This document shows positions 1-64,000 of a stretch of 64,000 nt of DNA, piece after piece. Position 1 is the stretch's first letter. Every line of letters starts with the position of its first letter. The notes under the pieces were generated by a model. It saw only the letters and a list, made by a program, of their open reading frames with translations. It made no database searches and was not told where the DNA came from. The translations under genes and the position numbers were made by a program. The DNA comes from Patescibacteria group bacterium (GTDB lineage Bacteria; Patescibacteriota; Patescibacteriia; UBA2591; JAQUPP01). The stretch lies in contig JAQUPP010000001.1 in the NCBI GenBank assembly GCA_028716665.1, forward strand, positions 477,046-541,045. Direction: 5' to 3'.

Positions 1-1155
1 ATCGGTATCACGGCTATTATTTTGGTTATGTCTTTGGGAAGGGGAGCGCAAAATTTAATTTTGGGACAGATTCAGAGCATGGGTTCAAAAACAATTGCCA
101 TTGCTCCGGGCCGCCAACCCAGCGGTATGACTGATTCGCTTAACACTTTCACCGATTCGTTGAAAAATAAAGATGTGGAAGATTTGCAAAAAAAATCCAA
201 TGTGCCGCATTTGGCTAAAATTATGCCCATAGTTTTCGGTTCGGAATCGGCCACTCGGGAAAATAAAATTCACCAAACTACGATTTTCGGTGTTAATAAT
301 TTTTTCACTCAAATTTATGATATTTATCCGGAAGAAGGACGCATTTTTACCGACGAAGAAATCGCTTCCAAATCAGCCGTGGTGATTATCGGCTCAAAAA
401 TCAAAGAAAAATTATTTGAAACCGACGAACAAGTTTTAGGCCAAAAAATAAAAGTTAAAAATCAGAATTTGCGCATTATCGGAGTTCTGCCCAAAAAAGG
501 ACAATTTTCTTTTATCAGTTTTGATGATGCTTTAATCGTTCCTTATTCAACCGCTCAGCAATATATTTTCGGCATTAAATATTATAATCGTCTTGTTGTG
601 GAAGTTGACGAAGAAAAGAATGTTGATCGGACAATTGAAGATATTAAAATAACATTGCGCAATAATCACAATATTACCGATCCGGACAAAGACGATTTTT
701 TTCTTGAAACGCAAGCTCAAGTAATGGAAATGGTTGGAACGGTAATGAATACTTTAACTCTTTTCTTGACAGCCATGGCTGCTATTTCTTTGGTTGTCGG
801 CGGGGTCGGGATTATGAATATAATGTTGGTTTCGGTTACGGAAAGAACTCATGAAATTGGTTTGCGAAAAGCATTGGGCGCGACCAATCAGGATATTTTA
901 AGTCAGTTTTTGATAGAATCTATGATGCTGACAATCATCGGTGGAATTATCGGCATTCTTTTGGGAGCGGGTTTTTCGTTTTTGATTTCATTGATTTTGT
1001 CAAAAATAATGGCTTTGAATTGGACTTTCGCTTTTCCTGTTTCCGGCGCTTTACTCGGTTTGGGGGTCTCGGCCTTTGTCGGTTTAGTTTTTGGAATTTA
1101 TCCGGCTCGCCGAGCATCTTTGAAAAATCCGATTGAAGCCCTGCGTTATGAGTAA
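1..1155 (+). CDS. ABC transporter permease, MacB/FtsX family (5' end truncated by window edge)
   Basis: The frame is open from position 1. A periplasmic MacB-like core region is followed by a C-terminal four-TM FtsX-type domain ending ...GIYPARRASLKNPIEALRYE. A terminator follows. Confidence 0.75.
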   Translation: MGITAIILVMSLGRGAQNLILGQIQSMGSKTIAIAPGRQPSGMTDSLNTFTDSLKNKDVEDLQKKSNVPHLAKIMPIVFGSESATRENKIHQTTIFGVNNFFTQIYDIYPEEGRIFTDEEIASKSAVVIIGSKIKEKLFETDEQVLGQKIKVKNQNLRIIGVLPKKGQFSFISFDDALIVPYSTAQQYIFGIKYYNRLVVEVDEEKNVDRTIEDIKITLRNNHNITDPDKDDFFLETQAQVMEMVGTVMNTLTLFLTAMAAISLVVGGVGIMNIMLVSVTERTHEIGLRKALGATNQDILSQFLIESMMLTIIGGIIGILLGAGFSFLISLILSKIMALNWTFAFPVSGALLGLGVSAFVGLVFGIYPARRASLKNPIEALRYE

Positions 1156-1176
1156 ATTTAATGTTTTTTATATTTT

Positions 1177-1210
1177 AAAGAGTAGACAAAAACTACTCTT
1201 TTTTATTTTT
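1177..1210 (+). terminator. Rho-independent terminator after the permease gene
   Basis: Hairpin AGAGTAG-N7-CTACTCT followed by a T-run. Confidence 0.6.
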
Positions 1211-1218
1211 TAAAAATA

Positions 1219-1254
1219 TACACTTATTTCACACGGCCGTGTGAAATAAGTGTA
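1219..1254. promoter_or_regulatory. Perfect 36-bp palindrome (candidate operator or structured element) upstream of the RRM-protein gene
   Basis: tacacttatttcacacgg|ccgtgtgaaataagtgta is a perfect 18+18 inverted repeat with no mismatch and no T-run after it. Confidence 0.5.
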
Positions 1255-1289
1255 CAAATAAATGATGCAAAAGCTGTTAATAACTTTTT

Positions 1290-1318
1290 TGACAATTATC
1301 GAAAAAGGTATATATTGA
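1290..1318 (+). promoter_or_regulatory. Sigma-70-like promoter for the RRM-protein gene, giving a ~130-nt structured 5' UTR
   Basis: TTGACA, then 16–17 nt, then TATATT. Downstream hairpins lie before the ATG at 1455, and there is no SD near the start. Confidence 0.4.
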
Positions 1319-1454
1319 AAAAGTAGCCCTGTAGTTAATATAATTTAATATTACGCATCTATATATGATGCGCGGTCGAGTTCAGGGAAATTAATTTAAA
1401 AGAGTTGCGCTTATAAGTGTTAAAACTTACCCGCGCATAAAATGTTAGAGTTAT

Positions 1455-1808
1455 ATGGAAAAGAAACTTTACATCGGAAATTTATCATATAATCTTACTG
1501 AAGATCAATTGAAAGAAACTTTCGGCCAGGCCGGAACAGTTGTCTCAGCGAGTATTATTACCGATAAATATTCTGGTAGAAGCAAAGGATTCGGTTTTGT
1601 GGAAATGTCCACAGAAGACGAAGCCGCAAAAGCTATCGAAATGTTTAACAATAAAGAAATGGACGGTCGCAGTCTCAAGGTTAGCGAAGCTAGACCAAGA
1701 GAAGAAAGACCAAGAACCAGTGGTGGAAGCAGAGGCGGATATGGTGGTGGAAGCCGCGGTGGATACGGCGGTGGAAGCAGCAGAGGCGGATACGGCAGAG
1801 ACAATTAG
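1455..1808 (+). CDS. RNA-binding protein with an RRM domain and a Gly/Arg-rich (RGG/GYGGG) tail
   Basis: RNP2-like LYIGNLSY and RNP1-like KGFGFVEM motifs. The C-terminal repeats are SRGGYGGG. Confidence 0.85.
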   Translation: MEKKLYIGNLSYNLTEDQLKETFGQAGTVVSASIITDKYSGRSKGFGFVEMSTEDEAAKAIEMFNNKEMDGRSLKVSEARPREERPRTSGGSRGGYGGGSRGGYGGGSSRGGYGRDN

Positions 1809-1834
1809 TCCACAGAACGTAAATTCGTTTAGCA

Positions 1835-1870
1835 AAGAGCGAGTCATAGACTCGCTCTTTGTATTTTTGA
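1835..1870 (+). terminator. Rho-independent terminator
   Basis: AGAGCGAGTC-ata-GACTCGCTCT followed by a T-run. Confidence 0.7.
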
Positions 1871-1909
1871 AAAATTGACTGTTGTTGATTTTTAATGTAA
1901 GATAAAGAC

Positions 1910-2179
1910 ATGGAATCAAAAAAATATATTTCAATTGAAGAAGCCAAACAAATAGGCGAATCATTGGGAATTGATTGGACTAAATTTGATGTTGAGCAAT
2001 TTAGAATGGGAATGGATGTGGAGTTGGAACACGGCTTGCAAGATGATCACACCAATGTGACTAATGATGATTTGTTTACAACCGGTAAAATTGCCTTGGC
2101 GCATTTAAATGAATTTCCAGATTATTACACCAGGTTGGATAAAATGGAAAAAGAAGCAGATGTTTTTTGGGGGAAGTAG
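1910..2179 (+). CDS. Small conserved hypothetical protein with an ELEHG motif (resembles phage-associated DUF-type small proteins)
   Basis: 89-aa ORF with good coding periodicity and the motif MGMDVELEHG. Family assignment is tentative. Confidence 0.45.
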   Translation: MESKKYISIEEAKQIGESLGIDWTKFDVEQFRMGMDVELEHGLQDDHTNVTNDDLFTTGKIALAHLNEFPDYYTRLDKMEKEADVFWGK

Positions 2180-2209
2180 ATAAGTTAATAAGTAGATAAG
2201 CTGATAAGT

Positions 2210-3124
2210 ATGTTCAAAAAAAGATTAATAATATTAAGTCCGTTAATTTTGGTGGTTATTATTTTAATTTTGAGATTTTTAATCGGCGGACCGGAAGATA
2301 ATTGGATTTGTTCAAATGGCGGGTGGGTGAAACACGGAAATCCGTCAGCGTCAATGCCGACTCAATCGTGCGGCGATGCTTTAAAAAATAATCAACAGAC
2401 AGAAAATAAAATTACTGACATAAAAGTGACAAAACCTCAGCCCAATGAAATTATTTCCAGTCCTTTGGAAATTGAAGGCGAGGCGCGGGGAACTTGGTTT
2501 TTTGAAGCAAGTTTTCCAGTCAAACTTTTGGATTCTTCGGGCGCGGAAATTGCCAAAGGAATTGCTCAAGCTAAAAGCGACTGGATGACGGAAGATTTTG
2601 TGCCCTTTACCGCCACCTTACAGTTTAACGTACCTGTTGAAACCAAAGGAATTTTAATTTTGGAAAAAGATAATCCTTCGGGTTTGCCGGAAAATGCCGA
2701 TGAGCTGCGAGTGCCGGTTATTATCGCTTCAACTGAAATGACGACAATCAGAGTTTATTTCAATAATAATAAATTAGATCCGGAAATTTCCTGCAATAAA
2801 GTTTTTTCGGTTGAAAGAAAAATTATTAAAACAGAAGCAATCGGACGCGCTGCTTTGGAAGAATTGTTAAAAGGGGCGACTGAAGAGGAAAAAGCGCAAG
2901 GATTTTTTTCCAGTATCAATTCGGGCGTAAAAATTCAAAAATTAATCATTGATAATGGAACGGCAAAAATTGATTTTGACAAGCAATTGGAATTTCAAGT
3001 TGGCGGTTCTTGTCGGGTATCAGCCATCAGAGCCCAAATTGTTGAAACATTAAAACAATTTCCGACTGTTAAAAACGTGGTTATTTCCATTGACGGCCGA
3101 ATTGAAGACATTTTACAGCCATAA
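2210..3124 (+). CDS. Membrane-anchored Gmad2 (Ig-like) plus GerMN domain protein
   Basis: N-terminal TM helix. The C-terminal region ...AALEELLKGATEEEK...VGGSCRVSAIRAQIVETLKQFPTVKNV is typical of GerMN (spore-germination-like) domains. Confidence 0.55.
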   Translation: MFKKRLIILSPLILVVIILILRFLIGGPEDNWICSNGGWVKHGNPSASMPTQSCGDALKNNQQTENKITDIKVTKPQPNEIISSPLEIEGEARGTWFFEASFPVKLLDSSGAEIAKGIAQAKSDWMTEDFVPFTATLQFNVPVETKGILILEKDNPSGLPENADELRVPVIIASTEMTTIRVYFNNNKLDPEISCNKVFSVERKIIKTEAIGRAALEELLKGATEEEKAQGFFSSINSGVKIQKLIIDNGTAKIDFDKQLEFQVGGSCRVSAIRAQIVETLKQFPTVKNVVISIDGRIEDILQP

Positions 3125-3140
3125 AAATAAAATTAGATAA

Positions 3141-3180
3141 AATTAAAAACCCTGCAATTTTTTTGCAAGGTTTTGTGTTT
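3141..3180. terminator. Bidirectional terminator hairpin, copy 1 of a 40-bp direct repeat
   Basis: aattaaaaaccctgcaatttttttgcaaggttttgtgttt. The stem is AACCCTGCAA/TTGCAAGGTT with A-runs 5' and T-runs 3'. Confidence 0.6.
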
Positions 3181-3184
3181 GCGT

Positions 3185-3427
3185 TTATTTCAAAATAAAC
3201 GAGGTAACAGATGATTTTATGTTTTCTATGCTATGAATCTTCTCCGCTATAAGCTGTCCTATTATCCCTATATTTTCACCTTCAACTTTGGCGATAAAAT
3301 CATAAATGCCACTTGTTAAATGTGCCTCCCTTACTCCCTCGATAAGGCGTAATGCTTTTAATACCTTTTCTTGCGCCTCTTCGGACACCGTTGGCGCCTT
3401 TATCTGGACATAGGCTGATATACCCAT
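3185..3427 (-). CDS. Stand-alone Lrp/AsnC-type ligand-binding (RAM) domain protein
   Basis: 80-aa protein with a beta-alpha-beta-beta-alpha-beta pattern, ...AYVQIKAP...VLKALRLIEGVREAHLTSGIYDFIAKVE..., and no HTH. Confidence 0.55.
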   Translation of the reverse strand: MGISAYVQIKAPTVSEEAQEKVLKALRLIEGVREAHLTSGIYDFIAKVEGENIGIIGQLIAEKIHSIENIKSSVTSFILK

Positions 3428-3537
3428 TTCTCCCTCCTTTTTTAATTTGATAGATTTTTATAATATAAATATTATCATATTATAAATTTTTGTCAAGACT
3501 TTATATTTAGAATTTATAAAATAATTTTTGGCAAATG

Positions 3538-3577
3538 AATTAAAAACCCTGCAATTTTTTTGCAGGGTTTTGTGTTT
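3538..3577. terminator. Bidirectional terminator hairpin, copy 2 of the 40-bp direct repeat (39/40 identical to copy 1)
   Basis: aattaaaaaccctgcaatttttttgcagggttttgtgttt lies immediately after the stop of the 3579..4298(-) gene. Confidence 0.6.
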
Positions 3578-3578
3578 T

Positions 3579-4298
3579 TTAAGAAATTAAGCTTTCAATT
3601 CTTAACATAAGAGCAAAGCAACGTCTATTCATATGGTCGACGTAAAGGAATTCACAGTTTCGGCAATCAGCGCAAAATGAACTGTAGGGAGTGCCACACA
3701 TTCTTACTCCCAGAATCGGCGGATTCATTTTATTCCAGCGACTCATTATTTCTATCATGAATTCCGGTTTAAGCACGTAACAGTGGTTTAGAATATGCTT
3801 ATTCAGTTTGTATTTTTTCAAATCAGGAACATTTTCTTTGTTGTAATAACGCATAAAAGTCATCACTACCGGAATTTGGTGTTTTACCCAATAATATTTA
3901 ACCGCTTCATCGGCCTCTTCCAAATTATTGGTGGCCAAACGAAAACGGACAAACATTATGTTTGGGGGAGGGGAATCAACCAAAATTAATTTATGACCAT
4001 TACAGGTGAAAACAACCGGTCCGGGAAAATCAAATTTAGGAATTGAGGTATTGTAGAATTTATTGGGGAAATCTTTAGTTTTCCTGATAACCAATTCTCT
4101 CTGGATATTGGAATCGTGTCCGGAATTAACGCGGACAAGTTTGAATATTGCCTCTTTTTTCGTCGGTATCAGTGGCGTGTCAAGGGGGCGGTAAAATGCG
4201 CCATTATAAAAACATTCAGGGCATTTATTGGGGCATTTACCGGTTTGGGGAATACATTCAATTAAATTTGAACCAACTAATTTTGGATTAGTATCCAT
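3579..4298 (-). CDS. Cys-rich protein with an N-terminal CX3CX2C motif (radical-SAM-like or Gp37/Gp68-DUF5131-like); function unknown
   Basis: ...IECIPQTGKCPNKCPECFYN... near the N-terminus plus a C-terminal CADCRNCEF cluster. A strong SD (TAGGAGG) lies upstream. Confidence 0.4.
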   Translation of the reverse strand: MDTNPKLVGSNLIECIPQTGKCPNKCPECFYNGAFYRPLDTPLIPTKKEAIFKLVRVNSGHDSNIQRELVIRKTKDFPNKFYNTSIPKFDFPGPVVFTCNGHKLILVDSPPPNIMFVRFRLATNNLEEADEAVKYYWVKHQIPVVMTFMRYYNKENVPDLKKYKLNKHILNHCYVLKPEFMIEIMSRWNKMNPPILGVRMCGTPYSSFCADCRNCEFLYVDHMNRRCFALMLRIESLIS

Positions 4299-4602
4299 TT
4301 TTTCCTCCTATTTTTTTCAAGAACTGTCTTAATAAAAACATATTTTTTGATTTTTGTCAACCCTTTTGAATTTATGATTTTGACTACTCAGAGTTATCCA
4401 CAATTGTCCCCACCCTCTCATTTTTAAAGTGCTATAATAAAAGGACATTAAACTTTATATTTTATTTATTTGGAAAAGCAAATTAATTTTGTTTTTCTTT
4501 CATTCATTTATAAAATAAAACAAGGTTATTTAAATTCAGGGGGAGTTTTACTAATTAGAAATTTTATATATATTTTTATTAAATTTATTTTTTAGAAAAA
4601 CT

Positions 4603-7600
4603 ATGAGCAACACAAAAAAGTTTTTTTCAATTTTCGTGACAGCCACAACCATTTTGTGGTCAATGGGGCTGCCAACATTAGCAGGGGCATTAGTACCCAT
4701 AGCCGTAACCAACATTACGGTCTCAACAACTTCCGCGGAAATTACATTTAACGGACAATTTTCCGCAGAGACAAGTCCATCCTCAACAACTGAATTAGGA
4801 AGTGTAACCAATTACGCGACAGATTTGCGTAATTTTATTTTTGAAACAGGAGCAGGACTGACAGACAGAACATTAAGTCGATTTAGTCCTTATGATATGT
4901 CAACTCAAAATTTTCAGGCGGGTGAAAATGATTATCGTTTGAGAGTTTACGGTTTGGAAAGTTTGAAATTAAGTGAAGGACAAGCTTGGCAGATGACAGC
5001 CGGAGATATTAAAAATTTAGCTGGAACTCAAACTATAGAAGATTTTACGGCCAATAATACTGTCACTGCTTCTATTGATCCGACTATCAATTATATAATA
5101 AATAATGTTACCGCTGATTCTTGTTATAATTATCCTTGCGGCAACGTCGGTGATGAAGTAACAATTATTGGTTCTAATTTTGCCACCTCCACTGATGCGA
5201 CAGAAATTTTTTGGAATTTTAATGGAGGAAGCGTAACATCCACTCCCGCAACCGCTTCAGCTACTGAGCTCACCACTACAATTCCAACCGGGTTAAATGG
5301 TAAAGTGGATATGGTGATTAGCGATTTAAATACGCATCGTTTTTCGGCTGACTCCAGGCCGTTTATGATTTGGAATAATACGCAAGCCGTATTAATCGGC
5401 AATCTTACTTCAGATACATCTACTGACATAGATCGTGTTCAAGTTGAAGCTTTTGTTCCCGGACAAATGGGAAATGTCGTACCGGGCGAAACTCATTCCA
5501 ATGGAAAATATGCCTTGGTTTTAAATACGACAGGAAGTTATAATATACAATTTGGCACACCGGCCGGCGCGACTTATGTGGCGCCATCCAAGTTAAGCAG
5601 TCAAACTGCCACTGTCGGCTCAGTAACGCAATTGACCACTCAAGCTTTTAGAGCCGCCACTCTTTCGGGTACAGTTAAATCTCCCAGTGGCGCAACACTA
5701 TTGGAAGGCGTAGAAGTGGTGGCGCGTCCTTTTACATGGGATTATGAACAAAGAACAACAACCGGTCCAAACGGAACATGGAAACTTTATGTACCAAATG
5801 ATACAAGCAGCCAATGTTATGAAATTGAAGCCAGACCTAAAGATTATCAAGACAGGGTTTTACAATATAAAAGCGTCAGAACTACTCAATGTTTAACTTC
5901 AGGTCAAACAGCAACAGGTATTAATATTAATTTATCTGCTCAAAATGTTAAGGTAACGATTAAAGCTCCGGGTACTTTAGGCGATACTCCTACGGCAAGT
6001 AATCCTCAGCCGGGTTTGCCGGTGCCTTATGCCAGTGTTGGTCTTCATACCATGGATTGGAGTTATCAACAATGGGTTCAAGCTGATGCTGACGGTGTGG
6101 CTTATTTTGGGGGAGCAACTGATAGTACTCATTATATTTTAGAACTTGAGCCGCCATATAGCGGTGATTTCAGAAGTTATCCAAGAACAAGAACTGCGGA
6201 ATTTGCCATTGATGTTACGGATGGACAAATCACTGATTTGGGAGTTAAAACTTTTGCTTTGCCAAATGTTTTTGGAAAAGTAAAATGCGGGGGCGTAGCA
6301 ACAGTCGCTTGGATAAATATGAATAAAGATGGTTCTTGGTATGGTGTAAATACTGATGATAGCGGTAATTTCTCTCTTGGCGGCGTGGCGATTGGTACTT
6401 ACAATCTCCAAATTCAACCGGCAAGCGGCAGTACTTGCGCCAGCGGAAATTTTTCCGTTTCCATTACTTCAACTACATCTAATGATTTGAAAGATCAAGC
6501 TGATACTCTTGATGGTGTTGACGATGACGCGTTTACTTTATCAGCACCCAATGTGACAGGTGTAATTAAAGATCCAACCAATACAACCGGACAAAGCGGA
6601 GTTTGGATTAATTTTTGTCCTCATCAAATACCAGGTATGTGCTATGGCGCCAACACGCAAAGTGACGGAACATTCAGTTCAAACGTTCCATCTGGCAATT
6701 GGGATTTAAATGTTAACATTCAATACGGCAGTCTTTATGCTGCGCCGCAAGGCATGGTAATAACTGTTGCCGGCACTACTATTACTGAGACATCAGATCC
6801 GGGCACTGCTTTAACAATTGCTAACAATAGTTTACTTATTTTATTAAGCGATCCGTCAGTTAATGGTTTAACCGGTCGTGTTTGTAAACCAAAACATGAT
6901 GATAATTCAGCTGTGACTCAAGCCGAATGCGATGATCCAGCTGGTTATCCTGATATTGGCGCAACTAATGTTGGTATTAATATGCGATCACAAGGTTCAA
7001 TGTCAGGTTCTCAATGGTCACAAACAGATGCTAGTGGTAATTATGCTATTGGCGGCGTGGCAGTTGGAACTTATGAAATAGAAGCAAATCCTTGGAATGG
7101 TTGCGGCAGTATTAATTGCGGGAGAAAACTTGTTCAAAATGTTACAGTTACCAGCTCTCAAGCAAGTAGAAGAAAAAATATAATTTTAAGCACTCCGAAT
7201 ATTACCGGTACGGTTGTTATTCCAAATACCAGCACAACAGTGGCTAATGCTTGGATTAATTTTCATATTGAAGGACCAATGCAGGGCGGTACTACCGGTG
7301 GTTGGTATGGCACAAACACTAATCAAAACGGTCAATTCTCTTTTGGCGGTGTAGCTGCCGGAACCTATGCTTTGGAAATTGAAGCTCCTCGTTGGGGTTC
7401 AGCCGAAGAACAGGCTGTTTATCGAAATTATTCAACAAAAAAATATTCTAATATTACAATTTCTTCCGCGGTGGCGGCCGGAACTGATAGTTTAGATTTG
7501 GGCACGACTTATGGAACTGATGGAAAACTTATTCTCGGCACGCCGCAAGTTACAGGAAGAGTAATGAATCCGGGTGCGGACGGTATTGCCGAAACCGCAG

Positions 7601-10600
7601 ATGATCAACCGGTTCAATGGTCTTGGATTATGATTCATGATCAAATGTGGCAAAATCAGGGTGGTTCTTCAACTGATGATCAGGGTTATTTTCGAATCGG
7701 CGGTTTGGATGATGCCACCGGATTATCCATGGAAATTAACTTGCCTTCAGGTGGCGATAAAGCTTGGATCCAACCAAGCGGTTTAACGGTTGATATTGTT
7801 AATGATGTAGGCACGGTCAAATTATCCAACGTGACTCAGGCGAATAATTTAGTTACTTTAACCACTCCGACAAAAACTTTAACCGGTACAGTAACTAAAA
7901 AAGGCAGTGGTGCGGTAGTAGCTAACGCGCGTGTTCAAGCTAACCGCGATATGGGTGGTGGATTTTTTGAAACATTAACTGATGCGAATGGTACATATAC
8001 TTTAAAACTTGCCGGCGGCGGTTGGTGGTTGGGAGTGAATCCGGATTGGAGCATGGGTCAGCCGGATTGGGTTTATAATGAAGCGCAAAAGAAAATTACT
8101 TTTACCGAAGATAGCATCGCAGAATGCCGCGGTACAGAAGCAACTTGTCCGGGAGGCGCAACCATACTTGATGTTGGTTTAGATTTTGAAGTTAAAGTGG
8201 CTGATGCTATTATTACCGGTTTGGTTAAAGATCCAACCGGAGCTACGGCGATTGCCAATTCTTGGGTAATGGCTAATAGCGGCGGCATGATGGGTGGAGG
8301 CAATGGTACTAATACTGATTCTGACGGACGCTTTACTTTTAAAGTTCCGGCAGGCACTTATGATTTAGTGGCAAATCCGAACTGGGGTGAACAGGGCCAA
8401 AGTTATGGCGGTTCCACTCCGGTTAAAATCAAAGCCATCTCCGAACAAACAACTGATGCGGGTACACTTATTTTGACAGCAAAAAATTCACATATTAAGG
8501 GAACTGTCACTGATTCAGCCGGTAATGCGATTGGCAGTGTAATGGTTAATGCTTGGCAGATGAACGGACCGGGCTGGGCTAACACACAAACAGATTCCAA
8601 TACGGGCAGATTTGATTTAATAGTCAGTGAAGGAAATTGGGGTGTAATGATTATGCCAATGTCAACTCAATATATTTATCAAGGCGGTCCGCAACAAGTA
8701 ACAATAACCGCCAATCAAACTTCTGATAATAATGACTTTTTATTAAAAGTAGCTGATGGTTTGCTTAAAATAAATATAGTAGATGCCGAAGATAATCGTA
8801 TTTCTGATATTTGGGGTGGTGTTTGGGTTAAAGATACGGATCCGACAGTTAATGATTTTATTGATTTCGGTGATCCGAAAATGATGCAAGGCGGAAGCGG
8901 CGATGCGGGAGCCGGTGGTACGGCAGGCAGTGGTGGCGGAGCAATGGGAGCTGGTATGGATAAAGGCGGTTTTGCCGGCGGAGGATTAGCCAATGGTTAT
9001 ACTGAAATTAAAGTTCCACTTGGCAGTTATGAACTGGGTTTAAATACACCTCCGGGTTCCAAATATACTTTAACTGCGACCAAGACTGTTGTCGTCGGTG
9101 AAGATGATACTTGTACAGATGAAACAACCGGATGCAAAGAAATTACTTTAGTGGTGGCGCCGAATAATGCCACGATTGAAGGTAAATTTTATCTTGATAC
9201 CAACAGCGACGGTTCTTATACCGCAGGAACAGATACGGTTGTGACCGGAGTTCGTGCTTTTATCAATGGTGATAAAGAAAATGGCGGCTGGTCGCAAACA
9301 GAATTTGCTCCAAATAGCGTTACAGATAAATATTCATTAAAAGTTTCGGCAGGCAGTTGGTACGTTGACGCATTTATTGATCCAATGATGAATTTTGGTG
9401 CAGAGAATGATAAATATAAAATAGTAGCCGAAGATATAAAAACAATCGTTAGCGCTGGAGATGCTGAAGATGACGCAGATCCAATCACTCGAAATTTCCA
9501 ACTTAAAAAACTTGATAAAACAATCAGCGGTACAATTACGGATCCGGATGATGTTGGTATGAGCGGAGTTTGGGTCTATGCTGATTTCGGCGATGAAACA
9601 ACCAAAGATGATTTCAAGGGTCCGGGCGGTTTAGGTGTTGGTACTTTTACGAGCAATGACGGTACTTATACTTTAAATGTTACCAGTGGTACTTTCAAAA
9701 TTGGCGCCGGTATTCCGCCATGGGATGCGAGAGATTTGATTAATCCGCCTTTACTTAGCGTAACGGTTGGTGATACTAATGTAACTGGCAAAGATCTTCA
9801 ATTCAGTTTGTCAGATGCCACTATCACCGGTGAAGTTACTTTAGGTGGTACTAAAGAACAGGCCATGATACAAGCTTGGTCTGATGATAAAGGAACCGGT
9901 ACAATGGCTTCTGATGGCACTTATACTTTAAAGGTTAAGTCCGGTGAAACATGGAATGTAAAAGCCACGGCCAAAATTGAAGGAATTCTTTATGAAAGCG
10001 CCGCGACCGAAGTTGTAACTGTAGTTGGCGCTCAAACTCAGAATTTAATTCTTGTCACTACGGGTGTTGCTGTTCCTGAATCAAAGACTACAACCTTTAG
10101 CGCTACTGACAGTAAAACTATTGAACTTACAAATGGTTTAAAACTTGAAATTCCGGCCGGAGCTTTAGCCAGTAGCGGTACAGTGACCGTAACTATCACA
10201 CCGACTGTTGGCGAGGAAAATCAAACTACGGTATCAGTTAAACCTGATGCTAAAGATAAACCACTTGGCGTTAACTATGATTTTGTGGCCAAAGATTCCA
10301 ACGGTCAAGAAATTACTCAGTTTGACAGCGATGTGAAAATTACTTTCCCTTATGATCCGGAATTGATTACCGATAATGGATATACAGAGGAAGATATTAC
10401 GCCAAAATATTTTGATGATACCACGAATACATGGGAAAATTATAAATCAGTGGTTCGCGATGCGACTAATAATGTAATAATTGTCACAACAAACCACTTT
10501 ACGCCCGGCGGTATTACCGGGGGAAAATTTGTTACGGCCGGCGAGGAGGATGATGGTGGTGACACCCCAACAGGTGGAAGTACGGGAGGCAGCGGTAATG

Positions 10601-11547
10601 CCGGCGTAGTCGGCCCGACGAATTTATCTTTAAAGATAAATAGTGGTGCCGCAAAAACTTCTTCCAGAACGGTTACTTTAAATATTACTGCAACCAATGC
10701 CGCGGAAATGATGGTTAGTAATACAATTGATTTTACAGGTATAAATTGGGAACCATATCAAGCTACCCGTTCTTGGTTGTTAACAATCGGCAAAGGAGAG
10801 AAGTCTGTTTATATGCGTTTCAGAGATAAAGATTTTAATCTTTCTTCAATAATTTCTTCAATAATTATTTCTGAATCAGAAGAAACCGATATCATAACTT
10901 ATAATCTCAAAAATAGAGACTTGGTTATTTGTCCGACTTGCACTGTTCAATCAGGCGCGGTTTATATGATTTTGAATGGCGAGAAACACGTCTTCCCGCA
11001 TCTTAATGTTTATCTCTCTTGGGGCTATCCGTCCAATTTCTCAACGGTCAAAAAAGTCACTCCTGAAGAATTGGCGAAATATTCCGAAGGCGTAGCAATG
11101 ACATTCCGCGACGGTTCATTATTCAGAGGCAAGACCACATCGCTCCATGGTTTAAGCGCTTCAGCGGTATTCATGGTTTCGGATGGTAAATTAAGACCGG
11201 TAAAATCTTCGGCGATTTATCAGAAACTTTTCAATGATCCGAAATGGAAATTGGTGACTTGGGTGCCTGATGATTTATTATCCAAATTCAATTATCCTTT
11301 GGGCAATACGATTGATTCCACAACCAAACATCCTAACGGAACATTGGTTAAATACACGGGTACTAGTCAGATTTATTTGATTCAAGACGGCAAGAAATAT
11401 AAATTATCCACCAAGGCTTTAACCAATAATGGTTACAGCAAAGCGCCGGTAATGATTATTTCCAAGGCTGAAACTTATTCTGACGGCGGAACGATTTCTG
11501 ATTTTGCCGAAAATTTGGTTACGCCGAAATTTTTAGCAATGAAATAA
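4603..11547 (+). CDS. Giant secreted surface protein (2314 aa) with many carboxypeptidase-regulatory-like/Ig-like beta-sandwich repeats and three C-terminal copies of a ~50-aa shared module
   Basis: N-terminal signal/TM. The protein is Thr/Gly/Asn-rich with a recurring ...DGSWYGVNTDDSGNFSLGGVAIGTYNLQIQP... motif. The C-terminal repeats have the form VYMILNGEKHVF / AVFMVSDGKLRPVKS / QIYLIQDGKKYKLS. Confidence 0.8.
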   Translation: MSNTKKFFSIFVTATTILWSMGLPTLAGALVPIAVTNITVSTTSAEITFNGQFSAETSPSSTTELGSVTNYATDLRNFIFETGAGLTDRTLSRFSPYDMSTQNFQAGENDYRLRVYGLESLKLSEGQAWQMTAGDIKNLAGTQTIEDFTANNTVTASIDPTINYIINNVTADSCYNYPCGNVGDEVTIIGSNFATSTDATEIFWNFNGGSVTSTPATASATELTTTIPTGLNGKVDMVISDLNTHRFSADSRPFMIWNNTQAVLIGNLTSDTSTDIDRVQVEAFVPGQMGNVVPGETHSNGKYALVLNTTGSYNIQFGTPAGATYVAPSKLSSQTATVGSVTQLTTQAFRAATLSGTVKSPSGATLLEGVEVVARPFTWDYEQRTTTGPNGTWKLYVPNDTSSQCYEIEARPKDYQDRVLQYKSVRTTQCLTSGQTATGININLSAQNVKVTIKAPGTLGDTPTASNPQPGLPVPYASVGLHTMDWSYQQWVQADADGVAYFGGATDSTHYILELEPPYSGDFRSYPRTRTAEFAIDVTDGQITDLGVKTFALPNVFGKVKCGGVATVAWINMNKDGSWYGVNTDDSGNFSLGGVAIGTYNLQIQPASGSTCASGNFSVSITSTTSNDLKDQADTLDGVDDDAFTLSAPNVTGVIKDPTNTTGQSGVWINFCPHQIPGMCYGANTQSDGTFSSNVPSGNWDLNVNIQYGSLYAAPQGMVITVAGTTITETSDPGTALTIANNSLLILLSDPSVNGLTGRVCKPKHDDNSAVTQAECDDPAGYPDIGATNVGINMRSQGSMSGSQWSQTDASGNYAIGGVAVGTYEIEANPWNGCGSINCGRKLVQNVTVTSSQASRRKNIILSTPNITGTVVIPNTSTTVANAWINFHIEGPMQGGTTGGWYGTNTNQNGQFSFGGVAAGTYALEIEAPRWGSAEEQAVYRNYSTKKYSNITISSAVAAGTDSLDLGTTYGTDGKLILGTPQVTGRVMNPGADGIAETADDQPVQWSWIMIHDQMWQNQGGSSTDDQGYFRIGGLDDATGLSMEINLPSGGDKAWIQPSGLTVDIVNDVGTVKLSNVTQANNLVTLTTPTKTLTGTVTKKGSGAVVANARVQANRDMGGGFFETLTDANGTYTLKLAGGGWWLGVNPDWSMGQPDWVYNEAQKKITFTEDSIAECRGTEATCPGGATILDVGLDFEVKVADAIITGLVKDPTGATAIANSWVMANSGGMMGGGNGTNTDSDGRFTFKVPAGTYDLVANPNWGEQGQSYGGSTPVKIKAISEQTTDAGTLILTAKNSHIKGTVTDSAGNAIGSVMVNAWQMNGPGWANTQTDSNTGRFDLIVSEGNWGVMIMPMSTQYIYQGGPQQVTITANQTSDNNDFLLKVADGLLKINIVDAEDNRISDIWGGVWVKDTDPTVNDFIDFGDPKMMQGGSGDAGAGGTAGSGGGAMGAGMDKGGFAGGGLANGYTEIKVPLGSYELGLNTPPGSKYTLTATKTVVVGEDDTCTDETTGCKEITLVVAPNNATIEGKFYLDTNSDGSYTAGTDTVVTGVRAFINGDKENGGWSQTEFAPNSVTDKYSLKVSAGSWYVDAFIDPMMNFGAENDKYKIVAEDIKTIVSAGDAEDDADPITRNFQLKKLDKTISGTITDPDDVGMSGVWVYADFGDETTKDDFKGPGGLGVGTFTSNDGTYTLNVTSGTFKIGAGIPPWDARDLINPPLLSVTVGDTNVTGKDLQFSLSDATITGEVTLGGTKEQAMIQAWSDDKGTGTMASDGTYTLKVKSGETWNVKATAKIEGILYESAATEVVTVVGAQTQNLILVTTGVAVPESKTTTFSATDSKTIELTNGLKLEIPAGALASSGTVTVTITPTVGEENQTTVSVKPDAKDKPLGVNYDFVAKDSNGQEITQFDSDVKITFPYDPELITDNGYTEEDITPKYFDDTTNTWENYKSVVRDATNNVIIVTTNHFTPGGITGGKFVTAGEEDDGGDTPTGGSTGGSGNAGVVGPTNLSLKINSGAAKTSSRTVTLNITATNAAEMMVSNTIDFTGINWEPYQATRSWLLTIGKGEKSVYMRFRDKDFNLSSIISSIIISESEETDIITYNLKNRDLVICPTCTVQSGAVYMILNGEKHVFPHLNVYLSWGYPSNFSTVKKVTPEELAKYSEGVAMTFRDGSLFRGKTTSLHGLSASAVFMVSDGKLRPVKSSAIYQKLFNDPKWKLVTWVPDDLLSKFNYPLGNTIDSTTKHPNGTLVKYTGTSQIYLIQDGKKYKLSTKALTNNGYSKAPVMIISKAETYSDGGTISDFAENLVTPKFLAMK

Positions 11548-11699
11548 AAGGTTAGAATAGGATATTAATTTTAAAGCCCTGACTTAATTAAAAAGTCAGG
11601 GCTTTAGTCTATTGCCAGTTTACAAGGACATGTTATCATATGTTTAAATGATTTGGTTCTTTTAAAAAAGTCTGCCCCCTCGGCAGACAAGGAGGAAAA

Positions 11700-12326
11700 A
11701 TGCTTACACTACGAATTATAGCAGGTGTATGTTTAGTGGTAGCCATTATTGCATTTATTTATCGGAAGATTGAATTTAGTAATGTTGACGAGGATGACAG
11801 AGACAGTCTCAAAAAAAATTCTTTTATCATAAGATTTTTCGGTATCTTGGCTGTATTGTTTTTGTTTTTTTCATGTTTTCAGGTTGTCCCGGTGGGAAAA
11901 ATCGCAATAAAGGTTAAATTGGGCATGGTTTACAGTGTAGAAAAGAGAGGGGTTATATTCGTTTCGCCACTTACAAGAATTGTTTTTATGGATAATCAAA
12001 TCCAATCTTTCACTGTTTCTTCAAGTGATAAATCTAAAGGATTTATCAATCTCCGGATCATGACAAAAGACAGTCTTATCGAAGATTTTGAAGCAACAAT
12101 TTGGATCAGATTGACTTCGGCGACTCGAGTATATGAAGATTGGGGGTCAAAATATACCAGTCGAATGGTTATCCCTATTATTTCTACTTCAATTAAAGAT
12201 GTAATGAGTCAAATGAAAAGAGAAGATTTCTATTTTTCAAAAAGTAAAGTTCAGATTAAAATTACAGAATTGCTCAATAAGGAATTTAAAGATAAGGGAA
12301 TAGTGGTTGTTAGAGTTTTGCTGTAA
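11700..12326 (+). CDS. Membrane protein with an SPFH/band-7-like domain
   Basis: N-terminal TM segments, then VPVGKIAIKVKLGMVYSVEKRGVIFVSPLTRIV..., consistent with a prohibitin/HflC-type fold. Confidence 0.45.
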   Translation: MLTLRIIAGVCLVVAIIAFIYRKIEFSNVDEDDRDSLKKNSFIIRFFGILAVLFLFFSCFQVVPVGKIAIKVKLGMVYSVEKRGVIFVSPLTRIVFMDNQIQSFTVSSSDKSKGFINLRIMTKDSLIEDFEATIWIRLTSATRVYEDWGSKYTSRMVIPIISTSIKDVMSQMKREDFYFSKSKVQIKITELLNKEFKDKGIVVVRVLL

Positions 12327-12342
12327 TTTGTGGAAGAAATAA

Positions 12343-12378
12343 AAAAGGGCGCGATAAATTCGCGCCCTGATTTTTTTT
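12343..12378 (+). terminator. Rho-independent terminator
   Basis: GGGCGCGataaattCGCGCCC followed by a T-run. Confidence 0.7.
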
Positions 12379-12574
12379 GATGTATTAATAAAGATTTATC
12401 TACTTTGTTAAAAATTTTGATAAAAGAGCGGGAATGAATTATAATTATGGCGAACAAAAAATCGAGATTTTAGTTTTAAAATTAGCCCACCCTTATCCAC
12501 TTGTCAGATGTTATATTTTGGTCTATTATTAAATATAGGAAAGGTTTTTAAATATATTAAATAATAATAAATTT

Positions 12575-13891
12575 ATGAAAATCAACAACAAAGCTTTTGT
12601 TCAAATTCCTTTATTGATCGGCTTGGCCTCAGTGGCCGCCGGAGCGGTTTTAATCAGTCGAACTATTGCTCAAAATTCTGAAATTTTATCGCCCTTACCT
12701 CCAATAAATCAGGAGCAGCAAATGATTATTAATCAACCGATGCAAAATCAGCAAGGACAAATTTTACCGGGAAATGAAAATCAGCAAAATTTTCAGCCAG
12801 GACAACCCATGCCAGGCCAACAAATTAATCAGCCAATGAACGGCACGCAACAGCCGGGAATGAATTTTGATCAAAATGGAAATCAGCCAGGACAGACAAC
12901 ATCAGGAGGCGAAGGTCAGAAAACTTTTCAGCCAGGGCAACCCATGCAAGACCAACAAATGAATCCGCCGATGAACGGCACTCAATCAAATCAAATTAAA
13001 CCGAATCAAACCAAACCAAAACAGGTTCAGATGAATCAAAATCAAGATCAAGATCAGAACGAAGAAGAACAAGATCAAAATGATTTTGTAGACCCCCAAG
13101 AAATCAAAGGAGTGACCAAGCAGATAAAAGATATGAAAAAACAGATTAAAACTTTAACTACTGCTTTAAAAAAATTACCGAATTTAACCGAAGAATCGGC
13201 TAATTTGCAAGAAATAAACAGCCAATTAGATACTTTCACAAAAAATATTAAAACTCCGCCAACAGATATGACTCAGCGCGAAGTAATGCAAGAATTTTAT
13301 GACGCCCAACTTTGGGAAACTCTTAATGAAATAAGGATGAAAATTGAATTTCCGAAAGAAACAAAACAAATAGAAACTCAGCTTAAAAAGACGGAAAAAT
13401 TAGTGGCTAACAAAAATTATCAGTCAATCGGTTTGGATATGGTGAAAATTAAAGCTGATGTTGTTGAAGTTAGAACCGCCTTGACCGAAGCTAATACTAA
13501 ATATAAAGCCGGGGAAATAGAAGATGCGATAGATGCTTTAACACCAATGCGGGAGGGGATGCACCCGGGCGATATTTATTGCGTAGTGACTTCTTTCAGA
13601 GATATTAATAAACAGTTTACAAAAGTAAAAGATCCGGAAATTAAACAATCCATCCAGGATATTATTGACCCGATCAAAGAATCCATTGAAAACCAGGATT
13701 ATCGAGATGCTTGCCAGAGTATCAATGATGTTCGCAATGAATTGAACAAGGTAATGAGTTATGCCACCAAAAACAGAACAAATATAGATCCGGCCATTCA
13801 AACAAAAATAGACAAGCTTAATCAATTGATAGACAAAAAATTCGGCACTCAGAAGACCGATTCGACTACAGACGAAGAAAATGCCCAATAG
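12575..13891 (+). CDS. Secreted or membrane-anchored protein with a Gln/Pro/Asn-rich repeat region and a C-terminal coiled coil
   Basis: Signal/TM at the N-terminus. Two ~25-aa direct repeats (FQPGQPMPGQQINQPMNGTQ...) are followed by a long charged helical region. Confidence 0.55.
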   Translation: MKINNKAFVQIPLLIGLASVAAGAVLISRTIAQNSEILSPLPPINQEQQMIINQPMQNQQGQILPGNENQQNFQPGQPMPGQQINQPMNGTQQPGMNFDQNGNQPGQTTSGGEGQKTFQPGQPMQDQQMNPPMNGTQSNQIKPNQTKPKQVQMNQNQDQDQNEEEQDQNDFVDPQEIKGVTKQIKDMKKQIKTLTTALKKLPNLTEESANLQEINSQLDTFTKNIKTPPTDMTQREVMQEFYDAQLWETLNEIRMKIEFPKETKQIETQLKKTEKLVANKNYQSIGLDMVKIKADVVEVRTALTEANTKYKAGEIEDAIDALTPMREGMHPGDIYCVVTSFRDINKQFTKVKDPEIKQSIQDIIDPIKESIENQDYRDACQSINDVRNELNKVMSYATKNRTNIDPAIQTKIDKLNQLIDKKFGTQKTDSTTDEENAQ

Positions 13892-13963
13892 ATTATTATA
13901 AAGTTTTAAATAAAAGAGTGATTTATTCATTAATAAATCACTCTTTTTGACTTTTGGGGACTC

Positions 13964-13992
13964 TTGACAAAAACATAAAAATTTGCTTAAAT
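13964..13992 (+). promoter_or_regulatory. Sigma-70-like promoter for the sigma-factor gene
   Basis: TTGACA, then 17 nt, then TTAAAT. Confidence 0.4.
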
Positions 13993-14047
13993 AATGACAG
14001 TTCTTGAACAAAAAATCCGTCTATCATTAGTAGACAAGGAGGATAAG

Positions 14048-15376
14048 ATGAAAACTTTAATTTTAGGAGATGAAGTAGAAAAGGAAGAATTTTTATACCC
14101 CGAAGAGATTAGTAATAAACAAAGGACAAATTCGCTTCGTCTGTATCTTAAAGATATAGGGGGAAGTAATAAAACCTTGCTTTCTCAAGAGGAAGAAATT
14201 CAGATTTCCAAAACCATAGAGAATGCCTATTTTGAGATGGCAAAAATTCTTTTTTCTAACGATTTTGGTCTTAGTGAGTTCAGAAAGCTCTTTAAGAAAT
14301 CAAAGATAATTGAGATTGAAAAATTCATTAGAATAGGCACTTCATTTTCCAAAGATGTTATTGTCCAAGGGAAAGAAAAATTAAGGTTAATCATGAAACA
14401 GGTCTATAAGACAAGAGAGCTGAATTTGGAAGAGAGAAATTCTCTTACTCGGCAAATAGTGGAATTTGATTTACAATATCGTTATATTAACGAGATTGAA
14501 GGGAGATTCAGGAAATTAATGGAAATAAAAGAAGACGAAAAAATAATGAGAAAAACCGGTTTAAGCAGAGATGTCCTTCTTGAAAATCTTAGAGAGATTG
14601 ATAATCTTAGACAGATAATCAAAAGTGCCACGGAAATAATGTTAGAGGGCAATCTCAGATTATCCGTTTATATGGCGAAAAAGTATAAAGATAGAGGGGT
14701 TGAACTTTCCGACCTGATTTCCGTTGGGAACAATGGGTTAAGAAGAGCAATAACCACTTTTGACTATAGAAGAAAATTTAAATTTTCTACTTATGCCACT
14801 TGGTGGATTAGACAAGAAATGATAACATTAATCAACCAACAGGGAACCTCATTGTGTTTGCCGGTTAATTTGCAGGTTGATATAAGACATTTCAATCTTA
14901 TCGAGAAAGAATTGAAAAGTAAATTGGGAAGAGACATAGATCCGGTGGGAAGAGATCTCAAAAAGATTGCCAAGATAATGAAGGTTTCTCCTGAAAGAGT
15001 AAAAGAGATAGTAACTTTGATTCATAAGAATATGGTCGTCTCAATAGAGAGTCCAATCGATGGTGAAGGGGCAACTATAGGGGATTTAATTCCGCAAAAG
15101 TATGAAGACGAAAGTATGACTCATCTTCATAATACTTGGGCGGCGGAAAAGGCTATGGAAATACTCGAGAGACTGAGAGAAGAGAAGAAAGTCTCAATGA
15201 TAGAATATAAAACTTTCGTATTAAGGTATCCGCTCGGGAATAAACAGCAGATGACTTTGGACGAAATTGGCGTAATTTTTAATCTCTCCAGAGAGAGAAT
15301 CCGCCAGATTGAAATTAGAGTTAAGGAAAAGCTTTCATATCATAGAAGGGAGATTAGAGCGGCTTATCGTCAATAA
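14048..15376 (+). CDS. rpoD: RNA polymerase sigma factor, sigma-70 (RpoD) family
   Basis: Region 2 (...YMAKKYKDRGVELSDLISVGNNGLRRAITTFDYRRKFKFSTYATWWIRQ...) and region 4 (TLDEIGVIFNLSRERIRQIE) are present. I moved the start to the ATG at 14048, which has an AAGGAGGA SD 5 nt upstream; the tracked ATG at 13994 abuts the -10 box. Confidence 0.8.
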   Translation: MKTLILGDEVEKEEFLYPEEISNKQRTNSLRLYLKDIGGSNKTLLSQEEEIQISKTIENAYFEMAKILFSNDFGLSEFRKLFKKSKIIEIEKFIRIGTSFSKDVIVQGKEKLRLIMKQVYKTRELNLEERNSLTRQIVEFDLQYRYINEIEGRFRKLMEIKEDEKIMRKTGLSRDVLLENLREIDNLRQIIKSATEIMLEGNLRLSVYMAKKYKDRGVELSDLISVGNNGLRRAITTFDYRRKFKFSTYATWWIRQEMITLINQQGTSLCLPVNLQVDIRHFNLIEKELKSKLGRDIDPVGRDLKKIAKIMKVSPERVKEIVTLIHKNMVVSIESPIDGEGATIGDLIPQKYEDESMTHLHNTWAAEKAMEILERLREEKKVSMIEYKTFVLRYPLGNKQQMTLDEIGVIFNLSRERIRQIEIRVKEKLSYHRREIRAAYRQ

Positions 15377-15488
15377 GTCACAAATCAACGGCTATTAAAT
15401 AATTTAATAGCCGTTTTTATATTGACATTTTTTTAAAAATCTTCATACTTTAAATTAGCTATTTTGAATATAAAAAAAGGAGGTTAAA

Positions 15489-15608
15489 ATGTTTGAGCGA
15501 TTTATTCATCTATTGCCGTATGCATTGGCGTATTTTGGCGGAATAATAATTTTGTCATATATTGCGGGCAAAGTATCAAAACATTTTTCAGAAAAAAAGA
15601 GCTCTTAA
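15489..15608 (+). CDS. Small hydrophobic peptide (39 aa, single TM), not in the ORF track
   Basis: AAGGAGGT SD 5 nt upstream of the ATG. Sequence is MFERFIHLLPYALAYFGGIIILSYIAGKVSKHFSEKKSS, followed by a hairpin plus T-run. Confidence 0.4.
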   Translation: MFERFIHLLPYALAYFGGIIILSYIAGKVSKHFSEKKSS

Positions 15609-15635
15609 TCAACGGGCTCTTTTTGCTTTATAATG

Positions 15636-15664
15636 GATTGAACAATTAGATTAATTATTGTATA
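15636..15664 (+). promoter_or_regulatory. Near-consensus promoter abutting the histidine-kinase start
   Basis: TTGAAC, then 17 nt, then TATAAT, then 8 nt to the ATG at 15675. Confidence 0.45.
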
Positions 15665-15674
15665 ATATTAGGAT

Positions 15675-18140
15675 ATGAAAGAGAAATTTAGATTCGGGCT
15701 TAATGTTAAATTGATTTTAATATTTACTCTTTTTGCTTTATTGCCGATTGCTTTGATCGGTTTTATTTCAATTTCCAGAACAACAACGGAGCTGGAGAAT
15801 GAAGCCACTAATCGCTTAAAAAGTCTTTCCCAAAGCGAAGCTGATAAAATCAATTTGTCATTGTCAAAAGTAAGTTCGGCCAGCAAAAATTTGGCTGATT
15901 TTGCCACCAATGTTTTTAATAATCCTGATCTTTTTTATCATCCGGATTATTGGTCAGCCGACAGTTTATTCAGAGGGCCGGAAGGGCAATATGGAAATTC
16001 AGCCAAGGAAGTTTCATCGGTCATTGTTTTTAATTGGTGTTCGCTTGATGATCAAGCAAAAAATGATTTGAATTTATCAGCTGATTTGGATTTTATTTTT
16101 CCGACAATAAAAAATGAAAATCCGAATACTGATAATATTTATATTATCGGCAATAAATATTGTTGGTATCGTCTTTATCCGAACTCCGATCCCAATCCTG
16201 ATAATCAAGGCGGTTTTGCCATGGATGTTTTGCCGGCTGATGCCAATAAAAATGGCGTAGCCGCTCCGTTCTGGGATGATTTAACCGAAATCAATAATCC
16301 TAATAAACTTGCCAAGTGGACACCGCCATATGTTGATATAACAGGACATGGTTTGATGATCTCGGCCTTGGCCCCGGTTTATCAAAATGATAAAATGAAA
16401 ATGTTAACCGGCGTTGATTTAACCCTGGAAGACATAACTAATCGTATTTTGAATATTAAATTATGGAAGACAGGTTATGCTTTTATGATTGACAAAGAAG
16501 CAAGATTAATCAGTTTACCGGTGCGAGCCCAGTCTGATTTGGGGATAGAAGAAGAGCAATTAGGAATTTCTGAAATCAGAAAATCAAGCTTGCTGGAAAC
16601 TTCCAATTCCGATTTGAAATACGCGGTAATGTCCATGATTAAAGGCAAGAACGGCATTGAAACAATTAAATTCAATCAATCGGAGAAATATATTGCTTAT
16701 TATCCAATCAAGGATACGGGCTGGAGTTTGGGATTAGTGGTTCCGGTAAATGAAGTTATCGCCAGCGCTCAGAATACCAAAAATTTTATTTTTATCGTTT
16801 TATTGGTTTTGGCTATCATTTTAATCATTCTGGCTTTTTTAAGTTCCAAAATGGTCAGCGCGCCGATTAAAAAATTAACCAGAGGAGCGGAAGAAATCAG
16901 TAAAGGAAATTTATTCTATCAAATAAAAATTAATACTCATGACGAAATTGAACAATTGGCTGACAGTTTCAATCAAATGACTTTAAAACTGAAAGCTTAT
17001 TATGAAACTTTGGAACAAAAAGTGAAAGAAAGAACCGAAGAATTGAGAATAGCCAAGGCGGAAATCGAACAAGAAAAAAACAGATTGGAAACAATTTTAA
17101 TCAGCATCGGTGACGGAGTTTTCGTGATTGATTCGGAAAAAAGATTGGCTCTTATTAATCCGGCTATTACGCGAATTGCATGTTTTACGGAGAAAGATTG
17201 TTTAGGCAAGCCTTATGATCAGGTTTTTAAAATTATCAAAGAAGAAGATAGAACGGAAAATAAAGATTTTATCAATCAAGCTTTAATAAATGGAAAATTA
17301 ACCGGTTTAGTCGATCCTTCTGTTTTATTAACCGGTGACGGGAAGGAGGTTCCGATTGCCAGTTCAGCCGCGCCTTTAAAAGATGAGAATGGTCAAATTA
17401 TCGGAGGAGTGGTTATTCTACACGACATTACCCGGGAGAGAGAAATTGACAAACTTAAATCTCAATTTATTTCTTTGGCTTCTCATCAACTTAGAACCCC
17501 TGCAACCATTATTAAATGGGGGGCGGAAATTTTACTTCAAAAATTAGGCGGGAAACTGGATGATAAAGAAAAAGAAGAAGTCCAGAGAATTTGTCGCGGA
17601 AGCGAGAGAATGGTGGAATTGGTTAATGACCTGCTTAATGTTTCGCGGCTTGATGCCGGTCGATTGGTTTTTAAAACAGAAACAAAACAATTGGAAGAAT
17701 TACTTGATTCTATTTTTGATGAATATAAGTTATATTTGGAAAAGAAAAATATAAAATTAAATGTGGAAAAACCGCCGATTCTTTTGCCAAAAGTTAATAT
17801 TGATTCAGAAAAAATTCGCCAAGTGATTATTATTTTATTGGATAACGCCATTAAATATTCTCCTGATAATTCGGAAATAAAAATAAAAATTGAACAAAAA
17901 GGAGAAGAAATACTTTATCAAACTTCCGATCAGGGCGTAGGCATACCGAAATCACAGCAAGAGAAAATTTTTTCCAGATTTTTTAGAGCTGATAATGTCA
18001 GTCAAAAACCGGGAACCGGCCTCGGGCTTTATTTGGCCAAAGGTTTAGTGGAAGTAAGCGGCGGAAAAATTTGGTTTGAGAGTGAAGAAAATAAAGGCAC
18101 AACTTTTTATTTCACCTTGCCGATTAGTTCACCCCGTTAG
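15675..18140 (+). CDS. Sensor histidine kinase (extracellular Cache-like domain, TM, HAMP, PAS, HisKA, HATPase_c)
   Basis: H-box SHQLRTPAT. G-boxes GTGLGLYLAKGLVEVSGGKIWFES. Two TM segments flank a ~330-aa periplasmic domain. Confidence 0.85.
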   Translation: MKEKFRFGLNVKLILIFTLFALLPIALIGFISISRTTTELENEATNRLKSLSQSEADKINLSLSKVSSASKNLADFATNVFNNPDLFYHPDYWSADSLFRGPEGQYGNSAKEVSSVIVFNWCSLDDQAKNDLNLSADLDFIFPTIKNENPNTDNIYIIGNKYCWYRLYPNSDPNPDNQGGFAMDVLPADANKNGVAAPFWDDLTEINNPNKLAKWTPPYVDITGHGLMISALAPVYQNDKMKMLTGVDLTLEDITNRILNIKLWKTGYAFMIDKEARLISLPVRAQSDLGIEEEQLGISEIRKSSLLETSNSDLKYAVMSMIKGKNGIETIKFNQSEKYIAYYPIKDTGWSLGLVVPVNEVIASAQNTKNFIFIVLLVLAIILIILAFLSSKMVSAPIKKLTRGAEEISKGNLFYQIKINTHDEIEQLADSFNQMTLKLKAYYETLEQKVKERTEELRIAKAEIEQEKNRLETILISIGDGVFVIDSEKRLALINPAITRIACFTEKDCLGKPYDQVFKIIKEEDRTENKDFINQALINGKLTGLVDPSVLLTGDGKEVPIASSAAPLKDENGQIIGGVVILHDITREREIDKLKSQFISLASHQLRTPATIIKWGAEILLQKLGGKLDDKEKEEVQRICRGSERMVELVNDLLNVSRLDAGRLVFKTETKQLEELLDSIFDEYKLYLEKKNIKLNVEKPPILLPKVNIDSEKIRQVIIILLDNAIKYSPDNSEIKIKIEQKGEEILYQTSDQGVGIPKSQQEKIFSRFFRADNVSQKPGTGLGLYLAKGLVEVSGGKIWFESEENKGTTFYFTLPISSPR

Positions 18141-18245
18141 AAGTTTCTTAAATATAAATTTCAAATAAAATTATTTGATAACATTAATAACCGTTGGAAC
18201 TTCCAACGGGGTAAATAAAATATATTAATTAATTAATTTTAAATT

Positions 18246-18629
18246 ATGACAGAAACAATTAAAAAAATTTTAATTGCCGAAGACGAACCGGACATGCGCG
18301 GCATTTTGGCCAGCATGATTGAAAGCGCCGGTTATAATGTGGTTCAAGCCGAAGACGGCGAGCGAGCGCTCAATTTGGCGATTAAAGAAAAACCGGATTT
18401 AATTTTACTTGACCTTTCAATGCCGAAAATGAACGGTTTTGAAGTTTTAGAAAAATTAAAATATGACCCGGTCGGCAGCACAATTCCGGTAGTTATTCTT
18501 TCCAATCTCGGACAGGATAAAGAAGTGGTCAAGGGTAAATCACTTGGCGCAGTGGATTATTTGATTAAATCCAATGTTCACTTGACCGATATTTTGGATA
18601 AAATCAGCAAATATATTGTTGCAAAATAA
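18246..18629 (+). CDS. Response regulator, stand-alone receiver (CheY-like) domain
   Basis: ILIAEDEPDMR...LILLDLSMPKMNGFEVL... with conserved Asp residues. There is no output domain. Confidence 0.85.
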   Translation: MTETIKKILIAEDEPDMRGILASMIESAGYNVVQAEDGERALNLAIKEKPDLILLDLSMPKMNGFEVLEKLKYDPVGSTIPVVILSNLGQDKEVVKGKSLGAVDYLIKSNVHLTDILDKISKYIVAK

Positions 18630-18637
18630 ATTTTATT

Positions 18638-20239
18638 ATGGCTCAAGAAATCATTTTATTTTTGACGGGTTTAATGTTTGTGTTATTTGGTATGATCCGA
18701 TTAAGTTATCGGATGCAAATGGTTTTTAATTCCAGAATTCGCCAATACATTAAATATCTGTCTCAAAAACCGATTTACGGAGTGGGGCTCGGCGCCATCT
18801 CTACGGCGATTTTTCAATGCAGCGCGACTATTATTTTTATTACCATCGGTTTGGTCAGCGCCGGAGTGATTAATGTCGGAAATTCATTGGGCATAATTTT
18901 AGGCGCCAATATCGGCACGGTCCTTACCGCACAATTAGTTGCTTTTAAAATTATGAATATCGCGCCGATTTTTTTGATTATCGGTATGATACTTTGGCTT
19001 GCCGCGTCTGCGGAAAAATTAAAAAATATCGGTAAAGTGTTTTTTTATTTCGGACTTATATTTTTCGGATTAGGTTTGATTAATAATGCAATTATTCCTT
19101 TAAAAGGAAACCAAGATTTTTTGAATTTTTTTCAAAGCATAAAAAATCCTATTTTAGGCATATTAATCGGATTCGCAGCGACAGTTTTGGTTCAATCAAG
19201 TTCTATTATTACCAGTATTCTTGTTCTTTTGGGACAGCAATCTTTAATAACTCTTGAAGTCGGTTTACCTTTAATTTTGGGCGCCAATATCGGCGCGACA
19301 ATAATTCCATTTTTATTCAGTTTGGGTGGAGGAATAAATGCCAGAAGAACAGGCATCGCCAATATATTTTTCAAATCCATAACCGTTATTATTCTTTTTC
19401 CGTTTCTTGGTTATTACATCAATTTTATAAAACATTCAACTCCCAGTATTGCTCAGCAAATCGTGAACAGCCATTTCTTTTTTAGTATTTTAGTAGCTTG
19501 CTTGTTTATTTTTTTAATAAAACCATTTGCCAAATTATTGGAAAAAATAATTCCCGGCCAAGAAAAAATATTGCCGCTTTGGTCGGAATTTTTAGACAAT
19601 CGATATTTAAAAGAACCATCATTGGCGTTAGGAGCGATTCAAAAAGAATTAAAAAGAGGAGTGCAGTTAACCGAAGAAATGTTTAAAAAAGCTTTTGAAA
19701 TAATTTCTACTTTTAGCGACAGGGGATATAGAAGTTTAAATTATTTGGAATTGGTCATTGATAATCTTCAAAAAGAAGTAATGAATTTTATAGACAGAAT
19801 ACCCAAGAATAAATTAACTCCGAAAAATGCCGCTCAACTGATTCAATGTTCAAGTATGGTTGACGACATAGAAAGAGTCGGCGATCACATTATAAATTTG
19901 GTTGAACTGGCAAAATATCGCGTTCAATGTAATGTAAAATTTTCCAAAGCGGCCAAGCAAGAAATAGAAGATATAAAAATAGTTTTGAATAAAATTATTA
20001 AAGATTTGATTATTTTAATTGAAATGCCCGATCAAGAGTTGGCGGAGAAAATTTTAAAAGGTAATGAAGAAATAAGAGAAATGATAATTACGGCAAAAGA
20101 AAAACATTTGGAGAGATTCTATCAACGGGAGTGCAATGCGGCGGACGGGCCTATTTTCAATGATATTCTGGTTAATCTGGGAGGGGTGTCCACTCATTGC
20201 GCCAATATGGCGAAATATTATCAAAAACATCAGGGATAA
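18638..20239 (+). CDS. Na/Pi-cotransporter family protein with C-terminal PhoU-like domains
   Basis: Duplicated ILGANIGT motifs in a polytopic membrane region, and a C-terminal helical region with PhoU-like repeats. Confidence 0.75.
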   Translation: MAQEIILFLTGLMFVLFGMIRLSYRMQMVFNSRIRQYIKYLSQKPIYGVGLGAISTAIFQCSATIIFITIGLVSAGVINVGNSLGIILGANIGTVLTAQLVAFKIMNIAPIFLIIGMILWLAASAEKLKNIGKVFFYFGLIFFGLGLINNAIIPLKGNQDFLNFFQSIKNPILGILIGFAATVLVQSSSIITSILVLLGQQSLITLEVGLPLILGANIGATIIPFLFSLGGGINARRTGIANIFFKSITVIILFPFLGYYINFIKHSTPSIAQQIVNSHFFFSILVACLFIFLIKPFAKLLEKIIPGQEKILPLWSEFLDNRYLKEPSLALGAIQKELKRGVQLTEEMFKKAFEIISTFSDRGYRSLNYLELVIDNLQKEVMNFIDRIPKNKLTPKNAAQLIQCSSMVDDIERVGDHIINLVELAKYRVQCNVKFSKAAKQEIEDIKIVLNKIIKDLIILIEMPDQELAEKILKGNEEIREMIITAKEKHLERFYQRECNAADGPIFNDILVNLGGVSTHCANMAKYYQKHQG

Positions 20240-20395
20240 AAATGCAAAATGTAAATATCAAAAATCAAAATGACAATTCAAAATGTTAAAATTATTTCTT
20301 TCTATTTTTAATTTTACATTGTCATTTTACATTTTGATTTTTAAATTTTAAATTATTCCCGTTTTATAAAATAACTCATCTTATCTATCAATGTC

Positions 20396-20424
20396 TTGAC
20401 CATATTTAAGCCAAATGTTATAAT
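20396..20424 (+). promoter_or_regulatory. Near-consensus promoter abutting the rpsU start (leaderless)
   Basis: TTGACC, then 17 nt, then TATAAT, then 8 nt to the ATG at 20433. No SD. Confidence 0.5.
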
Positions 20425-20432
20425 AATAATAT

Positions 20433-20651
20433 ATGAGTATTGAACTTAAAAGAAAACCAAATGAATCCTTAAATATCTTTTTAAGAAGATTCAGCGAACG
20501 TATTAAAAGAAGCGGCGTACTTGACCTTGCCAAAAAGGGTCAATTTTATGTTAAACCGCAAAGTAAGCTTCTTCGCAGAGCAAGCGCTTTGTGCAGGAAA
20601 ACGTCTCGCGAGAAAATGGAATATTTAAGAAAACTTGGTAAAATTAAATAA
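20433..20651 (+). CDS. rpsU: 30S ribosomal protein S21
   Basis: 72-aa basic protein. ...FLRRFSERIKRSGVLDLAKKGQFYVKPQSKLLRRASA... matches the S21 pattern. It is followed by yqeY, the classic neighbour. Confidence 0.75.
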   Translation: MSIELKRKPNESLNIFLRRFSERIKRSGVLDLAKKGQFYVKPQSKLLRRASALCRKTSREKMEYLRKLGKIK

Positions 20652-20709
20652 AGAGTTTTGTCAAAACTTTCTCGGTTTCTAAATTTAATTTATTAATTAA
20701 TTTTTTAGT

Positions 20710-21165
20710 ATGCTGTTAGAAAGAATTGAAAAAGATTTTAAACAAGCCTTGCGTGAAGGAGAGGGAGACACGAAGGCTGTTTTGCGTATGTTAAAATCAG
20801 CTTTGGCGTATAAGGCCATTGAGTTGAGACCTAAAAAACAAGAATTGACGGACGAGGTGGCTGTTGATATTGTCGGAGGAGAAATTAAAAAACGCAGAGA
20901 AGCGATAGAATTATACGAAAAAGGTAATCGGCCGGAATTAGCCGCCAAAGAAAAAAAAGAATTGGAAATACTTTTCAAATATATGCCTGAACAATTATCT
21001 GGTGATCAAGTGAAAGAAATGGTTTTAAATGTTATTAAAGAAATTAATGCCGCCGGTCCTTCGGATTTCGGCAAGGTGATGGGTTCAGTGTCTAAACAAA
21101 CCAAGGGAAAAGCGGACGGCAATCAAGTCAGCCAAATAGTCAAAGAACAATTAAACAATATCTAA
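20710..21165 (+). CDS. GatB/YqeY domain protein
   Basis: The full YqeY fold signature (...LKSALAYKAIELR...EIKKRREAIELYEKGNRPELAAKEKKELEIL...) is present. Confidence 0.8.
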   Translation: MLLERIEKDFKQALREGEGDTKAVLRMLKSALAYKAIELRPKKQELTDEVAVDIVGGEIKKRREAIELYEKGNRPELAAKEKKELEILFKYMPEQLSGDQVKEMVLNVIKEINAAGPSDFGKVMGSVSKQTKGKADGNQVSQIVKEQLNNI

Positions 21166-21188
21166 AATTTAAACCTAAAATTTTTTTT

Positions 21189-24100
21189 ATGAAAATTGAA
21201 ATAATTCGCCAAACAGCGAACAAAAAACAATTGAAAAAAAATATATTTTTAGGTTTTTTATGTTTATTGATGGTGTCCGGATTTTTATTTTTTATTTTAA
21301 GTCCGGTCATGACAAAAGCGCAAGAAATGAATAATGGTTTGGAAAATTTCCGCAGTGCGGCAAATTATGCCAATACTGATTTGCCGACGGCGATGGGAAG
21401 AATAATGAAAATTGTTTTGGGTGTACTCGGATTGGCGGCAACAGTTATTGTCATTATGGGTGGTTTTAAATGGATGACTTCGGGCGGAGATGAAAATAAA
21501 ATTTCTGAAGCCAAGAAATTAATGATGGCCGGCATTGTCGGCATTTTAATTATTGTTTTAGCTTACGCTATTTCCAGTTTTATTATCGGCAAACTTATGA
21601 GCGTAACTCCTCCTCCACCTCCTTGTGTGGGAAGTTCTTGTCTTAATAATCCATATAACCCTCTACCGGTAGATGTTTTTAAAGTTAAAAGAATTGAGAG
21701 CACCCACGGCAGTTCTTTGAAGGCAGGCTCTTTGCAGACAGATTATCATCAAGATGTTTATTTATGTTCGGCTGTCCAACCGATGTTTAATAATTGGATT
21801 AATGCGGAGGCAATTAAAGATTTGGCTCAGAATGATTTAAGAGTTGAAACAACAACAGGAGGCAATAAAATAAATGGCGAATGGCAAACCAGGGATGGCA
21901 TTATTATATTCAAGCATCAGGATTTATTTAACGAAAATACCGAATATACAACTTATTTGCCCAAAGCGATTCTGAATACAAGCAGTAAAACCTTGCAAGA
22001 TTGTTTGGCTAGCGGAACGGCTAACGGAAAATGTATAGAGAATGGAAGCTATTTTATTTGGAACTTTACAACCGGTACCACCACGGACAAAGTTGCTCCG
22101 ACCATTACTTCCGTTTATCCGATTTTAGACCAAACAAATAAACATTATCCGGATCAAAATGTCTCCCTTAAGCCGGCGATTGAAGTGAATTTTTCGGAAG
22201 CGATTGACGCCACTACAGTTATAGAAGAAGATAGTGTTAATCCGATTTCAGATAATATTTGGCTGGCTGAAATAGACAAACAAGGTGGCATAATTAAAGA
22301 AACTTTACTCCCCGAAGAATTTACAGTAAATATGAGTGATAATGGATTTAGATTAAATTTAAGCGATGCAAATTTATTAAAACCGTTTACATGGTATAGA
22401 ATTCATGTCAGCGATATTAAAGACCTTTGTTCAAATAAAATGGCCGCGGCAATGGAATGGGAGTTCCAAACCAATGATCGGGCACCCGGAATATCATCTG
22501 TCTATCCGGAAGGTAATAAAGTTTGTCTTGATTCTAATATTAGTATTGTCTTCAATACTCAAATGTATGACAATAATATAGACATAGAAATTAGTGATGG
22601 TGTCGATACTTTTACTACGAATATGACGCCAAGCGTTATCGGGGTGCCATATCAAAAAGTGATTACAGGCGGAATTTTTAAAGTGGACAATCCTAAAGAT
22701 CCGATTGATAACGGATTTAGGATTTTTACTTTTGAGCCGACTAATAATTTAAAAAGCAATACGAAGTATACGATAAAAATTAATACTGATTTGGTAATTG
22801 ACCAAAAAGGCGCTCTTTTAGCTCGCGAATGGAATTTTACGACCGCTACGCCGGAAACTTGTTTGTGTTCTCCTTGGATTTCTTCTTTGAATCCCGAACA
22901 AGGTTCAAATGGCCAATGTTTGACTATTAGCGGCGCCTGTTTTACTGGTACTGATTTACAATCTGCTGATCCGAAAATTGAATTTATCTTAAATAGTGTT
23001 TCTAAACCGGCAACAATTGGCGGAAAAGATAAAAATTATATTACTACCGTTGTCCCCTCAGATTATATAAAAAGCGATCAACCCCAAGTTCAAGTGACAA
23101 TTAAATATAGAACTGGAGGAGAAGAATTAGTTAGCAATCCATCCGAATTTACTGTTGATAGCGATGAAACAGCTACCGGTCCTTGTCTTTGGTCAATTAA
23201 TCCTTCCAGCGGTTATCCAAGTGAAACTTCAGTTAATTTAAGCGGTTTGCGTTTTGGCCCTGCTTCAGGTCAAACCACGCAACAAGTTAAATTTTATAAT
23301 AATCAATCAGCTTCTTTTAAAACTTGGTCAGATAACCTGATAGAAAAAACTTTGGTTCCAACGGATGCTGTGACCGGTAATGTCGCGATTATTAATGATG
23401 CAGGTACCAGTAATGGAATACCCTTTACAGTTTTACCGCATGTCGGATCGGCAGGATCTTTATGTCGAGCCAGCGAGTGTCCTTCTAATCCATTGAATAC
23501 TTGTACGGCTCCATATCAATGTAAAAATGAAAGTACTGACACTTGCCGCTGTTGTTGTGATCCAAAAAATGATTTATGCGCTTCACCACTTCATTGTTTA
23601 GCTGATCAAGGTAGTTGTAACAGCACTAGCGCAATCAATCCACGTGGTCTTTGTTGCGGTTGTACGGGAGATGATCAATGCGGCGCCGGCGCCGGTTGCG
23701 GGATGCTTGACTCAAATCGTTGCTGCTATAATCAGCCAACTGTTAAGATTTCTGCCTGCTCTAATCCTCAAAATCCTTCAAAAAAGATTGGCAACAATAC
23801 GGCTATTTCCATAATTTTCAGTGATCTAATGAATTATGGAAGTTTAAAAGAAGAAAATATTAAAATTTTTGAAGAAACAGCGGGAATTTGCAAACTTGAT
23901 AAAATTTGCGAACAAGAAACAAGTTGTAATTGTCAAGTTAAGAATGCGACAGTATGCACAGTCAATAAAAATAATAAAGAGTGTAATTATGAGCATATTC
24001 CTGTTCAGGGAAGAATTATTAATTCAGATGTTCAGAGAGAAGAAATATGTAAATTGGCTACTTTGAATTGTGATAAAGACAAAGGATGTGACTGCAAAAA

Positions 24101-27100
24101 TGGTAATAAAATAGTTTGCACGGTAAAAAAAGATAAAGATTCTTGTGCTTATTATGTTTCTGATCATACTGAAACTGTTTTTTATCCATCAGAGTGTAGG
24201 CTGGAAGAAGAGACTCTTTATAAAGTGACAATCAGAGGGGGGATTAACGGAAAAGGAATAATAAGCAAATCAGGTGTTTCCATAAAGGACAAGGAATTTA
24301 CGTTTACTACCGGAAATAAATATAATTTTTGCGACGTGGATCAAATTAAGGTTTCACCAGTTTCAACTATAATTAAGAGTTTTAAAGAAATAAAAAAATT
24401 TACTGCTCAGGCCAAAGATACAGAAAATAATTCAATTTGTGTTCCTGGATTTATTTGGGGTTTTCCCGATGATATAAATGTGGCAAATTATATAGAATCA
24501 TGCAGTCCTGCTAATTGTGATTGTATTAATTCTCAAGGACCCAGTTGCGCTAGAAATCTAAAAAAGGTTTTAATGAATCCTGCTATTGAAGCAAACGTTC
24601 AGGCGCAAGCTGAAGGAGCAACCGGAGTTTCTGCGTTTACTGCCGGAAAAAATGGCTTGGCAAATCTTGAAGTTGATTTAATTTCACCGGTGATTACGAG
24701 TATTAGTCCGGAGGAAGGCACTAATAATCCAATTATTCCAACTTATGTGACAATTACCGGAATAAATTTTGGTTCAAGTCAAGGCGAAAGTAAAATAATG
24801 TTTGGTAATGTGACTGCGGATATTGCTTGTCAGAATTGGTCTGACAAGAGTATTGTCGCCATTGTGCCGCCAAGTTTAGATAAAGGGTTAAATCAAGTGA
24901 CAATTTTTCAATCAGATCAGGGAGCGAGTAATCAGGTGGGTTTTAAGGTGCAAGATTCTTTTCATCCGGCGATTTGCAAGCTTCAACCGAATTTCGGTAA
25001 AACGGGCGACATTGTTTCTATAAATGGAAAAAATTTTGGAGATACGATGGCTAATAACGGTAAAATTATTATTGGAGATCCTTTAAATGGGGGAGTAGAA
25101 TTAGTGAAAACGGTAAATAATAAATCTAATCCTAATATTTTATCTTGGTCTAATCAGGAAATAAAAATAAAAATGCCTGAAGTTGCTCAAAATGAAGCTG
25201 AGGTGACTGTCTCGGTTCCTTCGCCGATTGAAGCCGGTAATCCTTTAAAAATTAGCAATCCCGTAACATTTCACAAAGCCCCGATAATTACGAGTATTAC
25301 GCCCGGTGATGGTCCGAAAAAAACATGGATAACAATTCATGGTTATAATTTCGGCTCTGTGAAGGGTGTAGTTTCTTTTAAATATAATAATACTAATTAT
25401 TCAGCTGCTGATTTACCAACTTACTGCGGATCGTCTTGGAGCGATACGCAAATTATAGTTGAAGCGCCGCAAATTTTGCCGGACGTGGCGACTGATCAAG
25501 ATTCTTATAATCTTCAAATTGAGGTTGATACCGATTATGGAATAGCCAGTCAGTCGGTTAAATGGACACTTAATAAAAAATTATTGGGTCCGGCGCTTTG
25601 CTCGATTAATCCGTCCAATGGCTGGCCGGGATTTAGTCCGGTTACGATTCAGGGTGAAAGATTTAATTTAGCCAGTGGCGAATCCGCCCGAAGTCTTGTC
25701 TTTAATAAAGACAAGGAAGCGGCAATTTTAACTTGGTCAACTGATGGCGCGATAAACAATATCGCTGTTCCGCAAGACGCAACCAGCGGCAATGTAGTGG
25801 TCACAAAAACAATTCAGACCAACAGCCGTCAAAAATGTATCGGTATTTCTTTTGGCGGAAAGTGTTTTGGTAAAAAGCAAACGGTTTGGGATGAAATTAA
25901 AATGACCAGTAATCCTCTTCATTTTAATATTGTTCCTTTGGGTGGTTGCGGTATTTTCGGCACTTTGGATACTCGAGACAGGGATCCGATTTTAGTTGGC
26001 GAAAAAGAGAATGAATATCCGCCTGTTAATCCTTTTGACAGCCAAAGTGTAGGAACGCTCGCTACTGACGGAAAATATCTTTACACAAAAAGTTGGTCAG
26101 GTTATGATCAATGGCCAAATGGAGTTTACGGATGTACTAATGGCAGCGGCTGTGAAGATAATATGATTAGTAAAATCGGTACCGGTTATCAAGGAACTGT
26201 GTCCGGTAAAATTTATAAAAAAGATTTGGCAACAGTCAATCACAGTCTTACAATGACTTATTTTCCTGATGATTGGCTTTATAACGGTTATACTAATAAT
26301 GGACATAATTTAGAAAGAGTGAATGTGATCACTGGTGCGGTTGATTATGTTGAGATTCCATCGTCAACGCCTTTAATGAATCGGGAAACCGGACGAGATT
26401 TAACTGAATTATATGAAGATCTTTTAATCACTTCTGACGGGAAATATGTTTATAATTTAGCTCATGGTATTAATGGCTCTTATTATAATGGTTTTAGAGT
26501 TAAAATTTTTGACCCGAATAAAAATTGGCAATTAGTGAAAGAATGGACTTCAATTGGTTCGGGCAGTTATATTCCATCTTTTTATACTGACGGTATTATT
26601 GCTGACGGAGACTATATTTATGCGATTCAATGGGGCACCGCAGGAGGCGGAGGTTATCTGATTAGAAAGATGGAGGCTCTAACCGGTAAAGTAATTGCCG
26701 AGTGGACGAGTGAACAAAAACAACTTAATAATCCGCAAGGTAAAAATACGGATATTATTTCCGGACAATATGATTGGGTTAATAATAAAGTTTGGTTGGG
26801 CGACTTGGTTGACCGTAGGAATGCCGATAATAAGTGCGACCAATGTTCGGGCTATTGTCATTGCACTCCGGCTTATATTTATCGTTATGCTTGCCAGGGA
26901 GCAGGTCAGTTGGGCTTACCTCAAGTAATTGGAGATGCCAATTGCGAAACTAATCTTCCGAGTCCTTCACCGGCTGCGGATCTATCCGCTGTTTGCTCTA
27001 ATGCCGTTATCAGTGCGCGTTTTAATCAAAAAGTGAGCGGTTTGACTCCTTTAAATATTCTAGTTCAAAAATGCAATAATGGTTCAGATAATTTTAACTC

Positions 27101-30100
27101 TCAAAATTGTACTGCCGACGTGGCAGGTAGTATTTCTTTAGACAGTTTTAATAGTCAAGGTTTTATTTTTACGCCAACTAATAATTTAGACGCGAATTAT
27201 TGGTATCAGATTACGTTAAAAAGCGGTTCCACCGGAATTAAAAATCTTAATAATTATTCTTTGGATGGCAATAAAAATAATATTCAAGACGGCGAGGATA
27301 ATTATTTTTGGCATTTTAAAACAGGATCAAATCTTTGTTCGCCCGAGAAAGTTAAAATATCTGAAACAGTACTAGTCGGTGAAAAAGCGGGAATAATTAT
27401 TAAACCAGGAACTAGAAATTATTTTGCTCAAGCTTTTGGTCCAAATTGTCAAATTCTAAAATCCGCCAGTTTTTCATGGACTTGGACCTCGACAAAATCT
27501 GAATTTGCCACAGTCGGCAGTTCGGTTAACAATCAGACAACTGCGACAGGAGTTGATTTGGGAGAAACAGATATAACCGTAACAACAACTCAGCCGGATC
27601 CTTCTGATGCCACTAAAGAAATTAAATTATCAAATAAGACCCATTTGATTGTTGCTACTAGGCCAACAGCAATAAATTATCCAGCGGTTGGCAGTACTAA
27701 TATTTGTCTTAATACTTCAATCTCCGCTACTTTTGACCAATTAATGGATGGATCCACGCTTAATTCAAAGACAATTAAATTTTATAAAGTAGTTCCCGAT
27801 TTGGATGAAGAAGAAGAAGGATCTCCGCTTTCATTTAACCAAAATATTAATAAAAATATTTTGGTTAGATTTTTTAATAATTTAAAAAATGTTTTTCTAA
27901 AGAAAACTGAAGCGGCGGAAAAAATTAATATTTCCGTGGTTGATGATGCAAAACAAACTAAAGTTTATTTAAACATTGATTTATTAGATGAAAAGAGTAC
28001 TTATAAAATAGAAATTCTTGGGGGAGAGAATGGCGTAAAAAGTAAATATGGCATTGGGATGACAGCAGATAAATCTTGGACGTTTATCACCGGCAAGGAA
28101 ATTTGTAAATTGAGTGAGGTAAAAACATCCATAACCGGCAATTCTGAAAAATGTACGGTTGGCGCGGATAAAAAATCGGCAGAATGTTCCAAGGAAAATT
28201 CAACAGTTAATTTTAAAGCTATTGCCAAAAATAATAGAGGAGAAGAAATTCAAAGCGTGACCGGTTATCAGTTGGCTTGGTCATGGAAATCTTCTGATAC
28301 AAATGTGGCGACTATTTCTAACACAGTTAATAATGCTGTTGCTACGGTGAAAAATAAAAATGGTTCAGCCCAAATTACGGCCACGGCTGAAATAACGGGG
28401 GGGAAAGAAAAAATTTCCAATAGTGCGTCAATTAAAGTTTTCCTTTGTGAAGTTCCATGGATTTTTGAAGATAAACTCGGTCAAGCGGAGACGAAAGAGC
28501 CTTATACTAATTTCAGATTGCAATATTGCCAGGGAGATTTAAAGAAAAATTTGGTTTCTAATGGAAGTTTTGAAATAGATAAAACCAAAGATGGCATTCC
28601 CGATAATTGGTTAAATCATGGTAAAGAATATAGTACTGATGGTAAAAATAGTTATTCCGGTAAAGCGGCTATCAAGCCGGGTTATTCATGGTGCCAACCC
28701 AGTGATTCATCTGTTATGCAATATGACATTACTATAAAACCAAATACTTTTTATACGTTTTCAGCTTATGTTAAGGGTGAAAATATATATGCGCCGCGCA
28801 TAGATATAAGATTTTATCATGATATTTCCGAAGATCCTCATCAATTTTCCAATAATTGCGCTTGGTATAATGGTGGAGTAGATAAGGCTGATATAAATTG
28901 CAGTTTTTCCGGTGTTTTGGATAAAGATAGTTACAAACGAATTTATTTTACTTTTAATTCCGGATCGAATGATAAAATTCAATATATATCCCTCCAAGGC
29001 GTGGGAGGCGTTTGCAACCCGGCCCAAGCTTGTAATTGTGGAAATTCTTCAGGAAAACCTTGTGATGCCAGTGCGTGTCCGCGCGTAGTTTGGTTCGATA
29101 ATCTCCAATTGGAAGAAGGTAAACAACCAAGTGAATATCAGGATTTTCCATCCTTACCGTATCTTGTCGCAACCGAGACTACGAAATCAAGCGTAGTTAA
29201 AGAATTTATTTTTACCAATAGTGTTAATAATGACGTGATTGGTCTCAAGGTTTTAAAAAATCCTGATTATCTCACTCCTTTTGAATGGTATAAGAAAAAT
29301 GTACCCAATCCCGGTTCACCGACTTCATTAATTGTTAATGGTTATCAGGCGGTTAAAGAAGGAAGAACGGTTTATGTCGGCGCGACAAATGTTGATAATA
29401 ATGAAATAATTGAAGGTCTGATTTATCTCATCTCATATTCTGATAACGCCAAGCCGGAAACAATTGATATTTTTAATAAATTAGTTGAAGATTGGCAATT
29501 TAATACAAATAAAACTGTTGATAAACAACTGATCCAACGGGATTTGTTCCGACTTTATGATTTAAGAACAATGAGCCAAAAATTGGCGGATTATAAATCA
29601 AATTATGATTATTATCCAAAACTTGAGTCGGGCAGTTTTATGAAAGGAATAACCGATTCCAAATGGCCTTCTTGGAAAAATCCTCAAGGGCAATTTATTT
29701 CCAGTATGCCGAATGATCCGATTAATCAATTCTTAAACCCGACAAGCGGTTATTGCGCCGGTTGCAATAATGCTAGCCAATGCGATGGAACATGTTATAA
29801 TCAAAGTACGAGTAAATACGAGTGTCCGGTCGGTTCGCACGTTTATCAATACATGGTTAAAGATGGAGGGGCGGATTATAGTTTGTATTTGAATTTTGAG
29901 ACAGATTCTTTGAAATGGCAGAAAAGTTGCAGCGGCATGGATCAATCCAACTGTGAAATTCATTATTTATGCGGTTGGGCGGCCAATAAATGTCAGTCAA
30001 AATTATTCGGTTATAGCTCAGATATTTACAAATGTTTTGATTCTGTCTATGGTCCGGTTATTGGGAAAACAATAATAGATTCATATGGATCTATTAGCGG

Positions 30101-30125
30101 AATGAATACTAATTATCAGCAATAA
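21189..30125 (+). CDS. Giant multi-domain extracellular protein (2978 aa) with an N-terminal pilin-like two-TM hairpin, Ig-like/IPT domains, a Cys-rich module, a beta-propeller-like region, BIG2-like domains and a CBM/laminin-G-like domain
   Basis: A single ORF with no SD. The N-terminus is ...IVLGVLGLAATVIVIMGGFKWMTSGGDENKISEAKKLMMAGIVGILIIVLAY. Cys-dense segments include CRCCCDPKNDLCASPLHCL. An IPT-like segment is PVITSISPEEG...ITGINFG. The CBM-like segment runs GSFEIDKTKDGIPDNWLNHG...VWFDNLQLEEG. Confidence 0.8.
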   Translation: MKIEIIRQTANKKQLKKNIFLGFLCLLMVSGFLFFILSPVMTKAQEMNNGLENFRSAANYANTDLPTAMGRIMKIVLGVLGLAATVIVIMGGFKWMTSGGDENKISEAKKLMMAGIVGILIIVLAYAISSFIIGKLMSVTPPPPPCVGSSCLNNPYNPLPVDVFKVKRIESTHGSSLKAGSLQTDYHQDVYLCSAVQPMFNNWINAEAIKDLAQNDLRVETTTGGNKINGEWQTRDGIIIFKHQDLFNENTEYTTYLPKAILNTSSKTLQDCLASGTANGKCIENGSYFIWNFTTGTTTDKVAPTITSVYPILDQTNKHYPDQNVSLKPAIEVNFSEAIDATTVIEEDSVNPISDNIWLAEIDKQGGIIKETLLPEEFTVNMSDNGFRLNLSDANLLKPFTWYRIHVSDIKDLCSNKMAAAMEWEFQTNDRAPGISSVYPEGNKVCLDSNISIVFNTQMYDNNIDIEISDGVDTFTTNMTPSVIGVPYQKVITGGIFKVDNPKDPIDNGFRIFTFEPTNNLKSNTKYTIKINTDLVIDQKGALLAREWNFTTATPETCLCSPWISSLNPEQGSNGQCLTISGACFTGTDLQSADPKIEFILNSVSKPATIGGKDKNYITTVVPSDYIKSDQPQVQVTIKYRTGGEELVSNPSEFTVDSDETATGPCLWSINPSSGYPSETSVNLSGLRFGPASGQTTQQVKFYNNQSASFKTWSDNLIEKTLVPTDAVTGNVAIINDAGTSNGIPFTVLPHVGSAGSLCRASECPSNPLNTCTAPYQCKNESTDTCRCCCDPKNDLCASPLHCLADQGSCNSTSAINPRGLCCGCTGDDQCGAGAGCGMLDSNRCCYNQPTVKISACSNPQNPSKKIGNNTAISIIFSDLMNYGSLKEENIKIFEETAGICKLDKICEQETSCNCQVKNATVCTVNKNNKECNYEHIPVQGRIINSDVQREEICKLATLNCDKDKGCDCKNGNKIVCTVKKDKDSCAYYVSDHTETVFYPSECRLEEETLYKVTIRGGINGKGIISKSGVSIKDKEFTFTTGNKYNFCDVDQIKVSPVSTIIKSFKEIKKFTAQAKDTENNSICVPGFIWGFPDDINVANYIESCSPANCDCINSQGPSCARNLKKVLMNPAIEANVQAQAEGATGVSAFTAGKNGLANLEVDLISPVITSISPEEGTNNPIIPTYVTITGINFGSSQGESKIMFGNVTADIACQNWSDKSIVAIVPPSLDKGLNQVTIFQSDQGASNQVGFKVQDSFHPAICKLQPNFGKTGDIVSINGKNFGDTMANNGKIIIGDPLNGGVELVKTVNNKSNPNILSWSNQEIKIKMPEVAQNEAEVTVSVPSPIEAGNPLKISNPVTFHKAPIITSITPGDGPKKTWITIHGYNFGSVKGVVSFKYNNTNYSAADLPTYCGSSWSDTQIIVEAPQILPDVATDQDSYNLQIEVDTDYGIASQSVKWTLNKKLLGPALCSINPSNGWPGFSPVTIQGERFNLASGESARSLVFNKDKEAAILTWSTDGAINNIAVPQDATSGNVVVTKTIQTNSRQKCIGISFGGKCFGKKQTVWDEIKMTSNPLHFNIVPLGGCGIFGTLDTRDRDPILVGEKENEYPPVNPFDSQSVGTLATDGKYLYTKSWSGYDQWPNGVYGCTNGSGCEDNMISKIGTGYQGTVSGKIYKKDLATVNHSLTMTYFPDDWLYNGYTNNGHNLERVNVITGAVDYVEIPSSTPLMNRETGRDLTELYEDLLITSDGKYVYNLAHGINGSYYNGFRVKIFDPNKNWQLVKEWTSIGSGSYIPSFYTDGIIADGDYIYAIQWGTAGGGGYLIRKMEALTGKVIAEWTSEQKQLNNPQGKNTDIISGQYDWVNNKVWLGDLVDRRNADNKCDQCSGYCHCTPAYIYRYACQGAGQLGLPQVIGDANCETNLPSPSPAADLSAVCSNAVISARFNQKVSGLTPLNILVQKCNNGSDNFNSQNCTADVAGSISLDSFNSQGFIFTPTNNLDANYWYQITLKSGSTGIKNLNNYSLDGNKNNIQDGEDNYFWHFKTGSNLCSPEKVKISETVLVGEKAGIIIKPGTRNYFAQAFGPNCQILKSASFSWTWTSTKSEFATVGSSVNNQTTATGVDLGETDITVTTTQPDPSDATKEIKLSNKTHLIVATRPTAINYPAVGSTNICLNTSISATFDQLMDGSTLNSKTIKFYKVVPDLDEEEEGSPLSFNQNINKNILVRFFNNLKNVFLKKTEAAEKINISVVDDAKQTKVYLNIDLLDEKSTYKIEILGGENGVKSKYGIGMTADKSWTFITGKEICKLSEVKTSITGNSEKCTVGADKKSAECSKENSTVNFKAIAKNNRGEEIQSVTGYQLAWSWKSSDTNVATISNTVNNAVATVKNKNGSAQITATAEITGGKEKISNSASIKVFLCEVPWIFEDKLGQAETKEPYTNFRLQYCQGDLKKNLVSNGSFEIDKTKDGIPDNWLNHGKEYSTDGKNSYSGKAAIKPGYSWCQPSDSSVMQYDITIKPNTFYTFSAYVKGENIYAPRIDIRFYHDISEDPHQFSNNCAWYNGGVDKADINCSFSGVLDKDSYKRIYFTFNSGSNDKIQYISLQGVGGVCNPAQACNCGNSSGKPCDASACPRVVWFDNLQLEEGKQPSEYQDFPSLPYLVATETTKSSVVKEFIFTNSVNNDVIGLKVLKNPDYLTPFEWYKKNVPNPGSPTSLIVNGYQAVKEGRTVYVGATNVDNNEIIEGLIYLISYSDNAKPETIDIFNKLVEDWQFNTNKTVDKQLIQRDLFRLYDLRTMSQKLADYKSNYDYYPKLESGSFMKGITDSKWPSWKNPQGQFISSMPNDPINQFLNPTSGYCAGCNNASQCDGTCYNQSTSKYECPVGSHVYQYMVKDGGADYSLYLNFETDSLKWQKSCSGMDQSNCEIHYLCGWAANKCQSKLFGYSSDIYKCFDSVYGPVIGKTIIDSYGSISGMNTNYQQ

Positions 30126-30154
30126 TAAATTTTATAAATTGATAAAATATAATT

Positions 30155-30760
30155 ATGCCAGATGAAATAAAAAATTTAGATGCGGATTTTGCCAATCAAG
30201 ATGGGGGAGTGGAAGATATTTTTGAGGATGTTGAGCGTAAGAATTTTATTTCTGATGAAAATAAAAATTCCGACAATTCATCGTCAAATCGCAAGAAATT
30301 CAATAAGAATTTTGTCCGTGTTGTTTTTATTATTATCATTATCGCGATTGTCGGGGCGGGAGTTTATTATTACGCTTTGCCGAAAATAAAAAATTTAATG
30401 GAACAGGCAAAAATAAAAAAACTCAATCAGACCGGGCAGCCTCAAGCAAATTCGGAAGACAAGACGGCGCCGATAATCATTATTAAGCCGATTGAAATGG
30501 CTCCTGATGCGGATGGTGACGGCTTGACGGATGAAGAAGAAATCACACTGGGCACTGATAAAAATAAATCTGACACTGATAACGATGGTCTTTCCGACCG
30601 AGAAGAAGTTAAAGTTTATTTAACAAATCCCTTAAAACTTGATACTGACGGAGACGGCATTAAAGACAGTCAGGAAATTAAAAATAATACTGATCCGAAT
30701 AATTCAAACCCAAACGCCAAATTATTGGATTTACAAAAAGAAATTGATAAATTAAAGTAA
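30155..30760 (+). CDS. Single-pass membrane protein with thrombospondin type-3-like Ca-binding Asp repeats
   Basis: Acidic N-terminal cytosolic segment, then a TM helix, then DADGDGLTDEEE...DTDNDGLSDREE...DTDGDGIKDSQE repeats. Confidence 0.6.
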   Translation: MPDEIKNLDADFANQDGGVEDIFEDVERKNFISDENKNSDNSSSNRKKFNKNFVRVVFIIIIIAIVGAGVYYYALPKIKNLMEQAKIKKLNQTGQPQANSEDKTAPIIIIKPIEMAPDADGDGLTDEEEITLGTDKNKSDTDNDGLSDREEVKVYLTNPLKLDTDGDGIKDSQEIKNNTDPNNSNPNAKLLDLQKEIDKLK

Positions 30761-30762
30761 AG

Positions 30763-30945
30763 AGTTTTGTTGAAAATTTAGAGGCTGAAAGCCGAATAAA
30801 TTATCATTACAAAACCTTTACCCCCTCCTTTTGAGTGCTTTTAAATTTATGTATTACGTTCTATTTCATAAAATTACAAAAAAACCATATATTGGTTTTT
30901 CGCAAATCTAAAAAAATAATCAAAAGCATCTAAAAGGAGGGGGTA
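30763..30945. repeat. Structured intergenic repeat element, copy A (outer AGTTTTGT/ACAAAAC arms, inner GNRA hairpin, then a 14-bp CCCCCTCCTTTT/AAAAGGAGGGGG stem closing a ~100-nt loop)
   Basis: The motif taaagagttttgt...acaaaacctttaccccctcctttt ... aaaaggagggggtactcaaa is shared with 61681-61845. Confidence 0.6.
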
Positions 30946-31086
30946 CTCAAATTATTAATAAAATTTTTCGCGTTATTGCCAAGCGAGCGAGGGAAAAGAA
31001 AATTTATTTTCTTTTTCGAGCAAGCGCAGGCAACACAGATTTAATAATCTTTATAAATAACTTAAAAATTTTAAAAAATTTGGTAT

Positions 31087-32673
31087 ATGCCAGAAGAAAC
31101 ACCAATTCAACCGGAACCACAAAAAACAAATACTTCCGCGGTGCAGGATATTTTTTCTAATCCTCCGGCGGCGGCGAAAAGGGAGATTACAGAAGAAGTG
31201 ACTCAATACGGGACTACCGGAGAGATGATTTACGTTATGCCGGAAAAATTTCGTAAAGCTCAGCGCAAGCTATCAAAAAAAGATAAAAATAAATCTCTTA
31301 TTTTAATTTTGTGTCTTTTAATTATTATTATCGGCGGAGGATTGGGATTTTATTTTTGGATAAAAAATTATCATCCGAATATTCCGGTTATCACTCAAAT
31401 TCCGGCCATTACTCAACCGGATGAAAATAATTCTTCTTCTGTCCCGGTCGCAAATACTTCAATTGAACAGACTCTAAAAGCGGAAATAAAAGATCAATCA
31501 GGAGAATCTGTCTCTTGGTTGGAATTCTATTTACCTGCCGGAGCGGTCGATTCAAATTTAAAAATTGAATTAACTTCAGAACCGACAACCAATAATGATA
31601 CATATAATGATTATAAGGTTATTGGAGGAATTTATAAAATTCAATCCACTAATCTTGTTTTGCAAAAATCCGCAACCTTAAGAGCTTTTTATCATAATAA
31701 AATTATTGAAAGCAATTGGGAAAGCGATATTGCCTTGGGTTATTTAAAAGATAATATTTGGACTCCCTTATCAAGCACGCAAGATGCGGAAAATAATTTA
31801 GTCACTGTTCAATTAGACCTTCTGCCCTCCGATACATTTGCTTTGATTGTTTCAAAAAATAAAGCAACGCCTAAAATAGAAACATTTCAAGTGGCTCCGC
31901 AAATTTCTTCCACGATTGATTCTGATCAAGACAGTCTAACCGACACTGAAGAAACGATTTATCGTACGGGTATTAATAATCCTGATACTGATGGCGATGG
32001 CATAAGTGACGGTCAAGAAATAGTTAATTTAACCGATCCGTTGCAAGCGGGGGAGAATAAGCTTTCGGCCGCCGGTTTGGTTAATATTTATACCAACTCC
32101 ACTTTTTCCTACAGTTTTTTCTATCCATCTTCTTGGATAACCAGGGCGATTCCGGAAACTAACAACGAAGAAGTTTTGGTGATTACCAATACCGGAGAAT
32201 TTTTCAGCGCGACGGTGGAAAAAAATCCCGACCAATTGTCTTTGATTGATTGGTATTTAAAACAATCGCCGACAACAGAAAGAAATTTATTGACTAATAT
32301 TACGGTTAATAATCAACCTGCTCTTTGGAGTTCGGATCATTTGACAATTTATATTGCCAAAGATGAAAATGTCTATACGGTTTCATATAATGTCGGCACT
32401 GAAAAAGAGGCGAATTTCAAGGCTACTTTTAAAATGTTAATTAACAGCTTTCAATTCATCATTCCGTCCTCACCCGTTTCATCAAGGCCTGATGGAACTT
32501 TAATAAAATATCCGGACAGCGCCATGGTTTATTTGATTGAAAACGGCAGTAAAAGAGTTTTTAAATCAGGAGAAATTTTTGAAAAATTAGGTTATAAATG
32601 GGAAAATGTGATAGAAATTTCAGCGGATGAAACTTTTTTGGATGGTTCTATCATTGATGAAAATGAATCATAA
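31087..32673 (+). CDS. Single-pass membrane/surface protein with a TSP3-like Asp repeat and the shared C-terminal ~50-aa module
   Basis: TM at about residue 70-95. Repeat is DSDQDSLTDTEE...DTDGDGISDGQE. C-terminus is PDGTLIKYPDSAMVYLIENGSKRVFKSGEIFEKLGYKWENVIEI. No SD; start context is ttaaaaaatttggtatATG. Confidence 0.65.
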   Translation: MPEETPIQPEPQKTNTSAVQDIFSNPPAAAKREITEEVTQYGTTGEMIYVMPEKFRKAQRKLSKKDKNKSLILILCLLIIIIGGGLGFYFWIKNYHPNIPVITQIPAITQPDENNSSSVPVANTSIEQTLKAEIKDQSGESVSWLEFYLPAGAVDSNLKIELTSEPTTNNDTYNDYKVIGGIYKIQSTNLVLQKSATLRAFYHNKIIESNWESDIALGYLKDNIWTPLSSTQDAENNLVTVQLDLLPSDTFALIVSKNKATPKIETFQVAPQISSTIDSDQDSLTDTEETIYRTGINNPDTDGDGISDGQEIVNLTDPLQAGENKLSAAGLVNIYTNSTFSYSFFYPSSWITRAIPETNNEEVLVITNTGEFFSATVEKNPDQLSLIDWYLKQSPTTERNLLTNITVNNQPALWSSDHLTIYIAKDENVYTVSYNVGTEKEANFKATFKMLINSFQFIIPSSPVSSRPDGTLIKYPDSAMVYLIENGSKRVFKSGEIFEKLGYKWENVIEISADETFLDGSIIDENES

Positions 32674-32695
32674 TAATAATCTTTAAATATAATAT

Positions 32696-33499
32696 ATGTC
32701 AACGGCTGATTTAATCATTAAAAAAAGAGTGGTTATTTTTTTTATAGTAATAGTTTTACTTTTTTTTGCTTTTTCCAATGGAGGAAAAAATACTCTATTT
32801 TTTTTATTGAAACCTTTCGAAAAATTATCTTATAAAATTTCGGGTCATCCGAAAAATTATATTGAATGTCAAAATTGGCAAAATGATAAATTGGCGTTGG
32901 AAAAAGAAATAAATAATCTTAAAACCGAAAATACCAAATTTCAAATATATCAAACGGAAAATCAAGTTTTAAAAAATCATTTAAATTTTTTAGAAACCTC
33001 CAAGGATTCATTTGTCATAACTAATGTTATAGGTAAAAGAATAGAAGCAGGTTATACTTGGTTTTTACTTGATAAAGGTAAAAAAGACGGTGTGAATATT
33101 GATCTGGCAGTTGTTGATGAAAATGGAATATTGGTTGGCACGATAATAAAAGTTGAAGATTATATTTCATTTTTACAGCCGGTTTTTGACAGTCATTCGC
33201 AAATTACCGCTGATATTATCATAAAGGGAGAGAGCCCTAATTCTGTCTCAGGGATAGTGCAGGGAGAATACGGCTTGACTATGAAAATGAATTATATCCC
33301 GCTTGATAAACCGATAAAAACCGGAGATATTATCATTACTTCGGGATTGGAAGAAAATATCAGGAGGGGATTGATAATTGGCGAGGTGGCGGAGATTAGC
33401 AAAAAACCAAATGCAGTTTTTCAGGAAGCAACTATTAAATCACCTAAGTCTCTCTTGGATTTAAGAATCGCGTCAATAATTTTAAAAAATACCCCATAA
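32696..33499 (+). CDS. mreC: Rod shape-determining protein MreC
   Basis: N-terminal TM, a coiled-coil and a C-terminal beta domain ending ...GLIIGEVAEISKKPNAVFQEATIKSP. It is followed by mreD and PBP2. Confidence 0.65.
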   Translation: MSTADLIIKKRVVIFFIVIVLLFFAFSNGGKNTLFFLLKPFEKLSYKISGHPKNYIECQNWQNDKLALEKEINNLKTENTKFQIYQTENQVLKNHLNFLETSKDSFVITNVIGKRIEAGYTWFLLDKGKKDGVNIDLAVVDENGILVGTIIKVEDYISFLQPVFDSHSQITADIIIKGESPNSVSGIVQGEYGLTMKMNYIPLDKPIKTGDIIITSGLEENIRRGLIIGEVAEISKKPNAVFQEATIKSPKSLLDLRIASIILKNTP

Positions 33500-33539
33500 A
33501 GTTTTAAAATATAAAAATGATTTTTAAATTTTTAGATTT

Positions 33540-34052
33540 TTGTATTCTAATATGGCCAAATTGAAACTTATATTATTATTTTTTTCAATAATCTGTTTAA
33601 ATATTTTACAGATTTCTTTTTTATTTAAATCTTCGGTTCTAAGGTATTTGAATCTTGCTCTGATTTTAATAATTCTTTTGCTAATTTTTAATAAATTTAA
33701 ATTTGCTATTTTGGCTGTGTTAACGAGCGGTGTTCTATTGGATTTATACTCTATTTTTAAGCCGGGAGTTTTTTTTCTGACATTTTTATTGACTTTGATT
33801 ATCTCTTATAAAATTATCAAAGAATTCAGTCAGATGTCGACGAACAGTGTTTTAATTGTGGCTATTTTAAGTAATATAGTTTATCAAATTATTATTTTAA
33901 TTATTGTTTGGCTTGCTTATTTTTTAAATTTTCAAGATTTTATGGTGGTGACAGACAGATTCTATTGGTTTAATTTTGGCTGGTCTGTTTTAGTAAACAG
34001 CATGGCAATAATCATGGGATATTCAATTATTAAAACTTTACGTCAAAAATAA
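33540..34052 (+). CDS. mreD: Rod shape-determining protein MreD (polytopic membrane protein)
   Basis: 170-aa, highly hydrophobic, five predicted TM segments, in the canonical position between mreC and mrdA. Confidence 0.5.
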   Translation: MYSNMAKLKLILLFFSIICLNILQISFLFKSSVLRYLNLALILIILLLIFNKFKFAILAVLTSGVLLDLYSIFKPGVFFLTFLLTLIISYKIIKEFSQMSTNSVLIVAILSNIVYQIIILIIVWLAYFLNFQDFMVVTDRFYWFNFGWSVLVNSMAIIMGYSIIKTLRQK

Positions 34053-34075
34053 AACAATGATAAGAAATATTTCTT

Positions 34076-36001
34076 ATGGACGATCCATTTAAAATTCAAC
34101 AAGAAGATAAGAATATCAGAGATGGAAATTTAGAAGGATTTAATCAGCGACGATATACGGGAAATTATTGGCCGCCGGAAGAAAATTGGGCCGGGCCGAT
34201 AGTTTTGCCTATGGAGAAAAAATCTCTTAATGTTTTTATTTTTTTAATGATCGCGGTTTTGACGATTGTATTCGGCAGAATTTTTTGGCTTCAAGTTTTT
34301 TCCGGACAGGAATTTAGGAATATGGCCGAGGGCAATAGAATCCGTGTTGAAACGATTAAGGCGGATAGAGGGCTTATCTATGATCGCTATCAGACTCCGC
34401 TTGTTAAAAATATGCCAAATTTTTCTTTAATAATAATACCTGTGGATTTGCCTAAAAATAAAGAAACAAGGATAGAAATTGTTAATAAAATTTCATCTTT
34501 TTTGGGGAAATCATTAGAAGATTCAATTAAAGAGGAATTGTCTAAGCTTACGGCTGATCAGCCCAATCAATCAGTATACCCCGTTGTTTTAAAAGATAGT
34601 TTGAGTTATGAAGAAGCGATGAAGTTAAAATTGGAAGAAATACCAGGCATCTCCGTAATTGTAGAACCAAAAAGGCAATATTTGGATCCTACTTATTTTT
34701 CGCACGTTATCGGTTATATGGGTAAAATTACACCCGAAGAATTGACTGATAATAAAGGATATTCAAGAACAGATTCTCTTGGTAAAACCGGATTGGAATT
34801 AAATTATGAAAATATTTTAAAAGGAGAAAATGGAGAAACAAATATTGAAGTTGATTCGCTTGGAAGAGAAAAAAGAATCGCCAGTCAAAAAACACCTCAA
34901 ACCGGACAAGATTTGATTTTAACCATTGACGCTGGTTTGCAAAAAAAAGTTACTGACGTTTTGAGTCATTATATTAAAGCGGCCGGCGCTCGCGCCGGAT
35001 CAGCCGTAGCAATAGATCCACGAAACGGCGAGATTCTGGCCATTGTCAGTTGGCCGACTTTTGATAATAATATTTTTATTCAAGCAAGCGCCAGTGATTT
35101 TAAAACTTTAATAGAAGATTCTTTCAAACCATTATTCTTCAGGGCAATCAGCGGTCAATATCCGTCAGGTTCAATTTTTAAGCCGATTGAAATAGCTGCC
35201 GCTTTTGCCGAAGGCATTATTAACGAGAAAACAACAATTCTTTCAACCGGAGGAGTGAGAATCGGACAATGGTTTTTCGGTGATTGGAAAACAGAAGGAC
35301 ATGGTATTACTGATTTTAGAAAAGCTTTGGCCGAATCGGTAAATACTTTTTTTTATTATATCGGCGGAGGATTTGGAAATTTTAAAGGCCTTGGACCGGA
35401 AAAAATTATTCAGTATGCCGAACTTTTCGGTTTAAACAGCAAAACAGGGGTTGATTTAAAAGGCGAGTCATCGGGTTTTTTATTAACACCTGCTTACAAA
35501 GAAAATGTTCAAAAACAGCCGTGGTATATCGGTGATACTTATCATTTATCCATCGGCCAGAGCAATATTTTAGTAACGCCGATTCAAGTGGCGAATTATA
35601 CGGCGGCCATTGCCAATGGCAAAACTCTTTTTCAACCTCGTTTGGTCAAGGAAATTGACAATTCGGAAACCGGCCAAAAAATAATAATTCAGCCGCAAAT
35701 TATCAGAGAAAATTTTATTGATCCAAAATATTTGGAATTAGTCAGAGAAGGAATGCGTCAAACAATAACTGTGGGCAGCGCGCGCAGTTTAAATACTTTG
35801 CCGATTCAAGTAGCCGGTAAAACAGGCACAGCCCAGGTGGAAGGAAAAGGCAATCACGCTTGGTTTACTTGTTTCGCGCCTTATGAAAATCCGGAAATAG
35901 CTCTAACTATTTTAGTGGAAAATGGAGGCGAGGGCTCATCTTTTGCCGCGCCGGCAGCCAAAGAAATTTTATCCTGGTGGGCAGAGCAAAAGAAAAAATA
36001 A
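34076..36001 (+). CDS. mrdA: Penicillin-binding protein 2 (peptidoglycan D,D-transpeptidase)
   Basis: PBP dimerisation domain plus transpeptidase motifs: SxxK (SGSIFKP), SxN (SVN) and KTGT (KTGTAQV). Confidence 0.85.
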   Translation: MDDPFKIQQEDKNIRDGNLEGFNQRRYTGNYWPPEENWAGPIVLPMEKKSLNVFIFLMIAVLTIVFGRIFWLQVFSGQEFRNMAEGNRIRVETIKADRGLIYDRYQTPLVKNMPNFSLIIIPVDLPKNKETRIEIVNKISSFLGKSLEDSIKEELSKLTADQPNQSVYPVVLKDSLSYEEAMKLKLEEIPGISVIVEPKRQYLDPTYFSHVIGYMGKITPEELTDNKGYSRTDSLGKTGLELNYENILKGENGETNIEVDSLGREKRIASQKTPQTGQDLILTIDAGLQKKVTDVLSHYIKAAGARAGSAVAIDPRNGEILAIVSWPTFDNNIFIQASASDFKTLIEDSFKPLFFRAISGQYPSGSIFKPIEIAAAFAEGIINEKTTILSTGGVRIGQWFFGDWKTEGHGITDFRKALAESVNTFFYYIGGGFGNFKGLGPEKIIQYAELFGLNSKTGVDLKGESSGFLLTPAYKENVQKQPWYIGDTYHLSIGQSNILVTPIQVANYTAAIANGKTLFQPRLVKEIDNSETGQKIIIQPQIIRENFIDPKYLELVREGMRQTITVGSARSLNTLPIQVAGKTGTAQVEGKGNHAWFTCFAPYENPEIALTILVENGGEGSSFAAPAAKEILSWWAEQKKK

Positions 36002-36036
36002 TATTTTTGTAAAATGTGATATAATTTAAAATAAAT

Positions 36037-36687
36037 ATGGGTTTTGATATTTTATCAAATAAAAATACAAGAGTTCTTCTGTTAGTAGCTCATCCCGATG
36101 ATGAAACTATTTTTTGTGGCGGTACAATGCTTCTTTATCCCTATTGCCAATGGGCGGTGGTTTGTATGACCGATGGACCAGGAAATGCTCCGCGTGAAGA
36201 ATTCGAAAAGGCCATAGAAAAATTTAAAAAATTAGGAGTCAATATTATTTCATACTTATGGCTTGGGCAGGAAAAATTTAAGAAAACAAAAAAGGAAATG
36301 AGCGAAGCAGAAAAAAGGGTTATAGAATCAGGAAACAATACCCTAAGATTAAAATGGAAAACCGAAATTGAACAATGTAATTTTAATCCAGACATTGTAA
36401 TAACTCACAACGAAAGAGGCGAATATGGTCATATAGATCATAAAGAGCTACATTTAATTATAAAAAGTTTATTTTCTAATGTTTGGGATTTTTTTTATCC
36501 TAAGCACAATGAAAATAAAATCACCTACAAAAAAAGAGAAAATATTGAATTAAATAATGCAATATTAAAAATAAAAAGAGATATCATCCACGATATCTAT
36601 AAGTCCCAAGTTGATAATTTAAAAGGTCTTCCGGATTTATGTGACTACGAACTTAATAAGGGACCAGAAATATTTATCTCAAGTTAG
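36037..36687 (+). CDS. PIG-L/LmbE family N-acetylglucosaminyl deacetylase
   Basis: RVLLLVAHPDDETIFCGGTML signature, and HIDHKEL (His-rich metal site). Confidence 0.75.
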   Translation: MGFDILSNKNTRVLLLVAHPDDETIFCGGTMLLYPYCQWAVVCMTDGPGNAPREEFEKAIEKFKKLGVNIISYLWLGQEKFKKTKKEMSEAEKRVIESGNNTLRLKWKTEIEQCNFNPDIVITHNERGEYGHIDHKELHLIIKSLFSNVWDFFYPKHNENKITYKKRENIELNNAILKIKRDIIHDIYKSQVDNLKGLPDLCDYELNKGPEIFISS

Positions 36688-36702
36688 TTTTAATATTTTA
36701 AT

Positions 36703-39129
36703 TTGAATTATATGAAAAAACAATTTAAAATTTTATCAATTCTAGCTATTTGTGTGATATTAAATTTTGTATTAATTAAACAAGCTTGTGCTGAAACTGA
36801 AGTTTCGGGTAATATCACGACGGATACTACTTGGACGTTGGCAAATAGTCCTTATATTGTAACTGCCACTGCGCAGGTTTTGGGAGGCGTTAGGCTTACG
36901 ATTGAACCAGGGGCTACGATTAAGTTTAATGAAGGTACGGGGTTAAATGTTGGCGGAGAGTTAATAGCGAGAGGAACTCAAATAAATATTATTAATTTTA
37001 TGCCCAATCAAAGTCTAAATTGGGGTGGAGTTAAATTTTTAGACTCAAGTATAGACGCTGTTTTTGACGAAAATGGAAATTATAAAAACGGAAGTATTAT
37101 AGAATATAGCAATATAGAAAAAGCAGGATATTATTCTACTGTAGTTGGGAAGAGGTATGCTATTGATATTGATAGTGCTTCCCCCTTTATTAGCAAAAAT
37201 ACAATAGTCGACAATCTCTCTGAAGCTATTTGGGCTATGCATTCTTTTGCTCAAATTACAAATAATGTTATTAGCAATAATACGGCTGGGATAACCATTA
37301 TTTATGATTCGCCCACAATCAAAAATAATAAAATATTTAGCAATAATAACTCAGGAATCCATTTTTATAATGGAGCAAATCCTATTATTACTTCAAACAG
37401 TATATACGACAATAATTATGGGATTTCTACTTGTTTATATCCCAATCCACCAAAGATAAATAATAATAATATTTTTAGCAATAATTATAATATTTTTTTA
37501 CAAAATTGTGGTGTATTCAGCGAGATAGACATGACTAAAAATTGGTGGGGGACAACAGACATTTCTTCTATTAATTCAAAAATTTATGATTATTATGATG
37601 ATATTTCTTTGGGTAAAGTAAATTATGAACCTTATGGCCTATCTGAACTAAAATTCGACGGAACAGATGCATTTAGTTCCGCACCTATAGTCGCTTGTAC
37701 ATCTTTTGTATATAGCGACTGGTCTACTTGCCAATCTAATGGCATACAAACCAGAACCGTAATTTCATCTTCCCCCTCTAGTTGTACAGGCGGTAATCCA
37801 GTGTTGACACAATCCTGCACATATACTTCGCCGACTTGTACTTCTTGGACATACTCAGACTGGAGCACCTGCTCCACTGATGGCCAACAAAGAAGAACAG
37901 TTGTTTCTTCTTTCCCTCTCGACTGTATTGGCGGTAATCCTATATTAACTCAGTCTTGTATTTATATTCCGTCAACCTGTATTTCATGGATTTATTCCGA
38001 TTGGTCTGTTTGTCAATCTAATAATATGCAAAATAGGTCTATAATTTATTCTTCTCCAAGTGGTTGCTCTAATGGAAATCCAATATTGACTCAATCTTGC
38101 ACATATATTTATACTCCACCAACTTGTACTTCGTGGACATATTCTAATTGGAGTGCTTGTATTAATAATCAACAAAGCAGAACAATGATATCGTCACAGC
38201 CTACAAGCTGTATTGGCGGTAATCCTATATTAATACAAACTTGTAGTCTTACACCAGCCTGTTCAGAAAACGACTGGACGTCTATTCTAACTCCAACGGC
38301 CTGTCCAAATAACAGTCAACAAACAAAAACATGGTATAAAATAGGACAATGCCAAGAAGGGGTTACTCATCCATCTACAGAAACAATTAGTTGTAATTAT
38401 CAAGCACTTACTTGTACTGATTTCATATACAATGATTGGAGTGCGTGCGGTTTAAGCGGTGTGCAATCAAGGACAGTATTTTCTTCTTCTCCAGCAAATT
38501 GTATAGGTGGAAATCCCATATTAAATCAAACCTGTACTTATATTCCTACCTGTATAGCTAATAATTGGTCTTGTGGTAATTGGTCTAGTTGTTCTTCAAA
38601 TGGTACTCAAACTAGAATATGCAATAAAATTTTAAATTGCGATGGAGGCGTATTGTCGCCTGCAACTACACAATCATGTATTTATACATCGCCAGAAAAA
38701 CAAGAAAATATCGGTTCACTTTCGGACGGAACATTGGCCAGAATAAAAGGTACGGCCGGTGTTTATTTAATCTATAATAACCAAAAACGCCCCATTAAGA
38801 GCGCTGCGGTATTTCTGGGCAGAGGTTATAAATGGAAAAATATAATTGACGTTGATGCGAATATATTAAATGTTTATCCTACGGGCTCAGAATTAACAAT
38901 TTCAGAAGCAATAAATATAGTGCCAAAAAATCAAGGTATTAAAATAAAGATTAATGTCCCAAGTTTGCGAGTCAGAAGTTTACCTAATGCGAGTGGAAAA
39001 ATTATTACTTCAGTTAAGAGCGGAAAAGAATATCAAGTGATTGAAGAACAAACCGGTTGGTATAAAATAAATTATAGTGTTAATAAAACAGGCTGGATAA
39101 TGAGCCAATATACTAAAATAATTAAATAG
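36703..39129 (+). CDS. Secreted protein with a right-handed beta-helix repeat region, about six TSP1-like Cys/Trp repeats, the shared C-terminal module and a terminal SH3b domain
   Basis: Signal peptide. NN(V/I)xSNN beta-helix repeats. Repeats of the form TCTSWTYSDWSTCSTDGQQRRTVVSS.P..C.GGNPILTQSC. Then DGTLARIKGTAGVYLIYNNQKRPIKS...GYKWKNII, then SLRVRSLPNASGKIITSVKSGKEYQVIEEQTGWYKINY. Confidence 0.75.
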   Translation: MNYMKKQFKILSILAICVILNFVLIKQACAETEVSGNITTDTTWTLANSPYIVTATAQVLGGVRLTIEPGATIKFNEGTGLNVGGELIARGTQINIINFMPNQSLNWGGVKFLDSSIDAVFDENGNYKNGSIIEYSNIEKAGYYSTVVGKRYAIDIDSASPFISKNTIVDNLSEAIWAMHSFAQITNNVISNNTAGITIIYDSPTIKNNKIFSNNNSGIHFYNGANPIITSNSIYDNNYGISTCLYPNPPKINNNNIFSNNYNIFLQNCGVFSEIDMTKNWWGTTDISSINSKIYDYYDDISLGKVNYEPYGLSELKFDGTDAFSSAPIVACTSFVYSDWSTCQSNGIQTRTVISSSPSSCTGGNPVLTQSCTYTSPTCTSWTYSDWSTCSTDGQQRRTVVSSFPLDCIGGNPILTQSCIYIPSTCISWIYSDWSVCQSNNMQNRSIIYSSPSGCSNGNPILTQSCTYIYTPPTCTSWTYSNWSACINNQQSRTMISSQPTSCIGGNPILIQTCSLTPACSENDWTSILTPTACPNNSQQTKTWYKIGQCQEGVTHPSTETISCNYQALTCTDFIYNDWSACGLSGVQSRTVFSSSPANCIGGNPILNQTCTYIPTCIANNWSCGNWSSCSSNGTQTRICNKILNCDGGVLSPATTQSCIYTSPEKQENIGSLSDGTLARIKGTAGVYLIYNNQKRPIKSAAVFLGRGYKWKNIIDVDANILNVYPTGSELTISEAINIVPKNQGIKIKINVPSLRVRSLPNASGKIITSVKSGKEYQVIEEQTGWYKINYSVNKTGWIMSQYTKIIK

Positions 39130-39371
39130 ATAACTATCCGGAATATAAATTTTATCCACGCCTCAAATCCGAAGAGGGTTTGTATAAAAAAATAGTTTAG
39201 TTCACGGAAGCGCCTTCGTTCCTCGACAAGCTCGGGACTTCGGCTTCTTCTAATTTTAAATTGATTTTATTCAGAGATTTGAAGCGGGATTCTCAAGGTT
39301 ATAGCAAAAATTGCTTCATTTTTTTGAACTCGCAATTTTTGATAACCTTGGAAAGTTTTCCACAAGGGGAT

Positions 39372-39399
39372 TTGACTTTTACTAAATACCTGCTACAAT
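39372..39399 (+). promoter_or_regulatory. Sigma-70-like promoter for greA
   Basis: TTGACT, then 16 nt, then TACAAT, about 45 nt upstream of the greA ATG. Confidence 0.5.
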
Positions 39400-39444
39400 G
39401 ATATGAACTAATACCAATTAACTCGGTGTTTTTTTAATTTATTT

Positions 39445-39903
39445 ATGACATTTTTCTTAACGCCTGAAGGGCGAAAAAAAATTGAACAAGAATTGGAAGA
39501 ATTAAGAAGCGTAAGAAGGCCGCAAGTTGCGGACCGGATTCGTGCTGCCAAAGAATTGGGGGATTTAAGTGAAAATGCGGAATATACGACAGCCAAAGAA
39601 GAACAGGGATGGATTGAAAATGAAATAATAAGATTGGAAAATTTATTGAGAAATGTTGAAATTATAGATAACCACCAGAAAAATAAAGATGTGGTCAGAA
39701 TAGGTTCAACGGTTAAAATTAAAATTAAAGATGATTTTAAGACCTTTATGATTGTGGACAGCGAAGAATCTGATCCGGCGCAAGGCAGAATTTCCTATGA
39801 ATCTCCTATGGGACAAGCTCTTTTAAATAAGAGACTTAATGAAAAAATTGAATTTCAGGTTCCAAGCGGTTCTACAACTTTTACGATTATTGAAATTAAA
39901 TAA
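39445..39903 (+). CDS. greA: Transcription elongation factor GreA
   Basis: N-terminal coiled-coil (...ELRSVRRPQVADRIRAAKELGDLSENAEY...) plus a C-terminal FKBP-like domain. Confidence 0.85.
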   Translation: MTFFLTPEGRKKIEQELEELRSVRRPQVADRIRAAKELGDLSENAEYTTAKEEQGWIENEIIRLENLLRNVEIIDNHQKNKDVVRIGSTVKIKIKDDFKTFMIVDSEESDPAQGRISYESPMGQALLNKRLNEKIEFQVPSGSTTFTIIEIK

Positions 39904-39922
39904 AATAATTATTTATCAATAA

Positions 39923-39952
39923 AAAAGACCTTCTCAAAAGGTCTTTTTTAAT
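39923..39952 (+). terminator. Rho-independent terminator
   Basis: AAAAAAGACCTTctcaAAAGGTCTTTTTT. Confidence 0.7.
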
Positions 39953-40011
39953 TGTGGATAACATTTTATAAATATGCTATAATGATATAAGTGATAAAAA
40001 GGAGGTGAAAA

Positions 40012-40272
40012 ATGAAGGAACCATTGAGATTTAATTACTTTTCGAGTATGATAATAATCATATTCGGGGTAACAATATTGATGGGAGTATTTTACCTTAT
40101 CGGTTTTGGACTTTGCCAAATTGCAGTTATCCCAAGCATAGTAACTCAATGTCTCGGATTTGAGATAATGAGTTGTTTTATGCCGATGTTGGTTGGCGAT
40201 TTGGCAGTATGTGTGGTTTTGGCAATCTGGTTTGCTTATTGGTATGTTAACATTTTAATCTGGGGTTCCTAA
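40012..40272 (+). CDS. Small Cys-containing membrane protein (two TM segments)
   Basis: AAAGGAGGTG SD 6 nt upstream. The 86-aa protein is hydrophobic, and a terminator hairpin follows. Confidence 0.5.
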   Translation: MKEPLRFNYFSSMIIIIFGVTILMGVFYLIGFGLCQIAVIPSIVTQCLGFEIMSCFMPMLVGDLAVCVVLAIWFAYWYVNILIWGS

Positions 40273-40381
40273 AATAGGGCTTCTGTAAAAACAGAGCCCT
40301 ATTAATTTAACAACAATATTAGGGGATTGTTTATTTTTAAAATAATGTTATAATTATTTTATTAAATTTAGTCGCAAATCT

Positions 40382-41848
40382 ATGATTAACGAAGAACAAT
40401 CAAGAATAGAAAAATTAGAAAAAATCAAATCAAGCCAAGTCAATCCATATCCGGCTTTATCCGAGAGGTCTCATACTGTAAAACAAGCGATTGATGATTT
40501 TGATAAATTATCGGAAAAAGAAACTTTGGTAATCTTGGTTGGACGTTTGGTTTTATTGCGTCTGCATGGTAAGGCGTGTTTTGCCAATTTGGAAGATGGA
40601 ACGGGCCGTTTTCAGATTTTTTTCGCCCAAGACAATGTTGGAGAAAAAGAATATCAATTCTTTACGGAAAATATTGATGTCGGAGATTTTTTGGAAATAA
40701 AGGGTCATCTTTTTATTACCAAAAGAGGCGAAAAAACCATTAAAGCGACAAGTTGGAAACTTTTATCCAAGGCTCTTCTACCGCTTCCGGAAAAATGGCA
40801 CGGTTTGTCTGATGTGGAAACCAGATATCGCCAAAGATATTTGGATTTAATCGCCAATCAAGAAGTAAAAGATATTTTCGTTAAACGGACAAAAATGATA
40901 AAATTAATCAGAGATTTTTTCAATCTCCGAGATTATATGGAAGTCAGCACGCCTGTTCTCCAAGGAATAGCCGGCGGAGCAATTGCCCGACCGTTTGTCA
41001 CTCATAATCACGCTTTGGATATTGATTTATATTTAAGAATTGCGCCCGAACTTTATTTAAAAAGATTGATTATCGGCGGATTTGAAAGAGTTTATGAAAT
41101 TGCCAAATGTTTTCGCAATGAGGGCATTGATGCTTCTCATAATCCCGAATTTACTCAAATAGAATTTTATCAATCATATGCCGATTATAATGTTCTGATG
41201 AGACTAACCGAAGAATTATTTGAATATTTATTATCAAATTTGGAAGGAAAATTAACCATTGAATATCAAAATAATACTTTGAATTTCAAATCGCCTTATC
41301 CGCGATTGGAATTCAGACAAGCGATTAAAAATGAAACAGGTCTTGATATTGAAGAATATCGAGATTTAAAAGGATTGATTGAACAAGTGAAAAAACTTGG
41401 CATAACAGTTGAAAAATCATGGGATAGAGGCAAAATTTTGGACGAACTTTTTAAAGAGCGCGTCAGGCCAAAACTCATTAATCCAACTTTTTTAATTCAT
41501 CACCCGATTGAACTTTCACCCTTGGCCAAAAAATGTCCGGATAATCCGAATTATGTGGAAAGATTTCAATTATTGGTGGCCGGAATGGAAATTTGCAATG
41601 CTTTTTCCGAATTAAACGATCCTTTGGATCAAGAATCAAGATTTAATGAGCAAGATAAATTACGCGAAAAAGGGGATCAAGAAGCACAAGGTCTTGATGA
41701 AGATTTTGTTAAAGCTTTAAAATACGGCATGCCGCCTACAGCCGGCGAAGGAATTGGCATTGATCGTTTAGCTCTTATTTTAACCAATACTTGCAACATT
41801 CGGGAAGTAATTTTGTTTCCAATTTTGCGACCTAAGTCGGAAAAATAA
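40382..41848 (+). CDS. lysS: Lysine--tRNA ligase (class II)
   Basis: OB-fold anticodon-binding N-terminal domain plus class II motifs (...FRNEGIDASHNPEFTQIEFYQSYADY...). Confidence 0.9.
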   Translation: MINEEQSRIEKLEKIKSSQVNPYPALSERSHTVKQAIDDFDKLSEKETLVILVGRLVLLRLHGKACFANLEDGTGRFQIFFAQDNVGEKEYQFFTENIDVGDFLEIKGHLFITKRGEKTIKATSWKLLSKALLPLPEKWHGLSDVETRYRQRYLDLIANQEVKDIFVKRTKMIKLIRDFFNLRDYMEVSTPVLQGIAGGAIARPFVTHNHALDIDLYLRIAPELYLKRLIIGGFERVYEIAKCFRNEGIDASHNPEFTQIEFYQSYADYNVLMRLTEELFEYLLSNLEGKLTIEYQNNTLNFKSPYPRLEFRQAIKNETGLDIEEYRDLKGLIEQVKKLGITVEKSWDRGKILDELFKERVRPKLINPTFLIHHPIELSPLAKKCPDNPNYVERFQLLVAGMEICNAFSELNDPLDQESRFNEQDKLREKGDQEAQGLDEDFVKALKYGMPPTAGEGIGIDRLALILTNTCNIREVILFPILRPKSEK

Positions 41849-41875
41849 TCCGTTAATTGAGTAATTTAATTCATT

Positions 41876-43204
41876 ATGTTAGATATTAAATTCATCAGAG
41901 AAAATAAAGAAAAAATCAAGCAGAATATTATTAATCGGAAAATGGATCCGCAAAAAGCTGATGTGGATGCGTTATTGGAATTGGACGAAGAATACAGAAA
42001 AAAATTAACAGAAGTGGAAAATATTCGCGCTGAGAGAAATAATTTAACTGCAGGCAAGGATGAGGCGATAAGGGCCAAAGGAAAAGAATTGAAAGAAAAA
42101 TTAAAAACCACCGAAGAATCCCTTGAAGAAATTAAAACTAAAATGGACAAATTGGCTGTTTGGATTCCGAATTTAATGAGTGAAGACACGCCGATCGGCA
42201 AGAGCGAAGACGATAATATTGATGTCAGAGTTTGGACGCCGGAAAAAGGATATTTGGATAAATCTTTACTGGGAAAGGGATTTGAAGTCGCCACCCAGAT
42301 GCCAAAATCTGATTTTCCGGGCAAAGATCATATTGAATTGGGCAAGGATTTGGATATTATTGATGTGGAACAAAGCGCCCTGACTTCAGGTTCAAGATTT
42401 TGTTACTTGAAAAAAGAAGCGGTTATTTTGCAATTCGCGATTATTGATTTGTTATTCAAAGAACTTTTAAGAAGAAATTTTATGCCCATGGTTGTGCCTT
42501 TAATGGTCAGAGAAAGAGTTCTTTTCGGCACCAGTCATTTTCCGGAAGGATATGATCAGGTTTACAAAATCAGCGATGAAAACGTGGAAGATAAAAATAA
42601 ATTATTTTTAGTCGGTTCTTCCGAGCCTTCTCTTTTCGGTTATGGAATGGACAAAAGATTTTCAGAAAAAGATATGCCTTTTAAAATGTGTTCTTTGTCT
42701 TCTTGTTTCAGAAGCGAAGTCGGTTCTTGGGGAAAAGACGTTCGCGGAATAAAAAGAGTCCATCAATTTGATAAATTGGAAATGGATGTTATTTGTCTCC
42801 CCGAACAAGCAGATGAAATTTTTGAAGAATTGGTGTCTATTAACGAATGGCTGTTGCAACAACTTAAAATGCCTTATCGGGTGATTCAGAAATGCACCGG
42901 TGATGCCGGTTATGCGGCCAGCCACAAGCAATATGATGTTGAAACTTGGAGAATAGCGGCTAATGAATTTATGGAAACAATGACTGATACCAATGCGACT
43001 GATTTTCAAGCCAGAAGATTGAATATCCGTTATCAAAAAAATAATAATGAAAAAGGATATTGTTATACTGTTAATGATACGGGCGTGGCCTTGGGAAGAA
43101 TGATTTTGGCCGTTCTGGAAAATTATCAGCAAAAAGACGGATCAATCTTGATCCCCGAAGCTTTGCAAAAATATTGCGGTTTTTCAAAAATTGAAAAAAA
43201 GTAA
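41876..43204 (+). CDS. serS: Serine--tRNA ligase
   Basis: N-terminal coiled-coil arm plus a class II core (...GSRFCYLK..., ...FRSEVGSWGKDVRGIKRVHQFDKLEM...). Confidence 0.9.
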   Translation: MLDIKFIRENKEKIKQNIINRKMDPQKADVDALLELDEEYRKKLTEVENIRAERNNLTAGKDEAIRAKGKELKEKLKTTEESLEEIKTKMDKLAVWIPNLMSEDTPIGKSEDDNIDVRVWTPEKGYLDKSLLGKGFEVATQMPKSDFPGKDHIELGKDLDIIDVEQSALTSGSRFCYLKKEAVILQFAIIDLLFKELLRRNFMPMVVPLMVRERVLFGTSHFPEGYDQVYKISDENVEDKNKLFLVGSSEPSLFGYGMDKRFSEKDMPFKMCSLSSCFRSEVGSWGKDVRGIKRVHQFDKLEMDVICLPEQADEIFEELVSINEWLLQQLKMPYRVIQKCTGDAGYAASHKQYDVETWRIAANEFMETMTDTNATDFQARRLNIRYQKNNNEKGYCYTVNDTGVALGRMILAVLENYQQKDGSILIPEALQKYCGFSKIEKK

Positions 43205-43213
43205 ATATTGTAT

Positions 43214-43262
43214 TTATAGATTTGTTAAATAAAAAAATAAGGTGCCAGTTAAAATTTGAACT
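43214..43262. terminator. Bidirectional terminator hairpin
   Basis: AAAAAAATAAGGTGCCAGTTaaaatttgAACTGGCACTTTATTTTTTT. Confidence 0.7.
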
Positions 43263-43282
43263 GGCACTTTATTTTTTTATCT

Positions 43283-43507
43283 CTAAGGTAATGAAGCCAA
43301 ACTTAAGTAAAATACGACCATACCACAAATGGATACTATATGGCTTATAATTGTGGTTTTGCTTATTGGTATGGGCTTATAATACTGAGGATATTTCTGT
43401 GTCATATAGTCATTATACGAATTACTACAATATGACGAAGCTGCTGTAAGTTGACCAAAAATAAACATTCCAAAGCCAACCCACACCAAAATCAATTTGA
43501 CTTCCAT
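43283..43507 (-). CDS. Small secreted or membrane protein (signal peptide, Tyr-rich middle region, C-terminal TM)
   Basis: AAAGGAGG SD. A consensus promoter lies 50 nt upstream. The 74-aa protein is MEVKLILVWVGFGMFIFGQLTAASS... Confidence 0.55.
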   Translation of the reverse strand: MEVKLILVWVGFGMFIFGQLTAASSYCSNSYNDYMTQKYPQYYKPIPISKTTIISHIVSICGMVVFYLSLASLP

Positions 43508-43560
43508 TTTTTCCTCCTTTGTAAAAAATCACTTTTTTAATGAGTAATCTTTATATTTAA

Positions 43561-43588
43561 ATTATAGCAAAAATTTTATATTTGTCAA
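43561..43588 (-). promoter_or_regulatory. Consensus sigma-70 promoter (minus strand) for the 43283..43507 gene
   Basis: The minus strand reads TTGACA, 16 nt, TATAAT. It sits in one copy of a duplicated ~30-bp block (see 44052-44084). Confidence 0.6.
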
Positions 43589-43637
43589 GTTATTTTTATA
43601 ATTTAAAAAGGACTGATTTTTTATATCAAGTCCTTTT

Positions 43638-44036
43638 TTATTTTTGTTCTTTTGGAGCCGGCAAAGCCTTTATAAAAGGATATCCGATGGTAATTAACAT
43701 TAAGAAATCACCCGGATAAGCCTTAGACATTTGGCGTAGAATTTCGAAACGTATTTTTTCTTCTTCCTTTCTACTCAAAAGTTTATATTTTTTTATATAA
43801 TCTTCCAAGCTCGATTTTAACTCCAGTTTGCATAATCTTCTATCCATTTCATCTACCTCTTTCTTCATGTCATCAATTAATTTACCCAACTGATCCATGG
43901 ATTCACCCAGTTGATCAAAAGGTTTTTTTATACTTGATAACCAATTACTGGAACGCCATAGAAATATGATTATGGCAATCGTAGCAGCTAAAGAAAGAAT
44001 CGGTTGAAGAAATCTAAAAATTTCAAGAACAATCAT
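43638..44036 (-). CDS. Membrane-anchored coiled-coil protein (N-terminal TM, charged helical core, C-terminal hydrophobic segment)
   Basis: AAAGGAGG SD. A consensus promoter lies upstream. The 132-aa protein begins MIVLEIFRFLQPILSLAATIAIIIFLW... Confidence 0.55.
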   Translation of the reverse strand: MIVLEIFRFLQPILSLAATIAIIIFLWRSSNWLSSIKKPFDQLGESMDQLGKLIDDMKKEVDEMDRRLCKLELKSSLEDYIKKYKLLSRKEEEKIRFEILRQMSKAYPGDFLMLITIGYPFIKALPAPKEQK

Positions 44037-44055
44037 TTTTCCTCCTTTTTAATTT

Positions 44056-44084
44056 ATTATATCAAAAATTTTATACTTGTCAAA
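44056..44084 (-). promoter_or_regulatory. Consensus sigma-70 promoter (minus strand) for the 43638..44036 gene
   Basis: The minus strand reads TTGACA, 17 nt, TATAAT. Confidence 0.6.
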
Positions 44085-44104
44085 TCGTTTATTTCTGATA
44101 AAAT
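44077..44104 (+). promoter_or_regulatory. Divergent plus-strand promoter abutting the alr start (leaderless)
   Basis: TTGTCA, 16 nt, TAAAAT, then 7 nt to the ATG at 44112. It overlaps the minus-strand -35 box. Confidence 0.45.
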
Positions 44105-44111
44105 ATACATC

Positions 44112-45305
44112 ATGCTCACTTGGATTGAAATTAAAAAACAAGCGATTAAACATAATCTTGGCCAATTCAGGAAAATTATCGGGCCGAAGGTGAAATTAAT
44201 GGCTGTGGTTAAAAGCAATGCTTACGGCCACGGAATAGTTGAAATAGCCAAAATTGCCTTAAAATCAGGGGCTAATTGGCTGGGGGTGGTTAATTTAGAC
44301 GAAGCGCTGATGCTTAGGCGGGCGAAAATCAAAGCCCCGATTTTTATTTTAAGCTACTGGCCCCTCACTTGCGGGCAAGAGAGAGACTACTGGGAAATGA
44401 TTGACCAAGTAAAAGAGGCGATTAAGCAAAATATTGATTTTCCTGTTTATACTTTTGAGCAAGCTGAATTTTTATCAAAAACCGCTAAAAGCATTAGAAA
44501 AAAAGTTAATATTCATATTAAAATTGATACCGGCGCGACCAGAATAGGCGTCTCAACCGAAGAAGCGGTTAATTTTATAAAAAGTATTAAGAATCTGCCA
44601 AATTTGAATATTGTCGGAATTTTTACTCATTACGCCGAATCAGAATCAAAAGATCAATCTTATACCAATCAACAAACGGAAAAATTTCAAAAAATATTAT
44701 CTTTGTTAAAATTTTTCGGCATTAAAATACCCTTGATTCACAGCGGTTGTTCGGCTTCAACAATTAATAATTCAAAAACATTTTTTAATTTGGTCAGAGT
44801 CGGCCTTGGCATGTACGGCCTTTATCCATCTGATTATACGAAAGTAAATGCTCAAAATAAAAAAAAATCCGCCCGAGGCGGATCGGCCTTGGGTCGAAAA
44901 GTTAAATTTGAACCGGCCTTATCATGGAAAACAAGAATTATTCAAATTAAAAATGTGCCTGCCGGAACTTTTGTCGGATATGACAGAACTTATCAAACAG
45001 ATAAAACGACAAAATTGGCTATTTTGCCAATCGGTTATTTCGACGGTTATGATCGCCATCTTTCAGACTGCGGCCAAGTTTTGATTCGCGGTAAATATTG
45101 CCCGATTCGCGGAAGAATTTGCATGAATTTAATAATGGTTGATGTCAGCAAAATACCTGACATCAAAGAAGGGGAAGAAGTGGTTTTAATCGGTAAACAA
45201 AATAAAAACGAAATTACAGTTGATGATTTGGCCAAGAAAATAGGCACTATCAATTACGAAGTAGTTTGCAGGATTAATTCATTAATTTTAAGAAAATATG
45301 TCTAA
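44112..45305 (+). CDS. alr: Alanine racemase
   Basis: MLTWIEIKKQAIKHNL...AVVKSNAYGHG (the PLP-Lys motif). I moved the start to 44112, because the tracked start at 44004 overlaps the upstream gene. Confidence 0.85.
   Translation: MLTWIEIKKQAIKHNLGQFRKIIGPKVKLMAVVKSNAYGHGIVEIAKIALKSGANWLGVVNLDEALMLRRAKIKAPIFILSYWPLTCGQERDYWEMIDQVKEAIKQNIDFPVYTFEQAEFLSKTAKSIRKKVNIHIKIDTGATRIGVSTEEAVNFIKSIKNLPNLNIVGIFTHYAESESKDQSYTNQQTEKFQKILSLLKFFGIKIPLIHSGCSASTINNSKTFFNLVRVGLGMYGLYPSDYTKVNAQNKKKSARGGSALGRKVKFEPALSWKTRIIQIKNVPAGTFVGYDRTYQTDKTTKLAILPIGYFDGYDRHLSDCGQVLIRGKYCPIRGRICMNLIMVDVSKIPDIKEGEEVVLIGKQNKNEITVDDLAKKIGTINYEVVCRINSLILRKYV
44859..44901. repeat. In-frame GC-rich palindromic insertion element inside alr, copy 1 of 3
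   Basis: aaaaaaaaatccGCCCGAGGCggatcgGCCTTGGGTCgaaaag. It encodes KKKSARGGSALGRK, and the stem CCCGAGGC/GCCTTGGG includes a G-U wobble. Confidence 0.6.
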
Positions 45306-45576
45306 ACAAAATCAAAAATCGCTTAAATTGGAAATCTTGGAAAAATTATCTTCTTTAATTACAGCCGGTTTCGGTTTAGTGGCGGCCTTGGCTTGGAATG
45401 AAGTAATTCAAGATTTTTTTGCTACAATTTTTCCAAAACCAAATATGCTCTTGGGAAAATTTATTTATGCCGTTATTATTACTTTGATTATCGTTATTAT
45501 TACCGTGAAACTGGGCAATATTATAAGCAAGCTTAAAGAGGCGATTAGCGAGGAAGAGAAAAATGAACCCCGCTAG
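45298..45576 (+). CDS. Small membrane protein (two TM segments), translationally coupled to alr
   Basis: The ATG overlaps the alr stop (ATGTCTAA). 92 aa with hydrophobic helices. Confidence 0.5.
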   Translation: MSKQNQKSLKLEILEKLSSLITAGFGLVAALAWNEVIQDFFATIFPKPNMLLGKFIYAVIITLIIVIITVKLGNIISKLKEAISEEEKNEPR

Positions 45577-45626
45577 AAATTTTTGTATTAGTAAGTTATT
45601 TAGCGGGTTATTTATGTAATAAATTT

Positions 45627-47351
45627 ATGGCAATTTCTAACGGGGTGAACAATAAAAAATGGGAGTTATCCCAAAAAATGCCAAATGATTTTAAAGATAA
45701 ATTTCCGGAAATTCATCCGGTGATTTTGCAATTGTTTTACAGTCGCGGACTTAAAACCCAAGAAGTGATTGATGAATTTCTTTTGCCTGATTATTCGCAA
45801 GACTTGCACGATCCTTTTATTTTTCAAGATATGGCCAAAGCGGTAGACAGAATTTATCAGGCCATTGAAAAAAAAGAAAAAATTTTAATTTACGGAGATT
45901 ATGATGCTGACGGAGTCACGTCTTCAGCTGTTCTGTTCAATGCTTTCACAAAATTGGGGACGGAATTTTTAAAAGTGTATATACCAGATCGAGAAAAAGA
46001 AGGATACAGCTTGCATAAAAAAGCGATTGAAAAATTTATTGAAGAGGGAATCAATTTGATTGTTACTTGCGATTGCGGCACTACGAATAAAGAAGAAGTG
46101 GAACAAATAAATCAGGCAAAGATGGATATTATTATCACTGATCATCATCCCACCACTCAAGAACTGCCCCCGGCTTATGCTATTATTAATCCTCAATTGC
46201 CGCGCGAAAAATATCCATTTCGTTCTTTGGCTGGCGTGGGAGTTGCCTTTAAATTGATTCAAGCTTTATTAAAAGATAAAAGATGCTTAATTCCGAATAA
46301 AGAATCTTTTGAAAAATGGATACTTGATTTGGTGGCTATCGGCACTATTTCTGACGTTATGCCGCTTTTGGGCGAGAATAGAACTTTAGTTAAATATGGA
46401 TTGGTTGTTTTGAATAAAACTTCCAATATAGGTTTAAAAGCTTTAATCACTCAGGCAGGCTTGACTTTGGGCGCGCTGGATACTTGGAGTGTTAATTTTC
46501 AAATTGGGCCCAGAATTAATGCCGCGGGCCGAGTCAGTCACGCTAATGATGTTTTAAACTTATTTTTAGAGACAGACCAGGAGAAGGTTAATGATTTAGC
46601 TATACATTTAAATTCTTTGAATACAAAACGGCAAAAGGCGGTGGATAAAATTTTAAAAGATATTAAAAAATCTCTAGGCGAAGAGGTTAAAGATAAAATA
46701 ATTGTGGTTTGCGGTGAAGATTGGCCAGCCGGTCTTCTGGCAATAATTGCCGGAAATTTAATGGATAAATATTTTAGACCGGCAATAGCTATATCAATTC
46801 ATAAGGAAGAAATATCTATGCGAGGTTCGGGCAGATCCATTCATGGTTTTGATTTGGCTAAAGTTTTAGAAAAATTTCATCATTACTTTTCTCATTATGG
46901 CGGCCACGCAAAAGCTTGCGGTTTTACATTGAAAGATAAAAATAATTTGGAAATTTTTATTAAAGAATTGACTCAACTGGCAAATGATAAATTAAAGGAT
47001 GAAGATTTGTGTCCAAGACTTTCAATTGACGCGGAAGTTAGTTTATCCGAAGTTGATTGGAGTTTATATGACGACTTAAAAAAACTTGAACCGTTTGGAC
47101 AGAATAATAATTGCCCTAATTTTTTGGTTTCCAATGTTAAATTGGACAATATTGAATCAGTCGGAAAAACCAGTCAGCATTCCAGATTAATCATTGAGAA
47201 GAGAAAAATGATTTATTTTAACGGCAATCAAAAAATGACTGAATTGAAAATAGGTGATAAAATAGATGTGGTGTTTCAACTAAGTATTAATCAGTGGAAC
47301 GGCCAGCAAGAATTGCAAATGAAAATTGTTGATATTAAAAAAGCTAACTAA
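45627..47351 (+). CDS. recJ: Single-stranded-DNA-specific exonuclease RecJ
   Basis: DHH motifs (ILIYGDYDADGVTSSAV, ...ITDHH...) plus a DHHA1 domain with a GGH motif. Confidence 0.85.
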   Translation: MAISNGVNNKKWELSQKMPNDFKDKFPEIHPVILQLFYSRGLKTQEVIDEFLLPDYSQDLHDPFIFQDMAKAVDRIYQAIEKKEKILIYGDYDADGVTSSAVLFNAFTKLGTEFLKVYIPDREKEGYSLHKKAIEKFIEEGINLIVTCDCGTTNKEEVEQINQAKMDIIITDHHPTTQELPPAYAIINPQLPREKYPFRSLAGVGVAFKLIQALLKDKRCLIPNKESFEKWILDLVAIGTISDVMPLLGENRTLVKYGLVVLNKTSNIGLKALITQAGLTLGALDTWSVNFQIGPRINAAGRVSHANDVLNLFLETDQEKVNDLAIHLNSLNTKRQKAVDKILKDIKKSLGEEVKDKIIVVCGEDWPAGLLAIIAGNLMDKYFRPAIAISIHKEEISMRGSGRSIHGFDLAKVLEKFHHYFSHYGGHAKACGFTLKDKNNLEIFIKELTQLANDKLKDEDLCPRLSIDAEVSLSEVDWSLYDDLKKLEPFGQNNNCPNFLVSNVKLDNIESVGKTSQHSRLIIEKRKMIYFNGNQKMTELKIGDKIDVVFQLSINQWNGQQELQMKIVDIKKAN

Positions 47352-47362
47352 GCTTATATACT

Positions 47363-47767
47363 ATGAAACTTATATTATATACAGATGGAGGCGCGAGAGG
47401 CAATCCCGGTCCGGCCGGCGCGGGGGGTGTAATTTATGATACTGACAAAAAAGTCGTAAAAAAATTTGCCCAATTTTTAGGCAAAGCAACCAATAATCAG
47501 GCTGAATATCAGGCCCTGGTTTTAGGGTTGGAATTGGCCAAAAAATTGTCCGCAAGTGAAGTAGATTGTTATTTGGACAGTTTATTGGTGGTTGAACAGA
47601 TGAATCAAAAATGGAAAATAAAAAATAAAGAATTAAGCGTTTTATTTGTTAAGGTTTGGAATCTTGCACAATCTTTTGAAAAAGTTAATTTTTATCATAT
47701 CCCGCGCGAAAAAAATGAGGAAGCGGATAAACTAGTTAATGAAATTATTGACAAAAATACTCTTTGA
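47363..47767 (+). CDS. rnhA: Ribonuclease HI
   Basis: LYTDGGARGNPGPAGAGGVIYD... with the RNase H type 1 catalytic DEDD pattern. Confidence 0.85.
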   Translation: MKLILYTDGGARGNPGPAGAGGVIYDTDKKVVKKFAQFLGKATNNQAEYQALVLGLELAKKLSASEVDCYLDSLLVVEQMNQKWKIKNKELSVLFVKVWNLAQSFEKVNFYHIPREKNEEADKLVNEIIDKNTL

Positions 47768-47828
47768 TATTGACAAAAATTAAAAATAATTTAAAATTAA
47801 ATGCAAATAGTTCTTTAAGGAGGTAATT

Positions 47829-48128
47829 ATGCAAAAACAAGAATGGTCAATAGAGAAACCATGGTGCGTATGTCTTGGATCATCAGGTCCAATATTTATC
47901 GGTAAAGTGCAAGAAGATGATATTGGAGGTGTTTACGTAAAACGCTCAGAAAAACCAGGATATTACAGGGAACTATGGAATCCGCCGTATGTTTTGAGAT
48001 TTGAAACAATAATTGAGGCAATTATAAAATTTGCCAATCTTTCTCATAAACATTTGAGACAAATAAAAGATAGCGCATTATTCTGTTTTCCATCTGAAGA
48101 AGAACGCATTCAGGAGATTAAATCCTAG
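47829..48128 (+). CDS. Hypothetical protein (99 aa)
   Basis: Strong SD TAAGGAGGT. A perfect terminator hairpin follows at 48150-48182. Confidence 0.5.
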   Translation: MQKQEWSIEKPWCVCLGSSGPIFIGKVQEDDIGGVYVKRSEKPGYYRELWNPPYVLRFETIIEAIIKFANLSHKHLRQIKDSALFCFPSEEERIQEIKS

Positions 48129-48149
48129 GATGCACGGTTTTTGTAAAAG

Positions 48150-48182
48150 AGGGGTATAGGCGCCTACCCCTCTTTTTTATTT
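48150..48182 (+). terminator. Rho-independent terminator
   Basis: AAAGAGGGGTAGGCGCCTACCCCTCTTTTTT. Confidence 0.8.
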
Positions 48183-48198
48183 TTAAAAAACTAGAAGA

Positions 48199-48227
48199 TT
48201 GACAAATACATGATTTTCTGCTATTAT
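48199..48227 (+). promoter_or_regulatory. Near-consensus promoter for rnpB
   Basis: TTGACA, 17 nt, TATTAT. Confidence 0.5.
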
Positions 48228-48235
48228 TTAACAGC

Positions 48236-48628
48236 AGACTGGATAATTGCCCCCCACCACTTTTAGACCTTATTTATGTTTATTTATTATAGAGTCTAAA
48301 AGTGGTGCGGGGAGGAAAGTCCGAACACTTCCCTGGCTTTAGTCAGGGAGCAGGGTAGCGGGTAACGCCCGTCCACAGTAATGTGAGAGGTGCGAACAGT
48401 GACGCCGCAATCCGAAAGGGTTGAGGCTTCCGAACTTGTTCGGAAGAATCCCAAAAGTAATTTTGGGAGTGAAACGGCCAAATCCTTACCTGAGTGAAAG
48501 ACCAAAGGCTTTGTGCTTTGCACAAGGCAAGGTAGGTCGCCAGAACCTTGATGTAAATCAGGGTCCAGATAAATAATTATCGCCTTTCGGGGTACAGAAT
48601 TCGGCTTATAGGTCTACAACAAAAAAAT
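48236..48628 (+). ncRNA. rnpB: RNase P RNA (bacterial type A)
   Basis: The P4 strands GGAGGAAAGTCCGAAC and ACAGAATTCGGCTTA are universally conserved. GGGTAACGCCCGTCC (P10-P12 region). A 15-bp P3 hairpin with an AT-rich loop lies at 48256-48312. A terminator hairpin follows at 48629-48660. The ends are approximate. Confidence 0.8.
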
Positions 48629-48660
48629 GGGCATTCTTGCCCATTTTTTATTTTTTTGAT
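48629..48660 (+). terminator. Rho-independent terminator after rnpB
   Basis: AATGGGCAttctTGCCCATT followed by a T-run. Confidence 0.7.
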
Positions 48661-48679
48661 ATACTAATACTGTATTCTT

Positions 48680-50056
48680 ATGAAAAAATCAGATCTCATA
48701 TTTTCTACAATTTTACTGCCGGTTGATTATTTAATGTTGATTTTATCGGGTATTTTTGTTTATTATTTAAGATTTGCCGCTTTAACCGAGTTGCGGCCGG
48801 TAATTTACGAAATACCGTTTGGCAGATTTTTTATTACCATTATTTTTGTCGCCTTGACTTGGTTGGGAGTTTTTGCTTTAACCGGATTATATGCTTTGGG
48901 AGAAAGAAGGCATTTTTCTCAAGAATTCGGCAAGATTTTTTTGGCTTCCACGGTTGGGATAATGTTGATTGTTCTTTTTATATTTTTTAATGGTATTTAT
49001 TTTTCTTCCCGTTTTATTATTTTGGCCTGTTGGATTATGGCGATTGTTTTTGTCAGTTTGGGCAGAATCTCGGTTCATCTTATACAATTACTTTCTTATC
49101 GGCGCGGTAAAGGATTGGAGCCGATTTTAATTTTTGGAAAAGGAAAAATTGCCGAAGAAATAATGCAAAATATTAAAAATAATTCAGGTTTGGGTTATAA
49201 AATTTTAGACAACCCGTTAACAATTGATGAGCTTTTAATAAAATGGAAAAATCAAGCCAGTAATATTACTCAAATTATTCAGGCAGATCCTAATCTCGAA
49301 CAAGATCAAGCATTAAAATTGATTGATTTTTGCAATGAACATCAAATCACGCTTAAATATATACCTAATGTTTTTGGGACATTATTCAGTAATATAAGAA
49401 CTGAAACTTTTTGCGGTTTGCCGATTATTTCCATTAAAAGAACCGCGTTGGAAGGATGGGGAAGGGTGATAAAAAGATCTATTGATATAATTTTATCAAT
49501 TTTCAGTTTGATAATCCTGTTGCCGTTTTTTTTGATTATCGCAATATTGATTAAATTAAATTCAAAAGGGCCGGTTTTTGTAAAATTAAAAAGAGTGGGA
49601 GGGCGCGGAAAAAAATTCAAACTTTATAAGTTTCGTTCAATGGTTAATAATGCGGAAGTTTTTAAAAAAGATTTAATGAAATATAATGAACGTACCGGAC
49701 CGCTTTTTAAAATAAAAAATGATCCGCGCATTACCAAGGTTGGTAAATTTATTCGCCGTTATTCAATTGACGAATTGCCTCAACTTTTCAATGTTTTAAA
49801 AGGAGAAATGAGTTTGGTGGGGCCTCGGCCGCATGAACCGGAAGAAGTGGAAAGTTATCAAAAACATTATAAGCAACTGTTGATTTTAAAACCGGGCATT
49901 ACCGGTTTGGCGCAAATTTCGGGTCGTTCCGCTTTATCCTTTGAAGAAGAAGCAGAACTGGATATTTATTATATTGAAAATTGGTCTTTAAGCTTAGATC
50001 TGCAAATTTTATTAAAAACAATACCTGTTGTTTTAAGCGCCCGAGATGCCGCATAA
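48680..50056 (+). CDS. Undecaprenyl-phosphate sugar phosphotransferase (WbaP/bacterial sugar transferase family)
   Basis: N-terminal TM block plus a C-terminal domain with ...PGITGLAQISGRS... and ...SLVGPRPHEPEE.... Confidence 0.8.
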   Translation: MKKSDLIFSTILLPVDYLMLILSGIFVYYLRFAALTELRPVIYEIPFGRFFITIIFVALTWLGVFALTGLYALGERRHFSQEFGKIFLASTVGIMLIVLFIFFNGIYFSSRFIILACWIMAIVFVSLGRISVHLIQLLSYRRGKGLEPILIFGKGKIAEEIMQNIKNNSGLGYKILDNPLTIDELLIKWKNQASNITQIIQADPNLEQDQALKLIDFCNEHQITLKYIPNVFGTLFSNIRTETFCGLPIISIKRTALEGWGRVIKRSIDIILSIFSLIILLPFFLIIAILIKLNSKGPVFVKLKRVGGRGKKFKLYKFRSMVNNAEVFKKDLMKYNERTGPLFKIKNDPRITKVGKFIRRYSIDELPQLFNVLKGEMSLVGPRPHEPEEVESYQKHYKQLLILKPGITGLAQISGRSALSFEEEAELDIYYIENWSLSLDLQILLKTIPVVLSARDAA

Positions 50057-50071
50057 TAATTTAATAAAAAA

Positions 50072-51592
50072 ATGAAAAAATTAGAATTAGAAACAATAAT
50101 CGGTTTGGAAATTCATTTGGAAAGCAAAACTCAGAGCAAGCTTTTTTGTTCTTGTTCCAATAATACCAAATTAACCGAACCGAATGTTCAGATTTGCCCG
50201 ATTTGTCTGGGTCAACCCGGCGTATTGCCTGTATTTAATAAAGAAGCTTTAAAAAATGTTTTGATTTTAGGATTGGCATTAAAAGGAAAAATAAATTTAA
50301 TTTCTTGGTTTGACAGAAAAAATTATTTTTATCCAGACTTGCCGAAGGGTTATCAAGTCAGCCAATACAGTTTGCCTTTTATCAAAGGCGGATGCGTTGA
50401 AATTGACAGCGCGGATGGCATCAGAAAAATATCTTTGGAAAGAATTCATCTTGAAGAAGATACGGCCAAACTGATACATTCTTCTGATGATCAATGGAGT
50501 TTGCTTGATTTTAATCGGGCCGGCGTGCCGTTGATGGAGATAGTGACAGAACCGTGTCTAAAATCTCCATTTGAAGCAAAAATATTTTTACAAGAACTTC
50601 GCACCATTGCCAGATATTTGAATATTTCCGAAGCAGATATGGAAAAAGGACAATTTCGCTGCGACGCCAATATTTCATTAAGGCCGCAAGGAGAGAAAAA
50701 ATATTTTCCAAAAACGGAAATTAAAAATTTAAATTCGTTTAAAGCGGTGGAAGATGCCTTGGAATATGAAATAGAAAGACAAACAAAACTTTGGCAAGAA
50801 AAAAAACAACCCAAAATATCGTCTACTCGGGGCTGGAATGAAAAGAAAAAAAATACTTATCCTCAGAGAAGCAAAGAAGATGTCCAAGATTATCGTTATT
50901 TTCCCGAGCCGGATCTTCCCTCAATTGATTTTAATGAACTTAAAAAAGAGGATATAGATTTGGAGCTATTGGAAAAAAATATTATTGAATTACCCGGAAT
51001 TCGCAAGAAACGCCTTATTCAAATGTATAATTTTTCTTCAATTGATGCGAATATTTTAATTGAAAATAAAGGATTGGTTGATTTTATTGAAGAAACACTG
51101 GTTAAATTAAGAGAATGGATTGTTTCTACTGATATAATTGATGGCACGGAAGAGGAAATTTGGGAAACATCCAAACATCAAATTTCAAAAGTAACCGCCA
51201 ATTGGCTGATTAATCGTCTATTACCCTTACTTAAAAAGGCGGGAAAAAATGAAAAAGATATTTCATCGGAAAAATTCGTTGAATTCATTGTTTTGATTTA
51301 TGAAAAAAAGATTTCAAGCACTCTGGCGCAGACGATACTGGAAAGAATGTTTATTAAAGATGAAAATTTGAGCCAAATTATGGATCATCCCAGTGTTAAA
51401 CAAATTGACAGCGAAGATAATTTAATTGATATTGTAAAAGAGGTTATTAAAAATAACCAAGATACGGTTATTAGATATAAACAGGGGAAACACCAGGTTG
51501 TTCAATATCTGATCGGACAAGTAATGAAAAAGACCAACGGGCAGGCAAATCCCAAGTTGGTCCAGGAATTATTTGAGAAAGAATTAAGCTAA
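50072..51592 (+). CDS. gatB: Asp-tRNA(Asn)/Glu-tRNA(Gln) amidotransferase subunit B
   Basis: IIGLEIHLESKTQSKLFCSCS...PGVLPV... plus a C-terminal GatB/YqeY domain. Confidence 0.9.
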   Translation: MKKLELETIIGLEIHLESKTQSKLFCSCSNNTKLTEPNVQICPICLGQPGVLPVFNKEALKNVLILGLALKGKINLISWFDRKNYFYPDLPKGYQVSQYSLPFIKGGCVEIDSADGIRKISLERIHLEEDTAKLIHSSDDQWSLLDFNRAGVPLMEIVTEPCLKSPFEAKIFLQELRTIARYLNISEADMEKGQFRCDANISLRPQGEKKYFPKTEIKNLNSFKAVEDALEYEIERQTKLWQEKKQPKISSTRGWNEKKKNTYPQRSKEDVQDYRYFPEPDLPSIDFNELKKEDIDLELLEKNIIELPGIRKKRLIQMYNFSSIDANILIENKGLVDFIEETLVKLREWIVSTDIIDGTEEEIWETSKHQISKVTANWLINRLLPLLKKAGKNEKDISSEKFVEFIVLIYEKKISSTLAQTILERMFIKDENLSQIMDHPSVKQIDSEDNLIDIVKEVIKNNQDTVIRYKQGKHQVVQYLIGQVMKKTNGQANPKLVQELFEKELS

Positions 51593-52567
51593 AAATTTTT
51601 TAATTAAAATTTGAGCTTGGTTTAATTTTTTAATCCACTTTATACGTTTGTCGCGTTTAAACCATGTAATTTGACGCTTGGCATAATGCCGAGTGTTTTT
51701 TTTAATCAAATCTGTGGCTTCAGGAAGAGTTATTTCATTTCGCAGATAAGAAATAATTTCTTTATAACCGATTCCGCTAAAAGCCCGCGAATGAGCAAGA
51801 CCTGTCTTTGCCAAGGCTCCGGTAGGCAGGTATTTTTTTATCAATTTTTTAACTTCATCTATTAATCCTATATCAATCATTTTATCAACGCGCTGATTGA
51901 TTTTTTGATATAAAGTCTGACGAGGCAAATTGATGCCGATTAAAAGAGTTTTAAAAAGCGGTTCACCTTTTTGACGCGCCTGAGAGAAAGGTTTTTTGGT
52001 TTTTAAACAAACTTCCAGGGCGCGAATAACGCGGCGAATATTTTCTTTTTGAATGAATTTTTTTGCTTCAGGGTCAAGTTTGATTAATTTTTTCCAGAGG
52101 TAATCAGGTCCGTATTGATTAGCCATTTTTTCCAGTTTTTTTCTTAATTTTTCATCAGGCGCGATTGCCGGAATATCAAAATTATCCACCAGAGAGCTGA
52201 TATATAAACCGGTTCCGCCCACTAAAAACGGAGTTTTATTTCTTTTTTGAATATCATCAATGATTTCTATCGCTTTTTGTTTGAATTGCGCTACGGTGAA
52301 TTCTTGATTCGGCTGTATAATATCAATCATGTGATGCTGAATTCCATTAATAATATATCTGTTCCGGGTTTTGGGCACTGCTTTGGCGGTACCAATATCC
52401 ATTCCTTTATAAATTGTCCGGCTGTCGGCGCAAATAATTTCTACGCCATGCCAGCCCGAGGCTGGTCGGCCTTGGGCCGAAATTTTTTTTGCCAATTTTA
52501 AAGCTATATCAGTTTTGCCTGAAGCGGTAGGACCTAAAATAACAATGAGTTTTTTACGATTTGACAT
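51584..52567 (-). CDS. miaA: tRNA dimethylallyltransferase
   Basis: P-loop LIVILGPTASGKT, then ...ICADSRTIYKGMDIGTAK.... It carries a 12-aa in-frame insertion (see the repeat at 52449-52490). Confidence 0.85.
   Translation of the reverse strand: MSNRKKLIVILGPTASGKTDIALKLAKKISAQGRPASGWHGVEIICADSRTIYKGMDIGTAKAVPKTRNRYIINGIQHHMIDIIQPNQEFTVAQFKQKAIEIIDDIQKRNKTPFLVGGTGLYISSLVDNFDIPAIAPDEKLRKKLEKMANQYGPDYLWKKLIKLDPEAKKFIQKENIRRVIRALEVCLKTKKPFSQARQKGEPLFKTLLIGINLPRQTLYQKINQRVDKMIDIGLIDEVKKLIKKYLPTGALAKTGLAHSRAFSGIGYKEIISYLRNEITLPEATDLIKKNTRHYAKRQITWFKRDKRIKWIKKLNQAQILIKKFLA
52449..52490. repeat. In-frame GC-rich palindromic insertion element inside miaA, copy 2 of 3
   Basis: The plus strand reads gccaGCCCGAGGCtggtcgGCCTTGGGCcgaaatttttttt. 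On the minus strand it encodes SAQGRPASGWHG between the P-loop and the ICADS segment. Confidence 0.6.
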
Positions 52568-52607
52568 AACAAATACTTCATTTATACTTAAAGAATCAGT
52601 TAAATTT

Positions 52608-53369
52608 ATGAATATTTTTATAAAAACATTACTTGGCGAAACTCATCCTCTTAATTTATTGTTTTATTTATTGCTTTGCGCCGGCCCGACATTATTATGG
52701 TTCTTCTTTTGTTTAAGATTTGATCGCCGGCAGCCGGAACCAAAACGCGAGATTTTTAAATTTTTCAGTTTGGGGGCGATTATTACCATCCCTTTAATTT
52801 TTATTGCCGGGCCAATAACGAATTGGGTGGAACAAAATTTGTTATTAAATTCAATTTTAATAATTTTTATTTTGTCTTTTTTGGTTGATGGCCTGATTGA
52901 AGAATTGGCTAAATACGTTTTATTAAATTGGAGTCTTTATCGTTGCCGTTATTTTGATGAGATAAAAGACGGTTTTGTTTACGGTATGAGTCTCAGTTTG
53001 GGTTTGGCATTTACGGAAAATATTCTTTATGCTCTTTTTTCTAAAGATTTAGCCAACGGATCTGTGATTTTATTATTCAGGGGTTTCACCACTACTTTTA
53101 TGCATTATTTGTCAGGAGGAATTATCGGTTATCATTTGGCAATGGCTAAATTTTATAAGGGTAAAAGAATGACTCAGAAAATGTTTAAGTTTAGGGGTTT
53201 GATTTTAGCCATTCTGCTCCACGGATTATATAACAGCATTATCAGATTTAATTTTATGTGGGGTTTTATACCTCTGGCGATTATTCTCTGGATTGTATAT
53301 TTTATTATTGTTTACGAAATGAAAGCGACTACAAACAACCTTCTAGGCCCCACGAAGCCGCTTGAGTAA
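52608..53369 (+). CDS. PrsW-family intramembrane protease (CPBP-like)
   Basis: EELAKY (the EExxK motif), FTENxLY, an HxxxN/D-like motif (LLHGLYN) and multiple TM helices. I moved the start to the ATG at 52608 to avoid overlapping miaA. Confidence 0.5.
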   Translation: MNIFIKTLLGETHPLNLLFYLLLCAGPTLLWFFFCLRFDRRQPEPKREIFKFFSLGAIITIPLIFIAGPITNWVEQNLLLNSILIIFILSFLVDGLIEELAKYVLLNWSLYRCRYFDEIKDGFVYGMSLSLGLAFTENILYALFSKDLANGSVILLFRGFTTTFMHYLSGGIIGYHLAMAKFYKGKRMTQKMFKFRGLILAILLHGLYNSIIRFNFMWGFIPLAIILWIVYFIIVYEMKATTNNLLGPTKPLE

Positions 53370-54624
53370 TTTTTACATTGTAAAACTCGTTAATTTTTAT
53401 TAATGAGTTTTCCTGCCCAGGGCCGGTCAGCCTTGGGCTGATATTTTTTAAAAATATTTTAATATGTTTAAAAGTATCAGTCACACCGTAAAGATTATTT
53501 TTTTTATCATAACCGATTATTAACACTTCTATAATTTTTCCGATATATTTTTTATTATTTTCCAAAGCCGTTTTTTTTAAAATTTCATTTAAAATTTCTT
53601 CGCGTTGTTTTTTTTCTTCCTTGGTTACGTTATCTTTAAAAGTTTTGGCCGCCAAGGTTTGAGGACGAGGGGAGTATTGGGCAAGATAAGCCATGTCAAA
53701 TTTTAGAGAGCGCATCAATTTAGCTGTATCGTTAAATTGTTTTTTTGTTTCGCCCGGAAAACCGACAATAATGTCAGTGGAAATGCTGAGATTTTGTATT
53801 TTTCCACGAAGCTTTTTAATCAGATTCTTATAATAAGATACGGTATAATGCCGGTTCATTTTTTTAAGTATTTCGTTATTGCCGGCCTGTATCGGCAAGT
53901 GCATATATGGCCCGACTTTCTTACATTCAGCGATGGTATTAATGAGTTCGTCAGTCAAATCTTTTGGATGATTGGTGATAAATCTTAACCAAAATTTACC
54001 CGGCAAATTATCCACCATTTTTAAAAGTTGGGAAAAATTAACATCGTTTTTTTGATAAGAATTTACGTTTTGTCCCAATAAAATTATTTCTTTATAATTG
54101 TCTTTTAATAATTTTTTAATTTCGGAAATAATGATTTTTGGAGATCTGGAGGTTTCTCGGCCTCGGGTGTAGGGGACGACGCAATAAGCGCAGAAGTTGT
54201 TGCAGCCGGTCATAATCGGCACATAAGCGGTAATAGGCGAAGAAATAACGGGTAAAATGGATAAATAGTCATCGGTTTGTTTGTTCTGTTGTTTGGTTAA
54301 AAATTTTGTTAATTTTGGCAAATCTTTTATATCAAATATCAAATCAAATTTTTCTTTTAATTTATTTTTATCTTTTAAGAGAACGCAGCCGGTTAAAATA
54401 ATTTTAAGATTAGGATTCTGTTTTTTAATTCGATTAAAATTTTTAATCATTCCGTAAACCCGATCTACAGCTTTTTGGCGAACCGAACACATATTAACAA
54501 TAATCAAATCCGCCTCGTTAATTTTTGAGGTTTCTTTATATCCGATATTTTCCAAAACTGCGGCGATTCTTTCTGAATCGCTTTTATTCATTTGGCAACC
54601 GAAAGTGATAAGATTGTATTTCAT
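53329..54624 (-). CDS. miaB: tRNA-i6A37 methylthiotransferase MiaB (radical SAM)
   Basis: MKYNLITFGCQMNKSDSE (MTTase N-terminus), radical SAM CxxxCxxC (CNNFCAYC) and a C-terminal TRAM domain. The start is set at the ATG at 54622-54624; the tracked start is a TTG 30 nt upstream. The 3' end overlaps prsW by 41 nt. Confidence 0.85.
   Translation of the reverse strand: MKYNLITFGCQMNKSDSERIAAVLENIGYKETSKINEADLIIVNMCSVRQKAVDRVYGMIKNFNRIKKQNPNLKIILTGCVLLKDKNKLKEKFDLIFDIKDLPKLTKFLTKQQNKQTDDYLSILPVISSPITAYVPIMTGCNNFCAYCVVPYTRGRETSRSPKIIISEIKKLLKDNYKEIILLGQNVNSYQKNDVNFSQLLKMVDNLPGKFWLRFITNHPKDLTDELINTIAECKKVGPYMHLPIQAGNNEILKKMNRHYTVSYYKNLIKKLRGKIQNLSISTDIIVGFPGETKKQFNDTAKLMRSLKFDMAYLAQYSPRPQTLAAKTFKDNVTKEEKKQREEILNEILKKTALENNKKYIGKIIEVLIIGYDKKNNLYGVTDTFKHIKIFLKNISPRLTGPGQENSLIKINEFYNVKITQAASWGLEGCL
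53411..53449. repeat. In-frame GC-rich palindromic element inside the miaB TRAM-domain region, copy 3 of 3 (diverged)
   Basis: tcctGCCCAGGGCcggtcaGCCTTGGGCtgatatttttt, which encodes ...ISPRLTGPGQ... on the minus strand. Confidence 0.5.
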
Positions 54625-54724
54625 ATGAGTTGATAATAAATTAACGAGCCCCAAAGGGGCCCCGTTGGGGTCAACGAATCTTTTACTCGTTAACTTGCCA
54701 AACTCGTTAATTATTTTGCTTTGA

Positions 54725-56494
54725 TTATTTTTTATCTTTTATTTCTTTCAGCACTTTATCAATAAATTTCTTTTTTGCCATATTTTTAACCACATTGCCG
54801 CGCATTCTGACATTGAGTTTTTTGCTTTTTATTTCTTTGTCCCCGATAATCAAGATATAAGGAATTTTTTGTTTTTCCGCCTTGCGGACTTTATAGCCGA
54901 TAGTTTCATTTGAATCATCAAACAAAACACTGATGCCGGATGATTCCAGCTCTTTGGCTATTTTTTGGCTCGCTTTAAAATGGTTTTTACCGATAGGAGT
55001 GATATAAACTTGAACAGGGGAAAGCCAGACGGGTAAAGCGCCGGCGAAATGTTCCAGTAAAATACCCATAAATCTTTCAAAAGAACCCATAATCGTGCGA
55101 TGAATCATTACCGGAGTTTTTTCTTTTCCGTCTTTATCAATATATTTGCAATTAAATTTCAAAGGCATTTGAAAATCCAATTGAATTGTCGCGCATTGCC
55201 AAGTTCTTCCCAAACTGTCTTTCAATTGAAAATCAATTTTTGGTCCGTAAAAAGCGCCGTCTTTTTCTTTAAGTCCGTAATCATCGCCGTAGACATCTTT
55301 TAAAATTATTTTAAGAGATTTTTCCGCTTTGTCCCAAACTTTAATATCACCCATAAAATCGTCAGGTCTGGTTGACAGATAGGCTTTATATTCCAAACCA
55401 AACGGCTGATATATTTTTTTAACTAATTTGATCACATCTTTTATTTCAGATTCAATTTGATCTTCGGTGATAAACATGTGCGCGTCATCTTGAACGAATT
55501 GTTGGACTCTGAATAAGCCGGCTAATTGTCCTGATTTTTCTTTGCGGGTAATCAATCCCGGTTCGGCGTAACGAATAGGCAAGTCGCGATAAGATTTTAA
55601 AGAATTGTTATAAATTAAAATCGCGCCCGGACAATCCATTGGCCGCAAAGCGAAAGTTTTATTTTCGTCAGCCTTAATAAAGTACATATCATCTTTATAA
55701 TGATCCCAATGACCGGATTGTTTCCAAATGGAAACATCAAGCATTGAAGGGCAAATGACGATGTCATACTTAAATTCTTTCTGCGCTTCCAGCCAAAAAT
55801 TCTTTAATTTGTTGTAAATAATGGCGCCCTTGGGATGGAAAAACGGCATGCCAGGCGCTTCATCATGCATTGAAAATAGATCCAATTCTTTGCCTAATTT
55901 TCGATGATCTCTTCTTTCCGCTTCTTCTTGAAGTTTCAGATAATCGCTTAATTCTTGCTGATTTTCAAAAGCCACCCCGTAAACGCGCTGAAGCATTTTA
56001 TTTTTTTCGTCGCCACGCCAATAAGCACCGGCGATTTTAGTTAATTTAAAAGCGCCTAAACTTTGAGTTGAACTGATATGAGGACCACGGCATAAATCAA
56101 CAAAATTACCAAGCGTATAAATACTGACTTTATTATTGGAAGGTTCTTTTATTTCAGTTTGTTTGTTAACATCAGTGGTCCCGAATTTTTTAATATCATT
56201 TAATAATTCTATCTTATATGGCTGATCAGTTTTTTGAAACAAGGCGATGGCTTCATTAATATCAATTTCCTGACAGACAAACTTTATATTTTTTTTAAGA
56301 ATTTGTCTGGCCACTTTGTCTATTTTCGGAAGATCTTCCGGAGTGAGAGAACGAGGCAAATCAAAGTCATAATAAAAGCCGTTCTCCACGGTCGGTCCAA
56401 CGCCGAATTTGGCATTGGGAAATAATTCCAAAATTGCCGCCGCAATTAAATGCGCGGTAGAATGACGGATAATTTCTATTTTATTTTCTGTCAT
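54725..56494 (-). CDS. thrS: Threonine--tRNA ligase (lacks the N-terminal TGS domain)
   Basis: An editing domain with HSTAHL, a class II catalytic core and an anticodon-binding domain. Confidence 0.9.
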   Translation of the reverse strand: MTENKIEIIRHSTAHLIAAAILELFPNAKFGVGPTVENGFYYDFDLPRSLTPEDLPKIDKVARQILKKNIKFVCQEIDINEAIALFQKTDQPYKIELLNDIKKFGTTDVNKQTEIKEPSNNKVSIYTLGNFVDLCRGPHISSTQSLGAFKLTKIAGAYWRGDEKNKMLQRVYGVAFENQQELSDYLKLQEEAERRDHRKLGKELDLFSMHDEAPGMPFFHPKGAIIYNKLKNFWLEAQKEFKYDIVICPSMLDVSIWKQSGHWDHYKDDMYFIKADENKTFALRPMDCPGAILIYNNSLKSYRDLPIRYAEPGLITRKEKSGQLAGLFRVQQFVQDDAHMFITEDQIESEIKDVIKLVKKIYQPFGLEYKAYLSTRPDDFMGDIKVWDKAEKSLKIILKDVYGDDYGLKEKDGAFYGPKIDFQLKDSLGRTWQCATIQLDFQMPLKFNCKYIDKDGKEKTPVMIHRTIMGSFERFMGILLEHFAGALPVWLSPVQVYITPIGKNHFKASQKIAKELESSGISVLFDDSNETIGYKVRKAEKQKIPYILIIGDKEIKSKKLNVRMRGNVVKNMAKKKFIDKVLKEIKDKK

Positions 56495-56601
56495 AATGTT
56501 AATTTTTTTAGGCGAGGGTTATATCGCGAGAAAAGCGTTTCGCAGGCCGAAGCGGTCCGCCAGCTGGCGGAGTCTTTTTGAGCGATTGTGACCCGAGCCC
56601 G

Positions 56602-57744
56602 TTACTTGATAATTTTTATATTAATTTTATCCAGAGAAGTCGGCGCTTTTTTTAAGAAGGGCGGCCAAAATTTTACTTGGACTTTTTTGATTAAAATGTC
56701 GCCGTCTTTCAAAGAAGAAAAATAATTTTTAATTTCAGTGGAATTTAATCCTCTAAGATGATTTTTTTCCAAGATTTGATTTTCCGAATTAATAACCATG
56801 GATCCGCGCATTTGGATTTGGATATCAGCGGTTTGTTTATTTGTGTCGTAATTAAGCAAACGATAAGACAAACTGGCCGGTTCATAAGATAAAAATTCTT
56901 TTCCTTGAGGAATTTTTTTCTTTAAAGCATTTAAAGCAATATCTAAAACTTTTTTTTCATCAAAAGCCGCTGCGCCTATTTTAATTTTTTCAGAAACAGT
57001 AAATTCGGTTTTTTCTTCATTGGGTTTGGCATCGCAAGATTCTTGCAAAACAGTTGACTTGGTGACAATTTTAAAATCAGATTGAGGAACTTGATTCTCT
57101 ATTTCGATCATTCCTTTCTTGGAAAGTTTATCGCTCAAATCTTGTTTTAAGTCATCAATATCAGAGGCCATTATTATGCCGGCTTTTTTCAGACCGCCGG
57201 TCATCGCTTTTTCGCTTACAACTGATATTTTTTTTATCAGATCAGCGCTTTTTAAATTAGGGACAGTAAACGTGGATGGCCCGATTTCATAAGCCGCGCC
57301 CATTTTATCCGCCCGTACCATGGCTTTCATTTTGCCTTTGGCGGGAATTGAAGTTTGTTTTTCCAATCTAAAAACCAGGCCGTCAGGAGACAAGAAGCGG
57401 GTTGTGGCAATAAAATTTACTGACGAAGCAGTATTATTGGTAATAATCACTTCTCCTTCGGCAAAATCTTCGGCCGAGACCGTAGATTTAGGTTGGCCTT
57501 TTTCTTCTGATTCCTGGGTATTTTCCAGAATGGTCGCCTGAATAGAATCTGAATTAGAAGAAACAGCAGATTGAGCTTTTAAAGTCATATCAAGATCAAT
57601 TTCCTCGGGTTCTGGCGTAAGGGTGATTGTGACTCCATACGAAGCGACAAATAATCCCCAAATTAAACCAATAATCATTAAGGCTACCAAAATGAAAAAT
57701 ATGTAGCTGATTTTTTGATGAGGAGAAATGAAAATTGTTGGCAT
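56602..57744 (-). CDS. Hypothetical membrane-anchored exported protein (380 aa)
   Basis: An N-terminal TM helix and a Lys/Ser/Thr-rich ectodomain. No recognisable family. Confidence 0.5.
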   Translation of the reverse strand: MPTIFISPHQKISYIFFILVALMIIGLIWGLFVASYGVTITLTPEPEEIDLDMTLKAQSAVSSNSDSIQATILENTQESEEKGQPKSTVSAEDFAEGEVIITNNTASSVNFIATTRFLSPDGLVFRLEKQTSIPAKGKMKAMVRADKMGAAYEIGPSTFTVPNLKSADLIKKISVVSEKAMTGGLKKAGIIMASDIDDLKQDLSDKLSKKGMIEIENQVPQSDFKIVTKSTVLQESCDAKPNEEKTEFTVSEKIKIGAAAFDEKKVLDIALNALKKKIPQGKEFLSYEPASLSYRLLNYDTNKQTADIQIQMRGSMVINSENQILEKNHLRGLNSTEIKNYFSSLKDGDILIKKVQVKFWPPFLKKAPTSLDKINIKIIK

Positions 57745-57897
57745 ACTAAAATTATTTAAAAATTAAGTTTGAGCTCTGCGAAAACGCAAAATTTTTAACT
57801 ATAATTTTGTGTACCCGCCCAGATTTTTGGATATTTAATTATTATTTTTTAAGATAACTTGATTTTTTTAATAATCCAAAAACTTGGGCGGGTGAAT

Positions 57898-57933
57898 GTT
57901 TTGTTGTTCCGACTTAACGTCCGGAGACAAAAC
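57898..57933. repeat. Hairpin element (GTTTTGT-TTCCGAC-ttaac-GTCCGGAG-ACAAAAC), an inverted copy of 61681-61717
   Basis: The reverse complement matches agttttgtctccggacgttaagtcgga(g/a)c(t/a)acaaaac at 61681. Confidence 0.6.
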
Positions 57934-57953
57934 TATTCATATTATACCATTTT

Positions 57954-60900
57954 TTACGATTTAAGCAACAACTCGTCCAATTTATGTTTGTTTATTTCTT
58001 TTACTTCTTCAGCGATTAATTTAGGCACTCCGTCTTTATCTGAAACGCGGCCGGTAACGGAAACTATTTTATTTTCTTGCCATAGGTTGGGATTTTCTTT
58101 GTATAGGTTGGGGAAAACAATAACTTCTATATCGCCGGTATGATCTTCCATCTTTACGAAAAGCATCATTTCTTTCTTCGCCGTAATGATTTTTTTAATT
58201 TTACCAACCAAACCGATAATTTTAACGCTTGAATTATTACTTATTTTCCCAATCGGAATTGAATATTTTTTTAAAATTTCGCTGTATTCCTGTAAGGGAT
58301 GCTCGGAAATGAATAATCCCAACAATTCTCTTTCCCAAAGAAGTTTTTGCTGATGTTCGGTGGGCGGCACAGTTTGAAGTTTTAAACCCATTGTTTGTCC
58401 GACTGATGTTGCCCCGAATAAATTTGATTGGCCGTTTTCTTTGTCTTTTTGATTTTGCTTGGCGAATTCCAATATATTTTCCACATTGCCAAGAAGTTGT
58501 CCGCGTTCGCCGAAATAATCCATGGCTCCGCTTTTTATCAAACTTTCTATGGATTTTTTATTCAGATCTTTTGTTTGGACGCGATTTAGAAAGTCTTCCA
58601 AGTTTTGATAGGCGCCGTTTTCTTGAAGTTGTTCAATAATTGTTCTCACTATTCCGGTGCCGATATTTTTAACCGCCAAAAGTCCGAATCTGATTTTATT
58701 TTTATCAGTAACCGTAAAATTTTCAAAACTTTCATTGACATCAGGCGGCAGAATTTCAATTTTCATTTTTTTGGCATCTTCCACCAGAATGGAAATTCTA
58801 TCAGTGTCGTTTTGATCAGAGGTAAGCAAGGCAGCCATAAATTCAGTGGGGTAATTGGCTTTTAAATAAGCGGTTTGATAAGCAATAACGGCATAACAAG
58901 TAGCGTGAGCCAAATTAAAACCATATCCGGCAAAAGGTTCTATAAAAGCGAAAATATTTTCCGCTGTTTCTTTGGGAATTTTATTTTTTACGCATCCGCT
59001 GACAAATTTTTCTTTTTGTTCTTTAAGCAAGGCGGGAATTTTTTTACCAACCGCTTTTCTTAAAACATCAGCTTCTGATAAAGTAAAACCGGCTAAGTCG
59101 CGGGCGATTTGCAATAATTGTTCCTGATATACGGCTACGCCATAAGTTTTTGCCAAAATAGGTTCCAGTTTCGGATGCAAATAAGAAATGGTTTTCAGAC
59201 CGTGTTTTCCGGCAATATAATCTGGGATAAGCTCCATTGGTCCGGGGCGGTACAGGGCCACCATGGCAATAATATCTCTTAAATCAGTCGGTTTTAATTG
59301 TTTTAAATAACGTCGCATTCCGTCACTTTCTAATTGAAAGACGCCGGTACATTCTCCTTTTTTTAATAAAGAAAATGTTTTTTTGTCATCAACGGGAATT
59401 TTATTAATATCAATTTCTTTTTGTTGTGTTTTTTTGATAATTTTAAGCGCAGTTTCAACGACAGTTAAATTTTTTAGACCCAAAAAATCAATTTTTAACA
59501 ATCCAAGATTTTCAATGGCATGCATTTCATATTGAGAAATAACCGTTTTTTCATCACCGGAAATATCATATTGAACTGGAAGATAATGATCTAATGGTTT
59601 TTGTGTGACTACAACGCCGCAGGCATGTTTTGAAGCATGGCGGCAGACGCCTTCCAATTTTATGGCAATGTCAATAATTTTTTTGGCGTCAGCATTGCTG
59701 CTGTAAAAAGATTTTAAATCACTGGCTTTATCCAAGGCATCTTTAAGATTGGTTCCAAAAGGAATCATTTTTGCCAATTGATCGCAGAAAGAATAGGGAA
59801 TATCCAAAACTCGGCCCACATCTCTGATTCCGGCTCGGGCAGCTATGGTTCCAAAAGTAATAATTTGGGCAACATGATCGTGTCCGTATTTTTGTTCAAC
59901 ATAATTAATAACTTCATCGCGTCGCGTATCAGCGAAATCCAAATCAATATCAGGCATGACAATACGATCAGGATTAAGGAAACGCTCAAAAATAAGTTCA
60001 TATTTTATGGGATCAATATCAGTGATGTTTAAAATATAAGAAATAATTGAACCGGGCGCGCTGCCTCGTCCGGGACCGACGATTATTTTATTTTCTTTGG
60101 CCCAATTGACGAAATCTTGAACGATTAAAAAGTAAGAAGCAAAGCCGGTTTTTTCAATAACAGAAAGTTCGTAATTGAATCTTTCCAAAATACTTTTATC
60201 AGGATTCGGATAATGGTGATCCATTCTTTCTTGACATAATTTTTCCAAATATTGATTGGCGGTTTGTCCTTCAGGAATAGGGAAATGGGGGAGCTGGACT
60301 TTTCCGAGTTCAATTTCCACATTGCACGCTTGGACGATTTTTTCGGTATTTTCTACGGCTCCGGGATAATCTTTAAAATCTTCAATCATTTTTTCCGGCG
60401 AACGAAAAGAAAAATCATCGAAAAGCATAGACATCCGATTTTGGTCGGTTTTTTTCTTCTTGGTTTGAATACAAAGCAAAATATCTTGAATTTCCGCGTC
60501 TTCTGATTTCACATAATGCACGTCATTTGTCGCTACCAATGGGACGTCGTATTTTTGCGATAATTTCAAAAGAGTTTTATTGACTTTTTCCTGTTCCGGA
60601 CTATTGGGATGACATTGAACCTCTAAATAAAAATCTCCCGGCGCGAAAATTTCTTTGTATTTTAAAATAATTTGCTCAGCTTTTTCCAGCTGATTGTTAA
60701 GAATTGATTGAGGAATTTCTCCTTGAAGACAAGCAGTCAGGGCAATAAGTCCGGACGAATGTTTAATCAGTGTTTCATGGTCAATTCTCGGTTTATAATA
60801 AAAGCCCTCCAAGTGGGCAATGGTTGTTAGCTTGATTAAATTTTTATATCCTTCCTGATTTTTTGCCAAGAGAACCAAATGATATGGTTTTTCGTCTATT

Positions 60901-61136
60901 CTTGATTTTTTATCCAATCGGCTGTGCGGGGCAACATAAGCTTCTACACCGATAATCGGTTTAAGTCCGGCTTTTTTCGCTTTTTGATAAAATTCAATCA
61001 CGCCGTACATTACGCCGTGATCGGTTAGTGCCAAAGCGGTCATCTCATATTTTTTCGCTTCGGCGATCAGATCATCAATTTTCGGCAAACCGTCCAAAAG
61101 CGAATAATGGCTATGAATGTGCAAATGAGAAAACAT
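57954..61136 (-). CDS. dnaE: DNA polymerase III alpha subunit
   Basis: N-terminal PHP domain (HLHIHSHYSLLDG), polymerase core, HhH and OB domains. Confidence 0.9.
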   Translation of the reverse strand: MFSHLHIHSHYSLLDGLPKIDDLIAEAKKYEMTALALTDHGVMYGVIEFYQKAKKAGLKPIIGVEAYVAPHSRLDKKSRIDEKPYHLVLLAKNQEGYKNLIKLTTIAHLEGFYYKPRIDHETLIKHSSGLIALTACLQGEIPQSILNNQLEKAEQIILKYKEIFAPGDFYLEVQCHPNSPEQEKVNKTLLKLSQKYDVPLVATNDVHYVKSEDAEIQDILLCIQTKKKKTDQNRMSMLFDDFSFRSPEKMIEDFKDYPGAVENTEKIVQACNVEIELGKVQLPHFPIPEGQTANQYLEKLCQERMDHHYPNPDKSILERFNYELSVIEKTGFASYFLIVQDFVNWAKENKIIVGPGRGSAPGSIISYILNITDIDPIKYELIFERFLNPDRIVMPDIDLDFADTRRDEVINYVEQKYGHDHVAQIITFGTIAARAGIRDVGRVLDIPYSFCDQLAKMIPFGTNLKDALDKASDLKSFYSSNADAKKIIDIAIKLEGVCRHASKHACGVVVTQKPLDHYLPVQYDISGDEKTVISQYEMHAIENLGLLKIDFLGLKNLTVVETALKIIKKTQQKEIDINKIPVDDKKTFSLLKKGECTGVFQLESDGMRRYLKQLKPTDLRDIIAMVALYRPGPMELIPDYIAGKHGLKTISYLHPKLEPILAKTYGVAVYQEQLLQIARDLAGFTLSEADVLRKAVGKKIPALLKEQKEKFVSGCVKNKIPKETAENIFAFIEPFAGYGFNLAHATCYAVIAYQTAYLKANYPTEFMAALLTSDQNDTDRISILVEDAKKMKIEILPPDVNESFENFTVTDKNKIRFGLLAVKNIGTGIVRTIIEQLQENGAYQNLEDFLNRVQTKDLNKKSIESLIKSGAMDYFGERGQLLGNVENILEFAKQNQKDKENGQSNLFGATSVGQTMGLKLQTVPPTEHQQKLLWERELLGLFISEHPLQEYSEILKKYSIPIGKISNNSSVKIIGLVGKIKKIITAKKEMMLFVKMEDHTGDIEVIVFPNLYKENPNLWQENKIVSVTGRVSDKDGVPKLIAEEVKEINKHKLDELLLKS

Positions 61137-61202
61137 ATTTTTTATAGTTTATATAGTTTTTAGTTGATAGTTATGGTTATTCAGTTATTAGTTAAAAACC
61201 AA

Positions 61203-61244
61203 CTCCGACGTTTCGGTCGGAGCTCCGACCCATTGGCGTCGGAG
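61203..61244. repeat. Tandem pair of hairpins with an identical CTCCGAC/GTCGGAG stem
   Basis: CTCCGAC-gtttcg-GTCGGAG immediately followed by CTCCGAC-ccattggc-GTCGGAG. Confidence 0.6.
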
Positions 61245-61254
61245 AAACCAAAAA

Positions 61255-61551
61255 CTATTTTTTATTTTCGTTATTTTCGTTATTTTCTTTTTCTTCTTTT
61301 TTTGCTTTAACAAAAGAGAATATTTCTTTTAAGCCTTGAGTAACCAAGCCCATAAAAGCGAGGGAGGTTACTTTCTCTTTTATTTTATCCATGGTATCTT
61401 CGGCTTTTTTGGAAACATTTAAAAATCGGCCGGCGGCTTTAGCGATTCTTATAGCAATAACCACGGCGATAATGCCCAAGAGAATATAAAAAAAAGCTAT
61501 AAAAATAACAGCGACGCTGGTGGTGATATAGAAAAGATTTTGACTGGCCAT
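61255..61551 (-). CDS. Small membrane protein (N-terminal TM, amphipathic/charged C-terminus with ENNENNENK)
   Basis: 98-aa ORF. The 3' end contains a 9-bp x3 tandem repeat (cgttatttt). Confidence 0.5.
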   Translation of the reverse strand: MASQNLFYITTSVAVIFIAFFYILLGIIAVVIAIRIAKAAGRFLNVSKKAEDTMDKIKEKVTSLAFMGLVTQGLKEIFSFVKAKKEEKENNENNENKK

Positions 61552-61680
61552 ATGATTTTTTTTGATTATTATTTTATTAAAATAAACATTATTTGACCTG
61601 TCTTAATTTTAGTCCTTAAATAGAAATTTTGCAATACCCATTGCCATATTTTAGCATATTTGTTAAAATAATTATAAAGA

Positions 61681-61845
61681 GTTTTGTCTCCGGACGTTAA
61701 GTCGGAGCTACAAAACCTTTACCCCCTCCTTTATCCCAACAATAAACTTTTGATAATCATTAGGGTAAAAGGCGAAGCCGCTTCGCTTACATAAGATTAT
61801 AAATCAATAGACCTTCGATGGAGTAAAGGAGGGGGTACTCAAAAT
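61681..61845. repeat. Structured intergenic repeat element, copy B (AGTTTTGT-CTCCGGAC-gtta-AGTCGGAG-ct-ACAAAAC, then a 13-bp CCCCCTCCTTT/AAAGGAGGGGG stem)
   Basis: It shares arms and stem sequences with copy A at 30763-30945. Both lie upstream of SD-less genes with the start context aaaaaattt(t)ggtATG. Confidence 0.6.
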
Positions 61846-61895
61846 TTTAGTAAAAATTTATTCAACTTCGTCTCTAAATTTTAAAAAATTTTGGT

Positions 61896-62750
61896 ATGGG
61901 AGAAAATATTATTTTCAAACAACTTAGGGCCGCTCAATGGTTGCTGGCGCACAAAAAAGATATCCGCAAAGCCAAGGTGATTTTTCTAATTATTTTGAAC
62001 GCGGTTTTTTGGGGGATTGCCATTTGGCAGGGTATAATATATTTTACTTTAACCAAGAGCCATCAAGAAATGTTAGTGGAATTGACCAAAGAAAGAATTG
62101 ATTGGACCAGTATGCATGAGCATTTCAAACCGCAAGACATCGTGATCAGTAATGAAACCGCTATTTTGACTTTGGCCAATGGACAGGAGTCGCAATATGA
62201 TTTTGTGGTTCAAGCGCAAAATTTAAATGAAAAATGGATGATGTCTTCCATTGAATATTATTTTACTTTTAATGGCGGCCAAACGCTTGTGAAAAAAAGT
62301 TTTATTCTTCCTGATGAAAAAAAATATCTTTTTATTTTGGGTCAAAAAAATGCCTCTTCAGAAGATGTTAATTTTCAAATTTCAAAAATCAATTGGCAAA
62401 GAATTCGCCATCCTCGTGAAGCCAATTTGGAGATTTTATCAAAACTGATTATTCATGATCCTCAATTAAATTTAGTTATGACTTCTCAGGGTGTTGAATT
62501 CCCTCAAATTTCATTTACCGCCGAAAATCAATCAGTTTATGATTTTTGGGAAATTAATTTTACAATTGCACTTTATCAAAATTCAAGAATTGTCGGCATC
62601 AATACTATTCCGCTCCAATATTTTAAAAATGAAGAAAAGAAAATTATAGAATTACCTTGGGGGAAAATTGCGCCGCAAGCAACCAGTGTCGATATCAGGC
62701 CGGAAGTCAATGTTTTGGATTTAAGTGTTTTTATGCCGCCTAGTTTTTAA
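61896..62750 (+). CDS. Hypothetical membrane-anchored protein (284 aa)
   Basis: N-terminal TM after a ~25-aa basic segment. No SD. Its 4-bp gap to the SEDS gene suggests an operon. Confidence 0.5.
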   Translation: MGENIIFKQLRAAQWLLAHKKDIRKAKVIFLIILNAVFWGIAIWQGIIYFTLTKSHQEMLVELTKERIDWTSMHEHFKPQDIVISNETAILTLANGQESQYDFVVQAQNLNEKWMMSSIEYYFTFNGGQTLVKKSFILPDEKKYLFILGQKNASSEDVNFQISKINWQRIRHPREANLEILSKLIIHDPQLNLVMTSQGVEFPQISFTAENQSVYDFWEINFTIALYQNSRIVGINTIPLQYFKNEEKKIIELPWGKIAPQATSVDIRPEVNVLDLSVFMPPSF

Positions 62751-62753
62751 ATT

Positions 62754-63863
62754 ATGTTGTTCAGTCGTTTCAAAAATTTTGACAGCACTTTATTTGTTTT
62801 AATGGTTCTTTTAATTATTATCGGTTTAAGTGTTCAATACAGCCTTTCGCTTTCACAAGTAAATTTTAAATCCAGTAATTTTGTCAAACAATCAATTTTT
62901 GCGGTTTTCGGGCTTGTTTTATTTTTTGTCATAGCTTCTCTGGATTTTCGTTTTATTAAAGCGATTAACTTGGTTTTTTATATTTTAGTCGTGTTGTTGC
63001 TTTTGGGCGTCTTGATATTCGGACAAGTTTCCCACGGAGTAAAAGGATGGTTTAACTTGGGCTTTTTTAATTTTCAGCCCATTGAGTTGGCAAAATTGGC
63101 AGCGCTTTTAGCTCTGGCTCAGTTTTGGGGTTTTAGTCGACAACCGATAAGAATTCTTCATATTATTGTCAGTTTTATTATAATTCTTCCGTTGTTATTT
63201 TTAATTATGCGTCAGCCGGATTTCGGTTCAGCGATGATGATAGTAATTTTATGGTTTGGGCTTCTTCTAATGATGGATAGAAACAAAAAGCATATTTTGG
63301 GATTATTATTAATAATAATTTTGATTGGCGCCTTGGGCTGGTCATTTTTTTTAAAAGATTATCAGCAAGATCGTATTTTAACTTATTTGAATCCGCAAAG
63401 CGATCAAGCGGGACGAGGTTATCAAATTACGCAATCGACCATTGCGGTTGGGTCCGGCCAGATTTTCGGCCGAGGATTCGGTCTTGGAACGCAAAGTCAG
63501 CTAAGATTTTTACCGGCCAGTGAGACGGATTTTATTTTCGCGGCATTAACCGAGGAATTCGGATTAATGGGTACTATTTTACTTTTGGGTTTTTATATCG
63601 CTCTTATTTCCCGTCTTGTTAAAATTGCCAAAAGCGCTTACGATAATTTCAGCCAAATTTTTGTTTTGGGAGCGGTAATTTATTTTTTCTCCCAAGCGAT
63701 CATAAATATAGGAATGAATGTCGGGTTATTTCCGATTGTCGGTATTCCACTGCCGTTTATCAGTTATGGCGGAAGTTCTTTATTGGTCAGTATGTTGATT
63801 TTGGCAATTATTGAAAGTATACTTTTATATCAGCCCTTTACCCACACACCAGAACAAAAATAA
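62754..63863 (+). CDS. SEDS-family peptidoglycan glycosyltransferase (FtsW/RodA)
   Basis: Ten-TM profile with ...GWFNLGFFNFQPIELAKLA... and ...LPASETDFIFAAL...GLMGT.... Confidence 0.8.
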   Translation: MLFSRFKNFDSTLFVLMVLLIIIGLSVQYSLSLSQVNFKSSNFVKQSIFAVFGLVLFFVIASLDFRFIKAINLVFYILVVLLLLGVLIFGQVSHGVKGWFNLGFFNFQPIELAKLAALLALAQFWGFSRQPIRILHIIVSFIIILPLLFLIMRQPDFGSAMMIVILWFGLLLMMDRNKKHILGLLLIIILIGALGWSFFLKDYQQDRILTYLNPQSDQAGRGYQITQSTIAVGSGQIFGRGFGLGTQSQLRFLPASETDFIFAALTEEFGLMGTILLLGFYIALISRLVKIAKSAYDNFSQIFVLGAVIYFFSQAIINIGMNVGLFPIVGIPLPFISYGGSSLLVSMLILAIIESILLYQPFTHTPEQK

Positions 63864-64000
63864 TGCTCGCCCCAGTATTTTTTTAAAATTATTTTTTAAT
63901 ATAGCAATAAGTAAATTAAGTATAATTTAATTTGGGGGCTCACATTAAAAAATACATTTTTGTTTGGTGGGGGGTTTACAAAAAAAGGGGAGGTGGTATA

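Follow-up and report, generated by a model that had tools for sequence, protein, structure and literature searches.

A giant Patescibacteria surface protein that places a conjugation-pilin-type hairpin beneath a predicted Ig-like stalk

We found that the giant open reading frame of the window (the whole 64,000-nucleotide stretch of DNA analysed here) is real and encodes a 2978-residue surface protein of an ultrasmall bacterium, and the CPR/Patescibacteria origin proposed in a sequence-only reading of the same DNA holds. On balance, and judging from its sequence, we favour the view that this giant is a membrane-anchored surface fibre, most likely an adhesin, that works with two partner proteins of Ca2+-binding type.

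21189..30125, + strand: giant open reading frame, ATG to stop, 2978 aa

The alternative that assembly or gene calling has fused several genes into a chimera is already effectively refuted. NCBI holds an identical protein, labelled 'Ig-like domain-containing protein', from a Patescibacteria MAG, where it sits on a 640-kb contig, and independent homologues from other assemblies are collinear with the giant at each of its junctions; the matching stretches are aa 13-886, 992-2454/2470 and 2636/2653-2911 for P0002 and P0003, aa 21-1584 for P0005 and aa 1935-2971 for P0009. Furthermore, no DNA repeats were found inside the gene and its composition is uniform.

The N-terminus contains three hydrophobic stretches (aa 19-41, 67-93 and 111-136). 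It had been described as two hydrophobic helices flanking a loop; the hairpin and its loop are real, but the first of the three stretches belongs to a signal peptide ahead of the hairpin, which that description lacked.

21189..21320, + strand: signal peptide, aa 1-44, read from the sequence; Lys-rich n-region, hydrophobic stretch 19-41, cleavage site between TKA and QE
21378..21599, + strand: VirB2/TrbC-type pilin hairpin, aa 64-137, PF18895 match; helix 1, loop KWMTSGGDENKISEAKK, helix 2
21609..21623, + strand: PPPPP linker, aa 141-145, read from the sequence, joining the hairpin to the ectodomain

The signal peptide would be cleavable and of the Sec type, and its AxA-Q site (TKA44-Q45) is kept across the homologue alignment. 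Against Pfam T4SS_pilin (PF18895, cut-off 26.6 bits), the hairpin scores 32.3 bits when the full-length giant is searched and 43.8 bits (E 2.7e-11) when the N-terminus is searched alone, while TrbC (PF04956) stays below its cut-off (20-23 bits vs 27.9) and NCBIfam Mbov_0395 is sub-threshold. In a genome scan, the hairpin is 42-59% identical to pilin-domain matches in 79 non-orthologous loci, most of these matches being small tandem-array pilins, and by this similarity it is a member of the family of small tandem-array pilins of Patescibacteria. The hairpin topology places the approximately 2,840 residues that follow the second helix outside the cell, so that the proposal of an extracellular giant with a TrbC/VirB2-type pilin hairpin stands.

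Such a hairpin raises the question of whether the giant is borne on a pilus. In that case the hairpin would be a true pilin module polymerising together with the small array pilins, whether or not the Patescibacteria type IV secretion system (T4SS) takes part, and the ectodomain would be displayed along a conjugative-type pilus or at its tip, in the manner of modular type IV pilins to which lectin or VWA modules are attached. We consider this unlikely, although the T4SS_pilin threshold is exceeded and the hairpin resembles the small array pilins as closely as it does the hairpins of many other giants. Pilin-domain proteins also range continuously in size between 110 aa and 3,400 aa, with 300-560 aa members within arrays and 535-740 aa fusions directly 5′ of giants. 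Moreover, pilin arrays are indispensable to a cultured Saccharibacterium, and the T4SS occurs almost throughout the phylum (PMC10633639, PMC12102498). Against this, Pfam recognised no T4SS components in the 64-kb window nor, at the six loci that had gene tables, within about 10 kb, the remaining giant loci having been searched with seven study-built models, none of them for T4SS genes; the giant has its own conserved non-T4SS neighbourhood; and no Patescibacteria VirB2-type pilus was found described in the papers covered. In addition, a 2,840-aa ectodomain on each subunit is sterically incompatible with a major pilin, which means that the giant could be a rare or tip subunit only.

TrbC/VirB2 propilins are trimmed at their C-terminus, as established for RP4 and Ti. 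By analogy, the hairpin could be an export and retention pro-domain only, cut near the proline linker to release a soluble multi-domain lectin or effector, and the PPPPP linker straight after helix 2, a gene for signal peptidase I among the conserved upstream genes of three loci (L004, L007 and L008) and autoproteolytic HINT domains in some family members are consistent with such a pro-protein. We nevertheless judge it very improbable: linkers vary widely among homologues, with no conserved cleavage motif after helix 2, and Pfam detected no HINT, toxin or enzymatic domain in the window protein.

Beyond the linker, the ectodomain is a chain of at least 12 Ig-like domains (Big_5 and TIG) that is broken up by an 18-Cys module, a predicted five-bladed propeller and a CBM_4_9-type jelly roll.

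21624..22844, + strand: first Ig-like stalk, aa 146-552; one Big_5-like domain, then two clear Big_5 (best match 430-552)
22869..23432, + strand: two TIG-like domains, aa 561-748, from BLAST cross-alignment with the TIG region 1167-1545 in homologues
24687..25823, + strand: four IPT/TIG domains, aa 1167-1545; Pfam TIG 63.9 and 50.7 bits on segments
26916..28538, + strand: second Ig-like stalk, aa 1910-2450; Big_5 1925-2045, Big_5-like 2157-2232, sub-threshold Big_2 at about 2365-2407

Over the whole giant, Pfam TIG reaches 93.6 bits in six stretches, in agreement with the IPT/TIG-like domains suggested earlier, and Big_5 reaches 112 bits in four. The companion suggestion of BIG2-like domains fails, the main Ig type being Big_5 and Big_2 being found below threshold only (17 bits vs 22.8). 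The segment aa 561-748 searched alone against Pfam gave no match. The second stalk is kept in about 45 of 60 homologues.

The giant contains 95 Cys in total.

23463..23726, + strand: disulfide-rich module, aa 759-846, 18 Cys, from Cys conservation
23889..24146, + strand: two 6-Cys repeats, aa 901-932 and 954-986, inside a poorly conserved insert
29949..30122, + strand: Cys-rich C-terminal tail, aa 2921-2978, low AlphaFold2 pLDDT

The Cys-dense block is present as described earlier, including the strings then quoted, and its Cys positions are largely conserved (most at 90% or more) across 19 aligned sequences, the query and 18 homologues. Its description as Cys-knot-like found neither profile nor fold support, with no Pfam match for aa 759-846; what there is are 18 largely conserved Cys. 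The final Cys-rich tail was also seen correctly (10 Cys in aa 2851-2950), and aa 2921-2978 is common to close relatives only.

Two further domains interrupt the chain.

26052..26810, + strand: predicted beta-propeller, probably five-bladed, aa about 1622-1874, from AlphaFold2 and Foldseek against PDB
28545..29117, + strand: CBM_4_9-like jelly-roll domain, aa 2453-2643, borderline Pfam match

Pfam gave no match in the propeller region, and the beta-propeller-like region of the earlier description re-emerged as a predicted fold. The AlphaFold2 model of aa 1553-1909, built on seven sequences and of moderate confidence, has a mean pLDDT of 65.5 with core blocks mostly at about 70-94; it gave 295 Foldseek PDB matches at E<=1e-3, and all 50 of those listed are beta-propellers. 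The highest TM-scores are to five-bladed propellers, and surface receptor-binding propellers such as the BtuG1 lipoprotein, the phage phi11 receptor-binding protein and olfactomedin are among the best matches. For the C-terminal concanavalin/CBM-like domain, a CBM_4_9 (concanavalin-like) domain is probable, with the reservation that the match at aa 2453-2543 lies just under the cut-off of 25.9 bits (18.3 bits with the full-length giant as query; 25.0 bits, E 2.8e-5, with the segment alone). Its weak PDB matches (E about 0.8-1) are domains of an S-layer-associated endoglucanase, and the collinear homologue P0009 has precomputed CBM_4_9 and Laminin_G_3 matches. Apart from P0002 and P0003, only four other proteins were found to contain the propeller and, among the first 61 homologues, alignment across the CBM extends only to P0009 and P0013. 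Family members differ in their inserts, which comprise propeller, CBM, LamG, VWA, disintegrin and Cys-rich repeats. The propeller, a rare insert, and the CBM are lineage-specific additions to a constant scaffold rather than features of the family, a status that had been overlooked.

The constant part at the far end is a C-terminal module.

29136..29948, + strand: C-terminal module, aa 2650-2920, family-defining; 1713 representative clusters
29181..29513, + strand: C-module sub-domain 1, aa 2665-2775, PsbP/DcrB-like, homologous to partner B

The C-module sequence has no match in Pfam or PDB. Sub-domain 1 is modelled with an AlphaFold2 pLDDT of about 90, sub-domain 2 combines a long helix with a subsequent Cys-stabilised part in which W, Y and DP are invariant, and weak Foldseek matches of the module are to DcrB and SciW. 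This unnamed module (1713 representative clusters at E<=1e-3 for the C-module; more than 1300 sequence clusters for the family) defines a large, conserved and unnamed family to which the giant belongs. The family definition is new, as is the homology of part of the module to the PsbP-like domain of partner B (hhalign 96.4%, E 1.2e-9); the sequence-only reading had missed both.

The genes flanking the giant are also conserved.

20433..20651, + strand: rpsU (ribosomal protein S21), Pfam Ribosomal_S21 32.9 bits, first gene of the conserved run
20710..21165, + strand: yqeY (GatB/YqeY-like), Pfam YqeY 150 bits
30155..30760, + strand: partner A, 201 aa, TSP3_bac 74.9 bits (cut-off 25)
31087..32673, + strand: partner B, 528 aa, TSP3_bac 25.5 bits (cut-off 25)
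32696..36001, + strand: context genes mreC, a polytopic mreD-like gene and PBP2

The two TSP3-repeat membrane proteins noticed downstream of the giant are there, and both are single-pass. Partner A has a cytoplasmic N-terminus bearing a conserved EDIFxxVE motif, a single TM helix and, outside the cell, TSP3 repeats of the Ca2+-binding type. Partner B combines a YxMPxKF motif in the cytoplasm with a single TM helix, a TSP3 repeat and the PsbP-like domain. Orthologues of partner A lie directly 3′ of the giant in L001-L004, L007-L009, L060 and L073, with one extra gene in between in L006, and both partners stay beside the giant in loci whose giants share just about 25-35% identity. Upstream, S21 is found in L002-L005, L009, L029, L036, L060, L066, L071 and L073, and YqeY lies directly before the pilin-fused gene(s) in L001-L005, L007, L009, L029, L036 and L066 and a few genes further upstream in L008. 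The order rpsU-yqeY-giant-partner A-partner B, beside mreCD/PBP2 or ftsAZ, is kept in loci named for several lineages, ybeY-dagK-ftsA-ftsZ taking the place of mreC/mreD-like/PBP2 in other lineages; this synteny is new and had previously been missed. The best promoter-like site of the region in a promoter scan (TTGACC-17-TATAAT, 20396-20424) lies just 5′ of rpsU, and 23 nt separate the yqeY stop from the giant start codon, a tight spacing that suggests constitutive co-expression. A DGR-type pair (bAvd and reverse transcriptase) adjoins one giant locus.

This neighbourhood bears on another reading, in which the giant is a core envelope scaffold and no host adhesin. The giant and both TSP3 partners would make up an unvarying layer or spacer at the surface, or a device for positioning division and elongation that the EDIFxxVE and YxMPxKF motifs of the partners would couple to the cytoskeleton. 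The position by ftsA-ftsZ or mreC-mreD-PBP2, after rpsU-yqeY, is kept in Nomura-, Kerfeld- and Uhrbacteria-named loci and in the lineage of the window, the cytoplasmic motifs are conserved and the family is very large and widespread; however, synteny in small genomes can last without a functional link. Hyper-variable lectin-type inserts and variable C-terminal extensions resemble diversifying ligand recognition and not a structural constant, the DGR-type pair may likewise speak against a scaffold, and Pfam detected no wall-binding domain (SLH, LysM or PG_binding) in the giant. We regard the scaffold as rather improbable.

We return to the anchored adhesin fibre, which is supported by the topology and the pilin-type hairpin, by the extracellular-type domains (Big_5, TIG, the borderline CBM_4_9 and the 95 Cys), by the surface receptor-binding propellers among the propeller matches, by the constant scaffold with variable inserts, by the conserved partners and the homology of partner B to the C-module, and by the size of the family. 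Under this hypothesis, the hairpin would hold the giant in the cytoplasmic membrane, and the Ig stalk would carry lectin-type heads past the wall, where they would bind glycans of a host or neighbouring cell with a specificity set by the lineage-variable inserts. The C-module and the two TSP3-repeat partners would form the constant, Ca2+-dependent part of the surface assembly, linked by a domain-domain contact or a shared ligand, and the giant would be constitutively co-expressed with rpsU-yqeY. The earlier description of a host or cell-surface interaction machine, drawn from domain content alone, is reasonable. Large beta-rich proteins unique to Parcubacteria have already been read as adhesins (PMC4508563), and a cultured Saccharibacterium cannot grow epibiotically without lectin-domain surface proteins (PMC10633639). 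On the other side, the deeply conserved housekeeping neighbourhood (rpsU, yqeY, ftsAZ or mreCD) would suit a core envelope role at least as well, and the CBM match just below threshold and the moderate seven-sequence propeller model temper the adhesin reading.

Giant Ig-repeat adhesins occur elsewhere as RTX adhesins of the LapA/MpIBP/SiiE type and as Gram-positive LPXTG fibrillar adhesins. Like the giant and its partners, these combine a long tandem Ig-like stalk with ligand-binding modules near its distal end and with Ca2+-binding elements. In contrast, the anchor of the giant is N-terminal and a VirB2-type hairpin, its Ca2+-type repeats are on separate partner proteins, and it lacks RTX repeats, a T1SS signal, LPXTG and a C-terminal hydrophobic tail. 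Modular type IV pilins with lectin or VWA modules, such as Streptococcus sanguinis PilB/PilC, share the design principle of a pilin fold as carrier for grafted adhesive modules; they are type IV pilins with modules of about 200-400 aa, whereas the giant has a VirB2/TrbC hairpin that carries 2,800 aa and whose polymerisation would be putative.

Closest to the N-terminal module are the VirB2-like pilin arrays of Patescibacteria (PF18895; Wang et al. 2023 Cell, PMC10633639; Quinonero-Coronel et al. 2025, PMC12102498), which have the same signal peptide, two helices and GGFxWMTSGG loop motif at 42-59% identity. Most array pilins have 110-300 aa, a few reach about 560 aa, and they stand in tandem arrays often near virB4, whereas the giant is a single gene of 2978 aa in another conserved neighbourhood with no T4SS genes found nearby; the 2025 survey reports no adhesins detected and does not mention giant fusions (PMC12102498). 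The family of the giant is probably among the large beta-rich, adhesin-like Parcubacteria/OD1 proteins of more than 1500 aa from the same organisms (Nelson & Stegen 2015, PMC4508563), which were described without anchor, domain map, family definition or synteny. Omnitrophota giant proteins (West-Roberts et al. 2023, bioRxiv 10.1101/2023.11.21.568195) are likewise very large, mostly extracellular proteins of ultrasmall bacteria with a proposed attachment role; they measure 10-85 kaa, contain SecA-like domains and numerous TM helices and are encoded close to T2SS genes, and no sequence relationship to the giant was detected.

The giant reading frame (21189..30125, + strand, 2978 aa) is uninterrupted, with an even GC of about 34-38%, and we found no composition breaks within it and no tandem or dispersed DNA repeats inside the gene. 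The identical public protein is deposited at NCBI as 'MAG: Ig-like domain-containing protein [Patescibacteria group bacterium]' and lies on a 640-kb contig. The sequence-only reading had raised the possibility that the gene is an assembly chimera, an alternative that is effectively excluded because independent homologues are collinear with it, together with the lack of repeats and composition breaks.

We found 60 further proteins of 1.7-3.8 kaa in a whole-protein search, nearly all of them with the pilin profile PF18895 and Big_5 domains and often TIG domains too. All named matches with the PF18895 and Big_5 architecture belong to Patescibacteria lineages or stand in records of an unclassified 'bacterium', and the lineages named among the homologues include Nomura-, Kerfeld-, Magasanik- and Uhrbacteria. 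Alignments mapped onto the query define a constant scaffold comprising aa 1-890, 1000-1590, 1900-2450 and 2650-2920. The giant has the following parts downstream of its N-terminal hairpin:

aa 146-552, Big_5 domains (Pfam)
aa 561-748, two TIG-like domains
aa 759-846, 18-Cys module (Cys alignment)
aa 901-986, two 6-Cys repeats within a poorly conserved stretch
aa 1167-1545, four clear TIG domains (Pfam)
aa about 1622-1874, all-beta insert (AlphaFold2 model)
aa 1910-2450, Big_5-like and sub-threshold Big_2-like domains
aa 2453-2643, CBM_4_9-like domain (PF02018 near cut-off)
aa 2650-2920, conserved C-terminal module (C-module)
after aa 2920, Cys-rich tail

The C-module is present in 50 of the 61 proteins of the whole-protein search set, which includes the identical P0001. 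At the 50% identity level, its profile matches 1713 representative clusters with E<=1e-3, and 1345 clusters with the stricter E<=1e-30, and it therefore marks a large unnamed family and not a one-off. In many of the listed matches, which measure 1.5-5.4 kaa, the module lies about 1,400-2,700 aa into the protein; shorter matches with the module near the N-terminus look like gene fragments. Judged by its sequence, the giant is a member of this family (pilin hairpin, Big_5/TIG scaffold and C-module), having both the C-module and the collinear scaffold, and it is the seed of alignment A1. Other members carry Laminin_G_3, VWA, disintegrin, DUF4215 Cys-rich repeat and HINT modules at the insert positions or past the C-module. 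Two of these homologues (P0010 and P0014) have PT-HINT / intein-type domains (about 50 bits) inside long Cys-rich extensions past the C-module, with no recognisable toxin domain after them, an arrangement that suggests that some members of the family are processed autoproteolytically. The PT-HINT matches had also prompted a polymorphic toxin reading, which we rejected since the window protein has neither a HINT nor a toxin domain and the two relatives show no recognisable toxin domain behind theirs.

Three hydrophobic stretches open the protein, and not the two helices of the sequence-only reading. The first, aa 19-41, belongs to a signal peptide ending TKA44|Q45; the hairpin pair is present as described, in the order helix 67-93, Lys-rich loop KWMTSGGDENKISEAKK and helix 111-136, followed by a PPPPP linker at aa 141-145. 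Its likeness to TrbC/VirB2-type pilins is borne out by T4SS_pilin (PF18895), which is passed by the whole protein at 32.3 bits and by the isolated aa 1-144 at 43.8 bits (E 2.7e-11; cut-off 26.6). The matches to TrbC/VirB2 PF04956 (20.3-23.3 bits, cut-off 27.9) and to NCBIfam NF045849 ('Mbov_0395 family pilin-like conjugal transfer protein'; 30.6 against 40) are sub-threshold, and a PDB sequence search with the hairpin returned nothing usable. The AxA|Q site is kept throughout the family in the homologue alignment, and we infer that the leader would be cleaved there. Assuming that the leader is cleaved, and given the Lys-rich loop, we expect the region after helix 2 outside the cell, so that all residues past this helix would be extracellular. 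The alternative that the hairpin itself is a cleaved pro-domain appears very improbable.

Searching a single genome of each species for the loop motif GGFxW[MI]T[SA][GA]G gave matches at no fewer than 595 loci. The best 80 of these (of at least 595) comprise about 70 tandem small-pilin arrays, 7 giant loci and 3 single small pilin genes; the arrays typically have 3-12 genes per locus, mostly of 110-300 aa and some of up to about 560 aa, and the pilin-domain matches in the same best 80 are 42-59% identical to the window hairpin. The arrays are those known from Patescibacteria as VirB2-like 'pilin arrays' and found to be essential in Southlakia epibionticum (PMC10633639, PMC12102498). Given this, the anchor of the giant is a true member of their family and lies at one end of a size continuum of pilin-domain proteins. 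About 30 motif-scan loci, in addition to L010, L015, L019 and L020, bear the title 'uncultured Gammaproteobacteria bacterium' (TPA_asm MAGs) and carry arrays of the type otherwise found in Patescibacteria-titled records; these titles may reflect misassigned taxonomy.

The genomic context of two arrays was examined:

L011, 8703-11572, 6-7 small VirB2-like pilins encoded in tandem, close to a gene for an SBP_bac_1 solute-binding protein
L021, 9860-12446, likewise a tandem array for 6-7 small VirB2-like pilins, with an SBP_bac_1 gene close by

A virB4 gene beside these arrays was considered and dropped, as the SBP_bac_1 gene adjoins them instead and no virB4 lies within 10 kb of either. This agrees with a published survey, in which the share of these pilin genes that lie near virB4 is only about 60% (PMC12102498), and the 'T4SS' label for arrays of this kind is not supported by their local context. 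Pfam recognised no T4SS family among the window ORFs (>=100 aa, plus rpsU) and, in the six loci among L001-L008 that have gene tables, no T4SS component in the surrounding 10 kb or so. We consider unlikely the alternative that the hairpin truly polymerises, so that the giant would be carried on a VirB2-type pilus, either as a minor subunit or at the tip; the kinship of the anchor with the array pilins speaks for it, and the surroundings without recognised T4SS genes speak against it.

In the ectodomain, the four clear TIG domains confirm the IPT/TIG-like call of the sequence-only reading, while its BIG2 call should read Big_5, given that Big_2 (PF02368) reaches 14-17 bits against a cut-off of 22.8. 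The term 'Cys-knot' is an unsupported label for the 18-Cys module, which has no Pfam match and offers only its 18 Cys, whose positions are largely conserved (most at >=90% in 19 aligned sequences).

The beta-propeller-like region holds up at the level of fold. Propellers are toroids of 4-stranded blades; AlphaFold2, run on a shallow seven-sequence alignment, gave a model of the region with moderate confidence (mean pLDDT 65.5, core blocks mostly about 70-94). Foldseek found 295 PDB matches to this model at E<=1e-3, and 50 of the 50 matches listed are beta-propellers, so the propeller call stands. The top TM-scores, 0.57, are to two five-bladed structures, papaya glutaminyl cyclase (2iwa) and olfactomedin (5amo), and the phage phi11 receptor-binding protein and the surface lipoprotein BtuG1 are also among the best TM-score matches; a PDB sequence search with the segment returned nothing usable. 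This insert is shared only with P0002, P0003 and four short proteins from a dedicated search.

For the second insert, which had been called CBM/laminin-G-like, a CBM_4_9 identity is probable: PF02018 scores 25.0 bits (E 2.8e-5) on the segment, just under the cut-off of 25.9, and 18.3 bits on the whole protein, and the homologue P0009 carries a precomputed PF02018 match. The best PDB sequence matches, to domains of an S-layer-associated endoglucanase, are weak (E 0.8). Only P0009 and P0013 span this insert among the first 61 homologues.

The C-module has no match in Pfam, and its family profile has none among PDB sequences at E<=10. An AlphaFold2 model of aa 2640-2978 has a mean pLDDT of 73.6, about 90 for the first alpha/beta sub-domain and the ensuing long helix and weaker in the Cys-rich remainder. 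Foldseek found no significant match to it in PDB or BFVD; the only matches of fair probability (up to 0.84, TM-score <=0.36) are DcrB and SciW/Eag lipoprotein-like folds. Sub-domain 1 (aa 2665-2775) matches the C-terminal domain of partner B, the second of two membrane proteins encoded downstream, in a profile-profile comparison (hhalign 96.4%, E 1.2e-9), and the homology between the giant and partner B is solid. Partner B itself matches PsbP_2 below threshold (20.6 bits, cut-off 27), and two weak lines, this match and the DcrB/SciW folds, agree on a PsbP/DcrB-like fold as a candidate assignment for sub-domain 1. A reading of the second half of the module (long helix, 'YP', 'LPxDPxN', 'YQY') as a type IV pseudopilin-like head was dropped, as the PDB profile search at E<=10, Foldseek against PDB and BFVD, and Pfam all gave no support.

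We then examined the genes around the giant:

20433-20651, + strand, rpsU, at the head of the conserved run, with the region's best promoter-like site just upstream
30155-30760, + strand, partner A, starting 29 nt past the giant stop
31087-32673, + strand, partner B
48231-48624, + strand, RNase P RNA, bacterial class A (Rfam, 121 bits)

The stop of yqeY lies 23 nt before the start of the giant. The two TSP3-repeat membrane proteins expected downstream are indeed there, each with one TM helix: partner A has a cytoplasmic EDIFxxVE motif and TSP3 repeats, and partner B a cytoplasmic (I/L)YxMPxKF motif, a TSP3 repeat and the PsbP-like domain. These N-terminal motifs (window 30155-30300 and 31087-31260, and L001-L008) might serve to dock a cytoplasmic factor, and no known motif family was identified for them. 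In the gap that separates rpsU from the Na/Pi-cotransporter gene, an imperfect inverted repeat of 47 nt (20238-20357, 79% complementary, AT-rich) lies just upstream of the strong promoter-like site (20396-20424) and may be a terminator or operator.

The order rpsU-(yqeY)-giant-partner A-partner B is present in the window and, as far as each contig reaches, in the homologous loci L001-L009, L029, L036, L060, L066, L071 and L073. This core order recurs around giants only about 25-35% identical to the window giant, for example in a complete Nomurabacteria genome, a Kerfeldbacteria genome and an Uhrbacteria MAG, among others. Downstream, those loci have ybeY-dagK-ftsA-ftsZ-nrdR in place of the mreCD of the window, where mreC, an mreD-like gene and PBP2 follow partner B; signal peptidase I and hisS precede the core order in L004, L007 and L008. 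Seven further giant loci, found via the pilin motif, show the order within contig reach, often with a pilin-fused protein of 600-740 aa just upstream of the giant. In many lineages, such a mid-size protein (pilin hairpin and Big_5, 535-740 aa) is encoded between yqeY (or rpsU) and the giant:

L007, 8364-9971, mid-size pilin-hairpin and Big_5 gene
L008, 8111-9916, mid-size pilin-hairpin and Big_5 gene
L029, L036, L060, L066, L071 and L073, the same gene

The window lineage is without it, and L006 has a tandem pair of giants. In L008 (Uhrbacteria JACPHT010000007.1), a bAvd gene and an RVT_1 reverse transcriptase gene (6662-8071) lie directly upstream of a 601-aa pilin and Big_5 protein and the giant; this pairing, typical of a diversity-generating retroelement, hints at targeted hypermutation in some members. 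In the same locus, the C-terminal ~110 aa of the YqeY gene (4559-5323, 249 aa) match the pilin-hairpin HMM of the giants (E 1.3e-8), which may reflect a fusion of YqeY with a pilin or else an artefact of the frame; a fusion would tie the always-adjacent YqeY to the pilin-fused genes.

The remainder of the window consists of ordinary chromosomal genes (aminoacyl-tRNA synthetases, DnaE, GatB, RecJ, MreC, PBP2, RodA/FtsW, a two-component system and the RNase P RNA, which is the sole Rfam match of the window at gathering threshold). A second giant ORF (4603-11547, + strand, 2314 aa) has an ordinary N-terminal signal peptide, five CarboxypepD_reg domains and weak TIG and SpaA-like matches, with neither a pilin hairpin nor an NCBIfam match, and is a separate large surface protein within the same 64 kb. 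Two other genes are possible surface or phage-related candidates, one for an 808-aa right-handed beta-helix protein (NosD/Beta_helix) with a C-terminal SH3_3 (36703-39129, + strand) and one for a protein of 380 aa that matches Baseplate_J weakly (56602-57744, - strand). The housekeeping neighbourhood of the giant suggests another reading, in which the assembly would be a scaffold of the core envelope or one linked to division; with the lectin-type inserts speaking against it, we regard this as quite unlikely.

The reading we lean towards, if only slightly, is that the giant is a membrane-anchored adhesin fibre with glycan-binding inserts and a constant part made of the C-module and partners. 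The giant would be exported by Sec and kept in the membrane by its hairpin, and its Ig-like chain would reach past the cell wall. The propeller and CBM would bind glycans on the surface of another cell, with lineage-specific inserts setting the specificity, and the C-module and TSP3 partners would form the constant part of the assembly. The observed basis is the architecture, the family membership, the conserved partners, the homology between giant and partner B and the variable-insert pattern. We also put forward, as a bolder proposal to which we give a low probability, that in Patescibacteria the VirB2-type pilin fold is a general polymerising carrier of extracellular domains, in proteins that form a size continuum from about 110 to 3,400 aa, and that the giant, the mid-size pilin-fused neighbour of other lineages and the two TSP3 partners together make up a hitherto undescribed surface organelle of the whole phylum, independent of T4SS clusters and positioned by the division/elongation machinery. 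If true, the organelle would be the conserved attachment device of non-Saccharibacteria CPR lineages.

To our knowledge, experiments on how Patescibacteria attach to their hosts have been confined to Saccharibacteria. These experiments point to type IV pili, T4SS with pilin arrays and lectin-type adhesins. The locus is a concrete attachment candidate outside Saccharibacteria, with more than 1300 clusters (50% identity), a fixed scaffold, swappable lectin-type heads, two conserved partners and a fixed chromosomal position. Proteomics, cryo-ET and glycan-binding assays could be aimed at defined targets in the family, namely the C-module, the partner B homology and the variable insert positions. 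Furthermore, 'T4SS pilin' counts in genome surveys include giant fusions unlinked to T4SS genes, which affects how such counts are read.

The protein itself has already been deposited, databases label the family only 'Ig-like domain-containing', and large adhesins have long been proposed for CPR, unique beta-rich Parcubacteria proteins of >1500 aa 'indicative of adhesins' having been noted in 2015 (PMC4508563). The 2025 survey detected no adhesins and does not mention giant fusions (PMC12102498), and our search of the freely available literature found no published description of pilin-fused giants in CPR. As far as we could find, the type of anchor, the family marked by the C-module, the homology with the partner and the conserved gene order have no earlier description.

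Compared with known systems, the giant may work like a fibrillar Ig-repeat adhesin, yet it matches neither established type. RTX adhesins have RTX repeats and a T1SS signal, for which the giant has no Pfam match at E<=1; LPXTG adhesins have a C-terminal sorting signal, for which Pfam likewise gave no match at E<=1, and the giant ends ...SISGMNTNYQQ, with no LPXTG and no hydrophobic tail. VirB2-type pilins have a leader, two helices and a short charged loop, and the giant has all three. However, these pilins are small single-domain proteins of roughly 70-150 aa when mature, while the giant has 2978 aa, about 2,840 of them after helix 2; and they are encoded within a T4SS cluster (virB4, virB3, virB6 and others), while no T4SS family was recognised among the scanned ORFs around the giant. 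The giant thus agrees with VirB2-type pilins in profile and topology and departs from them in size and T4SS linkage. Set in a conserved three-gene module, it can most aptly be seen as a combination of two known kinds, a VirB2-type pilin module and the giant adhesin-like ectodomain that it carries.

Follow-up and report, generated by a model that had tools for sequence, protein, structure and literature searches.

A modular three-hairpin element filling stop-to-start gaps in Patescibacteria genomes

Intergenic gaps in ultra-small Patescibacteria of Parcubacteria/Paceibacteria-type lineages harbor a multi-copy element that consists of three abutting hairpins (P1, P2 and P3) in each full copy. 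The window, the whole 64,000-nucleotide stretch of DNA analyzed here, contains three full copies (A, B and C) and two decayed remnants. We consider it probable, at about 0.68, that the element is a modular palindromic repetitive DNA family that is mobile or recombining, selfish or semi-domesticated, and no gene-specific regulator. We directly observe how it is built, how many copies there are and in which lineages, that its presence differs between relatives, that modules are swapped and flipped, that a nuclease gene can be nested in it, and that RNA-type wobble pairing is lacking. Literature searches for Patescibacteria repeats and leaders, for GIY-YIG genes in the candidate phyla radiation and for the sequence strings returned no description of the element, and it is apparently undescribed.

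Architecture of the element and its copies in the window

P1 begins at the stop codon of the upstream gene, which supplies the first three P1 base pairs. Among 57 copies, P1 opens with the in-frame stop codon of an upstream ORF in 37, the stop lying within 24 nt in 9 more. P1 is 43-67 nt long and conserved in sequence across distant lineages, a conservation that could reflect a trans-acting factor binding it as RNA or DNA. P2 combines an ACCC/GGGT base (central site ACCC^GGGT) with an exchangeable hairpin body, and P3 closes 0-2 nt before the ATG. The element fills the entire gap from the upstream stop codon (or transcription start, tRNA end or terminator) to the next start codon, which amounts to 150-330 nt of added non-coding DNA for each copy. 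Every resolved copy lies in the sense direction, its P1 on the stop-codon side and its P3 on the start-codon side, and an element spanning stop to start in this fixed orientation is therefore co-transcribed. At copy C the orientation follows gene direction, and GC skew there shows no replichore change. Between the convergent genes of L008 an inverted P1 arm takes the place of P3, so that each stop codon has its own P1. Random transposition would not produce a sense-locked orientation with codon-exact boundaries; these features suggest that the transcript is under selection or that insertion is highly specific. Many copies also contain an alternative local hairpin (ACGCAAAATT..AATTTTGCGT) competing with P3.

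Copy A (30758-31086, plus strand) contains every part listed for it in an earlier note on this DNA, namely the stop codon, the arms, ACAAAAC and the AACCA-tatat-TGGTT hairpin, all at the positions given there. It starts with the TAA stop codon of ORF 30155-30760, then AGAGTTTTGT (30758-30770). The P1 hairpin (30758-30820, plus strand), whose opening three bases are this TAA, forms by pairing of UAAAG-A-GUUUUGU with ACAAAAC-CUUUA and matches the covariance model with 70 bits (E 7e-15). Its inner part holds a GAG / GAA internal loop and a GGCUGAAAGCC hairpin. The inner hairpin GGCTGAAAGCC had been described as carrying a GNRA loop; the hairpin is present, but RNAfold closes GGCU/AGCC with a 3-nt loop, and the loop is therefore GNRA-like and no clean tetraloop. 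ACAAAAC is followed by TACCCCCTCCTTTT (30809-30833). P2 (30820-30944, plus strand) is the long-range stem ACCCCCTCCTTTTGAG / CTAAAAGGAGGGGGT around approximately 95 nt that contain a AAAAACCA-tatat-TGGTTTTT hairpin (30880-30899; AACCA-tatat-TGGTT at 30883-30897). The stem is closed by AAAAGGAGGGGGTA (30932-30945) and measures 14-22 bp, in agreement with the 14 bp first reported, and the P2 body belongs to the 'CCCTCCTTT' class. The ~130 nt previously left unassigned form P3 (30945-31086, plus strand), in which the arm ACTCAAATT pairs with AAATTTGGT at 31073-31084 below a branched apex that includes a hairpin at 30968-31038. Two bases, AT, lie between P3 and the ATG of ORF 31087-32673. As noted before, no Shine-Dalgarno sequence precedes this ATG at 31087, but the trait is not peculiar to element-preceded genes: about 37 of the 42 window genes have none, and 5 carry a strong AGGAGG.

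The second copy is real, as evidenced by the 23-mer ACAAAACCTTTACCCCCTCCTTT and the 19-mer AAAGGAGGGGGTACTCAAA, each present exactly twice against 0.00 and 0.02 expected occurrences. Copy B (61675-61895, plus strand) is composed of P1 (61675-61721), a P2 of the same stem class as copy A (61721-61836) and P3 (61837-61895), which abuts the ATG of ORF 61896-62750 (284 aa, upstream of rodA). A sigma-70-like promoter (61641-61669, plus strand; TTGCCA-17-TAAAAT, 10/12 matches) lies immediately ahead of copy B and would place the transcription start at approximately the first P1 bases. Copy C (57745-57939, minus strand) is composed of P1 (57939-57893; UGAAUAGUUUUGU / ACAAAACAUUCA), P2 (57893-57813; ACCCGCCCA / TGGGCGGGT) and P3 (57812-57745), which abuts the ATG at 57744 of ORF 56602-57744. 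Its long stem is CACCCGCCCA/TGGGCGGGTA and therefore departs from copies A and B on both sides. The G5/C5 stem that had seemed striking is present but constitutes just one among several interchangeable P2 classes. An extended -10 element (TGGTATAAT, 57949-57941) is located between the dnaE stop codon and P1 of copy C. Whole-element folds of the three full copies yield z = -7.7, -5.2 and -7.4 relative to shuffled sequences.

A decayed mini copy (20649-20709, plus strand) joins the TAA stop codon of rpsU (20435-20651) to AGAGTTTTGTCAAAAC, together a bare P1 stem. It has no P2 and continues into a short AU-rich P3-like hairpin that ends in ..TTTTTTAGT before the yqeY ATG (20710). At 13.4 bits (E 0.45) under the covariance model, this copy is not significant on its own. 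A probable second decayed remnant occupies the spacer between the gene for a 380-aa protein and thrS (56495-56601, minus strand), where TAAC.. is followed by the P3-like start GCTCAAAAAG and the hairpin CTCCGCCAGCTGGCGGA, which is the P3 apex in relatives, with ..TTAACATT preceding the ATG. Four relatives have an intact element at this site. The density in the window is about three to four copies per 64 kb. The third full copy, the mini copy, the stop codon within P1 and the third hairpin before the ATG go beyond what had been described.

Distribution, site occupancy and module exchange

A search for further copies, proposed in the earlier note, was carried out by pattern scan and covariance model and identified more than 55 in over 20 Patescibacteria genomes. 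The genome scan found the element in 33 of the 46 loci returned, and the covariance model gave 53 matches with E < 1e-5 in 362 kb. At least 20 copies are present in the sampled parts of MAG JBAZMD01, among them copies in the L2|S19, S19|L22 and S17|L14 gaps. The genes downstream of the copies are unrelated (S13, L25, ParA, L33, MurA, NusA, QueA, Tmk and others), and the flanking genes are syntenic housekeeping genes (dnaE, thrS, mreC, rodA, ribosomal proteins). One copy precedes a tRNA and two come after tRNAs. In three of the related loci and contigs compared, which are labeled with L-numbers (L007, L047 etc.), copies directly follow intrinsic terminators with no space for an upstream promoter (L007, L027 and L033). 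Comparison with Rfam, also proposed earlier, revealed no known family matching the element in the window or in four related loci: gathering scans returned RNase P at 48231-48624 as the only match in the whole window and tRNAs only in the four loci, while an E-value scan of copy A gave only spurious microRNA-like long-hairpin matches. ARAGORN detected no tRNA and no tmRNA in the window.

Each of copies A, B and C is missing at the corresponding site in relatives whose proteins are 87-95% identical, with a spacer of 5-50 nt in its place. At the site of copy A these spacers are 11 and 14 nt long in L067 and L068 (87% amino acid identity). The site of copy B is empty in L047, where the promoter lies 6 nt from the ATG (TAAAAT, 6 nt, ATG), and filled in L048 and L049, which share its P3 and carry a P2 of another class. 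The site of copy C is empty in L055, L056 and L057, and the spacer upstream of thrS contains the element in L050 and L056-L058, lacks it in L055 and has the decayed remnant in the window. Relatives also hold copies at sites where the window has none. Between these genomes, copies of the element share 80-100% identity.

Four filled/empty comparisons showed no target-site duplication and no clear terminal inverted repeats; the native spacer is replaced. Against the P1 covariance model, reverse-complemented P3 scores only weakly (E 1e-4 to 1e-2), the terminal bases of the element are unlike (TAAAG.. vs ..GGCAT), and the junctions show only short microhomologies (TAAA, ATAGTTTT). The L067 spacer, TAA-ATAATTTTACT-ATG, matches exactly the product expected of a deletion between the TAAA of the P1 start and the TAAA in a ..TTTAAATAATTTTACTATG end of P3. 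Each difference may represent a gain or a loss, and a number of the 'empty' sites may be scars left where long-resident copies were deleted.

P2 bodies are swapped or flipped between copies, with inversion of the P2 body relative to P1 seen in L041 versus copy B and in L046 versus L029. In four genomes (L026, L059, L062 and L063) P2 contains an 85-aa GIY-YIG nuclease gene (PF01541 by precomputed Pfam annotation) that sits exactly within the arms ACCCCCTCACTCGAAA / TTTCGAGTGAGGGGGT. Given its length of 85 aa, the encoded protein comprises the catalytic domain only. A more distant GIY-YIG homologue is likewise bracketed by an 11-bp inverted repeat, bringing the association to five loci in all; most copies have no gene inside. 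Neither a transposase or nuclease gene nor a Y1 transposase domain was found among the 40 window ORFs scanned, a set that leaves out the two largest (4603-11547 and 21189-30125).

Pairing pattern and alternative explanations

Compensatory changes, suggested in the earlier note as a test of the structure, are abundant in all stems. Pairing is 96% in all three, with two-sided changes in 9/16, 10/12 and 10/11 pairs, where the P2 and P3 arms were chosen by a pairing-maximizing script. The second base of the stop codon covaries with its P1 partner (TAA/TTA, TGA/TCA), and the P3 arms covary. However, G·U pairs are no commoner than A·C combinations (7 vs 16 in P1, 9 vs 8 in P2 and 1 vs 3 in P3; small samples), and antisense folds equal or exceed sense folds in stability, the sense fold being more stable in only 9 of 30 copies, likewise a small sample. 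The compensatory changes show the Watson-Crick-only pattern expected of a DNA palindrome. Together with unrelated downstream genes and site-level absence in close relatives, this pattern speaks against the earlier proposal of a conserved cis-regulatory RNA acting as a gene-specific regulator.

The same evidence bears on a functional intercistronic or leader RNA module, in which the three-hairpin RNA itself would be selected and repeat-like spread would be secondary. Such a module could serve as a 'punctuation' signal, with RNase III or another nuclease cutting P2 while P1 shields the upstream mRNA at its 3' end and P3 shields the downstream mRNA at its 5' end, or as a stop-start coupling device for re-initiation without a Shine-Dalgarno sequence. 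It would account for exact boundaries at stop codon (37/57 copies) and ATG, the strictly sense orientation, copy C on the lagging strand included, the tolerance of copies within ribosomal-protein operons, and the P1 at each stop codon between the convergent genes of L008. The 96% pairing with two-sided changes in all three stems, the covarying stop codon, the lack of Shine-Dalgarno sequences at most genes of the source genome and the alternative hairpin rivaling P3 in many copies are in its favor as well. Nevertheless we regard this module as rather unlikely, as the same sites are empty in relatives at 87-95% amino acid identity that keep spacers of 5-50 nt, copies also precede or follow tRNA genes, P2 bodies are exchanged or inverted and can contain a protein-coding gene, no Rfam family matches, and there is neither a G·U excess nor a weaker antisense fold.

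A portable promoter and start-region cassette, whose own promoter (e.g. AT-rich -10-like hexamers in the P3 3' arm) would make new, possibly leaderless transcription units, appears improbable. The copies directly behind intrinsic terminators in L007, L027 and L033 leave no upstream promoter room, the P3 3' arm is AT-rich with TAnnnT hexamers, and the empty allele of the copy B site looks leaderless, all of which would suit such a cassette. Yet neither a -35/-10 pair nor any other promoter motif recurs at a fixed place in the element, also on inspection of the P3 arms; promoter-like matches in copy A are no commoner than in shuffled sequence, and the best-placed hexamers would give starts inside or past the ATG. 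The recognizable promoters of copies B and C lie outside the element, upstream of P1, copies within ribosomal-protein operons need no promoter, and covariation of the P3 arms is unneeded for one. The small mobile element with a promoter or start region envisaged in the earlier note is largely supported: the element is multi-copy, modular, different in presence between relatives and ends at a start codon, but no internal promoter is demonstrable. Least credible of all is a gene-specific riboswitch, attenuator or leader sequestering a ribosome-binding site, with GGAGG masked by CCUCC. In copies A and B, pairing of AAAGGAGGGGG with CCCCCTCCTTT does resemble a Shine-Dalgarno/anti-Shine-Dalgarno mask, but this stem is one P2 class located 60-140 nt from the ATG. 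Sequestration was rejected because the P2 stems of other copies, copy C and most others included, are unrelated there, showing TGGGCGGG, AACAGGG or GTGCTGGG in place of GGAGG. The downstream genes of the copies fall into no single functional class, retention at orthologous sites is not observed, and an Rfam match is lacking.

Several other candidates were rejected. What we take to be a likeness to 16S rRNA ends (AGAGUUUUGUC resembling AGAGUUUGAUC; CCUCCUUU) does not extend to mimicry, as only a single P2 class has CCUCC, and GAGU and GCUC, which might pair, show no covariation. A CRISPR repeat, considered for a 36-nt short P1, is contradicted by the variable P1 length and the lack of an array. 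The P1 arms GTTTTGT / ACAAAAC deviate from the R''/R' core consensus of integron attC sites (RYYYAAC / GTTRRRY), and the syntenic housekeeping flanks are not promoterless accessory cassettes. No Rfam core of a group I or group II intron that could host a homing endonuclease gene was found in the window or the four loci, and no copy contains a terminator-like site. A scan of viral contigs for a phage origin gave two chance matches, both without P2 and TAAAG. As for a classical MITE, many similar copies with strain differences are found, but target-site duplication and insertion in either orientation are not.

Possible mechanism, significance and relation to known systems

If the element is a mobile palindromic DNA family, as we favor, its palindromic arms would be maintained at the DNA level through hairpin or cruciform structures or through repair between arms. 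Spread and module exchange would proceed by recombination or template switching between copies, possibly initiated by the nested GIY-YIG nuclease, and loss by deletion between short repeats. In the transcript the three abutting hairpins would loop out 150-330 nt so that the stop codon, or the 5' end, comes to lie beside the AUG, an adjacency that would preserve re-initiation or leaderless-like initiation. Because of this proposed folding, the insert could be tolerated even within ribosomal-protein operons. Transposition mechanism, nuclease role, effect on expression and any RNA role are parts of this account that we infer. More tentatively, and with odds well below even, the element could represent a new class of mobile element, in which a palindrome-bracketed GIY-YIG nuclease rides in or mobilizes a three-hairpin cassette that lands exactly stop-to-start and is phenotypically silent, the transcript folding out with stop beside start. 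Such a silent cassette would achieve in intergenic space, without splicing, a neutrality like that of introns. Where genomes are mostly devoid of Shine-Dalgarno sequences, the element may also have been domesticated in part into a general module for coupling or processing between cistrons.

Patescibacteria genomes are among the smallest and most streamlined of bacteria, and the element adds its 150-330 nt of non-coding DNA per copy even within universally conserved ribosomal-protein operons. If selfish, it would be a repeat that invades the most constrained intergenic positions by structural "invisibility" to gene expression, and it would offer a possible role for the many small GIY-YIG genes of Patescibacteria. 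If partly functional, it would be a general mRNA punctuation or stop-start coupling signal in organisms largely without Shine-Dalgarno sequences. The element breaks metagenome assemblies, with the L048 and L049 contigs both ending within it, and can mislead regulatory-RNA screens because of its strong "covariation". Its differing copy locations provide strain-level markers.

Functional analogies exist with the E. coli rpsA initiation region (three hairpins, no Shine-Dalgarno sequence), which also places structured RNA directly upstream of an AUG, with the hairpins between cistrons at T7 intercistronic RNase III sites, and with the CaMV ribosome shunt, where ribosomes terminate at the foot of a structure and re-initiate beyond it. 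Unlike the element, none of the three is a dispensable repeat present in many copies, and the likeness is functional only, with no homology in sequence or structure. A GIY-YIG gene in an intergenic insert that varies between relatives recalls the seg genes of T-even phages and intron-loop homing endonuclease genes, the latter also lying in the loop of a structured element whose fold stays undisturbed. In contrast to free-standing GIY-YIG homing genes, the 85-aa protein has a catalytic domain only and no DNA-binding domain; unlike introns, the element has no Rfam intron match or splice signals and most copies are gene-free.

IS200/IS605-derived palindrome-associated elements (PATEs) similarly have a hairpin close to each end, insert strand-specifically without duplicating the target, and include non-autonomous copies. 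No TnpA gene was seen with the element, however, its right end is always at a start codon, and at copy C its orientation tracks gene direction and not replication direction. BOX elements of Streptococcus pneumoniae (boxA-boxB-boxC) and Correia/NEMIS elements of Neisseria are modular, strongly folding, co-transcribed intergenic repeats, and Correia transcripts are cut by RNase III and able to change expression. The element resembles both in modularity, strong folding, co-transcription and intergenic location, but lacks TA target duplications and clear terminal inverted repeats, occurs in a single orientation with the stop in P1 and the ATG abutting P3, and has an exchangeable and flippable P2. 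REP/BIME sequences are enterobacterial mosaics of extragenic palindromes mobilized by RAYT transposases; they are co-transcribed, often directly after stop codons, GC-richer than the DNA around them, present in dozens per genome and strain-variable. The element shares with them palindromic extragenic units arranged in mosaics, co-transcription, placement after stop codons, elevated GC content, a copy number in the dozens and strain variability. It has no GTAG-type head and no RAYT gene was seen with it. It is also larger, with three hairpins totaling 155-330 nt and units of 45-300 nt compared to 20-40 nt, spans exactly stop to start in a gene-locked orientation, and has as its sole associated gene the GIY-YIG nuclease in P2.

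Architecture and copies of the element

The three full copies of the element in the window, copy A (30758-31086, + strand), copy B (61675-61895, +) and copy C (57939-57745, -), have minimum free energy folds that agree on three hairpins with zero linkers (z = -7.7, -5.2 and -7.4). The first base of P1 is the U of the stop codon, and UAAAG-A-GUUUUGU is paired with ACAAAAC-CUUUA. P2 begins one base after P1; ACCC...GGGU forms its base, and its body is variable (28-300 nt). P3 follows directly, pairs R-C-(N)-CAAWUUU with AAAWUUG-G-Y and closes 0-2 nt 5' of the AUG. The AUG-adjacent base (C or U) covaries with the first P3 base (G or A), yielding 16 A-U and 8 G-C pairs. A small GC-rich hairpin, CTCCGCCAGCTGGCGGA or TTCGCCAGCTGGCGAA, is a recurrent sub-module at the P3 apices of four loci from other genomes (L009, L025, L038 and L058) and also occurs in the decayed spacer that separates the 380-aa gene from thrS (window 56558-56569, part of a hairpin at 56554-56570).

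All features that an earlier note had claimed for copy A were found at 30758-31089, and its second copy (61675-61898) is real, sharing exact 23-nt and 19-nt blocks with copy A (chance expectation 0.00 and 0.02). The observation is bigger than first noted, as a repeat search and inspection yielded extra copies. Copy C lies between dnaE and the 380-aa gene; in its 5' hairpin it hardly differs from copy B, and its long stem is CACCCGCCCA/TGGGCGGGTA, not TACCCCCTCC/GGAGGGGGTA, and thus altered on both sides. A mini copy consisting of a bare stem (20649-20709, +) is located directly 3' of the rpsU stop codon and 5' of yqeY. This rpsU (20435-20651, +), an ORF of 71 aa that was previously unlisted, codes for ribosomal protein S21, and the mini copy begins with its TAA. 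The order rpsU-yqeY is also found in many Firmicutes.

Family size, occupied sites and a GIY-YIG gene

Species-representative genomes were scanned once with a pattern, which gave 46 loci. The full architecture is present at 33 of them, all in MAGs labelled Patescibacteria, Paceibacterota, Minisyncoccales, Liptonbacteria or Sungiibacteriota, or bearing doubtful Saccharibacteria or Gammaproteobacteria labels. When 362 kb of fetched DNA was searched with a P1 covariance model, 53 copies scored E < 1e-5, including variants beyond the reach of the pattern. A repeat of about 250 nt with nearly identical copies in Gracilibacteria MAGs (L002 3678-3713 and 5341-5376; L022 3895-3930) matched the search pattern (AGTTTTGTTCCGTTTCACTCCACAAAACTTTCACCC), shows no P2 or P3 architecture and probably represents an unrelated family with a chance-like match.

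The genes 3' of the element are mutually unrelated (S13, L25, ParA, L33, MurA, L17, S4, S7, QueA, NusA, Tmk and others), and the conserved ribosomal-protein operon of one MAG contains copies at L2|S19, S19|L22 and S17|L14. A coding gene is dispensable on either side: two copies start one base past a tRNA gene and one precedes a tRNA-Asp gene. The first P1 codon is the in-frame stop of the upstream ORF in 37 of 57 copies, with a stop at most 24 nt away in 9 more; the remaining 11 come after tRNAs, terminators, promoters or another element. Between the convergent genes of L008 an inverted P1 arm replaces P3, giving one P1 per stop codon. In L049 (~2230-2277, -, and downstream) tandem elements occur with no intervening gene, the P3 end ..TTTTTGGT being directly joined to the next P1, TAAAGGGCTTTGTC, with a T common to both.

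At one locus (L026), an 85-aa ORF occupies the P2 loop from arm to arm. Homologues of this ORF, which contain a GIY-YIG domain (PF01541), are common in Patescibacteria and frequently lie on very short contigs. Three more homologues on long contigs, located upstream of rplJ (L059), in the complete Sungiibacteriota genome CP066690.1 (L062) and in a Yanofskybacteria MAG (L063), share the layout of arms ACCCCCTCACTCGAAA...TTTCGAGTGAGGGGGT, then P3, then the ATG of the next gene, and P1 variants are recognizable 5' of all three, in a divergent form in L059. A homologue with 58% identity is likewise bracketed by an inverted repeat, of 11 bp, outside the three-hairpin frame. No GIY-YIG nuclease gene was found among the window ORFs scanned.

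Each window copy is absent from its site in close relatives. At site A, between the TSP3 gene and the 528-aa gene, two relatives (87% amino-acid identity) are empty, reading AAAG-TAA-ATAATTTTACT-ATG (L067) and TAA-ATAATTTTACTATT-ATG (L068). Site B, 5' of the 284-aa gene, reads ...aatta[TAAAGAG...TTTTGGT]ATGGGAG in the window and ...TAAAATaattaCATGGGAG in the empty relative L047, which is 87% identical to the window in the 284-aa protein and 95% in the neighbouring DnaE; L048 and L049 carry the same P3 with another P2 class, both contigs ending within the element. At site C, between dnaE and the 380-aa gene, L055-L057 retain a TGGTAAAAT promoter and a 30-nt leader, and the junction has an 8-nt ATAGTTTT in common with the 5' end of the element. 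Between the 380-aa gene and thrS, the window retains a P3-like start and the CTCCGCCAGCTGGCGGA hairpin, probably the decayed remains of an element, four relatives (L050, L056, L057 and L058) contain intact elements of two P2 classes, and L055 has a 5-nt spacer. Element copies are 80-100% identical between the compared genomes. P2 bodies fall into discrete classes, which are swapped among copies and among genomes and can face either way with respect to P1 (copy B versus L041; L029 versus L046). In all four filled/empty comparisons the native spacer is replaced, not interrupted, and target duplication is absent. The L067 spacer matches exactly the remainder expected if an element ending ..TTTAAATAATTTTACTATG had lost the stretch between two of its TAAA repeats, so that some seemingly empty sites may be scars.

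Genomic setting and other repeats of the window

The window is an AT-rich bacterial chromosome segment encoding rpoD, mreC, pbp2, rodA, dnaE, thrS and a bacterial class A RNase P RNA (48231-48624, +; 121 bits, E 1.7e-36), the sole Rfam family over its gathering threshold. The gene following copy A lacks a Shine-Dalgarno (SD) sequence, as the earlier note had remarked, but this is not special: about 37 of 42 window genes likewise lack one, making such starts the norm in this genome. Only five genes possess a strong AGGAGG SD, 6-8 nt from the ATG (3579-4298(-), 11700-12326, 40012-40272, 43638-44036(-) and 47829-48128); most of them code for small proteins without a known function, and one for an SPFH/Band 7 protein. 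The genome thus seems to use two modes of translation initiation. A 117-aa protein (1455-1808, +) with an RRM_1 motif (E 9e-24) is a candidate general RNA-binding protein.

Other non-coding features are also visible. A 315-nt region (39130-39444) 5' of greA (39445-39903) is 68% identical to a relative (L041 1646-1775), contains on its minus strand (39299-39345) a hairpin with the GAG/GAA inner motif of long-form P1 (weak covariance-model match, E 0.04) and could be either a remnant of the element or a further conserved non-coding RNA. Directly 3' of the Na/Pi-cotransporter gene lies a long AT-rich inverted repeat (20238-20357; 47-nt arms, 79% complementary), made of AAAATG/CATTTT-like units. 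Two 40-nt terminator-like palindromes (AAAAACCCTGCAATTTTTTTGCAGGGTTTT; 3141-3180 and 3538-3577), 98% identical and 397 nt apart, lie on either side of a short stretch that contains an 80-aa minus-strand ORF. A GC-rich 29-nt repeat, GCCCGAGGCNGRTCGGCCTTGGGYCGAAA, itself a hairpin (44871-44899, 52454-52482 and 53415-53443; 72-90% identical), may represent a second small palindromic repeat family; one copy lies within the alanine racemase ORF and the other two at the ends of miaA, PrsW and radical-SAM genes, followed by T runs.

Pairing signature and nature of the element

The earlier note had proposed looking for other copies and compensatory changes, and both exist, as evidenced by the pattern scan, the covariance model and two-sided stem changes. 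Pairing far exceeds shuffled and slid controls in all three stems. In P1, 96.0% of cells are paired and 9 of 16 pairs show two-sided changes; these affect, among others, the stop codon's middle base (TAA/TTA 41, TGA/TCA 3) and the outer part of the stem (GUUUUCU/AGAAAAC, UAAUGAAUUUUGU/ACAAAAUCAUUA). The values for the base stems of P2 (96.3%; two-sided changes in 10 of 12 pairs) and P3 (95.8%; 10 of 11) include percentages inflated by a script that picks arm sets maximizing pairing. As an independent check, the script-picked P3 partner ends at the ATG in 30 copies, the ATG not having been supplied to the script.

The main rival to a DNA element is that the RNA itself truly functions, be it in processing, in stability or in coupling. 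Strict sense orientation and codon-exact fit are odd for a repeat, and copy C follows its genes where GC skew stays non-negative, giving no sign of a replichore switch. Wobble pairs show no sense-strand preference (G·U versus A·C: 7 and 16 in P1, 9 and 8 in P2, 1 and 3 in P3), and only 9 of 30 copies have a sense RNA more stable than the antisense, which is favoured on average (difference +3.1 kcal/mol). Such pairing resembles that of a DNA palindrome, and the element is dispensable. Of the readings in the earlier note, a mobile element fits the data. The data do not agree with a riboswitch, an attenuator, an RBS mask, a terminator or a cassette bearing a conserved internal promoter, nor with an attC site or an intron, whose defining features were tested for and not found. 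Overall, they agree with a palindromic DNA element that is mobile or recombines, has gene-less and nuclease-bearing copies, and occupies sites that vary between close relatives. For such an element, the tolerated copies would be only those whose transcript folds out, keeping stop and start adjacent; alternatively, insertion may be guided by short homology at the stop and start regions.

The features that define classical MITEs (a target duplication, insertion in either orientation) and REP/RAYT systems were sought in the element and, for a RAYT transposase domain, in 40 window ORFs, and were not found. Its nearest analogues are REP/BIME, BOX and Correia/NEMIS repeats and IS200/IS605-derived palindromic elements, together with homing endonuclease genes nested in structured carriers. 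The comparison with Rfam suggested by the earlier note gave no counterpart: no description of the element was found in Rfam 15 or in the literature searched, and we place it among bacterial intergenic palindromic repeats. Its stop-to-start architecture and GIY-YIG association could define a new class.

Follow-up and report, generated by a model that had tools for sequence, protein, structure and literature searches.

The layered fold shared by thrombospondin type 1 repeats (TSRs) and midkine is usually treated as an animal invention, which apicomplexans acquired laterally. TSRs (TSP_1, PF00090) are small extracellular modules that occur in tandem. The roles of their residues have been described, including a Gln at the R3 layer in TSR1 and TSR3 of thrombospondin-1; two-disulfide forms exist among the C-terminal TSRs of complement C6-C9, and the disulfide pattern of midkine/PTN is of the group-2 type (PMC2173040). 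Midkine (MK) and PTN, heparin-binding growth factors of strongly basic character, have one such domain (PTN_MK_C, PF01091) each. In bacterial surface proteins, the position between a functional head and a wall-binding tail can be occupied by stalk repeats, arrays of Ig-like Big, fn3 and PKD domains of variable copy number, combined with SH3b or PG_binding anchors. Our searches of the open-access literature turned up no report of TSR-like repeats from prokaryotes, CPR and DPANN included.

Here, we analyse a surface protein encoded in a window of 64,000 nucleotides (the whole stretch of DNA studied), in which an earlier note, made from the sequence alone, had proposed TSR repeats. We lean towards the view that these repeats are distant, minimal relatives of TSR and midkine domains, acting as a disulfide-stapled stalk that leads from a head domain to a wall-binding tail.

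The gene product and its flanking domains

The gene at 36712..39129 on the forward strand encodes a secreted surface protein of an ultrasmall Patescibacteria/CPR bacterium, 805 aa long when read from the ATG according to the ORF listing. The open reading frame spans 36703..39129 (808 codons) and offers an alternative TTG start at 36703; NCBI starts the protein at the ATG at 36712 and names it 'NosD domain-containing protein [Patescibacteria group bacterium]' (MDD3102061.1 etc.). An identical protein is present on the NCBI MAG contigs JAQVAD010000014.1 and JAQTOE010000030.1. A whole-protein search of GTDB genomes returned partial relatives only, sharing the head, the C-terminal module or the SH3 domain.

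The N-terminus is a predicted Sec signal peptide (36712..36792, forward strand), MKKQFKILSILAICVILNFVLIKQACA, with a basic n-region, a hydrophobic core and an A-x-A site; read from the sequence, the putative cleavage is before ETE. The 'head' of the protein is a right-handed parallel beta-helix with its core at aa 132-285 (37096..37557, forward strand), where Pfam finds both Beta_helix (PF13229, 6.6e-12, 45.8 bits with a cut-off of 25.9) and NosD (PF05048, 9.9e-12, 45.2 bits with a cut-off of 23.6). When the isolated N-terminal part is rescanned, the values are 8.8e-14 and 4e-12, respectively, and the NCBIfam para_beta_helix repeat also matches. The domain probably extends over about aa 31-330.

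Behind the repeats follows a C-terminal module of about aa 665-750 (38695..38952, forward strand), to which no family is assigned. Residues 657-720 are 42% identical over 64 aa to positions 32452-32628 in the neighbouring surface-protein ORF 31087..32673 (E 3e-9, tblastn within the window), and a Candidatus Kuenenbacteria protein (locus L002) resembles the module with 42% identity over aa 672-735. In Pfam and NCBIfam the module obtains a weak EccB-like match only. The protein ends with a bacterial SH3 domain (SH3b) at aa 754-804 (38962..39114, forward strand), identified by Pfam SH3_3 (PF08239, 5.3e-12, 46.2 bits, cut-off 27). Its nearest PDB sequences are the SH3b domains of cell-wall hydrolases and autolysins, 2kq8 (1.3e-6) followed by 2krs and 4krt, and its partial NCBIfam matches are the SH3 regions of EntFM and of the cell-wall-binding proteins EntA, EntB and EntD. 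Judging from these matches, the domain is likely a cell-wall-binding anchor. The flanks had been described in the same way before, with a beta-helix ahead of the repeats and a shared C-terminal module and SH3b after them, and this description holds.

The seven repeats and their family

The repeat array consists of seven Cys-rich tandem units of 45-51 aa each (aa 331-664), where about six had been counted previously; all seven are recovered by a profile made solely from the repeats of other proteins. The span first assigned to the repeats, 37696-38679, corresponds to aa 332-659, and its ends coincide with the first and the last Cys of the array. All units are on the forward strand. Five are canonical with four Cys (type A): R1 (aa 331-377, 37693..37833, domain E 3e-27), R2 (aa 378-424, 37834..37974, 9.6e-26), R3 (aa 425-473, 37975..38121, 1.7e-24), R4 (aa 474-518, 38122..38256, 8.3e-23) and R6 (aa 570-615, 38410..38547, 1e-24). 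The other two were read from the translation. R5 (aa 519-569, 38257..38409) is a four-Cys variant (type B) with a partial match at a domain E of 0.028, and R7 (aa 616-664, 38548..38694, domain E 7e-7) is a six-Cys variant (type C) with one extra Cys in strand A and one at the end of strand B. The array contains 30 Cys in total, and the 4-6 Cys per unit given in the earlier note agree with this count. The units are connected by Pro-rich linkers of 2-6 residues.

Compared with R1, the canonical units are 60-64% identical, R7 51% and R5 38%. The type B pattern, C..DW...C.....QQTKTW.K.G.C..G..H....E..C, is kept in many homologues, and 37 non-redundant units conserve the R7-type subtype. In hhalign, the type A profile aligns to type B with a probability of 76.5% (P 2.2e-5) and to type C with 96.8% (P/E 2.1e-10), and on this profile evidence both variants are homologous to type A. 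No DNA-level tandem repeat was detected across the array, which indicates that the copies are old and rules out an artefact of recent DNA duplication.

According to profile searches, the repeats belong to a large prokaryotic family whose members are mostly from Patescibacteria/CPR, with further ones from DPANN archaea and a few other groups, the taxon names being the source annotations of the homologues (268) obtained by a word-index search. For this clade, the earlier remark that bacteria seldom have such repeats is misleading: at E<=1e-3 the repeat is found in 2,008 representative clusters (50% identity). Neither Pfam nor NCBIfam holds a model of the family, and a viral-contig scan with one homologue (P0011) gave no match.

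The family consensus is C-T-S-F-T-Y-S-x-W-G-x-C...Q-T-R-T-V...C...Q-S-C with a Cys spacing of 11/18/11, and the four consensus Cys are retained in 814 of the 816 full-length units, a near-invariance that leaves co-loss of Cys uninformative about disulfide pairing. Besides these, Y7 (98%), W10 (93%), Q19 (90%), R21 (96%), P28 (99%) and G34 (92%) are conserved. Strand A follows [FWY]5-x-Y7-S-x-W10-[GS]-x-C13, with W10 as the sole conserved Trp. A Trp pair of the W-S-x-W kind had been reported; a pair does exist in R2-R4 (W5 and W10), as W-x-Y-S-x-W with a spacing of five, and R1 and R6 have Phe in the first place. Similarly, the proposed Arg ladder (QxRT) reduces to one conserved Arg in a Q-x-R motif. 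The conserved set of one Trp, Tyr, Arg and Gln plus four Cys suggests a minimal midkine/group-2-like pattern.

Three subtypes (A, B and C) are present within the family, and a homologue contains between 1 and 14 copies. The partner domains in the homologues are all extracellular: Big_13, fn3, LamG, cytochrome c, cohesin, PG_binding_1, SH3_3, PKD and trypsin-like. An N-terminal hydrophobic segment, either a signal or a TM segment, is found in 153 of the 218 complete homologues (70%).

Comparison with TSR and midkine domains

In the Pfam search that the earlier note had suggested, neither the complete protein nor its repeat region nor any repeat taken singly matches TSP_1 at E<=10, and at the same threshold PTN_MK_C does not match the window protein or its single repeats. 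Searching all PDB sequences with the family profile (hmmsearch) also yields nothing at E<=10. These results could be explained by an independent disulfide-rich mini-domain of CPR/DPANN, convergent on a TSR-like topology and the W..C / Q.R motif, as could the four Cys (six in a canonical TSR) and the one conserved Trp and Arg (three each in a canonical TSR). We regard such convergence as doubtful, given the comparisons below. The family is far from eukaryotic TSRs in sequence, and therefore the window protein has no direct HMM match.

In the homologues the similarity is visible. When 146 homologous units are scanned singly, four Pfam families and no others recur, PTN_MK_C (22 units), TSP_1 (18), ELAPOR1_C (10) and TSP1_ADAMTS (8), and the best single-unit E-values are 5.3e-5 for PTN_MK_C and 8.9e-4 for TSP_1 (sub-threshold). 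Where a Pfam cut-off is exceeded, the score adds up several weak stretches of a whole protein, and no single domain exceeds it by itself: one homologue with repeats 55% identical (P0109) reaches 27.1 bits for TSP_1 (cut-off 21.6) summed over three stretches and also matches TSP1_ADAMTS and TSP1_spondin, and three others (P0020, P0008 and P0003) obtain 46.2, 39.5 and 28.5 bits for PTN_MK_C (cut-off 25.3). PTN_MK_C is the family matched most, by repeat units and by whole homologues. That four TSR-type models are matched (TSP_1, TSP1_ADAMTS, TSP1_spondin and PTN_MK_C), and otherwise only ELAPOR1_C recurs, argues against convergence.

ELAPOR1_C (PF23089) is a 37-position profile from a eukaryotic endosomal membrane protein, which matches its ten units over Y-S-x-W-G-x-C...Q-T-R and reaches 36.1 bits (cut-off 27) in one homologue (P0040). 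The Elapor1 cryo-EM chains are low in both Foldseek lists. The match speaks neither for nor against a TSR relationship, because the fold of this family could not be classified.

We compared the family profile with PDB-verified thrombospondin-1 TSRs by hhalign, which gave P-values of 3.4e-4, 2.4e-4 and 2.3e-5 and probabilities of 38-76% against a thin TSR profile (14 sequences, all thrombospondin-like; the TSR search gave 12, the database being mostly prokaryotic). Probabilities of this size would also suit convergence, as small domains rich in Cys easily give spurious profile matches. However, the similarity survives two controls: the best of the alignments, with a probability of 76%, scores 26.2 and its reversed counterpart 10.9, and none of 300 column-permuted controls reaches the observed score (mean 9.9, sd 2.4, max 20.3). 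As a yardstick, the midkine/PTN C-domain, which is accepted as TSR-like, obtains a P-value of 0.049 against the same TSR profile. The R7-type profile aligns to TSRs with P 4.4e-4 over 14 columns, and the R5-type profile shows no direct similarity to them (P 0.29). Against four PTN/MK sequences the family alignment is weak (P 1.1e-3) and covers 17 columns, all in strand A.

At least nine landmarks are in register with the TSR, including the cis-Pro and the jar-handle Gly, which speaks against convergence. W-x-x-C closes strand A, with Ser/Gly after the aromatics; strand B has G-x-Q-x-R and then the Pro (Pro447, cis-Pro); strand C opens with C-x-G (Cys456, Gly458) and closes with Q-x-C (Cys466). 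In this register Y7 and W10 would stack in the second and third Trp-layer places of thrombospondin-1 TSR2. The strand B motif Q19-x-R21-x-[VI]23 aligns to the R3, R2 and R1 layers (Ile438, Arg440, Arg442), so that Q19 and R21 would fill R3 and R2, and the R1 position would be taken by the hydrophobic V/I23. The pair C13-C42 would be the equivalent of the bottom Cys layer (the layer named C2, Cys429-Cys466). C31 aligns with Cys456 of the C1 layer, and C2-C31 would match the 'group 2' top disulfide of F-spondin and midkine, in which the N-terminal end of strand A is tied to the beginning of strand C. A counterpart of the third TSR disulfide is missing.

Structure prediction points in the same direction. 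Each unit is predicted to consist of about 47 aa in three strands with two disulfides. The AF2 model of R1-R3 (pLDDT 94.6) has three strand segments per unit, and the model of R2 alone (pLDDT 92.9) has strands at 4-7, 18-20, 23-27 and 39-41. When the R1-R3 model is searched against 350,542 PDB chains with Foldseek, ranks 1-21 are occupied without exception by chains from proteins that contain TSRs or are TSR-like; for large complement chains, the match refers to the chain as a whole and not to a particular part of it. Pure-TSR chains are among them (1lsl, 3r6b, 7yyk, 8j64_B), together with midkine 2lut, and the single unit places C6/C7, Unc5A, MIC2 and F-spondin TSR1 at the top. All Foldseek E-values stay above 1e-3, with a lowest value of 0.09 from the triple model and of 0.74 from the single unit, and the single-unit TM-scores are 0.40-0.57 with an rmsd of 3.6-5.4 A, a level that the unrelated small lectin 6fx1_B equals with a TM-score of 0.52. 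Such non-significant values and TM-scores of about 0.5 would be compatible with convergence; nevertheless the structure search, independently of the sequence profiles, puts TSRs first among all chains. As to the structure check suggested earlier, the models are not Cys-knots, and TSR proteins lead their PDB matches at non-significant E-values. EGF-like, defensin/laterosporulin-like and Pholiota-lectin-like folds were set aside, being low in the Foldseek lists and without sequence support. Among the viral structures of BFVD no match is significant; rank 4 (E 0.17) is held by a prasinovirus 'Thrombospondin type 1 domain protein'.

From these comparisons, we infer homology to TSRs and not convergence. 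The TSR-like identity proposed in the earlier note stands at the level of the family, through the Pfam matches of homologues, hhalign and AF2/Foldseek, and not as a TSP_1 assignment of the window protein.

The repeats differ from the TSR in several ways. They are shorter (47 against about 55-60 aa) with a shorter B-C loop, and they lack the second Cys of CSxTCG in the AB-loop and the C-terminal Cys. The WxxWxxW motif is replaced by one conserved Trp together with Tyr and Phe, with Y7 at the place of the second Trp, and RxRxR by one Arg. The O-fucosylation motif (C-x-x-S/T-C-x-x-G) is absent, the surface is near neutral, and the repeats are found in prokaryotes. As in TSRs, the strand segments are antiparallel in the prediction, and the N-terminal Cys is in the same place as in the group 2 TSRs of F-spondin and TRAP. 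PTN/MK domains also have exactly four Cys, spaced 10/22/10, in sequences of the form C-K-Y-x-F-x-x-W-G-x-C...K-x-R-x-G...C...K-P-C; aromatic-x-x-W-G-x-C and K/Q-T-R-T are common to both, whereas the repeats are neutral and arranged in tandem arrays.

Role and origin of the repeats

We suggest the following mechanism. The protein would be exported by Sec with cleavage of the signal peptide, and the Cys of the repeats would then be oxidised outside the cell, probably by an MdbA/VKOR-type system. Such a disulfide-forming system is reported to be enriched in CPR (bioRxiv 10.1101/335083). In the window, a regex search gave no convincing thioredoxin, DsbA or MdbA-type CxxC protein or thiol oxidase gene. 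The C-terminal module and SH3b would bind the cell's own wall, and the stapled units, joined head to tail by the Pro-rich linkers, would form a semi-rigid rod of an estimated few tens of nm. This rod would carry the beta-helix head past the wall, where the head may perform specific glycan binding or cleavage.

A stalk is the most likely role, and it is suggested by several features. The array separates the beta-helix head from the SH3b domain that probably binds the wall, the copy number is variable, the extracellular partners are promiscuous, and the units are Ser/Thr-rich and near neutral (net charge of the seven units -2 to +1, K+R 3.0% of the repeat region). In addition, most complete homologues carry the N-terminal signal or TM segment, and the MdbA/VKOR enrichment in CPR argues for the same role. 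The stalk repeats Big_13, fn3 and PKD and the anchors SH3_3 and PG_binding_1 even co-occur with the repeat in homologues, although the Big/fn3/PKD fold is unrelated, being a beta-sandwich of about 90 aa and not a three-strand disulfide-stapled mini-domain that needs extracellular disulfide formation.

The rival role is direct adhesion, in which the repeats would bind ligands themselves, like the TSRs of TRAP, MIC2 and thrombospondin, and attach the episymbiont to host surface polymers, with avidity from the multivalency of seven copies. Eukaryotic TSRs and midkine/PTN domains are indeed classical binding modules (PMC2173040), large Cys-rich extracellular proteins of CPR have been proposed for attachment (PMC4736985), and the tandem copy number differs among homologues. 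The organism is a Patescibacteria MAG, from a group reported to live attached to hosts. We nevertheless consider adhesion unlikely. The repeats lack the positive groove of heparin-binding TSRs, and because of this near-neutral charge the 'adhesion module' label of the earlier note is unsupported. The conserved Y7, W10, Q19, R21, P28, G34 and Cys align to core and layer positions and not to a surface patch, and the variety of domains joined to the repeat (cytochromes, proteases, cohesins, lectin-like domains) is easier to reconcile with a generic spacer than with one shared ligand.

As to origin, horizontal transfer of a eukaryotic TSR/midkine-like module followed by expansion in ultrasmall prokaryotes is highly improbable: animal-type TSRs have moved laterally before, e.g. 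into apicomplexans (PMC3417536), and the prokaryotic family is concentrated in few lineages, but it is large and deeply diverged (three subtypes, and 2,008 clusters when grouped at 50% identity), spans bacteria and archaea, and is far in sequence from any eukaryotic TSR.

A bolder reading, which we put forward tentatively and hold to be rather unlikely, is that this large and old prokaryotic branch in CPR/DPANN is the ancestral two-disulfide form behind eukaryotic TSRs and a core building block of host contact. If the relationship to TSRs is real, a fold central to the animal extracellular matrix, complement and parasite invasion has thousands of unannotated prokaryotic relatives, and the origin of the TSR superfamily becomes open to phylogenetic testing. 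With a family model that covers the 47-aa unit and both variants, a 'blank' region that recurs in about 2,000 clusters of CPR/DPANN surface proteins would be annotated. Such a model would mark these proteins as extracellular and disulfide-dependent, and it would help to define the surface architecture by which episymbionts reach their hosts.

Host protein and its repeats

The repeat array lies in an ORF at 36703..39129 (+), 808 codons counted from a TTG; three NCBI MAG assemblies contain the identical 805-aa product, which begins at ATG 36712 and is named 'NosD domain-containing protein'. The protein consists of a putative Sec signal peptide (MKKQFKILSILAICVILNFVLIKQACA, probably cleaved before ETE), a beta-helix head, seven Cys-rich repeats, a module shared with other proteins and an SH3b domain. 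The right-handed beta-helix (Pfam Beta_helix/NosD, aa 132-285) and the C-terminal SH3b (Pfam SH3_3, aa 754-804) flank the repeats as the earlier note had described, and no Pfam match was found between them; the deposited protein's precomputed annotation likewise leaves this stretch blank. The SH3b is most similar to SH3b domains from cell-wall hydrolases and autolysins (2kq8, 1.3e-6). The C-terminal module (38695..38952 (+), aa ~665-750), with a weak EccB-like family match only, is common to the neighbouring surface protein at 31087..32673 (+), over ~64 aa, and to a Candidatus Kuenenbacteria protein, L002. It may be a second wall-binding element.

A cell-wall elongation cluster at 32696..36687 (+) directly adjoins the gene upstream, with mreC, an mreD-like membrane ORF, PBP2 (PBP_dimer and Transpeptidase domains) and a PIG-L family deacetylase. 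Downstream are greA and lysS.

About six repeats of 4-6 Cys had been claimed for 37696-38679, which corresponds to aa 332-659 and whose ends coincide with the array's first and last Cys. The tandem Cys-rich units are real, but there are seven of them. R1 (aa 331-377), R2 (aa 378-424), R3 (aa 425-473), R4 (aa 474-518) and R6 (aa 570-615) are canonical (type A) with four Cys each, R5 (aa 519-569) is a variant (type B) also with four, and R7 (aa 616-664) is another variant (type C) with six, so the Cys range was right. The canonical units share 60-64% identity with R1. All seven are recovered by an HMM trained solely on the repeats of other proteins; the canonical units have E-values between 3e-27 and 8e-23, R7 has 7e-7 and R5 0.028 (a partial match). 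Types B and C recur in many homologues, and both are homologous to type A (hhalign P 2.2e-5 for B, 2.1e-10 for C). With a net charge of -2 to +1 the units are close to neutral, and ~30% of their residues are Ser or Thr; the linkers between them are Pro-rich and 2-6 residues long. Since no tandem repeat is detectable at the DNA level, the duplication is old.

The repeat is absent from all other ORFs of the 64-kb window. A giant ORF at 21189..30125 (+) has 2,978 aa and 95 Cys; its N-terminus (aa 56-132) matches T4SS pilin/TrbC-VirB2 families, and four Big_5 and three TIG domains come after it. The layout therefore resembles that of an enormous surface protein joined to a pilin-like anchor. The 2,314-aa ORF at 4603..11547 (+), which has four or more CarboxypepD_reg-like domains besides other prealbumin/Ig-like matches, is probably another very large surface protein. 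Two neighbours, 30155..30760 (+) and 31087..32673 (+), carry bacterial thrombospondin type-3 repeats (PF18884), unrelated to type-1, and the latter also has a PsbP_2-like region. A dCache-HAMP-PAS histidine kinase is encoded at 15675..18140 (+) in this small-genome organism.

A prokaryotic repeat family

With the repeat region as query, a word-indexed search found 268 proteins. A single-unit profile run against 1.84 billion proteins gave representatives of 2,008 clusters at E<=1e-3, of which 395 reach E<=1e-30; a single protein has as many as 14 copies. The source names include Patescibacteria (Staskawicz-, Pace-, Falkow-, Moran- and Parcubacteria), DPANN or unclassified archaea (Candidatus Ainarchaeum) and a few Nitrospirae. 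Two of the homologues, P0040 and P0018, are DPANN and unclassified archaeal proteins with repeat types A and B.

The consensus of 816 full-length units reads T-C2-T-S-[FWY]5-T-Y7-S-x-W10-[GS]-x-C13-x3-4-[GN]17-x-Q19-T-R21-T-[VI]23, continuing as x-S-S-S-P28-x-G-C31-x-G-G34-x-P36-x-L-x-Q40-x-C42-T-Y. All four Cys are retained in 814 of these units, and Y7 (98%), W10 (93%), Q19 (90%), R21 (96%) and P28 (99%) are conserved as well. The Trp pair and Arg ladder ascribed to the repeats earlier were overstated, because the pair is limited to R2-R4 (spacing 5), position 5 of the family being Phe in 65%, Trp in 18% and Tyr in 12%, and a single Arg is conserved.

Copy number and partner domains vary freely across the homologues. 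The partners are all common extracellular types, namely Big_13, fn3, LamG, cytochrome c and b5, beta-helix, cohesin, PG_binding_1, SH3_3, PKD and trypsin-like domains. A hydrophobic segment stands at the N-terminus of 153 of the 218 complete homologues. The repeat unit has no model in Pfam (2025 copy) or NCBIfam (June 2026). PF24784 (Temptin_C), present in some homologues, is located outside the repeats. A few homologues have precomputed PF00090 or PF01091 matches, and PROSITE, SUPERFAMILY and InterPro may already flag some members.

Probable relationship to thrombospondin type-1 repeats

The proposal that these are thrombospondin type-1 repeats (TSRs) finds no direct support in this protein, as no match to TSP_1 or a related family was obtained at E<=10 with the whole protein, the region or each repeat. 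A search of PDB sequences with the family profile also found nothing. When 146 diverse units were scanned singly against all 24,736 Pfam models, the recurrent families were PTN_MK_C (22 units, best 5.3e-5), TSP_1 (18, best 8.9e-4), ELAPOR1_C (10) and TSP1_ADAMTS (8); the rest were singletons. Midkine and pleiotrophin (PTN/MK) domains are generally accepted as TSR-like in fold, and their disulfides follow the "group 2" pattern (Tan et al. 2002, PMC2173040). Among whole proteins, homologue P0109 reaches 27.1 bits for TSP_1 (cut-off 21.6), 22.1 for TSP1_ADAMTS and 13.5 for TSP1_spondin, while P0020, P0008 and P0003 reach 46.2, 39.5 and 28.5 bits for PTN_MK_C (cut-off 25.3). These passes are sums over several weak stretches and are therefore not counted as formal domain membership. 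In P0040 a type A unit passes the ELAPOR1_C cut-off (36.1 bits vs 27), which points to a possible link between the repeat and a eukaryotic endosomal protein domain; this match speaks neither for nor against the TSR reading.

Profile-profile alignment with hhalign gave P 3.4e-4 against three TSP-1 TSRs (sequences identical to PDB entries 7yyk and 1lsl), 2.4e-4 against 14 TSRs and 2.3e-5 when the 14-TSR alignment was trimmed to its core (probability 76%, score 26.2, 38 columns). The match is not an effect of Cys/Trp composition, because 300 column permutations of the TSR alignment score 9.9 on average (sd 2.4, max 20.3) and the reversed alignment scores 10.9. As a yardstick, the PTN/MK C-domain, with verified sequences, obtains only P 0.049 against the identical TSR profile. 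The bacterial family matches PTN/MK with P 1.1e-3, in strand A.

We compared the hhalign register on TSP-1 TSR2 with the published residue roles (PMC2173040). Y7 falls on Trp423 (W2 layer), W10 on Trp426 (W3), C13 on Cys429 (C2), G17 on Gly436 (no role listed), Q19 on Ile438 (R3; Gln in TSR1 and TSR3), R21 on Arg440 (R2), V/I23 on Arg442 (R1), P28 on cis-Pro447 (small jar handle), C31 on Cys456 (C1), G34 on Gly458 (large jar handle) and C42 on Cys466 (C2). The family's Q40-x-C42 matches Gln521-x-Cys523 of TSR3, where Gln521 is the partner of Gln495 in the R3 layer (PMC2173040), and Ser or Gly follows the aromatic residues, as it does in TSRs. In group 1 TSRs Cys456 is partnered by Cys444, whereas the family has Ser at that place; its invariant Cys at the N-terminus of strand A is the arrangement of group 2 (F-spondin, midkine). 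The third, bottom disulfide is missing, as in the C-terminal TSRs of C6-C9 (PMC2173040). Because of these two features, the disulfides are predicted to be C2-C31 and C13-C42, and the register suggests a stack with fewer layers, C / F? / V / Y / R / W / Q / C.

AF2 models made with family alignments have a mean pLDDT of 94.6 for R1-R3 and 92.9 for R2 alone. Both show strand segments at 4-7, 18-20 plus 23-27, and 39-41 of each unit, a predicted three-segment antiparallel layout rather than a Cys-knot. Foldseek against 350,542 PDB chains gave no match at E<=1e-3. For R1-R3, ranks 1-21 all come from TSR-containing or TSR-like proteins (E 0.09 to 3), including properdin, C6, C7, another MAC chain, TSP-1 TSR2-3 (3r6b, 7yyk, 1lsl), Unc5A, midkine-a 2lut and MIC2 8j64_B, and TSRs of Sema5A and F-spondin stand lower in the list. 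The single unit has C6/C7, Unc5A, the MIC2 TSR and F-spondin TSR1 on top. Its TM-scores, 0.53 to Unc5A (rmsd 3.7 A, 42 columns) and 0.50 to the MIC2 TSR (rmsd 3.6 A), are borderline at 47 residues, where an unrelated lectin, 6fx1_B, scores 0.52. Since the TM-scores are borderline, and matches to large complement chains are given per chain with the aligned region not resolved, the search with these predicted models reads as strong rank enrichment, not as a significant pairwise match.

Individually, the tests for canonical TSP_1 membership came out negative or inconclusive. Three partly independent lines, the Pfam recurrence, the controlled profile-profile alignment with its landmark register and the structure ranking, converge on the TSR/midkine superfamily. 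A TSR-like fold with three strands and two disulfides is quite likely. True distant homology to TSRs is reasonably probable, and convergence in its place is a live rival. We regard the repeat as a prokaryotic branch of the TSR/midkine fold in minimal form, with four Cys. The searchable literature yielded no account of TSR-like repeats in prokaryotes, CPR and DPANN included; in reviews TSP1 counts as an animal-type domain that apicomplexans gained by lateral transfer (PMC3417536).

Proposed role of the array

The best-supported reading is that the array would form a disulfide-stapled, semi-rigid stalk, anchored to the cell wall by the C-terminal tail and projecting the beta-helix head outward. 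In the alignment, the conserved repeat residues map to core positions. Extracellular oxidation of the repeats would be supplied by an MdbA/VKOR-type system, reported to be enriched in CPR (10.1101/335083); no such gene was seen within the 64-kb window. The main functional rival is direct adhesion by the repeats, the function classically associated with TSRs; Cys-rich surface proteins of CPR have been proposed to act in attachment (PMC4736985). Homology and function, the stalk included, are less settled than the repeats themselves, which are real, widespread and evolutionarily suggestive.
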